Positions 1-29,835 of a stretch of DNA of 29,835 nucleotides are shown here, piece by piece. The notes below the pieces were generated by a model. It was not told the DNA's origin. It did not search any database and saw only the letters and a program-made list of their open reading frames with translations. Numbering within the stretch: position 1 is the first letter of the stretch; every line of letters starts with the position of its first letter. This stretch comes from Actinomycetota bacterium. GTDB taxonomy: Bacteria > Actinomycetota > Thermoleophilia > Gaiellales > Gaiellaceae. A program made the position numbers and the translations under genes. Location of the stretch: NCBI GenBank assembly GCA_046724095.1, contig JBKOVW010000235.1:1-29835 (forward strand). The letters run 5' to 3'.

Positions 1-182
1 CCGCCGAGAAGCTCGACCAGCTCGTCAAGAGCCTCCGGGCGGCGGACGTCGGCTTCGCCCTGGCGGAGGTGCGCGGGCCGGTAATCGACGCTGCCAGGCG
101 GATTGGGGTTCTCGACACGATCGGCCAGGACCACCTGTTCCACACGATCGACGAAGCGGTTGCGAGACTGACCAGGGAATGA
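1..182 (+). CDS. SulP-family anion permease, C-terminal STAS domain (partial, 5' truncated)
   Basis: Frame from base 3 reads AEKLDQLVKSLRAADVGFALAEVRGPVIDAARRIGVLDTIGQDHLFHTIDEAVARLTRE*, typical of a SulP STAS C-terminus. TGA 180-182 overlaps the next ATG (ATGA). Confidence 0.75.
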   Translation, partial: AEKLDQLVKSLRAADVGFALAEVRGPVIDAARRIGVLDTIGQDHLFHTIDEAVARLTRE

Positions 183-1147
183 CGCTCACCAAGAACATGG
201 TCCAGGTGCCGGGCGGGACGTTCGGAATGGGCTCCGATCGCTTCTATCCGGAGGAGCGGCCGGTTCGGGAGGTGTCCGTCGATGCATTCTGGATCGATCG
301 CCACCCGGTGACCGTCGCCGAGTTCCGCCGCTTCGTGAAGGCGACCGGCCACGTCACCTGGGCCGAGCGCGCGCCGGAGGCCGCCGACTATCCCGACGCC
401 GAACCAGAGTCGCTCGTGCCCGGCTCGCTCGTGTTCCAGAAGACGTCGGAGCCGGTCGATCTGCGCGACTTTCGCAACTGGTGGAACTGGACGCCGGGTG
501 CGGACTGGCGCCATCCCGAAGGCCCACGTAGCGACGTCGGTGGTCGCGAGCTGCACCCGGTGACGCACGTCGCGTACTCAGATGCGGTCGCGTACGCCGA
601 GTGGGCGGGCAAGTCGCTCCCGACGGAAGCGGAGTGGGAGTACGCCGCCCGTGGCGGCCTCGATGGTGCGACGTACACGTGGGGCGACGAGTTCGCGCCG
701 AAGGGCCGGCCGATGGCGAACACATGGGAGGGCGAGTTTCCGTGGCAGAACGTGCGCACCGACGGCTACGAGGGAACCTCGCCGGTCGAGCGCTTCCCCC
801 CGAACGGCTACGGCCTCTACGACATGGCCGGAAACGTTTGGGAGTGGACCGCCGACGACTTCCGGCAGTCAGGCGCGAACGGGCGGCCGTGCTGCGCGCC
901 GGAGACGCCGCGTATTCCCGCGGATCACTTCCCGCGCAAGGTGATCAAGGGCGGCTCCCACCTCTGCGCGCCGAGCTACTGCCTGCGCTACCGACCAGCC
1001 GCCCGCCAGGCCGAGTCGATCGACACGTCGACCTGCCACATCGGTTTTCGCTGCGTCGTGCGGTTCGCGCATCCGCCTGTCGCCCCGGCGGGAAGACGCG
1101 ATCAGGAGGCTGATTGCGCAACCGCGAGCGCTGCAGCAACGAGATAA
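179..1147 (+). CDS. Formylglycine-generating enzyme (FGE/SUMF1 family, sulfatase maturation)
   Basis: GGTFGMGS, RLPT-like SLPTEAEWEYAARGG, YGLYDMAGNVWEW, KGGSHLCAPSYCLRYRPAAR (both active-site Cys), GFRCV. Confidence 0.93.
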   Translation: MTLTKNMVQVPGGTFGMGSDRFYPEERPVREVSVDAFWIDRHPVTVAEFRRFVKATGHVTWAERAPEAADYPDAEPESLVPGSLVFQKTSEPVDLRDFRNWWNWTPGADWRHPEGPRSDVGGRELHPVTHVAYSDAVAYAEWAGKSLPTEAEWEYAARGGLDGATYTWGDEFAPKGRPMANTWEGEFPWQNVRTDGYEGTSPVERFPPNGYGLYDMAGNVWEWTADDFRQSGANGRPCCAPETPRIPADHFPRKVIKGGSHLCAPSYCLRYRPAARQAESIDTSTCHIGFRCVVRFAHPPVAPAGRRDQEADCATASAAATR

Positions 1148-1839
1148 CCCAGTACCGTCACCAGGCCGACCGAGCGGCCGCCATGTTGAAAGGCCTCGGG
1201 CATCATCGAGTCGGCGAGCATCGTGAGCACGGCGCCGCCGGCGAACGCTTCCGCCCAGATCCCTTCGTGTGGCACGTTGTCTGCGACTAGGAAGCCTGCC
1301 GCGGCCATCAGGGCTGAGGCGGCAGTGAGGATCGTCCATCCCCACAGCACACGCCTCCTCGTGGATCCTGCCGCGAGCAGGCTGGTCGTGCCGGCGACGC
1401 CCTGCGGGATGTTGGAGACGAAGACAGCGGCGAGGAACGCAATGTTGATCGTGCCGCCGAGAGCGAGCGTAATGCCCAGGACGAATGATTCGGGGACGCC
1501 GTCGAGCAATGCGCCGATGAACATCGCCCAAGGGGAGCCGGCGCCCTCTTGCACGTCGAGGTCCTGCCGGTCTTCGCCGCCTTGTCCGTCGACGACCCGG
1601 TCGGCGACGTAGTAGGTCAGCGCCCCCAGGGCGAACGAGATCCCGACGCCGATCCCGTTTTCGAAGCTCGCTTCGGGAACGAGCTGATAGCCGACGGCGC
1701 TCACGAGTGTGCCGGCGCCGAACCCCATCAGCAGGCCGACCGCCTTGCGGTTGCCGGCAAGCGGGCCGGCGAGGAAGTGACCGATGAAGAGCGATGAGGA
1801 GGCGAGCGCACCCCAGAGCAACGCGTTCCAAGCGCTCAT
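1102..1839 (-). CDS. ZIP-family (ZupT/GufA-like) metal transporter
   Basis: Likely start ATG 1839 (MSAWNALLWGALASSSL). About 8 hydrophobic segments, GFGAGTL, LLDGVPES, SNIPQG, FAGGAVLTMLADSMMPEAF. The 5' extension to 2199 in the ORF track is antisense to the GAP gene and is rejected. Confidence 0.8.
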   Translation of the reverse strand: MSAWNALLWGALASSSLFIGHFLAGPLAGNRKAVGLLMGFGAGTLVSAVGYQLVPEASFENGIGVGISFALGALTYYVADRVVDGQGGEDRQDLDVQEGAGSPWAMFIGALLDGVPESFVLGITLALGGTINIAFLAAVFVSNIPQGVAGTTSLLAAGSTRRRVLWGWTILTAASALMAAAGFLVADNVPHEGIWAEAFAGGAVLTMLADSMMPEAFQHGGRSVGLVTVLGYLVAAALAVAQSAS

Positions 1840-1902
1840 CAGACCTCGACACGTTCGCCGTGCTGACAGCGTCTCCTCGCCGTAGCATCCCGGCCGAGCG
1901 CG

Positions 1903-2580
1903 ATGGGCCAGGCGATCGGACAGTGGTTGCCAACCGCGATCGGCATCGCGCTGAGCCCGCTTCCGATCGTGGCCGTCGTGCTGATGCTGGTGACGCCGCG
2001 CGGGCGCACAAATGGGCCGGCCTTCATCCTTGGCTGGTGGATCGGGCTCGCGATCGTCGGCGCGATCGTCCTTTCCGTCGCGGGCGGGGCCGGAGCGACG
2101 TCGAACGGCGAGCCGGCGACCTGGGTGAACGCGCTGAAGCTCGTCCTGGGTCTGTTGCTGCTCCTGGTGGCTGCGATGCAGTGGCGTCGCCGGCCGCACG
2201 AGGGGGAGACGTCGCCCGCTCCCAAGTGGATGGGTGCGTTAGAGACGTTCACGCCGGTGAAGGCGACCGGGGCAGGTGCGGTGCTCTCGGGGCTCAATCC
2301 GAAGAACCTGATGCTCGCGGTCGCGGGCGCGGCGGCGATCGCCGGCGTGGGCATTTCGACCGGGCAGGAGATCGCCGCCTACGCAGTCTTCGTGCTCGTC
2401 GCGAGCATCGGCGTCGGCGCGCCCGTCGTTATCTACTTCGCACTTGGTGACCGGTCGGCGTCGCTGCTCGAGCGGTTGAAGAACTGGATGGCGCAGAACA
2501 ACGCCGTGATCATGTCCGTACTCCTACTGGTAATCGGAGTCAAGCTGATCGGAGACGCGATCGCCGGCTTCAGCAGCTAA
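1903..2580 (+). CDS. GAP / sulfolipid-1-addressing (SfLAP) family membrane protein
   Basis: AIGIALSPLPIVAVVLML, FILGW, LNPKNL, LKNWMAQNNAVIMSVLLLVIG; six TM-like segments. Confidence 0.85.
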   Translation: MGQAIGQWLPTAIGIALSPLPIVAVVLMLVTPRGRTNGPAFILGWWIGLAIVGAIVLSVAGGAGATSNGEPATWVNALKLVLGLLLLLVAAMQWRRRPHEGETSPAPKWMGALETFTPVKATGAGAVLSGLNPKNLMLAVAGAAAIAGVGISTGQEIAAYAVFVLVASIGVGAPVVIYFALGDRSASLLERLKNWMAQNNAVIMSVLLLVIGVKLIGDAIAGFSS

Positions 2581-2659
2581 CTCAGCGGCCGGCCCTCCTT
2601 CTACTGGCGGTCGGTCGAAGACAGTAAGCTCCGCTTCTCGGGCGACGAGGAGGCGAGCT

Positions 2660-2836
2660 ATGGCGGGAGAAGCACCCTCGAACGGCCACGACTTCCCGGC
2701 CCGGGTCGATCGCAACCGGATGAGGCGCGCCCGTTTAAGCGTCGGCGGCGGGCCGTGCGGGGAGTGGGTGGATCGGGACGGCCGGCGGGAGATCGAGTTG
2801 ACGGGTGTCGCCGTCGATCCACGCACGACCGAGTAG
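2660..2836 (+). CDS. Possible small hypothetical protein (58 aa) or gene remnant
   Basis: GAGGAGG immediately upstream of ATG 2660. Reads MAGEAPSNGHDFPARVDRNRMRRARLSVGGGPCGEWVDRDGRREIELTGVAVDPRTTE*, with TAG at 2834-2836, 8 bp before the next gene. No recognisable domain. Confidence 0.25.
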   Translation: MAGEAPSNGHDFPARVDRNRMRRARLSVGGGPCGEWVDRDGRREIELTGVAVDPRTTE

Positions 2837-2844
2837 CTCCCCGG

Positions 2845-3531
2845 GTGCACATCGTCACGTTGAGCTTCGACGACGGCTTCGAGCGTTCGTCGATTCGGAC
2901 GGCGGAGATCTTCGAGCGCCACGGACTGGTCGCCGAGTTGAATGTGATCGCAGCCGGCCACCGGAGCAAGCCCGACGAGGAGTGGCACCGCCGCTGGCCC
3001 AAAGGCGACTTTCGCCTCTGGAACGAGCTCCAGGCGCGTGGCCACCGCGTGATGCCGCACGGCCTCGAGCACGTGAACAAAGCGGAGGTTCCGCCAGCCG
3101 AGGCAAAGCGGCTGATCGAGGCTTGCCTCGAGGTGTTTCGTGCCGAGCTGGCAGGGTTCGAAGCGTCGCGGGCGAGCTTCGCCTTTCCCTATAACAGCTC
3201 GACTCCGGCGCTCGAGGCCTGGCTCTGCACTCGCGTGCGCGCCTTCCGGACACTCGGCGATCCGGTGATGCCGCTCCCTTACTCCAACCAGCAACGCGTG
3301 ACGTGTACAAGCTTCGGTCCCGGGCGTTGTGACGACCATCTGTTGCACACGATCGACTCGTTCCTTGCAGGCGAGCGCGGGTGGCTCTGTTACAACCTTC
3401 ACGGGCTCGACGACGAGGGCTGGGGTCCGGTCGGCAGCGACACGCTCGACCGCCTGCTGGAACGGCTGGTCGCGCATGATGCCCGTGTGCTGCCGATCAC
3501 CGCTGCGCTCGACCTGGCCGTCGCCACATGA
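2845..3531 (+). CDS. Polysaccharide deacetylase (NodB homology, CE4-like), no signal peptide
   Basis: Likely start GTG 2845. TLSFDDG (motif 1), HGLEH (metal-binding His), FAFPYN, LHGLD. Stop overlaps the next ATG. Confidence 0.85.
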   Translation: MHIVTLSFDDGFERSSIRTAEIFERHGLVAELNVIAAGHRSKPDEEWHRRWPKGDFRLWNELQARGHRVMPHGLEHVNKAEVPPAEAKRLIEACLEVFRAELAGFEASRASFAFPYNSSTPALEAWLCTRVRAFRTLGDPVMPLPYSNQQRVTCTSFGPGRCDDHLLHTIDSFLAGERGWLCYNLHGLDDEGWGPVGSDTLDRLLERLVAHDARVLPITAALDLAVAT

Positions 3532-4223
3532 CTCTGCGCGAGAAGACCGCTCTCGTCACCGGCACCTCGCGCGGAATCGGGCCTGCGATCGCGCGGGCTC
3601 TGGCAAAGGAAGGAGCGCGGGTCCTCTGCCATGCGCGCAACGACGCCGATGCGCGGACGCTCGCGGACGAGCTCGGCGGCGTGGCGATCGTCGGCGACCT
3701 CTCGTCCGAGGATGGTGTCGAATCGGTGGCCGAGCAGACGTTGGCTGCGACGTCCGTGCTGCACGTCCTCGTCCACAACGCGGCCGTCAACCCGCGACCG
3801 CACGAGTCGTTCGACGAGGTCGACCGAGAGATCTTCCGCGAAGTCGTGCGGGTGAACGTCGAGGCTCCTCTCTTCCTCACACAGGCGCTCCTCGAGCCAC
3901 TTCGGGCGGCCTTCGGAGCCCGGGTAGTTCTCCTGTCTTCGCAGGCCGGGCAGATCACCGGCGGCATGCCGGCCGACGGCCTGAGCTACCGGGTCTCGAA
4001 GGCTGCGCTGAACGCGGTCAGCGCAGTAGCGGCCACCGCGCTCCGAGGCAACGCGATCCTCGTCAACGCGATGCACCCGGGCTGGGTCCGAACAGACATG
4101 GGCGGACCAGAAGCGCCGTTGTCCCCGGAGGAAGGGGCAGACACCGCCGTCTATCTCGCCACGCTTCCGGACGACGGTCCTTCGGGTCGCTTCTTCTACG
4201 AGCGTCGCGAGATCGACTGGTAG
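3528..4223 (+). CDS. Short-chain dehydrogenase/reductase (carbonyl-reductase-like SDR)
   Basis: TGTSRGIG, HNAA, YRVSK (YxxxK), NAMHPGWVRTDMGG. Confidence 0.93.
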   Translation: MTLREKTALVTGTSRGIGPAIARALAKEGARVLCHARNDADARTLADELGGVAIVGDLSSEDGVESVAEQTLAATSVLHVLVHNAAVNPRPHESFDEVDREIFREVVRVNVEAPLFLTQALLEPLRAAFGARVVLLSSQAGQITGGMPADGLSYRVSKAALNAVSAVAATALRGNAILVNAMHPGWVRTDMGGPEAPLSPEEGADTAVYLATLPDDGPSGRFFYERREIDW

Positions 4224-4229
4224 GCGACG

Positions 4230-5105
4230 ATGGCCGCAACGCGCTGCGTCGTCAATCCAGGGTGCAGTCTCGGCGAGGGGCCCCTCTGGGACTCCGACTC
4301 GCAACGCCTCTACTGGGTCGACATCCTCGAGAATCGCATCTACCGATACGACCCGGCCGACGGAGTCACGCGTTCCTGGACCACCCCGGAACATGTGGGT
4401 TTCGTCATCGTCAAACCGGGCGGGAAGCTCGTCGCCGGTTTCAAATCTGGGCTTCATCACGTCGAGCTCGGCGACGACGAGACCGTCACGTCGGCTCGGA
4501 TCGACCGGGTCGATCGCAACCGCGACGACGTCCGCTTCAACGACGCGACTTCCGATGCGGAGGGGCGGATGTGGGCCTGCACGCTTGGCGGAACGCCCGA
4601 GGAGCCGCTAGGGGCCTATTACTGCTACGACGGCGATCTGACCCGGCGCACCGTTGACGCCGGCTATTTCGTCGCAAACGGGCCGGCGCTCAGCCCGGAC
4701 CGCAGTCTGCTCTACACGGTTGAGACGAGCGGACATCCCCGCCGGCGCAAAGGCGTCTATGTGTCGCGCATCGCAGCGAGCGGAGCGCTCGAAGACCAGC
4801 GGCTGTTGATCCCCTGGGACGCCTATGACTCCTCACCCGACGGCGTCGTCACGGACGGCGACGGAAACCTCTGGCTCGGCGAGTTTCACGGCAACGTTCT
4901 CCGCTGCTTCAGCTCCGAGGGTGAGCAGCTCGCAGCCGTACCGCTGACCGCCTGGAACATCACCAAGGCGGTCTTCGGCGGCGAACGGGGTGATCTCCTC
5001 TACGTCACGAGTGCCCGCGTCGAAGTGGACGAGCAGACGCTCGCACGCTACCCGGACACCGGGGGTGTGATCGAAGTCTCGGGCACTGGTGCGCGGGCCG
5101 CTTAA
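4230..5105 (+). CDS. SMP-30/gluconolactonase/LRE family sugar lactonase
   Basis: LGEGPLWD, RFNDA, ANGPALSPD, PDGVVTDGDGNLW, FGGERGDLLYVTSAR. Confidence 0.92.
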   Translation: MAATRCVVNPGCSLGEGPLWDSDSQRLYWVDILENRIYRYDPADGVTRSWTTPEHVGFVIVKPGGKLVAGFKSGLHHVELGDDETVTSARIDRVDRNRDDVRFNDATSDAEGRMWACTLGGTPEEPLGAYYCYDGDLTRRTVDAGYFVANGPALSPDRSLLYTVETSGHPRRRKGVYVSRIAASGALEDQRLLIPWDAYDSSPDGVVTDGDGNLWLGEFHGNVLRCFSSEGEQLAAVPLTAWNITKAVFGGERGDLLYVTSARVEVDEQTLARYPDTGGVIEVSGTGARAA

Positions 5106-5117
5106 GGTGCACATTCA

Positions 5118-6254
5118 GTGAAGATCACCGCGCTCGAGCCGTTCGTCGTCGACATCGGATCGCGGAACTGGTTGTTCGTGGTCGTGGAGACCGACGACGG
5201 GGTCAGCGGCGTCGGCGAGGGCAGCCTGCCGGGCCATCCGCGCGCAGTTGCGACGGCGGTGGAGGAGTACCGGGAGTACATCGTCGGCGAAGATCCGGCG
5301 CGGATCCAGCATCTCTGGCAGCTGATGTACCGGCAGCCGTTCTTCCGCAGCGGTGCCGTGACCTTGTCGGGAATGAGCGCGATCGAGCAGGCGCTCTGGG
5401 ACATCAAAGGGAAAGTCGCGGGCCTGCCGGTCTACGAGCTGCTCGGCGGCCGCTGCCACGACCGCATCAAGCTCTACGCGAACGGGCCCGGCGGCGCCTC
5501 GCGCGAGGAGCTCGGCGAGAGCGCCCGTGCGCTTGTCGACGACGGATTCACGGCGCTGAAGACCGGCCTCGCCGAACCGGTGCTGCCCGTTCAGGGCGAC
5601 GGGATCTTCCGCCGCGCAGCCGAGCATCTCGAAGCGTTGCGCAGCGCCGTCGGCGAGGACGTGGAAATCGCGTGGGACGCGCACGGCCGGTTCACACCCG
5701 CAATGTCGATCAAGCTTGCCCGCGCGCTCGAGCCCTACAACGTCTGGTTCCTCGAGGAGCCCGCGTTGCCCGAGAATGCGAAGGGTCTGGCGCAGGTTGC
5801 GCTGGCAACCTCGATCCCGGTTGCGACGGGCGAACGCCTCTTCACGAAGTGGGCCTTTCGCGAAGTCCTCGAGCTCGGCGGCGCGGCGTTGCTGCAGCCG
5901 GACCTCTCCCATTGCGGCGGCGTGCTCGAAGCACGGGCAATCGCCGCAATGGCCGAGGTCTACTTCTGCGGGCTTGCGCCGCACAACCCGCTCGGCCCGA
6001 TCAACACGATCGTCTCGGCCCACGTGGGGATGGCCAGTCCGAACTTCGTCGCGCTCGAGGTCTGCAACTACGCGCCTGACTGGACACAAGGGCTGCTGAC
6101 CGAGCCGCTCGTCTACGCGGACGGCTACCTCGAACTGTCGGACAAGCCCGGCTGGGGGGTCGAGCTCGACCTCGAGCTGTGCCGGGCTCACCCGTATGTC
6201 GCCGCGAAGCTGCCGATCCTCCGGCATCCGAGCGGCGCGGTCGCCGACTGGTAG
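5118..6254 (+). CDS. dgoD: D-galactonate dehydratase-like enolase-superfamily (MR/MLE) enzyme
   Basis: IEQALWDIKGK, DAHGRF, LEEP, ATGERLF, QPDLSHCGG, PHNPLGP closely follow the DgoD pattern. Substrate not proven. Confidence 0.8.
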   Translation: MKITALEPFVVDIGSRNWLFVVVETDDGVSGVGEGSLPGHPRAVATAVEEYREYIVGEDPARIQHLWQLMYRQPFFRSGAVTLSGMSAIEQALWDIKGKVAGLPVYELLGGRCHDRIKLYANGPGGASREELGESARALVDDGFTALKTGLAEPVLPVQGDGIFRRAAEHLEALRSAVGEDVEIAWDAHGRFTPAMSIKLARALEPYNVWFLEEPALPENAKGLAQVALATSIPVATGERLFTKWAFREVLELGGAALLQPDLSHCGGVLEARAIAAMAEVYFCGLAPHNPLGPINTIVSAHVGMASPNFVALEVCNYAPDWTQGLLTEPLVYADGYLELSDKPGWGVELDLELCRAHPYVAAKLPILRHPSGAVADW

Positions 6255-6257
6255 CCA

Positions 6258-7409
6258 GTGACGGACAAGGTGCGCATCGGGTTCGTCGGCGCCGGGTTCA
6301 TGGGGCAGCTCGCGCACATCCGGAGCTACGCCCTGCTCCGCGAGGAATGCGAGCTCGTGGCACTGGCCGAACCGCGGCACCGTACGGCCGAGCTCGTGGC
6401 GGAGCGCTACGGCATCGGGCGCGTCTACCGCGATCATCGTGAGCTGCTCGAGTCGGAGCAGCTCGACGGGATCGTCGCTGCGCAGAAGTTCATGTATCAC
6501 GCCGCCCTGCTTCCCGAGCTCTATCCGCACGTGCGCCATCTCTTCACGGAGAAACCGCTCGCGCTCTCCGAGGCGACGGGCGAGCGGCTCGGGCGCCTTG
6601 CGCGGGAAAGCGGGTGCGTCCATATGCTCGGCTACCAGCGCCGCTCCGATCTGGCGACCGTCGAGGCCAAGCGCGTCGTCGACGCCTGGAAGGCGAGCGG
6701 TGAACTCGGCCGCCTCCGTTATCTGCGCATGTGCTTCACGGACGGCGACTGGACCGGCAATGCCCACGGGTTGATCGACGCCGGGGAGCAACCACCGTCG
6801 TTCCCCGCCGAGGAGCCGCCGCCCGAGTTCGCCGGAGACGAGGACGCCGTTTGGTCGCTCTCAATCGGCGTGGACACGCTCGTCCATCCGCTCAATCTCC
6901 TCCGTCACTTCGTCGGTGAGCCGTATCGGCTCGTCTTTGTTCACGCCACGGGCCGGCTCTGCGCGTTCGAGAGCGAATCGGGCGTCCCCATGACGATCGA
7001 GGTCTCGCCCTATCGCGTGTCGGTCGGCTACGACGAGGAGCTCTTAGTCGCGTTCGAGCGCGGGTACGTGCGGTTGTCCCCGGCCCCGTCCCTGGCCGTC
7101 AATCGTGCGGGTCGGGTCGAGATCTACAGCGATCCGGGAGGCGTGCCGCCACAGCGCGTCGCGCCAGAGCTCCCGTGGATCGATCCGCAGCAGGCGCAAG
7201 CGGCGAACTTCTTACGTGTCTGCCGCGGAGCGGCAGGACCGCCGACCGACGCCGCGGAAGCGGTCGAGGACCTGCGCCTCGTCGCGGACATCGTGCGTGC
7301 CCGCATGGACCTCCCCGGCGCTCGCGAAGCCGTCCGCACCGACCGCGAGGAACACGTGCGCGCCTGGGAAGAGCAGCTGCGCACGCTCGAGCGAAACAGG
7401 TCTACGTAG
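6258..7409 (+). CDS. Gfo/Idh/MocA family NAD(P)-dependent oxidoreductase
   Basis: IGFVGAGFMG Rossmann motif, LFTEKPLA, GYQRRSD. Confidence 0.88.
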   Translation: MTDKVRIGFVGAGFMGQLAHIRSYALLREECELVALAEPRHRTAELVAERYGIGRVYRDHRELLESEQLDGIVAAQKFMYHAALLPELYPHVRHLFTEKPLALSEATGERLGRLARESGCVHMLGYQRRSDLATVEAKRVVDAWKASGELGRLRYLRMCFTDGDWTGNAHGLIDAGEQPPSFPAEEPPPEFAGDEDAVWSLSIGVDTLVHPLNLLRHFVGEPYRLVFVHATGRLCAFESESGVPMTIEVSPYRVSVGYDEELLVAFERGYVRLSPAPSLAVNRAGRVEIYSDPGGVPPQRVAPELPWIDPQQAQAANFLRVCRGAAGPPTDAAEAVEDLRLVADIVRARMDLPGAREAVRTDREEHVRAWEEQLRTLERNRST

Positions 7410-9420
7410 GCGCGAGCAGGGCGACCCCGTAAGGCCCGAGCACGAGCGAGCCTGCGTCGAGCACGCCGTCGAGGTGGCTCGGCGGCGCGCCGGGAATCGA
7501 GATTGTGCGCTCCTCGGGCGCGTAGTTGAGCAAGAACATGAGCTCCGTGGCCGTACCCGGCTTGCGCAGCTTGACCAGCTCCACATCCTCGGGGGCCTCG
7601 AAGACGTCGAGCGCAACTTCGCGTGCGACCCAGCGGTACAGCTCGTCGAGCGTTGCCTCCGTGGCGGAGCCCCCGATGTAGACGACCCGGCCGGCGCCGA
7701 CCGCGTTGATCGCAACCGCCGCCGCGCCCGCGAAGTCACGGTCGCGGTGCCGATAGACCGGGCGGGCGCCCTTAAGTGAGAGCTCCTCGAACCAGCCGCG
7801 CAATTCCGCGACGGCTCCGCTCTCGACATGCTCGATCTCGACGACGCGCCCGTCGAGGAAGCTGGCGATGTCCGACACCTCGAGTCCCGCCAGCTCGTCG
7901 AGCCAGGCAGGCAGCGGTCGCTCGGGAACCGCGTTCGCCCGGTCCTTGAACCCCGACCGCGCTCCGAGGACGAGCAGCCCGCCACCCTCGACGTAGGAGC
8001 GCAGAGCGGCCGCGACCGCCTCGTCGATCACGTACAGGCTGGGCGCGCTCACGACCGAGTAGGACGAGAGGTCGTCGGTCGGCGCCAGCACGTCGACCCC
8101 GACGCCCAGTCGCCTCAACGCCCCGTAGTGCGCACGCAAGGTGTCGACGTGCGCGAGCGCGGGGTTCGTCGGCTGGATCTCGAGCGCGAAGCGCGCGTCG
8201 TAGTCGTACACGAGCGCAGCGCGTCCGGCGGGCACGGCTCCGCCCAGCAAAGCATCGATGCCGCCGAGCTCCTGCGCCAGGTCGCTGAGCTCTCGGAGGC
8301 GCCGGTTGGGCCGGCCATCGTGGTCGAGAACGCCGTACCAGTGCTGCTCGGTTCCGAAGCGGGCTGAGCGCCAGCGGAAGTAGCAGACGGCCTCGGCTCC
8401 GTGCGCAAGCATCTGGTACGTGTGCAGTCGCATCTGGCCGCGCCGCGGCGTCCGGATCGTCTCCCACCCGAGCGGCCCGACTTGCTGCTCCATCACCCAG
8501 AAGGGCACGTCCTTCAGGCCGCGAATCGCGTCGCAGTTGAGCGCGGGCTCGAGCCAGCCGTCGGTCGTGTTGAAGACCGGGTAGTTGTCCCACGCGAGGA
8601 AATCGAGCTCGCGCGCCAGCTCCTGGAAGTCGAGCTCGCGGAACCTAAAGCTCCTCAGGTTGTGCGTGATCGGAGTGTCCGAGTGCCGCCGGATCTCTTC
8701 GATCTGCAGCCGCTGATACCGGACGAAGCTGTCTGACGCGAAGCGCCGGTAATCCAGCGCATGGGCTGGCGAGGGCGAGGCGGGCAGGAACCCCTCGGGC
8801 AGCGGCACATCGCCGCCCGCCGGGAGGGGGATGTGATCCCAGGAGCGATACGTGTGGCTCCAGAAGGCGGTGCCCCAGATCGCGTTCAGGCGCTCCAGCG
8901 ATCCATATCGCTCCTCGAGCCAGTGCCGGAACGCCGCTGCACAGCGCGGGCAATAGCACCGTTCGCCGAACTCGTTGTCGATCTGCCACGCGACGACACG
9001 GTCGTCGGCGCCGTAGTGCTCTGCCAGGGCCGCAACGATTCGCCGTGACTCCTGCTGATACGTCGGGTTGTTCGGGCAGTAGTGGCGACGGTGTCCGAAC
9101 GGAACGACTCGGCCGTCGCTGTCGATTCGGTGGATGTCCGGATGCTCGGCGCTCAGCCAGCCGGGCGGCGCTGCGGTCGGCGTTCCGAGCACGACCTCGA
9201 TGCCGTTCTCGGCCATGAGCGACACCGTGCGGTCGAGCCAACCGACCTCGAGCGAGCCCCGCTGAGGCTCGAGCGTCGCCCACGAGAACTCCGCCATGCG
9301 GACGACTCGGATCCCCGCTTCGGCCATCATCCTTGCGTCGGTTGCCCAGCGCTCCTCCGGCCACTGCTCCGGGTAGTAGGCGACACCCAGGCGGACCGGC
9401 TTGGAACGCGGCGGGGTCAC
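7402..9420 (-). CDS. GH42 beta-galactosidase (catalytic + trimerisation domain)
   Basis: YYPEQWP, EFSW, WQIDNE (acid/base Glu), CYCPRC Zn site, VMEQQ (nucleophile Glu), YFRWRS, EQHWYG. Confidence 0.95.
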   Translation of the reverse strand: MTPPRSKPVRLGVAYYPEQWPEERWATDARMMAEAGIRVVRMAEFSWATLEPQRGSLEVGWLDRTVSLMAENGIEVVLGTPTAAPPGWLSAEHPDIHRIDSDGRVVPFGHRRHYCPNNPTYQQESRRIVAALAEHYGADDRVVAWQIDNEFGERCYCPRCAAAFRHWLEERYGSLERLNAIWGTAFWSHTYRSWDHIPLPAGGDVPLPEGFLPASPSPAHALDYRRFASDSFVRYQRLQIEEIRRHSDTPITHNLRSFRFRELDFQELARELDFLAWDNYPVFNTTDGWLEPALNCDAIRGLKDVPFWVMEQQVGPLGWETIRTPRRGQMRLHTYQMLAHGAEAVCYFRWRSARFGTEQHWYGVLDHDGRPNRRLRELSDLAQELGGIDALLGGAVPAGRAALVYDYDARFALEIQPTNPALAHVDTLRAHYGALRRLGVGVDVLAPTDDLSSYSVVSAPSLYVIDEAVAAALRSYVEGGGLLVLGARSGFKDRANAVPERPLPAWLDELAGLEVSDIASFLDGRVVEIEHVESGAVAELRGWFEELSLKGARPVYRHRDRDFAGAAAVAINAVGAGRVVYIGGSATEATLDELYRWVAREVALDVFEAPEDVELVKLRKPGTATELMFLLNYAPEERTISIPGAPPSHLDGVLDAGSLVLGPYGVALLAPT

Positions 9421-9423
9421 GTC

Positions 9424-10467
9424 CTACCGATGCCGCGGCGGCCCGACGCTGCCGCGCTCGATCACCGTCGTGGGCAGATGGATGCGGCCGCCTAGCGGCG
9501 CTGCACTGTCTCCCGAGATGCGGTCGAGGAGGACCTTCGCAGCGAGCGCGCCGACCTCACGCACGGGCTGCCGCACGGTCGTCAGCGGTGGGTCGACGAA
9601 GTCCGCCACGGGGATGTCGTCGTAGCCGACCACGGAGAGATCGTCCGGGACGGAGAGCCCACGCGCGCGCAGCTCGCGAATCGCACCGAGAGCCAGCAGA
9701 TCGCTGTGGGTGAAGAGCGCGGTGAAGCCGGCGGCCCGAGTCAGCAGGCGGGCGAGGGCCTCGCGCCCGCTCTCGGGACCCCAGTCCGAGGCCGCTTCGA
9801 CGAGCCTTGCGTCGTATGCCTCCACCCCGCGCAACGCCAGCTCATAGCCGTGCAGCCGATCGCGGGCGGACGGCCATTCTGGGGGACCAGTGATGGTCGC
9901 GATCGTCCGGTGGCCGTGCGCCAGGAGTCGGGACGTCGCCTCGAATCCCCCGTTGCGGTTGTCGACGTCGACCGCCACGAAGCCAGGGACCTCCGGCGAG
10001 CCGATCGAGACGAGCGGCACCCGCTCGACCGCCGGCGGCAGCTGCTCGAGCGTCAGCGGAGCCTGGGGCCGGGCCACGATCAACCCCTCGACGCGACGCT
10101 CGAGCATGAGCCGGAGATACGCGAGCTCGTCGTCCTCGGCCTCGCCCTCGACGCTCGCAACGATGAGGTAGTAGCCGCGCCTACGCGTCTCGAGCTCAGC
10201 TCCCGCGATGGCCTCCGCGAAGAAGTGGTCGGTCACGTCCGCGGTGACCATCCCGAGGCTGTGCGTGCGGCTGCCCATGAGTCCGCGGGCGAGCGGGCTC
10301 GGTACGTATTGGAGCTCCCGAATCGCGGCCCGTACACGTCGGCGGGTGTCGGAAGCGACCTCCTCGCGCCCATTGATCACGCGTGACACGGTCTGGTGTG
10401 AGACGCCCGCGCGGGCGGCAACATCGCGGATCGTGGGGCGCCGGGCGAGATTTCCGTGAACGGTCAC
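9424..10467 (-). CDS. LacI-family transcriptional regulator
   Basis: PTIRDVAARAGVSHQTVSRVIN HTH; VPDDLSVVGYDD and PPLTTVRQP in the sugar-binding domain. Confidence 0.95.
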   Translation of the reverse strand: MTVHGNLARRPTIRDVAARAGVSHQTVSRVINGREEVASDTRRRVRAAIRELQYVPSPLARGLMGSRTHSLGMVTADVTDHFFAEAIAGAELETRRRGYYLIVASVEGEAEDDELAYLRLMLERRVEGLIVARPQAPLTLEQLPPAVERVPLVSIGSPEVPGFVAVDVDNRNGGFEATSRLLAHGHRTIATITGPPEWPSARDRLHGYELALRGVEAYDARLVEAASDWGPESGREALARLLTRAAGFTALFTHSDLLALGAIRELRARGLSVPDDLSVVGYDDIPVADFVDPPLTTVRQPVREVGALAAKVLLDRISGDSAAPLGGRIHLPTTVIERGSVGPPRHR

Positions 10468-10546
10468 AGTCGTTTCGTTGCCTTCATTTGACAGCGCCTG
10501 ACGGGATTTGGAATGTTACCGGCCGCACGGGATGTGACCAGTCACA
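10455..10546. promoter_or_regulatory. Three LacI-type operator boxes (consensus TGTGACCGGTCACA) and a sigma70-type promoter for the beta-helix gene
   Basis: CGTGAACGGTCACA 10455-10468 (12/14), TGTTACCGGCCGCA 10514-10527 (11/14), TGTGACCAGTCACA 10533-10546 (13/14). TTGACA at 10488-10493, 17 bp spacer, GAATGT at 10511-10516. Confidence 0.7.
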
Positions 10547-10616
10547 GGAGCGGAAGGAGGGGACGCAGACCGAGATCGACTGGCTCATGGGGGTTTCCTA
10601 GGAGGAGAGAGCTTCG

Positions 10617-12299
10617 ATGTCTCGCAAAGCGAGGATTAGGTTTCTGATTGCCGCCCTGGCCGGCTGCCTCTTGCTCGTGCTCGGCAGCCCGGCACTCGCC
10701 GCCGGGACGGCCTACTACGTGAACTGCGCCGCTGCCACCGACGGCGACGGCTCGTCGGCGAGCCCGTGGAACAACCTCACGACCGTCAACAGCAGGACGT
10801 TCGCCGCAGGCGACAGCGTGCTCTTCAACCGTGGAACGACCTGCGCCGGATCGTTCGTCTTCTCATCGTCCGGCACGAGTGCAAACCCGATCACCATCGG
10901 CGCCTACGGAACCGGCGCGCTCCCGGCCATCGACGGCACCGGCCAGAATCGTGCCGTCAAGCTGCTCGACACCTCGTACGTGACGCTGCAGGATCTCGAG
11001 GTCAAGAACAGCCGCGTCTGGGGAGTGCTCGTCACGACCGACCACGACGCGCCGGCGGTCGGCATCACGTTGAAAAACCTCGTCGTCCATCACGTGACCG
11101 GGGGTAGCTACGTCGACATGAGCGCCAAGTGGACCGGGCTCGTCGTCTTCGCTCCGGGAATGATTGTCGAGCCCAACATGACGAAGGGGTCGGGCGTCTA
11201 CACGCGCAACAGCTACTTCGACACGGTGCTGGTCGACAACGTGCAGGCCTACGACACGACGCTCTGGGCCGGCATCTTCGTCTGGGGCGTCCAGATCGAC
11301 CAAGACACCCGATGGGCGAAAGACTCGCAAAACGAGTCCATCCAGAGTCGCAACATCACGATCCAGAACTCCACGGTCCACGACACCTACGGCGACGGGA
11401 TCGCCATCTACACGTCACACGAAGGGACGATCCAGAACAGCGTCGTCTACCGCTCCGGGATGGAACCTGGGCCTCCGGACATCGGCACGCCGGTCGGGTT
11501 GTGGTGGTGGACTGCCGAGAACATGGTCGGCCAGTTCAACGAGTCCTACGACAACCATTCGCCCGGCGTTGACGGCGGCGGCTACGACATCGACTACGGG
11601 TCGTCGAACAGCACCATGCAGTACAACTACGGCCACGACAACGGCGCCTACTGCGTCAGCGTCTTCGGCTATTCGGGCGCAACGACGACGAGCATCGTCC
11701 GCTACAACGTCTGCGCGGGCGACGGAACGGTGCACACGTATCTCAAGAAGAAGCCGTCGGGCGGCTTCACGAACGAGATCATGCCCGGCCAGTCCGAGGT
11801 CTATCTCTGCACGTGGGGCGGCGGCAAGCTCGTCAACACGTGGATCTACAACAACACGTTCTACGTGAACAGCTCCGGCGATCCGTCCGCGACAGGCCTG
11901 TTCGACGTCTGTCCCGGCGGAGGAGACGCCGAGACGAACGGCATCTTCCGGAACAACCTGGTCGTGTCGGCCATTCCGAACGTCCTCGGCGACGTCGCCA
12001 CGGCGAACGGCCGGCCCCGCGACTACAACCTCTACTACTACACGGGCGGAACGTTCACCGACCCGAATCCCGAGGCGCACGGCATCTACAACCAGAATCC
12101 CTTGGTGAACGGCCTCGGTTACCACGGGATTGGCAGGCCGACGACACAGTGGACACTGCAACCCGGCTCGCCGGCGATCAACCACGGCACGAACGCGTGC
12201 ACCGGCCTCACCGGTTGCTCGGTCGGGATGCGCGATTTCTTCGGGAACTCCATTCCGCTCGGCGGCGCCTTCGACATCGGCGCGCACGAAGCCGGGTAA
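10617..12299 (+). CDS. Secreted right-handed parallel beta-helix protein, putative glycoside hydrolase (GH136-like)
   Basis: RBS GGAGGAG. Sec signal MSRKARIRFLIAALAGCLLLVLGSPALA. N-cap YYVNC..GDG.S.ASPW..L..VN...F.AGD.VLF.RG, repeated beta-helix rungs, DGGGYDID..S...QYNYGHDN, C-terminal PGSPAINHG...DIGAHE. Confidence 0.8.
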   Translation: MSRKARIRFLIAALAGCLLLVLGSPALAAGTAYYVNCAAATDGDGSSASPWNNLTTVNSRTFAAGDSVLFNRGTTCAGSFVFSSSGTSANPITIGAYGTGALPAIDGTGQNRAVKLLDTSYVTLQDLEVKNSRVWGVLVTTDHDAPAVGITLKNLVVHHVTGGSYVDMSAKWTGLVVFAPGMIVEPNMTKGSGVYTRNSYFDTVLVDNVQAYDTTLWAGIFVWGVQIDQDTRWAKDSQNESIQSRNITIQNSTVHDTYGDGIAIYTSHEGTIQNSVVYRSGMEPGPPDIGTPVGLWWWTAENMVGQFNESYDNHSPGVDGGGYDIDYGSSNSTMQYNYGHDNGAYCVSVFGYSGATTTSIVRYNVCAGDGTVHTYLKKKPSGGFTNEIMPGQSEVYLCTWGGGKLVNTWIYNNTFYVNSSGDPSATGLFDVCPGGGDAETNGIFRNNLVVSAIPNVLGDVATANGRPRDYNLYYYTGGTFTDPNPEAHGIYNQNPLVNGLGYHGIGRPTTQWTLQPGSPAINHGTNACTGLTGCSVGMRDFFGNSIPLGGAFDIGAHEAG

Positions 12300-12315
12300 A
12301 CGCGGAAAAGGTTGG

Positions 12316-12351
12316 GGGCCGCTCTCCGCTTAGTCCGTCGGAGAGCGGCCC
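12316..12351. terminator. Perfect 13-bp hairpin between convergent genes, likely intrinsic/bidirectional terminator
   Basis: GGGCCGCTCTCCG (12316-12328) / CGGAGAGCGGCCC (12339-12351), 10-nt loop. On the minus strand it is followed by CCAACCTTTT. Confidence 0.6.
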
Positions 12352-12914
12352 TCGAGCGCGCGAATCGCGAAGTCGAGCTGCGCTGCCGGAGCGAAGCCGT
12401 CCCAACGCTTGCGCACGACGCCGTCGGGCCCGATCAGGAATGTCGTCGGCGCCTGTGTGACACCGAACTTCCGCGCGAGTGCGCCGTTGTCGCGGAGCAC
12501 GGCGATCGCCGGGTCGAGGTTCCAGTCGTACGTGTAGTTCACGAGGTCGTCGCGGCTCGGACTCCCGGAACCCGCGAGCTCGGCCGCATCGACGACGACG
12601 GTGCGCAGACCGCGCCGCTCGTGCTGCGTTTGCATGCTGCGCAGGAACACGATCTGCGCGCGGGAGGGATCGCCTTCCACGGTCGCTTCAGCACGGGTGT
12701 TCAAAAACGACACGAGCACGACGTGGCCGCGAAGGCGCGCGAGGTTCACGTCGCCGCCTCGAACTGCGCTGCCCTCGAGAGCAGGCGCGGGCATGCCGGC
12801 TTCGAGATCGACGCGCGGCGCCTTTTCCCCGTGCAGTGCCGCCACGAGCAGAACCCCCACGATCGCTGCGCACGAGGCGAGGACGGCGAGCAGGAGTCCG
12901 CGGCTGCGCCGCAT
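12330..12914 (-). CDS. Membrane-anchored TlpA/AhpC-TSA (redoxin-fold) protein lacking CxxC
   Basis: Likely start ATG 12914, 7 bp after the ATPase stop. N-terminal hydrophobic anchor, GMPAPALEG, LRGHVVLVSF, FGVTQAPTTFLIGPDGVVR (cis-Pro loop), but no WCxxC. Confidence 0.75.
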   Translation of the reverse strand: MRRSRGLLLAVLASCAAIVGVLLVAALHGEKAPRVDLEAGMPAPALEGSAVRGGDVNLARLRGHVVLVSFLNTRAEATVEGDPSRAQIVFLRSMQTQHERRGLRTVVVDAAELAGSGSPSRDDLVNYTYDWNLDPAIAVLRDNGALARKFGVTQAPTTFLIGPDGVVRKRWDGFAPAAQLDFAIRALEGRSPTD

Positions 12915-12921
12915 TGCCGGC

Positions 12922-14118
<1,197 letters not shown>

Positions 14119-14120
14119 GC

Positions 14121-15005
14121 TTACCCCTTCAACCCTGTGGTGACGATGCCGCGCGCAAGCCGCTTCTGCAGAGCGAAGAACGCCAGGAGCGGAGGGATCG
14201 TGAAGAGCAACGAGCCTGCGAGCTGAACCGGGACGAGTGCGAACTGCTGATTCGGGTCGTAGTACCCCGTCGCGACCTTGACCCCGAGGGGAAGGAGCTG
14301 GTCGGGCAGGAGGAGCGACGCGTAGATGTACTCCCCCCACCAGCCTGAGCCGAGGATGACGATCGCGACTGCCAGCGGGCCGATCGAGTTCGGCAGGTAG
14401 ATCTGGACGAACGTCCGCAGATGTCCTGCACCGTCGATCGCCGCGGCGTCGTCGAGCTCCGAGGGGAAACTCGCGTAGAACTGGCGGAAGAGGAAGATCA
14501 GGAAGGCGTTGCCGCTGATCCCCCAGATCAACCACGGCCAGCGAGTCGAGTACATCCCGAGCTCGACGATCACCCAGAAGGTCGGGATGAAGCTGACCGC
14601 GAAGGGGATGAATGTCGTCGCGAGCACGAAGATGAAGAACGCGTTGCGGCCGCGGGCGCGCATCCGCGCGAAGGCGTAGCCGGCGAGCGCGCTCGTGAGC
14701 ACTGCGGGGGCCGTCCCGAGGAACGTGAGGAGGGCCGTGTTCCAAAGGTAGTGAGAGAACGCGAACTCGCCCGACCACGCGTAGTGGTAGTTGTCCCAGT
14801 GCGCAGGGCTCGGGATGACGGGCCCGCTCACCCCCGCGTGGACGTCACGCAGCGAGCCGAAGAAGCCCCAGATGATCGGGGCGAGGAAGACGGCCGCGAC
14901 CGCGACGACGGCGAGGTGAAGGAGCGTGCGCCCCGCGAGCCGCTTCCCTGCGCCGCGTCTGCGCCGCCGCGGACGCGCCCGAACTCTTTCCGCGGCGATC
15001 GTCAC
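14121..15005 (-). CDS. Carbohydrate ABC permease (MalG type), copy 1
   Basis: Start GTG 15005 (GTGA overlap). EAA loop [12 protein letters not shown], ends IVTTGLKG. Confidence 0.92.
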
Positions 15006-15976
15006 TTCCCGTACTGCTCCCGCGCATGGAAGACCCAGAAGCGCCCGCTCCAGAAGACTAGGGCGCTGACGAGCAGCAGCAGCACCACGAAGATCCACGC
15101 GATCGCGGCGCCGTAACCGAAATCGCCGTCGCCGAAGATGCGCTGCAGCGCATAGAGATTGACGAAGGTGTTGTCGCTCGGCACGGTCGACCCGATCCCC
15201 GACTGCAGCCCCGGCGCGAGCAGGATCGGCTCGACGACGACGTTGGCGGCAAGAAACAGGCCCCAGACGAGCTGGAACATGATCACGGGCGTCAGCAGCG
15301 GGATCGTGATCGTGAAGAAGCGCCTGACGGCGCCGGCGCCGTCGATTCGCGCCACCTCGTAGAGCTCGTCGGGAATCCCCTTGAGGCCGGCCAGGAAGAT
15401 GAGCATGCCGAGACCGGCCGAGCCCCAGACCAGGAGCATGAGCAGGGTCGCGGTCGAATGGTCGACAAGCCAGCTGACGTTGCTGCTGCCGCCGAGTACG
15501 CCGAGCACGCGGTTGAGCAGACCACCGTCGGGATCGGTCATCGCCTTCCAGATCGACGCTTTCGCGACGATCGGGACGATTACGGCGACGTAGATCAGCG
15601 TGCGCCAGAGCCCGAGAAACCTGAGGCCGGCGTTGAGCAGCAGAGCGAGCGCCAGCTGGGTGATGAGCCAGAGCGGGACGATCATCGCGATCAGGATCCC
15701 GGTCCGCTGGAACGCGACCCACATCTCGTGGTCGTGGTACGCCCGGACATAGTTGTCTGCACCCACGTACTGCAGGTTCGTGTGCAGGTTCACGGTCGTC
15801 AGGTTCGTCAGCGACATCGCGAATGCGAGCACGAGTGGAACCGAGGTCAGCAGCACGAAGCCGAGCAGCCATGGAGAGAGGAAGCCGTAGAAGGCGAGCG
15901 TCTCGCGTCTCCTGCGAGACGCCCGCCTCCGCGGCCTTACGACAGTCGCGACGAGAGGAGGGTTCGTCGTTGCCAC
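15002..15976 (-). CDS. Carbohydrate ABC permease (MalF type), copy 1
   Basis: FLSPWLLGF, EAA loop ELYEVARIDGAG, ITIPLLTP, GYGAAIAW. Confidence 0.93.
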   Translation of the reverse strand: MATTNPPLVATVVRPRRRASRRRRETLAFYGFLSPWLLGFVLLTSVPLVLAFAMSLTNLTTVNLHTNLQYVGADNYVRAYHDHEMWVAFQRTGILIAMIVPLWLITQLALALLLNAGLRFLGLWRTLIYVAVIVPIVAKASIWKAMTDPDGGLLNRVLGVLGGSSNVSWLVDHSTATLLMLLVWGSAGLGMLIFLAGLKGIPDELYEVARIDGAGAVRRFFTITIPLLTPVIMFQLVWGLFLAANVVVEPILLAPGLQSGIGSTVPSDNTFVNLYALQRIFGDGDFGYGAAIAWIFVVLLLLVSALVFWSGRFWVFHAREQYGK

Positions 15977-16006
15977 AGCGTGACTATGGCACTGCCGAGG
16001 ATCGTC

Positions 16007-17401
16007 CTAGCCCTGCTTGCCTACCTTGATCGCGCGGTTGGTGTCGGATTCGACCTTCTTCATGAAGCTCTGGAAGGACATCTTCCCCTTCGCCGCATCG
16101 CCCAGGTACTTCTGGTACGCGGTCGCGACGGCAGTGTTGTCGGCCAGCCCGACCAGGTACGGGTTGTACTGGAGGGTGACCCTCGACGAGGGCAGCTCGT
16201 GCAACAGCGTCTTCTTCGCGTTCCGCTGCACTGCGGTCTTCGTCGGCAGCCGGTCGAACAGCGACCGCTGGGCGGGGACGCCCCAGCCGATCCCGGCACG
16301 GTCACGGGCGGGCTGGCCGCCCATGTACCACTCGAAGACCTCCCAGGCAGCGTCGGGATTCTTCGTGCGGGAGCTGATCACCCAACCGGTAGCCGTGATC
16401 GTCGGATCGAGGTGCTTGCCGTGCTTCCACCTGGGTGCGAGCAGCAGCCGCGAGTTCTTGACCGCGTCGGCGCTACCGGAATCGCTGATCTGCCCGAGGA
16501 ACCAGTAGCCGTACTGAGTCATCGCGATCTTGCCGCTGACGAAGCCCGGTCCCGACCAGCCGTCCGGGTTCGGGTTCTCGGGGCCGAGGTCGAACTTGTG
16601 CTGCGAGTACCGGAACGAGTAGTGGAACGCTTCCATCGCAGCTGGGTTCTTCGTCAAGTTGATGTGCGAGAAGTCCTTGGGGTACAGGCTCTTCCCGATC
16701 GAGGCGAGCTGCACCATGATGTGACGGTCGATCCACGCGTAGGCGTTGGCCACGTCGAGGATCCACCTGAGGCTGTTCTTCTTCCGTTTCAGCTTGAGCG
16801 CGATCTCCCAGAGATCGTCGTACGTCCACGGGTCGGTCGGGCCCGGGAGGTGGATACCTGTGCCCTTGAAGAGGTCGGTCCTGACCCACACGGTCTCGTC
16901 GGGAGACCAGTCCTTGACCATCCCATAGCGCGGACCGACGCCGACCTTGCCGTTCTTGTACCGGTAGTAGTTGTTCGCCGGCGTCAGTTGCGCGGTGTGA
17001 ATCAGGTCGCTCGCGCGGAAGTACTTGTCGAGATTGAGCAGCTGGCCGCGCTTCGCCCACTGCGGGATCAGCGGAGCCTGCGTGCGCCAGATGTCCGGCG
17101 GCTGTCCGGCGGCCATCATCGCCTGGAACTTCGCGGCGTCTACGTCGAGCAGCTCGATCTTGATGTTGGGGTGCGTGTCCATGAAGTCTTTGATCGACGG
17201 GGTTCCGGCGTTGCCCGCTCCTGCCGTGAGCTCCTGGGTCATGACCACGACCGTGGCCGGCGACGCAAGACGTCGCCGCGGCAGTGCTTTCGCGATCCCG
17301 GGCCCGAGGAGCGAGCCGACAGCAAGTGAGCCGGCCGTGCCCGCAGCGCCCTGAAGGAACTTGCGACGTGAGATGCGACTGTCTTCGAAGGGATCCGACA
17401 T
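16007..17401 (-). CDS. Extracellular sugar solute-binding protein (family 1) with twin-arginine signal
   Basis: ATG 17401 with GGAAAGG upstream (alternative GTG 17410). SRRKFL Tat motif, HPNIKIE, AAGQPPDI, WTYDDL, FVSGKIAM, TKNPDAAWEV. Confidence 0.9.
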   Translation of the reverse strand: MSDPFEDSRISRRKFLQGAAGTAGSLAVGSLLGPGIAKALPRRRLASPATVVVMTQELTAGAGNAGTPSIKDFMDTHPNIKIELLDVDAAKFQAMMAAGQPPDIWRTQAPLIPQWAKRGQLLNLDKYFRASDLIHTAQLTPANNYYRYKNGKVGVGPRYGMVKDWSPDETVWVRTDLFKGTGIHLPGPTDPWTYDDLWEIALKLKRKKNSLRWILDVANAYAWIDRHIMVQLASIGKSLYPKDFSHINLTKNPAAMEAFHYSFRYSQHKFDLGPENPNPDGWSGPGFVSGKIAMTQYGYWFLGQISDSGSADAVKNSRLLLAPRWKHGKHLDPTITATGWVISSRTKNPDAAWEVFEWYMGGQPARDRAGIGWGVPAQRSLFDRLPTKTAVQRNAKKTLLHELPSSRVTLQYNPYLVGLADNTAVATAYQKYLGDAAKGKMSFQSFMKKVESDTNRAIKVGKQG

Positions 17402-17460
17402 GCTCGCCACCTTTCCCTCGCCTACGTCTTATGCCGCCGGCGACCGCGCGGCTCGGCCGC

Positions 17461-17563
17461 TAGCTTGTCTGATAGGTTCGGCCTTGTCAAGATGCTGCCG
17501 CCAGGAGCCAAGGGCTTGATTCGCATCAGCAGATCAAACAAGCTATGCCAGCATGACTGACAA
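17461..17563. promoter_or_regulatory. Back-to-back divergent promoters with FadR/GntR-type operator boxes
   Basis: Minus strand: TTGACA (17490-17485), 17 bp, CAAGCT (17467-17462). Plus strand: TTGATT (17516-17521), 17 bp, CAAGCT (17539-17544), then ATG 17553. Inverted pair TAGCTTGT(C/T)TGAT at 17461-17473 and 17533-17545. Third TGTCNGACA-like box at 17553-17563. Confidence 0.65.
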
Positions 17564-18320
17564 ATCGCTTGCCGCCTTCGACGAGCTCGAGCCAATCGGC
17601 CGCGCCTCGGTGGTGGACTCGGTGATCGAACGGCTCGAGTCGCTGATCTTCGACAGCTTCGAGCCCGGTGCGACCCTGCCCTCGGAAGGGAAGCTCGCCG
17701 AGGCGCTCGGCGTGAGCCGCCTCAGCGTCCGGGAGGCCACCAAGACCCTCGCCGCGCGCGGGCTGCTCGAGATCAGCCAGGGCCGGCGCCCCCGGATCTC
17801 CGTACCGAACGGCAGCCTGGTCGGGGACTTCTTCCAGATCGCCGTGCGCCGTGACCCCCGCGCGCTGCTCGAGCTCCTCGAGGTGCGAAGGGCCCTCGAG
17901 GTCCACATCGCAACACTCGCCGCCCAACGAGCCAATGCCGGCGCGATCGCCGACATGGAGATGTCGATCAACGCCATGCGCTCGGCAGGCGCCGAGTTCG
18001 AAGCGTTCCACACCGCCGACGTCCGCTTTCACGAGAACCTCGCTGCGGCCTCGGGCAACCGCATGCTCGTCTTCCTGATCGAGGCGTTTGCCGAACCGCT
18101 CCGCCAAAGCCGGCAACGGAGCTTTGCCGGCCACCGTGCACGAGGAGGCGGGATCGACGACGTCATCCAGCAGCACCAGACGATCCTCGACGCCGTCACG
18201 GCCCGCAACCCCAAGGCAGCAGCTCAGGCGATGCGCGACCACCTGCAGCAAACCGAGCAGGATCTCCGCACACATCTGCAACGCACCGCGGAGGAGCAAG
18301 CGAAGGCGGTCGAAGCGTGA
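17553..18320 (+). CDS. GntR/FadR-family transcriptional regulator (HTH + FCD)
   Basis: LPSEGKLAEALGVSRLSVREA, GRRPRI, LLEVRRALE, DVRFHENLAAASGN, AMRDHL. Confidence 0.95.
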   Translation: MTDKSLAAFDELEPIGRASVVDSVIERLESLIFDSFEPGATLPSEGKLAEALGVSRLSVREATKTLAARGLLEISQGRRPRISVPNGSLVGDFFQIAVRRDPRALLELLEVRRALEVHIATLAAQRANAGAIADMEMSINAMRSAGAEFEAFHTADVRFHENLAAASGNRMLVFLIEAFAEPLRQSRQRSFAGHRARGGGIDDVIQQHQTILDAVTARNPKAAAQAMRDHLQQTEQDLRTHLQRTAEEQAKAVEA

Positions 18321-19489
18321 GGGTCGTCGAGGTCGTCACGACCGTCGTCGGTGCGCCGTGGCGCGAGCTCACGTTCGTCGAGCTCGTCGCAGACGACGGG
18401 CGGCGCGGCCTCGGCGAGGTTCGGATGGTCAACAAGACGGACACGCTGGTCGCCTGCATCGCCGAGCTCGCGGCCCGATATGTCGTCGGAGCAGATCCGT
18501 ACGACCGGGAAACGCTGGCCTTCAACATCCAGCGCGCGGAGTACAGCCGGCCGGGTGAGATCACGCAATCCGCCCTGGCCGCGTTCGACCTCGCCTGTTG
18601 GGACCTGATCGGTCAGGAGCTGAACGTCCCGATCTGGAAGCTTCTGGGAGGGCGATACCGAGACCGCGTTCGAGCGTATGCGAACGGCTGGTACCAGACC
18701 GACCGCGACCCGGCCGCGCTGGCCGAGAAAGCGGTCGACGTCGTTGCGCGTGGCTATACCGCGCTCAAGCTCGACCCGTTCGGCAGCGCGTGGATGACCC
18801 TCCCGTCCGCCGAGCGGCGGCGATCGATCGAGCTCGTCGCGGCCGTCCGCGAGGCGACCGGGCCCGACGTCGAGATCATGATCGAGATGCACGGCCGCTT
18901 CTCGCCGGCGGCCGCAGCCGAGATCGCGGCCGAGCTCGACCCGTTTGCGCCGGCCTGGCTGGAGGAACCGATTCCGTTCGACAATCCGAGTGGGCTCGCC
19001 CGCGTTCGCGCCGCGACGCCCCGGCCGATCGCGACGGGTGAGCGCCTCCATCTTCTCCCGGACTTCCGCCCGATCATCGAGCAAGGCCTCGTCGACGTCG
19101 TGCAAGCGGATCTCACGCACTTCGGCGGCTTCACGGGCTTGTGCCGGCTGGCAGGGTGGGCCGAGGCGTACGAACTGCCGCTCGCACCGCACAACGTGTG
19201 TGGGCCGGTAGGAACACTGGCGAACATCCACTTCGCGGTCGCCACGCCGAACTACCTGATCCTCGAGCACTTCAACGACTTCGCCGACAGCTGGGTGAGC
19301 GACCTCGTCGATGCCGCACCGGCGATCGATCCGCTCGACGGCTGCTTCGAGGCACCGACCGCTCCCGGCCTCGGCCTTCGGCTCGACCACGATGCTTGCG
19401 CCGAACACCCGCGCACGCACACGGGGATCTTCCTCTTCAGCGAAGGCTGGGAGCGCAGGGGCGAGCCGTCGACGGCGACACCACCGTGA
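18317..19489 (+). CDS. Enolase-superfamily (MR/MLE) acid-sugar dehydratase, second copy
   Basis: ACWDLIG, YANGW, KLDPF, IEMHGRF, LEEP, ATGERL, VQAD, PHNVCGP. Confidence 0.88.
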   Translation: MRVVEVVTTVVGAPWRELTFVELVADDGRRGLGEVRMVNKTDTLVACIAELAARYVVGADPYDRETLAFNIQRAEYSRPGEITQSALAAFDLACWDLIGQELNVPIWKLLGGRYRDRVRAYANGWYQTDRDPAALAEKAVDVVARGYTALKLDPFGSAWMTLPSAERRRSIELVAAVREATGPDVEIMIEMHGRFSPAAAAEIAAELDPFAPAWLEEPIPFDNPSGLARVRAATPRPIATGERLHLLPDFRPIIEQGLVDVVQADLTHFGGFTGLCRLAGWAEAYELPLAPHNVCGPVGTLANIHFAVATPNYLILEHFNDFADSWVSDLVDAAPAIDPLDGCFEAPTAPGLGLRLDHDACAEHPRTHTGIFLFSEGWERRGEPSTATPP

Positions 19490-20508
19490 GCGGCGAGATG
19501 CGTGCGGTCGTCGTCGAACGGCCGCAAACTGCAACCCTGCAGCTCGTCCCGAGGCCGGACCCGCGTCCGGGCGAGGTGCTTGTCCGCGTCGGAGCCGCCG
19601 GCATCTGCGGCTCGGACGTCGAGTTGCTCGAGGGTCGAAGGCCGGCGCGCTACGTGCGCTATCCGATCATCCCGGGTCACGAATGGGCAGGGCTGGTCGA
19701 GGCGATCGGCCCCGGCGTCGAGAACGTCGCCGCAGGAGATGCGGTCGTGGCAGAGGGCTTTCGCGCCTGCGGCGATTGCGCTCGGTGTCGCGAAGGACGC
19801 ACGAACCTCTGCGCGGCAGACTACGCGGAAACCGGATTCACCCACGCGGGCGCGTTCGCGGATTTCCTCTGCGTCCCGTCTCACCTGATCCACCGGCTTC
19901 CGCCTGGGACCGACCTCGCCGCAGCTGCAGTGCTGGAGCCGGCTGCGTGTGTTGCACAGGGACTGTTGGAGATCGACCTTCGGCCGGGCCTGACAGCGGC
20001 GGTGGTCGGTTCCGGGACCCTCGGCCTGCTCGCGGTCGCGCTCCTCGGTCGCGTCAGCCCGGCACGGCTGGCACTCGTCGGGACGCGCTCGCAGCGCCTG
20101 TCGCTCGGCAAGGCCATGGGGGCAACCGAGACGTGGAACGTTCGCCAGGACGAGTATCCAGAGCCGGGTTTCGACCTCGTGTTCGAAGCCGCCGGCACGC
20201 CCGGCGGGGCTCGCACCGCGGTCGAGCTCGCGCGGCGCGGCGGTACCGTCGTCCTCGAAGGAATCTCCGGGCAATCGGCCGGAATCGACGCGGACGCGGT
20301 TGTGCTGGGGCACCTGCGCGTGCAGGGCATCTTCGGCGCCTCGCGCGACGCCTGGCGGTGGGTGACGGAGCTCTTTGCGGACGGCCTGCTCGACACGAAG
20401 CCGCTCGTAACGCATTCCTTCCCGCTCGAGCAGTACGACGCAGCCTTCACGACGCTCGCCGAGCGCAAGGGCGACGCGCTCAAGGTGCAGCTGACGCCGA
20501 AGTCGTGA
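19486..20508 (+). CDS. Zn-dependent MDR-family (polyol/sugar-acid) dehydrogenase
   Basis: Start GTG 19486 (or ATG 19498). GICGSD, PGHE, CGDCARC...NLC structural Zn, EPAAC, GSGTLG. Confidence 0.92.
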   Translation: MSGEMRAVVVERPQTATLQLVPRPDPRPGEVLVRVGAAGICGSDVELLEGRRPARYVRYPIIPGHEWAGLVEAIGPGVENVAAGDAVVAEGFRACGDCARCREGRTNLCAADYAETGFTHAGAFADFLCVPSHLIHRLPPGTDLAAAAVLEPAACVAQGLLEIDLRPGLTAAVVGSGTLGLLAVALLGRVSPARLALVGTRSQRLSLGKAMGATETWNVRQDEYPEPGFDLVFEAAGTPGGARTAVELARRGGTVVLEGISGQSAGIDADAVVLGHLRVQGIFGASRDAWRWVTELFADGLLDTKPLVTHSFPLEQYDAAFTTLAERKGDALKVQLTPKS

Positions 20509-21953
20509 ACGCCCCCGCGCTCACTTCGCTGGTGGGTGGCCGTCCACGCGAGGGCGACGAGGTCGTTCCCGACATCAACCCGGCCGCGCCGGAGGAGCAG
20601 GTCGCGACCGTGACGTTGGCGGGACCCGAGCTCGCCGCGGAGGCGGTCGAGGCGGCGGCTGCCGCCTTCGCGAGCTGGCGTGACACGCCTCCACCTGCGC
20701 GCGGTGACCTGCTGCGACGAGCGGCCGATCTCGTCGACGAGCGCGCGGAGACCATCGGCCGCGATCTCGCACGCGAGGAGGGGAAGACCCTCGTGGAGGC
20801 CGTCGGCGAGACGCGACGCGCCGCCGCGATTCTTCGCTACTACGCAGGGCAGACGCTCGAGCCCGACGGAGAGACATATCCGAGCCACTCGGCGCTGACG
20901 TTCCTCTATGCGCGGCGTGAGCCGCTCGGCGTCGTGACCGCGATCACTCCGTGGAACTTCCCTATCGCCATCCCCGCGTGGAAGATCGGACCGGCGCTCG
21001 CCTACGGGAACACCGTCGTCTGGAAGCCGGCCGAGATCGTCCCGCTCACGTCGACGCACCTCGCTGCGGCGCTGATCGACGCCGGGCTGCCCGACGGCGT
21101 CCTCAATCTCGTGCTCGGGCGTGGCTCGGTCGTCGGCGACACCATCGTCACGGACGGTCGCGTCGACGCCGTCACCTTCACCGGCTCGAACGCCGTCGGC
21201 CGCGCCATCAATCTGAAGGCGACCGAAGCAGGGAAGAAGGTTCAGCTCGAGCTCGGCGGCAAGAACCCCGCCGTCGTATTGGCAGATGCCGACCTAGAGC
21301 TCGCGGCCGAGCAGGTCGCGCGGGGCGCATTCCTGTCGGCCGGGCAGAAGTGCACCGCTACGAGCCGTGTCATCGTCGAACGGGGCGTGCTCGAAGAGTT
21401 CGGCGATCGCGTCGCGGAGCTCGCGCGGTCCTGGCCGGTGGGCGATCCGCTCGACGAGACGACGAAGGTCGGCCCGCTCGCCTCGAAGGCTCAGCTCGAC
21501 ACCGTGTCCGGTTACCTCGACGTCGCAGAACGCGACTCTGCGCGGGTGCTCGCCGGGGGCGGGCGTCCCGACGGCGGCGGCTACTTCGTCGAGCCGACGG
21601 TGTTGGCGGACCTGCCCCCGACCAGTCGCGTCGTCCGAGAGGAGATCTTCGGCCCGGTAGCAGCGCTGCTCCCGGCAAGCTCCTACGAGGAAGCGGTCGC
21701 GCTCGCCAACGACACGCCGTTCGGCTTGACCGCCGCCTTGTTCACGCGTGACCTCGGCCAGGCGCTCCGCTTCGCGGGAGACATCCGCGCCGGCGTCGTG
21801 AAGGTCAACCAGGAGAGTGCGGGCCTCGAGTTCCAGGCGCCGTTCGGCGGCATGCGCCAGAGCTCGAGCGGCTCCCGCGAGCAGGGCAAGGTCGCCCGCG
21901 ACTTCTTCACGCAATGGAAGACCGTGTACCTCGACCCTCCTCCGACCGGATGA
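20505..21953 (+). CDS. Aldehyde dehydrogenase, 2,5-dioxopentanoate (KGSA) dehydrogenase-like
   Basis: Start GTG 20505. ITPWNFP, FTGS, LELGGKN, GQKCTA (catalytic Cys), EEIFGP, PFGGMRQSSSGSREQG (YcbD/KGSADH-like tail). The KGSA subtype is inferred. Confidence 0.88.
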   Translation: MNAPALTSLVGGRPREGDEVVPDINPAAPEEQVATVTLAGPELAAEAVEAAAAAFASWRDTPPPARGDLLRRAADLVDERAETIGRDLAREEGKTLVEAVGETRRAAAILRYYAGQTLEPDGETYPSHSALTFLYARREPLGVVTAITPWNFPIAIPAWKIGPALAYGNTVVWKPAEIVPLTSTHLAAALIDAGLPDGVLNLVLGRGSVVGDTIVTDGRVDAVTFTGSNAVGRAINLKATEAGKKVQLELGGKNPAVVLADADLELAAEQVARGAFLSAGQKCTATSRVIVERGVLEEFGDRVAELARSWPVGDPLDETTKVGPLASKAQLDTVSGYLDVAERDSARVLAGGGRPDGGGYFVEPTVLADLPPTSRVVREEIFGPVAALLPASSYEEAVALANDTPFGLTAALFTRDLGQALRFAGDIRAGVVKVNQESAGLEFQAPFGGMRQSSSGSREQGKVARDFFTQWKTVYLDPPPTG

Positions 21954-22894
21954 ACATCCGCGACGGCCTCGAGCGCAGCGGTCTACCGTCGGCCGACCTG
22001 CACGAGCTGCCGACCTCGGAGAAGCGGTTCCCCGACGGTGCGCAGTACCGCGTCGAGATCCCGAGCACCGAGGGTCCGCGCTCTCTCGAGGCGATCCTGG
22101 AAGAGGCAGATCGACTCGAGGTAGTCGTGCATCGCGTGTCGCAAGGAAGCGGCGTCTTCATGCTCACGGACGCCGAGCTCGACGAGTTCGTCGCCCTGGC
22201 TGCCGGTGCGAACGTCGAGCTCAGCCTCTTCGCACGGCCGAACGCCGGCTGGGACGCGTCGGCAACGAGCCGAGCGCCGGCGGGTGGCGTGCTCGCGGCG
22301 TCCGCGCGTGGGCAGGACCAGCTCGTCGCAGTCCTCGAGGATGCCGTTCGCGCCGCCGACCACGGGGTGAGAAGCGTCCTGCTTGCAGACATCGGCGCGC
22401 TCTACGCCTTTTCGCGCCTCCGTGCGGACGGCGTTCTTCCCGCCGAGATGCAGGCGAAGGTCTCGGTGATGCTCCCGATCGCGAATGCGGCGACGGCGAA
22501 GGTCCTCGAGGACCTCGGCGCTTCGACCCTGAACCTCCCTCCCGACCTCTCGCTTCCGCAGATCGCGGCCGTCCGTGCCTCGGTCGATCTCCCGATCGAC
22601 TTCTACGTCGAGGCGCCGGACACGCTCGGGGGATTCGTGCGTCTGCACGAGATCCCCGAGCTGATCCGAGTCGCTGCTCCCGTCTACGTCAAGTTTGGAC
22701 TGCGCAACGCGCCCGACGTGTACCCGTCGGGGACGCACCTCGAGCAGACAGCGGTCGCGTTGTCACGCGAGCGCGTGCGGCGAGCACGTCTCGGCCTCGA
22801 GCTGCTCGAGCGGTCCGGCTACGAAGCCGCTCGCTCCGCGCTCGGCGCCGACGGCTTGGCAATTCCGGTTGCGGCGTCGGCGGTCTCCGCCTGA
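21950..22894 (+). CDS. U32-peptidase-like TIM-barrel protein of unknown function, no cysteines
   Basis: ATG 21950 (ATGA overlap with ALDH). YRVEIPSTEGP, HRVSQGSG, VLLADIG, LGASTLN...DLSLPQIAAVRASVDLPIDFYVE resembles the U32 core. Strong codon bias and tight coupling support a real gene. Confidence 0.7.
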   Translation: MNIRDGLERSGLPSADLHELPTSEKRFPDGAQYRVEIPSTEGPRSLEAILEEADRLEVVVHRVSQGSGVFMLTDAELDEFVALAAGANVELSLFARPNAGWDASATSRAPAGGVLAASARGQDQLVAVLEDAVRAADHGVRSVLLADIGALYAFSRLRADGVLPAEMQAKVSVMLPIANAATAKVLEDLGASTLNLPPDLSLPQIAAVRASVDLPIDFYVEAPDTLGGFVRLHEIPELIRVAAPVYVKFGLRNAPDVYPSGTHLEQTAVALSRERVRRARLGLELLERSGYEAARSALGADGLAIPVAASAVSA

Positions 22895-22897
22895 CTC

Positions 22898-24004
22898 GTG
22901 CCTGCGCGGGTCGGCATCGGCGTCGTGGGCGCCGGCAGCATCGGGATCCGCGGCGCTCTTGCGCATCTCTCGCTCGAGGATGTGCAGGCCCGGGTCTTTC
23001 TCGCGGCCGTCTGCGACCCGGTGCCCGGTCGGGCGGCCGCCGTTGCCAGGCGATTCAACGTGGCGCGGGCGTACGAGCGGTACGAGGATCTGCTCGAGGA
23101 CACGGCCGTCGACGCGGTCACGCTGTGCTCGCCGATCGGGCTGCACTACGAGCAGGGGCTGAAAGCGATCGAAAACGGCAAGCACGTCCACTTCAACAAG
23201 ACGATGACCACGACGGCTGCAGAGGCGACGGATCTGCTCGATCGCGCCGCCGTCGCCGGCGTCCGGCTGGTCGCGTCCCCCGGCGAGATGCTGCGGCCAC
23301 TGAACCGCGCCGTCCGGGACCTCGTCGAAAGCGGGCGGCTCGGCAAGATCTCGTGGGCCGCGACGGGCGCGGCGTTCGGCACCTACCACGAGGACGAGCC
23401 CGTGCGGCAGCGCAACGGAATCGATCCGTCTTGGTACTGGCGCAAGCCGGGCGGCGGTCCTTTGTACGACATGGCGGTGTACGGGCTGCACACGCTGACG
23501 GGGATTCTCGGGCCGGCGAAGCGCGTGGCGGCCATGTCGGGCATCGGGATCGCCGAGCGCGAGTTCCAAGGCGAGACCCGTGAGTGCACCGCCGACGACA
23601 ACTCGCTGCTGCTGCTCGACTTCGGCGACTCGGTGTTCGCGTTCGTGCACGGGACGTTCGCCGGCCGCCTCACGGGGCTCGGGTCCGTCAACGTGTACGG
23701 CAGCGACGGGACGGTCGAGGGAGCGCTCCTCGACGGCTCGCCGATCCGCTATCCGGGACACGAGCGCGTGCAGCCCGGGCGAGACGGCGATGCCGTTTTG
23801 CTTCCGCACGTCGACGAAGCACACGCGGCGCTCGGAGAGGCATTCGTCTTCGAGGACGTGATGCAGCTCGTCGACTGCGTTCGTGATGACACCGCGACGG
23901 TGTGCGATGCGCGCCACGCACAGCACGTGATCGAGCTCATCGAGGCGGCCTACCGCTCGGCGGACACGGGCCGGGCACAGGACATCGCGGCGGCAACGTG
24001 GTGA
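22898..24004 (+). CDS. Gfo/Idh/MocA family oxidoreductase, second copy
   Basis: IGVVGAGSIG, VTLCSPIGLHY, KHVHFNKTM, GGGPLYDMAVY. Confidence 0.9.
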   Translation: MPARVGIGVVGAGSIGIRGALAHLSLEDVQARVFLAAVCDPVPGRAAAVARRFNVARAYERYEDLLEDTAVDAVTLCSPIGLHYEQGLKAIENGKHVHFNKTMTTTAAEATDLLDRAAVAGVRLVASPGEMLRPLNRAVRDLVESGRLGKISWAATGAAFGTYHEDEPVRQRNGIDPSWYWRKPGGGPLYDMAVYGLHTLTGILGPAKRVAAMSGIGIAEREFQGETRECTADDNSLLLLDFGDSVFAFVHGTFAGRLTGLGSVNVYGSDGTVEGALLDGSPIRYPGHERVQPGRDGDAVLLPHVDEAHAALGEAFVFEDVMQLVDCVRDDTATVCDARHAQHVIELIEAAYRSADTGRAQDIAAATW

Positions 24005-26424
24005 CCGCGTCCACCTCCTCGCTCGAGCGCCTCAGCCTCGAGGAGAAGGTCTCGCTGCTCAGCGGTCAGGACAAGTGGTCGCTGCCGGCGCTCCCGCAGA
24101 TCGGTCTCTCCTCGATCGTCATGTCCGACGGCCCGACCGGCGTCAAAGAGGACGGATCCCTGCCGATCCGCAGCCCGATGGTCCCCTGTGGAACGGCGCT
24201 CGCTGCGTCGTGGAACACCGCGCTCGTCGAGTCGATCGGAGCGCTGCTCGGCGAGACCGCGCGCGCAAACGGGGTGCAAGTGCTGCTCGCGCCCGCGACG
24301 AACATCCTCCGCTCGCCCCTGGGGGGACGCAACTTCGAGTACTACTCGGAGGACCCGCTCCTCGCGGGCAAGGTCACCTGCGCCTACGTGTGTGGTGTGC
24401 AGAGCGCTGGCGTCGCCGCCACCGTCAAGCACTTCGTCTGCAACGACACCGAGACGCATCGCTTCGACGGCAACGTCGACGTCGACGAGCAGGCCTTGCG
24501 CGAGATCTACCTGCTGCCGTTCGAGCTCGCGGTGCGCGAGGCGAACGCCTGGGCGATCATGTGCTCGTACAACAAGCTGCGCGGCGTTCACATGTCCGCG
24601 CAGCCTCTGCTCGACGCCATCCTGCGGAGGCAGTGGGGCTTCGACGGCGTCGTCGTGTCCGACTGGGGCGCGGTTCACGACACGGTCGGATCGGGCCGGA
24701 GTGGACTCGACGTCGAGATGCCCGGGCCGCCGGAGCTCTGGGGAGCCCGGCTCGTCGAGGCGGTTCGCTCGAGCGAAGTGCCCGAGGAGTGTATCGACGA
24801 GAAGGTCGGGCGCATTCTGCGCCTGGGGAGGCGAACCGGTGCCGTCGAAGGCTCCGCACGCGAGCTCACGGCCACGCCGGACCGCCCGGGCGTCTCGTCG
24901 CTCGTACGCCAGGCGGCGATCGAATCGTTCGTGCTGCTCAAGAACGAGGACGAGGTACTGCCGTTCGACGCGTCGTCGCGCATCGCAGTTCTCGGCGCGC
25001 ACGCCGGACAGCCGCCGTTGCAGGGTGGCGGCAGCGCGAACGTCGGACCGTCTGTCGGCGTGTCGCCGCTCGAGGGGATCCGGCGGCTTGCGGGTGAGAC
25101 CACCGAGGTGGTGTACGAGCCGGGCTACGTGCCGGACGCAATGCCTCGTCTCGATCTCAGCTGGGTCACGGGGCTCGACGGCGCCGAAGGCTTCACCGCC
25201 GAGGTCTTCGACACGCACGAACCGTCGAGTCCGATCCGCTCGCTGACGCAGCGGACCAATTTCTTCATCTTGGACAACGAGGTCGAGGGTCGGCCGCTGC
25301 GAGAGCTGCTGGTTCGGTTGACCGCGACATTGACTCCCCCCGCCGACGGCGAGTACGTCTTCGGGATCGACTGCTCCGGCGCCGCCACCGTTCGCATCGA
25401 CGGAGAAGAGCGACTGGTGCTCGCGCCGGAGCACGACCGGGACTGGTCGGCGTTGTTCTTGGCCGATCCGAGGGGCATTTTCCGCGCGCCGCTCGAGGGC
25501 GGGCGGCCCGTCCGGTTCGAGCTCGATTTCCGGACGCACCCCGGTCCCCGTGGCGAGATCGGCCTGATCACGCTGCGGGCGTTCCCGCCTGCTCCCGAGG
25601 ATCTGCTCCGACGCGCGGTTCAGGCTGCCTCCGACGCCGACGTGGCGGTGGTCTTCGCCGGTCTCGGTGAGGAGTTCGAGAGCGAAGGCTTCGATCGGTC
25701 GTCACTCGAGCTTCCTGCAGAACAGCTGGAGCTGATCGCGGCTGTCGCGGCTGCGAACCCCGCCACCGTCGTCGTCGTTAGCGCGGGCGCGCAGTTGTTG
25801 ACGGACTGGGCGGAGCAGGTGCCGGCCGTGCTCCTGGCGTGGTACCCGGGCCAGGAGTTCGGCGATGCGCTGGCTGAAGTGTTGCTGGGGCGAGCCGAGC
25901 CCGGCGGACGGCTGCCGATGACTTTTCCCGTGCGACCGGAGGACGCTCCCGTGCTCGAGCCGGGCCCCGACGATTCGGTGGCGAACGAGTGGCACTACCG
26001 GGAAGGCCTGTTCGTCGGCTATCGGCACTACGACCGCCGGCAGATCACGCCCGCCTACTGCTTCGGGCATGGCCTCGGTTACACCACCTTCGACTACGAA
26101 GATCTGCGCGTCGAGCGGAAGGGCCTCGAGGTCGAGGCTGCTGTGCGCGTTCGGAACTCCGGTCACCGACGCGGGAAAGCGGTCGTGCAACTGTACGTCG
26201 GATCGGGACGTGCGGACCGGCCGCTGTGGGAGCTGAAGGACTTCCGGAGCATCGTGCTCGATGCCGGCGCTGAGGAAGACGTGCGCTTCACGCTGAACGA
26301 GCGCGTTTTCTCGCAGTGGGACTCCGACCTCGGCGACTGGGCGGTTCTAGACGGACGACACACGATCGCGGTCGGCAGCTCCTCACGGGATCTCCGCCTG
26401 ACGACGACGGTCGACAGCCTGTGA
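24001..26424 (+). CDS. GH3 beta-glucosidase/xylosidase-like enzyme with PA14 insertion and Fn3-like C-terminus, no signal peptide
   Basis: Start GTG 24001 (GTGA overlap). SDGPTG, GRNFEYYSEDP, KHFVCND, VVSDWG (nucleophile Asp), ESEGFDR, YREGLFVGYRHYD. Confidence 0.95.
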   Translation: MTASTSSLERLSLEEKVSLLSGQDKWSLPALPQIGLSSIVMSDGPTGVKEDGSLPIRSPMVPCGTALAASWNTALVESIGALLGETARANGVQVLLAPATNILRSPLGGRNFEYYSEDPLLAGKVTCAYVCGVQSAGVAATVKHFVCNDTETHRFDGNVDVDEQALREIYLLPFELAVREANAWAIMCSYNKLRGVHMSAQPLLDAILRRQWGFDGVVVSDWGAVHDTVGSGRSGLDVEMPGPPELWGARLVEAVRSSEVPEECIDEKVGRILRLGRRTGAVEGSARELTATPDRPGVSSLVRQAAIESFVLLKNEDEVLPFDASSRIAVLGAHAGQPPLQGGGSANVGPSVGVSPLEGIRRLAGETTEVVYEPGYVPDAMPRLDLSWVTGLDGAEGFTAEVFDTHEPSSPIRSLTQRTNFFILDNEVEGRPLRELLVRLTATLTPPADGEYVFGIDCSGAATVRIDGEERLVLAPEHDRDWSALFLADPRGIFRAPLEGGRPVRFELDFRTHPGPRGEIGLITLRAFPPAPEDLLRRAVQAASDADVAVVFAGLGEEFESEGFDRSSLELPAEQLELIAAVAAANPATVVVVSAGAQLLTDWAEQVPAVLLAWYPGQEFGDALAEVLLGRAEPGGRLPMTFPVRPEDAPVLEPGPDDSVANEWHYREGLFVGYRHYDRRQITPAYCFGHGLGYTTFDYEDLRVERKGLEVEAAVRVRNSGHRRGKAVVQLYVGSGRADRPLWELKDFRSIVLDAGAEEDVRFTLNERVFSQWDSDLGDWAVLDGRHTIAVGSSSRDLRLTTTVDSL

Positions 26425-27617
26425 GCGAGATCGTCCTGAGCGGCGTCAGCAAGAAGTTCCCGAACGGCGTCAAGGCGGTGGACGGGATCAGCCTGACGAT
26501 CGAGGACGGCGAGTTCATGGTGCTCGTCGGTCCATCCGGCTGCGGTAAGACCACGTTGCTACGGATGATCGCGGGACTCGAGACCGTGGACGAGGGCTCG
26601 ATCCGGCTCGGCGATCGAGACATCACCCGCCTCGAGCCGCGCGGGCGCGACATCGCGATGGTGTTCCAGGACTACGCGCTCTACCCGCACATGAACGTGC
26701 GCGACAACCTCAGCTACGGCCTTCGTGTGCGTAAAGAACCGAAGCACGAGATCGTGCGCCGCGTCGACGAGGTGGCTGAGCTGCTCGGGCTCCGCGAGCT
26801 GCTCGATCGCCTTCCGGCGGCTCTCTCGGGCGGCCAGCGGCAGCGCGTTGCGATGGGTCGTGCGATCGCCCGCCGGCCGCAGCTGTACCTGATGGACGAG
26901 CCGCTCTCGAACCTCGATGCCAAGTTGCGCGTGCGCGTCCGAGCCGACCTCGCGCGCCTGCATGCCCAGCTTGGGGTGACAACGGTCTACGTGACTCACG
27001 ATCAGGTCGAGGCGATGCAGCTAGGGGAGCGGTCGGCGGTCCTGCGGGATGGACGCATTCAGCAGGTTGGCCGGCCGCAGACGCTCTACCGCGATTGCGC
27101 CAACCTCTTCGTCGCGTCCTTCATCGGGTCACCTGCGATGAACCTCGTGCGCGCCGAGGTCGAGGGCGACGCGGTCCGCTTCGCCGGCTACCGGGTGCCG
27201 CTCGACCCGAGGCGCCGGCCACCGGCGGGAACAAACCGGCAGATCATTCTCGGCATTCGGCCCGAAGACTTCGAAGACGTGCGCTTCTCGCGGCCCGGCT
27301 TGCCGACGATCGACGTGCGGATAACGCTCGTGGAGGATCTTGGTCCCGAGGCGCTCGCGTTCTTCGTGCTCGACACCGAACGGGTGGATCCCGAGATCTT
27401 CGGCGTGGCTTCGGACCGCTCGGATCAGGAGACGCTGATCGCTGACGACCCGCGAGCACTGTTCTCCGCCACCCTCGACGCGGCGACCGACGCGCGCCCC
27501 GGCGCGAGCTGCCGCCTCACCGTCAACCCCGCGCGCTTCCACTTCTTCAGCGCTTACAGCGGCGAGAACCTGCTCACGCCCGGCTTCGAGGTTTCCGGTC
27601 GGCTAGAGGCCGTCTGA
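26421..27617 (+). CDS. Carbohydrate ABC transporter ATP-binding subunit (MalK/MsmX type), copy 2
   Basis: Start GTG 26421. [33 protein letters not shown]. Confidence 0.95.
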   Translation: MSEIVLSGVSKKFPNGVKAVDGISLTIEDGEFMVLVGPSGCGKTTLLRMIAGLETVDEGSIRLGDRDITRLEPRGRDIAMVFQDYALYPHMNVRDNLSYGLRVRKEPKHEIVRRVDEVAELLGLRELLDRLPAALSGGQRQRVAMGRAIARRPQLYLMDEPLSNLDAKLRVRVRADLARLHAQLGVTTVYVTHDQVEAMQLGERSAVLRDGRIQQVGRPQTLYRDCANLFVASFIGSPAMNLVRAEVEGDAVRFAGYRVPLDPRRRPPAGTNRQIILGIRPEDFEDVRFSRPGLPTIDVRITLVEDLGPEALAFFVLDTERVDPEIFGVASDRSDQETLIADDPRALFSATLDAATDARPGASCRLTVNPARFHFFSAYSGENLLTPGFEVSGRLEAV

Positions 27618-27619
27618 CC

Positions 27620-28342
27620 GTGCCGAGAATCACGCGCACGCTGCTCCTGCTCGTCGGTGCAATTGTCTTCGTCGGCCCCATCGTCCTGGGTCTGGGGCGA
27701 CTCGCACATGCTGCGTGGGGAATGGCGCTCCTCAACTCGCTCACGATCGCGATCGCCTTCACTGCGTTGAGCACGGCCTCAGCCGCGCTTGCCGGTTTCG
27801 CGTTCGCGCGCCACCGCGTCTGGTGGAAGAACGTCGTCTTTCTCTTCGTCCTTTCGACCCTGATGGTTCCGTGGATCGTCACGATGATCCCGCAGTTCGT
27901 CATCTTCTATCGGCTGCACCTGATCAACACGCCGTGGCCGTGGGTCCTCTGGGGAATTCAAGGCACGCCGCTGCAGATCTTCCTCTTTCGTCAGTTCTAC
28001 GCGACGTTCCCGCGCGAGCTCGAGGACGCTGCGGCGATCGACGGCAGCGGCCGGCTGCGCATCTTCTGGGACATCTTCGTACCAAATTCGAAGCCGGTCA
28101 TCGCCGTTGCCGCGGTGTGGGCGTTCATCCTCGTCTGGGGCGACTACCTGACGCAGGACCTCTTCTTCCTCCTGGATCCGAACGGCACGCTGCTGACGCG
28201 CATCACCGACGTGCTCCCCGCCGGGACGGGAGAGTTACCGAGCGTGCCGCTCGCCCTCTACGCGCTTCCCCCGATCGTCTTCTTCGTCTTCGCGCAGCGG
28301 TACATCACGCAGAGCGTGGTGACGACCGGGATCAAGGGGTAA
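27620..28342 (+). CDS. Carbohydrate ABC permease (MalG type), copy 2, short first loop
   Basis: EAA loop [20 protein letters not shown], ends VVTTGIKG. Confidence 0.88.
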   Translation: MPRITRTLLLLVGAIVFVGPIVLGLGRLAHAAWGMALLNSLTIAIAFTALSTASAALAGFAFARHRVWWKNVVFLFVLSTLMVPWIVTMIPQFVIFYRLHLINTPWPWVLWGIQGTPLQIFLFRQFYATFPRELEDAAAIDGSGRLRIFWDIFVPNSKPVIAVAAVWAFILVWGDYLTQDLFFLLDPNGTLLTRITDVLPAGTGELPSVPLALYALPPIVFFVFAQRYITQSVVTTGIKG

Positions 28343-28351
28343 GGGGACGCA

Positions 28352-29281
28352 GTGCTCGGCCGGCGTTCCCGCGACCGCAAGGAGGTCGGCGCGTTTTGCG
28401 GCTTCGTCGCGCCGTGGTTCATCGGGTTCGTCCTCTTCTCGGCGGTGCCGCTCCTCGTCAGCCTGTTCATGTCGATGGCGACATTCGATCTCTACGGGCT
28501 GAAGAACTTTCATTGGGTCGGCCTCGCGCATTACCGACTCGCGCTCGAGGATCCCGCCACCCGGGAAGCGCTCCGCGACACCGCGATCTTCACGGCGATC
28601 TTCGTCCCGCTCGGGTTGGTCGTCCAGATCGGCCTCGCCCTCCTCGTCAACAGCGGGATGCGATTGCGGAGCGTCTTCTGCGCCTTCTTCTATCTCCCGG
28701 CGGTGATCCCGACGGTGGTGAGCATCCTGCTCATCTGGAGGACTGGGATCGCCGGCCCGGATGGAGTCTTCGACCGCATCTACCATCTCTTTGCGCCGCA
28801 CGGGACGGTCTACTGGCTCGATCAGCAGGGCCGCGTGATCCTGATCCTGTTCATGATCTGGTCGACGGCGGGGCTCGGAATGTTGGTCTTTCTTGCGGGA
28901 CTGCAGAACGTGTCACGCCAGCTCCAAGACGCCGCTTCGCTCGACGGCGCCACGCGGCGTCAGATCTTTCGCACCATCACGCTGCCGCTGCTGACGCCGG
29001 TCATCTTCGTTCAGCTCATCCTCGGTCTGATCGCCGCCGCGCAGATGATGATCCAACCGATCCTGTTCGGCTCCGCGATCAGCAGCGGCGGTTCGCCGTT
29101 CTTCAACACGCCGGCGCGGGGGGCAGACCTGCTCCCGGCTCACATCTTCGACGTCACGTTCATCAGCGCGGCGCCTGGGACCGGTGCGGCGCTCTCCTGG
29201 ATTCTCTTCCTGATCATCCTCGCCGTCACGCTCGTATTGTTCGCGTCCGGCAGGCTCTGGGTCTTCTACGGCTCCGACTGA
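28352..29281 (+). CDS. Carbohydrate ABC permease (MalF type), copy 2
   Basis: FVAPWFIGF, EAA loop QLQDAASLDGAT, ITLPLLTP, GTGAALSW. Confidence 0.92.
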   Translation: MLGRRSRDRKEVGAFCGFVAPWFIGFVLFSAVPLLVSLFMSMATFDLYGLKNFHWVGLAHYRLALEDPATREALRDTAIFTAIFVPLGLVVQIGLALLVNSGMRLRSVFCAFFYLPAVIPTVVSILLIWRTGIAGPDGVFDRIYHLFAPHGTVYWLDQQGRVILILFMIWSTAGLGMLVFLAGLQNVSRQLQDAASLDGATRRQIFRTITLPLLTPVIFVQLILGLIAAAQMMIQPILFGSAISSGGSPFFNTPARGADLLPAHIFDVTFISAAPGTGAALSWILFLIILAVTLVLFASGRLWVFYGSD

Positions 29282-29529
29282 GGCCCGGTGGACGGGCGAG
29301 GCCGAGAATGCCACGACGACGTTGCCGGATCTTTAGCGTCGTGTGTCGTGAGCGCGGAAACGTGCGATCGGGGATTGGCGGGATGTCGCGCAAGCTCTGG
29401 TCCTCGACGTCGGCCATGGTGCCTTCTCCTCTCAGGTGCCGTCCTACCCGTAACGGCAGGGCAGCGGAGAACGCCGCGAGCGCCGTTCCTTCCGTGCTTC
29501 CAGTTCGGGCGCCAAAGGCGGACGTGAAA

Positions 29530-29578
29530 GCGGGAGCGACGGGACTCGAACCCGCGACCACCGGCGTGACAGGCCGGC
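29530..29578 (-). tRNA. 3' half of tRNA-Asp(GTC): fragment only, not an intact tRNA (att-like)
   Basis: Minus strand reads G CCGGC CT GTC AC GCCGG TGGTC GCGGG TTCGAGT CCCGT CGCTCCC GC: full anticodon arm, T-arm and 3' acceptor strand. The upstream sequence has no GGGAGCG 5' acceptor strand and no D-arm. Confidence 0.85.
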
Positions 29579-29583
29579 AAGGC

Positions 29584-29680
29584 ACAACCGGCTACAACTA
29601 CAACTGGCTACGACCCGGAATCACCGGCTACAGCACGCATTTCCTCACCGAGCGAACCGGCTGTGACCGGCTGCGACCCG
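29584..29680 (+). repeat. Cluster of short direct repeats, core AC(C/T)GGCT(A/G)
   Basis: ACAACCGGCTACAAC 29584-29598, ACAACTGGCTACGAC 29600-29614, ACCGGCTAC 29623-29631, tandem ACCGGCTGTG / ACCGGCTGCG 29656-29675. Confidence 0.7.
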
Positions 29681-29835
29681 GCCGGGCCCCGTGTAGTACG
29701 TGTGTAGTGAGGGTGTTGGCGAGCGAGGCAACATGGTGCAGCCCCGGGCTGAGCGCAGTCAGTTAGAGCCCGCGGTTCTGCACGGGGACGGGTCGACCTC
29801 CTCCGGACCAGCGCAACAACGACCTCGCGGAATCG

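Follow-up and report, generated by a model that had tools for sequence, protein, structure and literature searches.

The window, by which we mean the whole stretch of 29,835 nucleotides analysed here, belongs to an actinobacterial MAG of the Gaiellaceae and carries a gene for a secreted beta-helix protein, referred to below as the enzyme, between a regulatory gene and a transport operon on the opposite strand (Table 1). The reading frame is open, starts with an ATG about 9 nt downstream of a ribosome-binding site (AGGAGG) and has a GC3 of 0.89, as in real genes of this 68% GC window. An earlier note on this DNA had described the gene as divergently paired with a GH42 gene. The direct divergent neighbour is lacI, and the GH42 gene begins 3 nt past the lacI stop. 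Since GH42 is the next gene after lacI, the unit paired with the enzyme is a lacI-GH42 operon rather than GH42 directly; the link to GH42 as such held and is conserved across phyla. The best PDB match of the GH42 protein is the Thermus A4 beta-galactosidase (E 8e-125); an alpha-L-arabinopyranosidase is less likely (5xb7, E 9e-52). On the other side of the enzyme lies a gene for a thioredoxin-fold protein, in the following called the partner. It starts 7 nt past the stop of the ATPase gene and is the last gene of the importer operon, not co-transcribed with the enzyme. The solute-binding protein (SBP) of the importer matched manno- and arabino-oligosaccharide binders only weakly (E 1e-11 to 1e-13) and has no informative solved relative. 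In the intergenic region between lacI and the enzyme we found the palindrome TGTGACCAGTCACA with arms of 6 bp, which has no second exact copy anywhere in the window. When up to 2 mismatches are allowed, 20 of 100 shuffles match this result, and nothing resembling the palindrome was seen at the importer promoter that would indicate a shared operator. The palindrome is suggestive of an operator and not significant by itself.

Table 1. Genes and sequence features of the enzyme locus, in window positions.
Feature	Position	Strand	Basis or remark
Cytoplasmic GH42 beta-galactosidase, in lacI operon	7402..9420	-	Pfam Glyco_hydro_42, E 1e-132; no signal peptide
LacI-family regulator, divergent from enzyme	9424..10467	-	Pfam LacI and Peripla_BP_3
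Candidate LacI-type operator, perfect 14-bp palindrome	10533..10546	+	70 nt upstream of enzyme ATG
GH136-type secreted beta-helix glycosidase gene (enzyme)	10617..12299	+	ORF, translation, 560 aa, P0001
Sec signal peptide, residues 1-28	10617..10700	+	Sequence reading; predicted cleavage between ALA and AG
W296-W297-W298, counterpart of GH136 IWPW motif	11502..11510	+	HMM alignments
E309, invariant Glu of NE motif common to GH136	11541..11543	+	Alignments; in predicted partner interface
DGGGYDID: D319 (predicted acid/base), D324, D326 (predicted nucleophile)	11571..11594	+	Alignments
QYNYGHDN, residues 335-342; GH136 version QYNYSH	11619..11642	+	Alignments
C-terminal cap, residues 506-559	12132..12293	+	NCBIfam 'choice-of-anchor Q' NF041518, E 4.7e-10
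Partner: 194-aa membrane-anchored thioredoxin-fold protein without CxxC	12330..12914	-	Pfam, PDB, alignment
Partner S84-R-A-Q87, at TlpA/ResA CxxC position	12654..12665	-	Alignment
Sugar ABC importer operon	12922..17410	-	Pfam
Importer MalK-type ATPase	12922..14118	-	
Importer permease	14121..15005	-	
Importer permease	15002..15976	-	
Importer SBP	16007..17410	-	

The N-terminus of the enzyme (MSRKARIRF, then a hydrophobic stretch and the cleavage site) reads as a Sec-type signal. Accordingly, the signal-peptide residues have low pLDDT in the AF2 model, the beta-helix begins at about residue 30 and structural alignments with GH136 enzymes computed with VIA begin at residue 29-30. The mature chain contains 8 Cys, at positions 37, 76, 346, 366, 398, 432, 528 and 534, of which Cys 37, 76, 346 and 366 are invariant among 31 homologues. 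Pfam identified a generic Beta_helix only (E 1.9e-10), and PF22842, listed in precomputed Pfam data for some homologues, was absent from the Pfam scans run here. AF2 modelled the protein as a right-handed beta-helix (pLDDT 87, pTM 0.88), so that the monomer already folds confidently with the partner absent. The C-terminal cap aligns to the C-termini of the GH136 structures and is conserved in LnbX, TnX and BsaX as well. The Sec signal, the beta-helix architecture and the eight mature cysteines that the earlier note had read from the sequence were thereby confirmed; the motif DGGGYDID (from residue 319) lies exactly where it had placed it, and QYNYGHDN follows from residue 335.

The same note had proposed a relationship to GH136, and this is upheld by sequence as well as structure. 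A phmmer search of the enzyme against the PDB had ErLnb136 as its sole match (E 1.6e-15). The profile of the 31 homologues matched each of the five distinct GH136 sequences for which a structure has been solved, at E 4e-42 to 6e-30 (TnX 4e-42, ErLnb136 3e-34, LnbX 3e-32, BsaX 1e-31), and these matches are near full-length, covering profile positions of about 30-535 of 536. Moreover, the best matches of the model in Foldseek and VIA-align were GH136 enzymes (TM 0.70, E 1e-18; Z 34-35 over about 465 residues). The superposition on LnbX suggested in the note spans residues 29-560, with a VIA Z of 34.8 and an rmsd of 2.8 A over 469 residues. Structure-based identity to the characterised lacto-N-biosidases is 27-29%.

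A generic Pfam hit would also suit an adhesin with a non-catalytic beta-helix, or else an enzyme of another kind, either an epimerase or a polysaccharide lyase resembling PL6/PL9. Sizeable scores against the model (Z 24-29) were indeed obtained for AlgE epimerases and beta-helix lyases. We nevertheless regard such an identity as very unlikely. The next-best fold after GH136 reached Z 29.5 over 329 residues; PL6 lyases reached about 26-27 and PL9 24.7, the latter with a TM of 0.41 compared with 0.70 for GH136. Since GH136 is the best structural match and the lyases are far weaker, the concern that the closest structure might be a lyase does not apply. Furthermore, the strongest match of the profile outside GH136, lyase or other, had an E-value of 9e-8 and extended over about 95 residues only, the GH136 Asp pair and the surrounding motifs are invariant, and the surrounding genes form an oligosaccharide pathway with GH42 and an ABC importer rather than a uronate pathway.

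In ErLnb136, D568 acts as acid/base and D575 as nucleophile, seven residues apart (PMC7335108). In the HMM alignments D319 and D326 of the enzyme align with the D-x6-D pair of the four GH136 structures LnbX, TnX, BsaX and ErLnb136, which bears out the catalytic Asp pair of the earlier note. D319, D324 and D326 are invariant in the alignment of 31 sequences; therefore, DGGGYDID is no chance match. The stretch LWWW (295-298) aligns with the IWPW motif, W296 being invariant and W298 at least 90% conserved. This motif contains W548 of ErLnb136, the Trp that stacks on the non-reducing Gal (PMC7335108); whether W296 or W298 is its exact equivalent depends on how the numbering of the PDB chain is offset, by 2 residues. 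Taken together, homology, fold and conservation of catalytic residues, all of them computed, indicate that the enzyme is probably a retaining glycoside hydrolase of the GH136 lineage. The interpretation of the earlier note is supported, and every part of it accessible to computation was borne out.

The enzyme belongs to an environmental sister group of the lacto-N-biosidases characterised from the gut, and this branch is large: about 3,600 cluster representatives have an E-value below 1e-10 and 10,576 one below 1e-3. Some of its members may carry the GH136 label already, as 'GH136' is listed in papers for genomes of soil Streptomyces and Paenibacillus. The N-terminal extensions of the homologues are PA14, GDSL or Ig domains, none of them helical. 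In the enzyme itself the beta-helix follows directly after the signal peptide, and its flanking genes are lacI and the thioredoxin-fold gene; LnbY/GH136-I was found neither fused nor adjacent.

The observations of the earlier note on the enzyme stood, but it had not linked the thioredoxin-fold neighbour to the enzyme, and this neighbour proved to be a conserved partner. Pfam assigned it to AhpC-TSA (E 8e-7, down to 6e-10 in homologues), and its PDB matches, to ResA/DsbE, are weak (ResA E 0.006). An alignment of 24 members revealed S93 and Q97 as invariant, W131 as conserved and the cis-Pro loop at P156 as at least 90% conserved. With its membrane-anchored, extracytoplasmic TlpA/ResA/AhpC-TSA fold beside an enzyme with 8 mature Cys, four of them invariant, the partner could be taken for a thiol-disulfide oxidoreductase that forms the disulfides of the enzyme. 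This is contradicted by the sequence and in our view extremely unlikely: all 24 aligned partner modules lack Cys in the thioredoxin domain, whether as a CxxC or as a peroxidatic Cys, S-R-A-Q replaces the CxxC, and the only Cys of the copy in the window sits in the anchor.

Using an HMM on fetched loci, we detected the partner module alongside the enzyme at 64 of the 80 genome loci. Gaiellaceae and Streptomyces (Actinomycetota), Chloroflexota and Bacillota encode it in a gene of its own next to the enzyme, while in most of the 52 Acidobacteriota loci it is part of the same ORF, C-terminal to the beta-helix (HMM, tblastn). The HMM count was used here; tblastn with the partner of the window detected too few fusions (15), which gave the trait a patchy appearance on the tree, and a word-based search for longer proteins with the partner returned two-domain Chloroflexota forms only and no fusions. 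In a quick IQ-TREE tree one clade has a separate partner and one a fused partner. Besides, in five genomes of three phyla the lone strong partner match (181-328 bits) adjoins the best GH136-like gene within about 1.6 kb or less. A 656-aa protein without a Pfam or PDB match is conserved downstream in Acidobacteriota. The enzyme occurs without the partner in Rugosimonospora, Actinoplanes and three complete Pseudomonadales/Rariloculaceae genomes, where only weak generic thioredoxin-fold matches (21-37 bits) were obtained. Because these lineages carry the enzyme without it, the partner is not strictly obligatory for the fold.

Complex prediction for enzyme and partner gave a median ipSAE of 0.63, with the best control at 0.26, a partner pLDDT of at least 85 and at least 56% of contacts shared between runs; these values describe model confidence and are no measurement of binding. 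Among solved complexes 58 of 80 attained this ipSAE mark, and among mismatched pairs 2 of 110; both counts are only rough because the alignments were supplied by the analyst. The predicted interface comprises S93, Q97, W131, R85 and A86 of the partner and E309, Y336, Y338 and H340 of the enzyme. Moreover, the fused enzyme-thioredoxin form is confidently modelled as a single folding unit (pLDDT 86, pTM 0.89), and its module shows the beta-alpha-beta pattern. From this we infer that the two proteins bind each other and that the partner serves the enzyme.

The position of the partner at the end of the importer operon, as well as the lineages that have the enzyme but no partner, would also be expected if the neighbour had no link to the enzyme and were an importer accessory or a generic envelope protein hitch-hiking in the operon. 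We consider this quite unlikely, as the module is fused in frame to the enzyme in most Acidobacteriota loci, adjoins it in three other phyla regardless of transporter genes and lies as a single copy beside it in five genomes, and as the predicted complex scores above its controls and has conserved residues in its interface. The pairing of enzyme and partner spans many soil phyla and is not known to have been described before.

The link to GH42 made in the earlier note is real. A GH42 gene lies 10 kb or less from the enzyme in about 25 of the 80 loci, in four phyla, and a LacI gene is found near the enzyme in 15 other loci. In four genomes (this MAG and the complete genomes G002, G003 and G004) the sole GH42 gene adjoins the enzyme, and in Rugosimonospora the operon reads LacI-SBP-permease-permease-GH42-enzyme. 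Related loci contain genes for arabinose and galactose catabolism, GH62, GH43-like genes, esterases and genes for sugar-acid oxidation, and a homologue 72% identical to the enzyme carries a galactose-binding F5/8-type C domain. A precedent exists in the GH136 locus of Eubacterium ramulus, in which GH136 is coupled to an importer and GH42 for LNB/GNB (PMC7335108).

This precedent, together with the catalytic pair, NE motif, Trp platform and QYNY-H motif common to the characterised lacto-N-biosidases, is what a true lacto-N- or galacto-N-biosidase would show, one that releases Gal-beta1,3-GlcNAc or Gal-beta1,3-GalNAc from soil microbial, fungal or animal glycoconjugates, with GH42 in place of the GH112 phosphorylase as in E. 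ramulus. GH112 (PF09508) had no match in the MAG, a result that is uninformative because the control matched in none of 14 genomes and the MAG is 73% complete. Such a specificity appears unlikely to us: the structure-based identity is low, hexosamine-catabolism genes were seen neither in the window nor in the annotated related loci, the neighbours are genes for arabinose, galactose and sugar-acid oxidation, GH62, GH43-like proteins and acetyl esterases, and the habitat is soil and sediment.

We favour a different reading and consider it probable that the locus encodes a secreted retaining exo-glycosidase of the GH136 lineage that acts with a redox-inactive thioredoxin partner and feeds an ABC importer and GH42. 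In this enzyme D326 would serve as nucleophile, D319 as acid/base and the Trp residues as platform for the non-reducing sugar. Instead of an LnbY/GH136-I helper it would work with a dedicated, membrane-anchored thioredoxin-fold module that may bind one flank of the beta-helix, beside the strands and the loop carrying the catalytic residues. The partner would probably be a folding or stabilising subunit as well as a cell-surface tether and may contribute to the wall of the catalytic pocket. Acting extracellularly on a galactoside of plant or microbial origin, for example (arabino)galactan, the enzyme would release short fragments that contain galactose; a disaccharide is the most likely product. 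These fragments would be imported by the adjacent ABC transporter and split by the LacI-controlled cytoplasmic GH42 beta-galactosidase. We infer the exo- or biosidase action; the proposed Gal-disaccharide product and the identity of the substrate are deduced from context only.

More tentatively, it is quite possible that the redox-dead thioredoxin module is an unrecognised dedicated glycosidase subunit that replaces LnbY/GH136-I and is needed for folding, surface retention or pocket formation. It would be encoded as a separate lipoprotein or anchored protein in Gram-positive phyla and Chloroflexota and as a C-terminal domain in Acidobacteriota, and the enzyme would be a 'biosidase' of new specificity for plant (arabino)galactan that substitutes for GH53 in operons of the gan type.

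To our knowledge, GH136 has been described only in gut bacteria living on the glycans of milk and mucin, and its oddest trait is that it needs a dedicated second protein. The window shows that the GH136 fold and catalytic machinery reach into a much larger branch from soil and sediment, in which the helper appears to have been exchanged for an unrelated thioredoxin-fold module devoid of redox cysteines. As the module occurs as a separate gene, as a fusion or not at all, it offers an experimentally tractable system for studying why these beta-helix enzymes need a partner. Moreover, the tight linkage to GH42 and ABC genes, together with a GH136-type enzyme that apparently stands in for GH53, suggests that abundant soil phyla (Acidobacteriota, Gaiellales and Chloroflexota) turn over plant galactan by an uncharacterised route. 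The assignment would also correct generic annotations such as 'parallel beta-helix repeat protein', 'choice-of-anchor Q' and 'peroxiredoxin/redoxin'.

The partner shares its fold with the envelope proteins TlpA/ResA/DsbE and AhpC-TSA and, like them, is extracytoplasmic, carries a membrane or lipoprotein anchor at its N-terminus and has the conserved cis-Pro loop. It differs from them in its own motifs SRAQ, xSMxxQ and YDW and in being genomically locked to one glycosidase family.

The GH136 lacto-N-biosidases, namely LnbX/LnbY of Bifidobacterium longum, BsaX, TnX, ErLnb136 and RhLnb136 (PDB 5gqc, 7v6i, 7v6m, 6kqs), have the beta-helix catalytic domain in common with the enzyme from N-cap to C-cap, as well as the Asp pair and the NE, IWPW-like and QYNY-H motifs. 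Both groups depend on or are associated with a dedicated second protein, encoded by a separate gene or fused. In the lacto-N-biosidases this is the helical LnbY/GH136-I domain, N-terminal when fused, whereas the partner of the enzyme is thioredoxin-like, redox-dead and C-terminal when fused. Unlike the lacto-N-biosidases, the enzyme branch has four invariant Cys of its own. Its hosts are soil and sediment Gaiellaceae, Chloroflexota, Bacillota, Acidobacteriota and Pseudomonadota, in contrast to gut bacteria, and its neighbouring genes point to plant-type arabinose/galactose glycans and not to milk or mucin.

The organization of the locus recalls the galactan operons of the gan/gal type, such as ganR-ganSPQAB of Bacillus subtilis and galCDEGRA of Bifidobacterium breve. 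GH53 (PF07745) had no match in this MAG (73% complete) or in the complete genomes G002-G004, and the control for this search matched in B. subtilis, B. thetaiotaomicron and T. maritima. The gan/gal operons and the enzyme locus have in common a LacI regulator, an ABC oligosaccharide importer, a cytoplasmic GH42 and one secreted depolymerase, and the operon of Rugosimonospora follows exactly the gan/gal gene order. However, the secreted enzyme of the gan/gal operons is a GH53 endo-beta-1,4-galactanase, whereas in the enzyme locus this slot is occupied by a GH136-type beta-helix protein.

Sequence and structure searches both placed GH136 first for the secreted beta-helix enzyme, as the earlier note had proposed. 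A single-sequence search against the sequences of solved structures had just one match, the Eubacterium ramulus GH136 lacto-N-biosidase (E 1.6e-15), and a profile built from 31 enzyme homologues matched each of the five distinct structurally solved GH136 sequences over almost its whole length (TnX 4e-42, ErLnb136 3e-34, LnbX 3e-32, BsaX 1e-31 and 24mr 6e-30). For the AF2 model of the enzyme (pLDDT 87, pTM 0.88) the nearest fold in Foldseek was GH136 with a TM of 0.70 vs 0.41 for PL9; a lyase or an adhesin, which the earlier note had set against its own reading, was thus not the best match. VIA-align superposed model residues 29-560 on LnbX (Z 34.8, rmsd 2.8 A, 469 residues, 29% identity), and the next fold after GH136 was the AlgE epimerase with a Z of 29.5 over 329 residues.

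In ErLnb136, D568 is the acid/base, D575 is the nucleophile and W548 stacks the galactose (PMC7335108). HMM alignments paired D319 and D326 of our enzyme with the sole Asp pair seven residues apart in LnbX, TnX, BsaX and ErLnb136, which bears out the catalytic pair suggested earlier. Moreover, LWWW (295-298) aligned with IWPW of GH136, E309 with the NE motif common to GH136 and QYNYGH with QYNYSH. Among the 31 homologues D319, D324 and D326 are invariant, and the LWWW, E309 and QYNYGH positions show little or no variation. From these alignments one would naturally infer a retaining mechanism, in which D326 is the nucleophile and D319 the acid/base. We conclude that the enzyme is GH136-type, structurally and mechanistically, and consider its GH136 homology and catalytic residues very likely. 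Exo action releasing a disaccharide is proposed only tentatively.

The enzyme ORF is open, starts with ATG behind an AGGAGG ribosome-binding site and has a GC3 of 0.89, in line with the real genes of the 68% GC window. The Sec-type signal, the beta-helix, both motifs and the 8 Cys of the mature chain, all read from the DNA earlier, were confirmed; C37, C76, C346 and C366 are invariant in the 31 homologues. Pfam reported Beta_helix only, NCBIfam a C-terminal 'choice-of-anchor Q' segment, and public annotations read 'parallel beta-helix repeat protein' or 'choice-of-anchor Q'. Genome papers list 'GH136' in soil Streptomyces and Paenibacillus. This is a large family: an E cut-off of 1e-3 gives 10,576 cluster representatives, and one of 1e-10 still gives 3,608.

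Characterised GH136 enzymes require a second, all-helical component, LnbY/GH136-I, encoded separately or as an N-terminal domain, which wraps the beta-helix and supplies Y145 to the active site. The enzyme shares with GH136 the fold, the sequence, the catalytic Asp pair and the Trp platform but not GH136-I: in the AF2 model and the structural alignments the beta-helix begins directly after the signal peptide, and neither of the two flanking genes is helical. Homologues extended at the N-terminus carry PA14, GDSL or Ig-like domains there.

The convergent neighbour encodes a thioredoxin-fold protein with an N-terminal membrane anchor, matching Pfam AhpC-TSA (E 8e-7) and, weakly, ResA/DsbE in the PDB; public annotations call it 'peroxiredoxin' or 'redoxin'. 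In an alignment of 24 such modules none has a Cys within the thioredoxin domain, S-R-A-Q replaces CxxC, S93 and Q97 occur in every member, and conservation is 90% or more for W131 and the cis-Pro P156. Over 80 genome loci with enzyme relatives, tblastn found the partner as a neighbour of the enzyme in Gaiellaceae, Anaerolineales, Chloroflexia, Ktedonobacteraceae, Paenibacillus, other Bacillota and Streptomyces, and inside the enzyme ORF, C-terminal to the beta-helix, in Acidobacteriota. A module HMM run on all ORFs raised the count to 64 of the 80 loci, the 16 negative ones including several contig ends. About 18 are separate adjacent genes and about 45 are fusions or abutting ORFs, the latter among the 52 Acidobacteriota loci. 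The basal split of a quick ML tree separates a non-Acidobacteriota clade with separate partner from an Acidobacteriota clade with fused partner. Five whole genomes from three phyla each hold one strong partner match (181-328 bits), adjoining the top GH136-like gene within about 1.6 kb at most. Rugosimonospora, Actinoplanes and three complete Pseudomonadales/Rariloculaceae genomes truly lack the partner and give only generic 21-37-bit matches; the partner, though widespread, can therefore be dispensed with in some lineages. Judged by title and abstract, the few papers on GH136 that also mention thioredoxin or Acidobacteriota report neither a thioredoxin-fold partner nor a fusion, nor an activity of any member of the branch.

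Several variants were seen in this survey. Partner copies from Chloroflexota, Bacillota and a single MAG with a Patescibacteria label are longer by a conserved C-terminal domain of some 150 aa (FxGxGxARxLS...W.xDxG...) that has no Pfam match and does not occur in the Gaiellaceae copies or the Acidobacteriota fusions. In one Gaiellaceae MAG the partner is split over two frames (overlapping ORFs with matches of 132 and 70 bits) by a frameshift or an assembly error. Paenibacillus sp. G009 has three tandem, more distant enzyme paralogues (258-273 bits; partner-linked copy 476) on one contig and another on contig C9, none of them near a partner match; the family has thus expanded through paralogues that lack a partner. 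A 34%-identical member lies on a contig labelled as a Klebsiella pneumoniae MAG; since the tree groups it with uncultured Pseudomonadota, the label looks doubtful.

We predicted the complex of enzyme residues 29-560 and partner residues 34-194 with an own alignment supplied for each. The median score was 0.63 (runs 0.90, 0.61 and 0.63) vs 0.26 for the best control; 58 of 80 solved complexes attained this mark, as did 2 of 110 mismatched pairs, counts that are rough because own alignments were supplied. Partner pLDDT was at least 85, and contacts agreed between runs to at least 56%. As no comparable solved complex is known to us, this pass is unlikely to be recall. The enzyme side of the interface forms a ladder along one beta-helix flank, whose strands lie, in each coil, directly before the loop or strand bearing D319, D324, D326 and W296/W298, which argues that in the predicted complex the partner should occupy the neighbouring face. 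A natural Acidobacteriota fusion (L040) was modelled as a single confident unit (pLDDT 86, pTM 0.89), in which residues 455-573 form a thioredoxin-type beta-alpha-beta domain. The thioredoxin-fold module is probably a dedicated partner of the enzyme.

Positions of features in the window (nucleotides), in the two proteins (residues) and in related loci
Feature	Position	Strand	Remarks
Sugar-oxidation set 1	3528-7409		SDR, SMP-30 lactonase, MR/MLE dehydratase, Gfo/Idh/MocA
GH42	7402-9420	-	next after lacI, same operon
LacI regulator	9424-10467	-	divergent neighbour of enzyme
Enzyme	10617-12299	+	560 aa
DGGGYDID	codons 11571-11594, residues 319-326	+	enzyme
QYNYGHDN	from residue 335	+	enzyme
Partner	12330-12914	-	194 aa
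AGCTTGT(C/T)TGAT, two inverted copies	17462-17473, 17533-17544		candidate half-sites
GntR/FCD regulator	17553-18320		divergent from SBP operon
Sugar-oxidation set 2	17553-24004		GntR, MR/MLE, aldehyde dehydrogenase, U32-like gene, Gfo/Idh/MocA
Predicted interface, enzyme	72, 96-102, 126, 151-156, 205-210, 248-253, 271-276, 307/309/311, 336/338/340, 365, 511-512, 541-542		confident residues
Predicted interface, partner	85-97, 129-132, 176-186		helix starting at SRAQ motif, YDWN loop, C-terminal helix
Partner with extra C-terminal domain	L009:9401-10417, L013:9288-10322, L016:7517-8581, L019:12236-13195, L020:3297-4358, L021:6018-6998, L023:4538-5584
Split partner	L005:11595-12326		Gaiellaceae MAG
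Tandem enzyme paralogues	G009, contig C3 54888-64002
656-aa protein	L047:2552-4519		representative

The enzyme had been described as divergently paired with GH42; GH42 does lie in the divergent operon, but the direct divergent neighbour is the LacI regulator. The GH42 lacks a signal peptide; its nearest matches are true beta-galactosidases (8e-125 vs 9e-52 for the arabinopyranosidase 5xb7). A perfect LacI-type palindrome 70 nt upstream of the enzyme is alone not statistically compelling. The partner is the last gene of a sugar ABC operon (SBP, two permeases, MalK-type ATPase). Between this operon and a divergent GntR/FCD regulator lie two inverted repeats that are candidate GntR operator half-sites; if so, importer and partner would be controlled apart from the lacI-linked enzyme. 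The window also holds a GH3 and sugar-oxidation operons, aldehyde dehydrogenase included, whose two gene sets flank the locus and suggest non-phosphorylative catabolism of the released sugar.

The proposed GH42 link recurs beyond the window: in about 25 of the 80 loci (Actinomycetota, Pseudomonadota, Bacillota and Acidobacteriota) a GH42 stands no more than 10 kb from the enzyme, and in the window's MAG and three complete genomes (4.3-4.7 Mb) the sole GH42 gene adjoins the enzyme. No GH53 was found in any of these four genomes. In Gaiellaceae relatives the enzyme gene stands beside araA, araD, araB, mutarotase, GH42 and GH2, and in Acidobacteriota it belongs to PUL-like loci that also contain genes for an outer-membrane barrel protein and for GDSL and SASA esterases, plus a GH43-like gene. 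The barrel protein (CarboxypepD_reg and OMP_b-brl_4) precedes the fusion in 46 loci, and in 35 Acidobacteriota loci a 656-aa protein without Pfam or PDB sequence match follows directly 3'; these loci look PUL-like with an unknown component. A 72%-identical homologue bears a galactose-binding F5/8-type C domain, and others CBM4_9.

Taken together, gene context, GH42 linkage, related loci and galactose-binding domains favour the model of the earlier note, in which the enzyme would attack a galactose-containing plant-type glycan outside the cell and the fragments would be imported and then cleaved by GH42. We consider this pathway of galactoside, importer and GH42 moderately likely. A precedent is E. 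ramulus, where GH136 works with GH42. The Rugosimonospora africana operon (LacI-SBP-permease-permease-GH42-enzyme, then a GH62-CBM2 gene) has the layout of the gan/gal galactan operon, with the GH53 galactanase replaced.

Follow-up and report, generated by a model that had tools for sequence, protein, structure and literature searches.

The window analyzed here, the whole 29,835-nucleotide stretch of an actinomycetotal contig (GCA_046724095.1, JBKOVW010000235.1:1-29835), carries a sugar-acid operon in which a gene for a cysteine-free U32-like protein follows that of an aldehyde dehydrogenase, and the question raised by this locus is which reaction that protein catalyzes. The operon, on the plus strand, reads GntR, MR/MLE dehydratase, MDR, ALDH, U32-like, GFO/MocA, GH3, and ABC. 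Its first gene encodes a GntR/FCD regulator (positions 17553 to 18320; Pfam GntR and FCD) and shares a GTGA overlap with the gene of an MR/MLE (enolase-superfamily) acid-sugar dehydratase (18317 to 19489; Pfam MR_MLE_N/C). A Zn-dependent MDR dehydrogenase with a glucose-dehydrogenase-type C terminus comes next (19486 to 20508; Pfam ADH_N, ADH_zinc_N, and Glu_dehyd_C, and NCBIfam), and then an aldehyde dehydrogenase nearest to KGSA (2,5-dioxovalerate) dehydrogenases by NCBIfam (20505 to 21953). Downstream of the U32-like gene lie a GFO/IDH/MocA sugar dehydrogenase (22898 to 24004; Pfam) and a GH3 glycosidase of the beta-glucosidase or alpha-L-arabinopyranosidase-like type (23998 to 26424; Pfam and NCBIfam, the start being that of the gene caller). 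Start and stop codons overlap at the GntR-MR/MLE, MR/MLE-MDR, MDR-ALDH, ALDH-U32-like, GFO-GH3, and GH3-ABC ATPase junctions, and only 3 nt separate the U32-like and GFO genes.

The U32-like open reading frame (21950 to 22894, plus strand) was identified by translation, PF01136, hhalign, and an AF2 model, and yields 314 amino acids with no cysteine at all. Its start codon at 21950 shares bases with the TGA that ends the ALDH gene (21951 to 21953), so that the ATGA at 21950 to 21953 can be read directly from the sequence; its own stop codon occupies 22892 to 22894, and the following gene begins with GTG at 22898. An alternative in-frame ATG exists at 21914, and homologues align from residues 2 to 7 of the 314-residue form. 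The length, the lack of cysteine, and the ATGA coupling to the ALDH that had been claimed from the sequence only were all confirmed, as was the claimed translational coupling inside the operon, where such overlaps run along the genes. The U32-like gene is thus co-translated with a sugar-oxidation operon, and the gene content supports its product as the sole unassigned enzyme of that operon.

The claimed likeness to U32 proteins was borne out. The protein matched PF01136, the family of UbiU/UbiV, TrhP, RlhA, and PrtC, scoring 27.8 bits (E value of 1.8e-6) where the gathering threshold is 22.4, the match covering residues 134 to 220 and profile positions 10 to 90 of 233, about one third of the profile. 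Since this score exceeds the threshold, 25 of 26 diverse family members also matched PF01136, and the family profile aligned with UbiU/UbiV/TrhP by hhalign with 95.1% probability (E value of 3e-8), the resemblance goes beyond chance, and these comparisons make the protein a genuine, if distant, homologue of U32. No NCBIfam model matched it. A PDB search with the single sequence gave no matches, and one with the family profile gave weak ones (5d88, E value of 0.17; 1gvf, E value of 0.52); a feature search of the ESM Atlas that excluded U32 gave no usable match. The family is large (more than 7,000 clusters at 90% and 1,129 at 50%), and thousands of genomes label the gene "U32 family peptidase." In the literature we found no paper that deals with the function of this family, links a cysteine-free U32 relative to the catabolism of sugar acids, or treats the Thermomicrobium roseum cluster described below. 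Two apparent fusions, of 1,209 amino acids in locus L059 and 799 amino acids in locus L050, were discarded as read-through artifacts of the ORF caller.

The lack of cysteine proved to be a family-wide trait, since no conserved Cys column was found anywhere in the alignment of the 26 diverse members. The Fe-S U32 factors hold a 4Fe-4S cluster with four Cys ligands in a motif of the CX6CX15CX3-4C type (PMC6747719, PMC5727448), and this motif is absent from the U32-like protein. In the extended hhalign alignment, UbiU C169 and C176, both essential in RlhA and UbiU (PMC5727448, PMC6747719), are replaced by T225 and L232, while the region with UbiU C193 and C232 could not be aligned with the family. 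Also missing is a U32 C-terminal domain or DUF3656, a partial PF01136 being the sole significant Pfam match, and the family occurs in a context of carbohydrate catabolism, in contrast to the quinone or RNA hydroxylation of the U32 factors, with no UbiT partner. Genuine U32 homology would favor a canonical U32 function, whether Fe-S prephenate-dependent hydroxylation as in UbiU/V, TrhP, and RlhA or a peptidase, but we consider such a function extremely improbable. The Fe-S hydroxylase was rejected on the missing cysteines, in line with the earlier view that this chemistry was unlikely.

Despite the loss of the 4Fe-4S ligands, the family keeps the barrel-core positions common to UbiU/UbiV/TrhP, and it constitutes a large, uncharacterized, cysteine-free sister of the U32 TIM-barrel proteins. 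The core shared with UbiU comprises (UbiU/family) G88/G139, D96/D147, P108/P164, S115/S172, N122/N179, L144-S145/L200-S201, E161/D217, and R175/R231; an N-terminal S-x3-F-x-D motif is the family's own. The AF2 model is a TIM barrel of eight beta/alpha units with a pLDDT of 93, which agrees with the fold proposed earlier. E36, at the end of beta1 (codon 22055 to 22057), is invariant in 26/26 members and is a candidate metal or acid-base residue. D147, just after beta4 (22388 to 22390), is equally invariant and aligns with the invariant D96 of UbiU/UbiV/TrhP, and R231 is also present in 26/26. On beta5, K170 (22457 to 22459; 24/26) takes the place of H113, invariant in the three Escherichia coli U32 proteins. 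The segment D217-L232, beta7 and its loop (22598 to 22645), aligns by hhalign with the U32 segment that holds E161, C169, R175, and C176; in RlhA, E161, C169, and C176 were probed by mutagenesis, E161 being important (PMC5727448); E161 of the U32 LEVFxHG segment aligns with D217, which is found in 23/26 members, with Glu in one. Of the catalytic or metal-binding candidates put forward by the sequence-only reading, K248 on beta8 was correctly placed (codon 22691 to 22693) and is a fair choice, near-invariant at 24/26, while the acidic residues of YVEAPD, E221 and D224, are conserved in the close subfamily but not family-wide. As far as conservation can tell, E36, D147, R231, and K170 are better candidates.

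To place the protein in metabolism, the neighborhoods of 74 loci with homologues of at least 55% identity were surveyed, related loci being sought with eight closer sequences. An MR/MLE gene lay within five genes of the U32-like gene in 16 of the 74 loci (22%), co-directional in all 16; chance was roughly estimated to give less than 2%. These loci show at least six different gene orders and span Actinomycetota, Chloroflexota, Dormibacterota, Acidobacteriota, and Thermomicrobium. Their usual partners are a sugar dehydrogenase, MDR or SDR (11/16), an MBL-fold lactonase-like protein (8/16), and GH42 or GH1; an ALDH is present in only three. The gene is therefore not always beside MR/MLE, MDR, and ALDH, as the sequence-only reading had supposed it might be. 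The smallest modules were found in Nonomuraea (GntR, MR/MLE, U32-like) and T. roseum (IclR, ABC, MR/MLE, MBL, U32-like), a layout shared with operons that pair a dehydratase with an aldolase, E. coli rhmRDTA being an example. The homologue of T. roseum DSM 5159 (WP_012642555.1; NC_011961.1, 578251 to 579186) is 62% identical to the window protein, and Saccharopolyspora and Dictyobacter are further cultured carriers besides Nonomuraea and T. roseum.

None of the 16 MR/MLE-linked loci carried a known aldolase, dehydratase, or kinase for 2-keto-3-deoxy acids (KD-acids), and a Pfam tally of their other 57 neighbors gave no DHDPS, FAH, HpcH, or Eda. The window agrees: Pfam revealed no gene from the established families of KD-acid aldolases, dehydratases, or kinases, and the claimed absence of a DHDPS-like or FAH-like dehydratase or an aldolase held among the scanned ORFs (DHDPS, FAH, HpcH/HpaI, and KDPG aldolase; ORFs 10617 to 12299 and 12330 to 12914 lay outside the scan). 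Other contigs of the same genome, which is 73% complete, hold two DHDPS and three FAH copies. A second oxidative sugar module of the window (SDR, SMP30/gluconolactonase, MR/MLE, and GFO by Pfam; 3528 to 7409, plus strand) supplies a lactonase. It is followed by a GH42 beta-galactosidase (7402 to 9420, minus strand; Pfam), a family that other genomes also carry next to their U32-like gene.

Because none of the known enzymes that use KD-acids, whether aldolase, dehydratase, or kinase, showed up in the 16 linked loci, we favor a lyase acting on a 2-keto-3-deoxy acid. That the protein acts on a KD-acid in some way seems to us an evenly balanced proposition, and aldol cleavage as the specific reaction a more tentative one. 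Galactose- or L-arabinose-type sugars freed by the GH3/GH42 glycosidases would be oxidized by the MDR or GFO dehydrogenases, and the adjacent MR/MLE dehydratase would make the 2-keto-3-deoxy sugar acid taken by the U32-like lyase. E36 and D147, possibly via a divalent metal, together with R231, K170, and K248, would stabilize the 2-oxo-acid enolate, and retro-aldol cleavage between C3 and C4 would release pyruvate and an aldehyde (glyceraldehyde, glycolaldehyde, or lactaldehyde), which the upstream ALDH, where present, would oxidize. The operon would then be a bacterial counterpart of the archaeal nonphosphorylative Entner-Doudoroff route or of the Dahms route, with a new type of aldolase. Taken as a whole, this reading, a U32-like lyase performing retro-aldol cleavage of the KD-acid from the neighboring MR/MLE dehydratase, is put forward with considerable reserve.

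The occurrence of an ALDH in only 3/16 linked loci argues against an obligatory KGSA product and suits pyruvate plus an aldehyde, and we regard retro-aldol cleavage as more likely than dehydration to KGSA. The step suggested by the sequence-only reading is thus plausible but unproven: consumption of the KD-acid fits the 16/74 linked loci, and KGSA as the necessary product has been weakened. Dehydration would make the protein the second dehydratase of a Weimberg-type route, removing the C4 hydroxyl of a 2-keto-3-deoxy pentonate to give alpha-ketoglutarate semialdehyde or, in a variant, acting on 5-keto-4-deoxy-glucarate with decarboxylation, so that the ATGA-coupled ALDH would form 2-oxoglutarate. 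The window ALDH had its highest scores, 551 and 513 bits, with models of KGSA/2,5-dioxovalerate dehydrogenases (the next family, betaine-aldehyde dehydrogenase, reaching 414), which favors this route and counts against the aldolase; even so, its 551 bits with GucD fall below the equivalog cutoff of 770. The order GntR/FCD, MR/MLE, ALDH, X resembles the glucarate ycb operon of Bacillus subtilis, where X is the DHDPS-type KdgD; glycosidases that release L-arabinose (GH127, GH42, and arabinopyranosidase-like GH3) recur near the U32-like gene; and the enolate chemistry would be the same as that needed by an aldolase. Yet GH42, GH1, and the MR/MLE proteins point to hexoses, for which we know of no KGSA route; the window MR/MLE (18317 to 19489) is nearest to gluconate/galactonate dehydratases by NCBIfam, although its 297 bits with glucon_galact_dh and its 254 bits with DgoD do not reach the cutoffs. 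In loci L097 and L105, moreover, a FAH-family gene, AraD1/GguC-like in L097, already stands beside the U32-like gene. With the low frequency of ALDH, these observations leave the Weimberg-type dehydratase, in both versions together, improbable.

The 78% of close-homologue loci with no MR/MLE nearby count against the aldolase. Contexts among them include IclR with an aldose epimerase and a sugar ABC transporter, GFO with a xylose-isomerase-like barrel, and ABCF. Locus L071 is a three-gene operon of U32-like, Eda, and KDG/KDGal-kinase-like PfkB genes with 4-nt overlaps, and in L096 the U32-like gene overlaps a KDG-kinase-like PfkB gene; in these two loci, as in L097 and L105, an extra aldolase looks redundant. 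PfkB and Eda are also found beyond a divergent IclR gene in L101 and L110. Around the U32-like gene, MR/MLE and Eda/PfkB/FAH are mutually exclusive, which again weighs against the aldolase, since the protein could act between them. The exclusion of producer (MR/MLE) and consumers (Eda/PfkB/FAH) is the pattern expected of a bridge, such as a KD-acid C4 epimerase or isomerase (converting KDGal into KDG, for instance), an enzyme that dehydrates or epimerizes sugar acids, or one that handles lactones, whose product would feed KDG kinase and KDPG aldolase, or FAH and ALDH, adjacent or elsewhere. The divergent IclR regulator, the commonest immediate neighbor (13 loci), would suit this, KdgR-type IclR regulators being sensors of KDG. 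We nonetheless rate a bridging or earlier step as rather unlikely: tight coupling to the kinase is confined to L071 and L096, with Eda in one of them, and in the clusters with MR/MLE and the MBL lactonase-like protein both the dehydratase and the lactonase step are accounted for.

Genome-level counts bear on the same choice. Eda (12/14) and HpcH (13/14) were found elsewhere in most genomes with a window-type cluster, which weakens the sequence-only proposal and counts against the aldolase; the Eda figure supports a bridging step. The window's own genome, at 73% completeness, showed neither, and this speaks against the bridge. Among 41 relatives in the window's own order, KDPG aldolase was present in 1 of 13 carriers of the gene versus 6 of 28 noncarriers; the 12 carriers showing no Eda disagree with a bridging step, and the figure suggests that Eda is not required, in favor of the aldolase. 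DHDPS and MR/MLE copy numbers did not separate carriers from noncarriers.

More distant members (30 to 50% identity) occupy varied settings: with Opp-type ABC transporters, two Amidohydro_2 genes, and creatininase; with hydantoinase A/B and a 2-hydroxyacid dehydrogenase; and with the tricarboxylate transporter TctABC, PrpD, and DHDPS. Some lie beside aminotransferases in biosynthetic clusters, which would suit an aldolase forming 4-hydroxy-2-oxo acids. This variety, and the three loci in which a fused B12 diol dehydratase is coupled to the U32-like gene, could reflect a general enzyme of small acids (2-oxo acids or dicarboxylates) whose substrate varies with context, the sugar-acid link then being little informative. 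Among close homologues, however, loci of different context types are intermixed along short branches of the tree, suggesting one function, and carbohydrate genes dominate the neighborhoods; accordingly, we deem such a general role unlikely.

Oxidative sugar routes (Weimberg, Dahms, and nonphosphorylative Entner-Doudoroff) are used to turn hemicellulose sugars into chemicals, and pathway-prediction tools rely on recognizing each of their steps. Many soil Actinomycetota and Chloroflexota carry dehydrogenase/lactonase/dehydratase operons with no known keto-deoxy acid enzyme, and assigning the U32-like gene would close that gap, mend a misleading annotation, and add a new type of catalyst. It might, although we hold this to be doubtful, represent another nonhomologous way in which Actinomycetota, Chloroflexota, and their neighbors carry out the final committed step when sugars are catabolized by the oxidative, nonphosphorylative route. 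If so, the U32 barrel would have a life without an Fe-S cluster, and, because the protein retains U32 core residues, these could reveal the 2-oxo-acid site of the prephenate-dependent hydroxylases and thus bear on how prephenate, their 2-oxo-acid cosubstrate, is bound.

Compared with known systems, the AF2 model matched class II aldolases and U32 proteins best in a Foldseek search of the PDB, all Z-scores lying within the range of generic TIM barrels. The U32 structure Mk0906 (5d88) gave a Foldseek E value of 3e-6 and a VIA Z of 14.4; the class II aldolases FbaA, GatY/KbaY (1gvf), and YdjI (6ofu) gave a Foldseek E value of 9e-7, TM scores of 0.46 to 0.52, and VIA Z values of 13.8 to 14.3, the Foldseek and VIA results both falling within that generic range. 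These matches, with YdjI at 14.3, would count in favor of an aldolase as far as a modeled structure can. The U32-like family and the class II aldolases have in common two short motifs, around beta4 and beta6-beta7, and the class II chemistry, with a metal-stabilized enolate and C-C cleavage, is of the kind proposed for the U32-like protein, although the class II substrates are phosphorylated ketoses and not 2-oxo acids. The similarity is at the level of the fold only, which counts against an aldolase: PF01116, the class II FBP/tagatose-BP aldolases, gave no Pfam match at E values up to 5, and hhalign reached 17%. In the E. coli paralogues the zinc histidines (H83, H180, and H208 of GatY) do not vary, nor does the Asp-His pair that follows beta3, whereas no His column of the U32-like family is conserved in 80% or more of members, the best being position 61 (17/26), so that no conserved His is available to replace the zinc ligands. 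Membership of the class II aldolases was rejected on the hhalign value and the missing zinc histidines. The best VIA match was CutC (4r9x and 1twd), with a Z of 15.6, again within the generic range, and an rmsd of 2.7 Å over about 200 residues, with no sequence similarity.

Among U32 relatives, PepU32#5 and #6 were reported to lack the four-Cys motif and to have no known function (Kimura 2017; Pelosi 2019). Their reference sequences (H3NJ45 and D5MIQ1) come from Lactobacillales and a Methylomirabilis-like bacterium, and the present family, compared with them by description only, could be identical with either group; as it matches PF01136 weakly, it may be absent from the PepU32 tree. The enzymes closest in proposed role are the DHDPS/NAL-type KDG aldolase and L-KDA dehydratase, the FAH-type D-KDX dehydratase, the HpcH/HpaI proteins RhmA and GarL, and Eda. 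The U32-like protein and the 26 diverse members gave no match to Pfam DHDPS, FAA_hydrolase, HpcH_HpaI, or KDPG aldolase. These known enzymes act on the same proposed substrates and occupy the same operon position as the U32-like gene, which follows the MR/MLE dehydratase gene and has that of an ALDH as its neighbor; were its function confirmed, the U32-like protein would be a nonhomologous replacement for them.

The U32-like gene (21950-22894, + strand) encodes a protein of 314 amino acids whose translation contains no cysteine, and its ATG overlaps the stop codon of the upstream ALDH gene within an ATGA; both features had been pointed out in the sequence-only reading and were borne out. Only 3 nt separate its stop codon from the GTG of a GFO/IDH/MocA oxidoreductase gene. 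Start/stop overlaps (GTGA, ATGA, or a GTG at most 7 nt from a TGA) were also observed for the pairs GntR-MR/MLE, MR/MLE-MDR, MDR-ALDH, GFO-GH3, and GH3-ABC ATPase. Thus, the U32-like gene lies inside a single long co-translated operon, at whose 3' end an ABC ATPase and two permeases are encoded. The coupled run of genes (17553-27617, + strand) is unusually long, with overlaps at every junction checked up to 27617 and the U32-like/GFO junction as the sole exception. Two genes at the window's left end, one for an FGE-sulfatase (formylglycine-generating enzyme-like; 179-1147) and one for a SfLAP/Sap family membrane protein (1903-2580), appear to have no relation to the sugar-acid genes.

In line with the earlier claim, no gene for DHDPS, FAH, HpcH/HpaI, or KDPG aldolase was found in the window. 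A second oxidative sugar module identified with Pfam (SDR, SMP30/gluconolactonase, MR/MLE dehydratase, and GFO oxidoreductase; 3528-7409, + strand) likewise lacks a keto-deoxy-acid enzyme; it is adjoined by a GH42 beta-galactosidase gene (7402-9420, - strand), beside which lies a LacI regulator gene (9424-10467, - strand). The other contigs of the genome, which is 73% complete, contain two DHDPS and three FAH genes, and neither Eda nor HpcH was found in this genome.

Neighborhoods were compared at 80 loci of homologues with at least 55% identity, using a GC3-based gene caller first checked on the window. Five genes on each side were clustered, and the clusters were named via Pfam and NCBIfam; 74 loci were usable. 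MR/MLE was a neighbor in 16 of these, MDR and IclR in 14 each (IclR at position -1 in 13), ALDH and SDR in 13 each, an MBL-fold Lactamase_B_2 protein in 11 (directly upstream in 8), a xylose-isomerase-like barrel in 11, GFO and AKR in 9 each, and aldose 1-epimerase in 6. Further neighbors were GH42, GH1, GH127, PfkB, Eda, FAH, HIBADH, and GlcD-like FAD oxidases, some of the latter adjoining an Fe-S subunit gene (compare GlcDEF). Five layouts were recognized: (A) GH42 or GH1 (optional), MR/MLE, MDR or SDR, MBL, sometimes ALDH, and U32-like, as in the window; (B) U32-like, xylose-isomerase-like barrel, and a levoglucosan-dehydrogenase-like GFO; (C) sugar ABC, aldose epimerase, and IclR, then a divergent U32-like gene; (D) PfkB, Eda, AKR, tartrate dehydrogenase, and IclR, then divergent U32-like and MFS transporter genes; and (E) ABCF and U32-like. 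In a maximum-likelihood tree, these layouts interleave over short distances, which argues for a single biochemical function among the close homologues. In three Gaiellales-type MAGs (L043:5750-8933, L053:20-3230, and L054:1-2629), the U32-like gene is directly preceded by a gene for a B12-type diol/glycerol dehydratase in which the large and medium subunits are fused (∼745 aa); the two genes either overlap or are 1 nt apart. Downstream lie genes for GFO, a xylose-isomerase-like barrel, and a tartronate-semialdehyde-reductase-like protein.

MR/MLE was co-directional with the U32-like gene in all 16 linked loci, which comprise at least six gene orders and several phyla. None of the 57 previously unlabeled neighbors at these loci was DHDPS, FAH, HpcH, or Eda in a Pfam tally of the best 25 of 60 families. 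Minimal modules, such as GntR, MR/MLE, and U32-like in Nonomuraea or IclR, ABC, MR/MLE, MBL, and U32-like in Thermomicrobium roseum, look like dehydratase-plus-aldolase operons. Only 3 of these 16 loci include ALDH, and within the window's order KDPG aldolase occurred in 1 of 13 genomes with the U32-like gene versus 6 of 28 without it, small numbers from interrelated genomes. Taken together, these observations favor a role as a lyase consuming the 2-keto-3-deoxy sugar acid produced by the MR/MLE dehydratase.

However, several loci argue against any such lyase, whether aldolase or dehydratase. What weighs most heavily against a simple aldolase role is a tight operon (L071:7968-10464) in which the U32-like gene, a KDPG-aldolase (Eda) gene, and a KDG/KDGal-kinase-like PfkB gene are joined by 4-nt overlaps. 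Another locus (L096) couples the U32-like gene to a KDG-kinase-like gene, FAH-family genes adjoin it in two more (L097 and L105), and Eda and HpcH are encoded elsewhere in most genomes with the window-type cluster. Moreover, around the U32-like gene MR/MLE was never found together with Eda, PfkB, or FAH, the pattern expected of an enzyme bridging producer and consumers; a C4 epimerase using an aldol mechanism, for example, or a different upstream step would fit. Among these readings, the context favors aldol cleavage as the most economical, by which the U32-like protein would convert the keto-deoxy acid into pyruvate and an aldehyde. The sequence-only reading had proposed that it either cleaves this acid or forms alpha-ketoglutarate semialdehyde (KGSA) for the adjacent ALDH. 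Consumption of the keto-deoxy acid is favored by the context, whereas KGSA-forming dehydration, supported mainly by the KGSADH-like ALDH upstream, ranks second to aldol cleavage.

The family is large, with more than 7000 matches among 8000 candidates in a word-indexed search and 1129 representatives at 50% identity matching at E ≤0.001. Its distribution in relatives is patchy (13 of 41 genomes of the window's order), and cultured carriers include T. roseum, Nonomuraea, Saccharopolyspora, and Dictyobacter. Public annotation reads "U32 family peptidase" or hypothetical, and our literature search found no publications on the function of the family. The T. roseum megaplasmid (NC_011961.1, 578251-579186) encodes a 62%-identical orthologue, WP_012642555.1, in a cluster with IclR, a sugar-binding protein, an ABC ATPase, MR/MLE, and an MBL-fold hydrolase, which makes this cultured thermophile a convenient experimental system. 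Members at 30 to 50% identity occur in other small-acid or biosynthetic settings. Two ∼31%-identical homologues lie in apparent biosynthetic clusters, one on an Enterobacter plasmid (NZ_CP097174.1) with a phosphotransferase, an aminotransferase, an oxidoreductase, iron-containing redox enzymes, an M14 peptidase, and a nucleotidyltransferase, and the other (L033) with an aminotransferase, an ALDH, an ATP-grasp enzyme, TauD, and a carbamoyltransferase.

The AF2 model built from a 26-sequence alignment is a beta/alpha barrel of eight strands, predicted with high confidence (pLDDT 93, pTM 0.92) except for loop 95-121, where confidence is lower. Foldseek against the PDB placed class II FBP/tagatose-BP aldolases and the U32 structure 5d88 at the top (E ∼1e-6, TM ∼0.5), and against Swiss-Prot models the first seven matches were U32 proteins, TrhP-type tRNA hydroxylation proteins, and RlhA. 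An exhaustive VIA search gave CutC (Z 15.6), 5d88 (Z 14.4), and the YdjI aldolase (Z 14.3), all within a dense field of TIM barrels (Z 12-14). The TIM-barrel fold predicted earlier is thus established at the level of the model; fold alone assigns no function. S23, D29, E36, D147, R209, and R231 are invariant in 26 of 26 sequences, and R62, R134, R141, K170, N195, and K248 are conserved in 24. Judging from strand positions, E36, D147, K170/S172, N195, D217, R231, and K248 would lie at the catalytic face, and D29, R62, and R141 probably at the barrel bottom. Of the candidate residues proposed earlier, K248 held up at 24 of 26, whereas E221 and D224 of the YVEAPD motif are invariant in the close subfamily only.

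The suspected resemblance to U32 proteins proved to be real homology. Peptidase_U32 was the sole significant Pfam match (27.8 bits, threshold 22.4; residues 134-220, profile positions 10-90 of 233), NCBIfam held no model for the protein, and PF01136 was matched by 25 of 26 diverse relatives. Profile-profile comparison gave 95% probability against Escherichia coli UbiU, UbiV, and TrhP and 17% against four E. coli class II aldolases. Elsewhere in this genome, PF01136 has another weak match (G000:C2:2000-2476; 23.3 bits, profile positions 104-217); three stop codons break it, so that it represents a canonical U32 gene in decay or else arose by chance. In an extended alignment of residues conserved in the family with those invariant in UbiU, UbiV, and TrhP, G139, D147, P164, K170, S172, N179, D217, and R231 corresponded to G88, D96, P108, H113, S115, N122, E161, and R175 (UbiU numbering), whereas the Fe-S ligands C169 and C176 are replaced by T225 and L232. 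RlhA activity depends on E161, C169, and C176 (PMC5727448), and the 4Fe-4S clusters of UbiU/UbiV are bound by cysteines (PMC6747719). No column of the family alignment held a conserved Cys, nor a His at an 80% conservation cutoff. With these ligands replaced and no conserved Cys column, the family is related to U32 proteins but unable to bind the cluster. Two functionally uncharacterized U32 groups that lack the Cys motif have been described (Pelosi et al.). The present family is classed as a barrel of the U32 superfamily in which the defining Fe-S site has been lost and which has been co-opted for carbohydrate catabolism.
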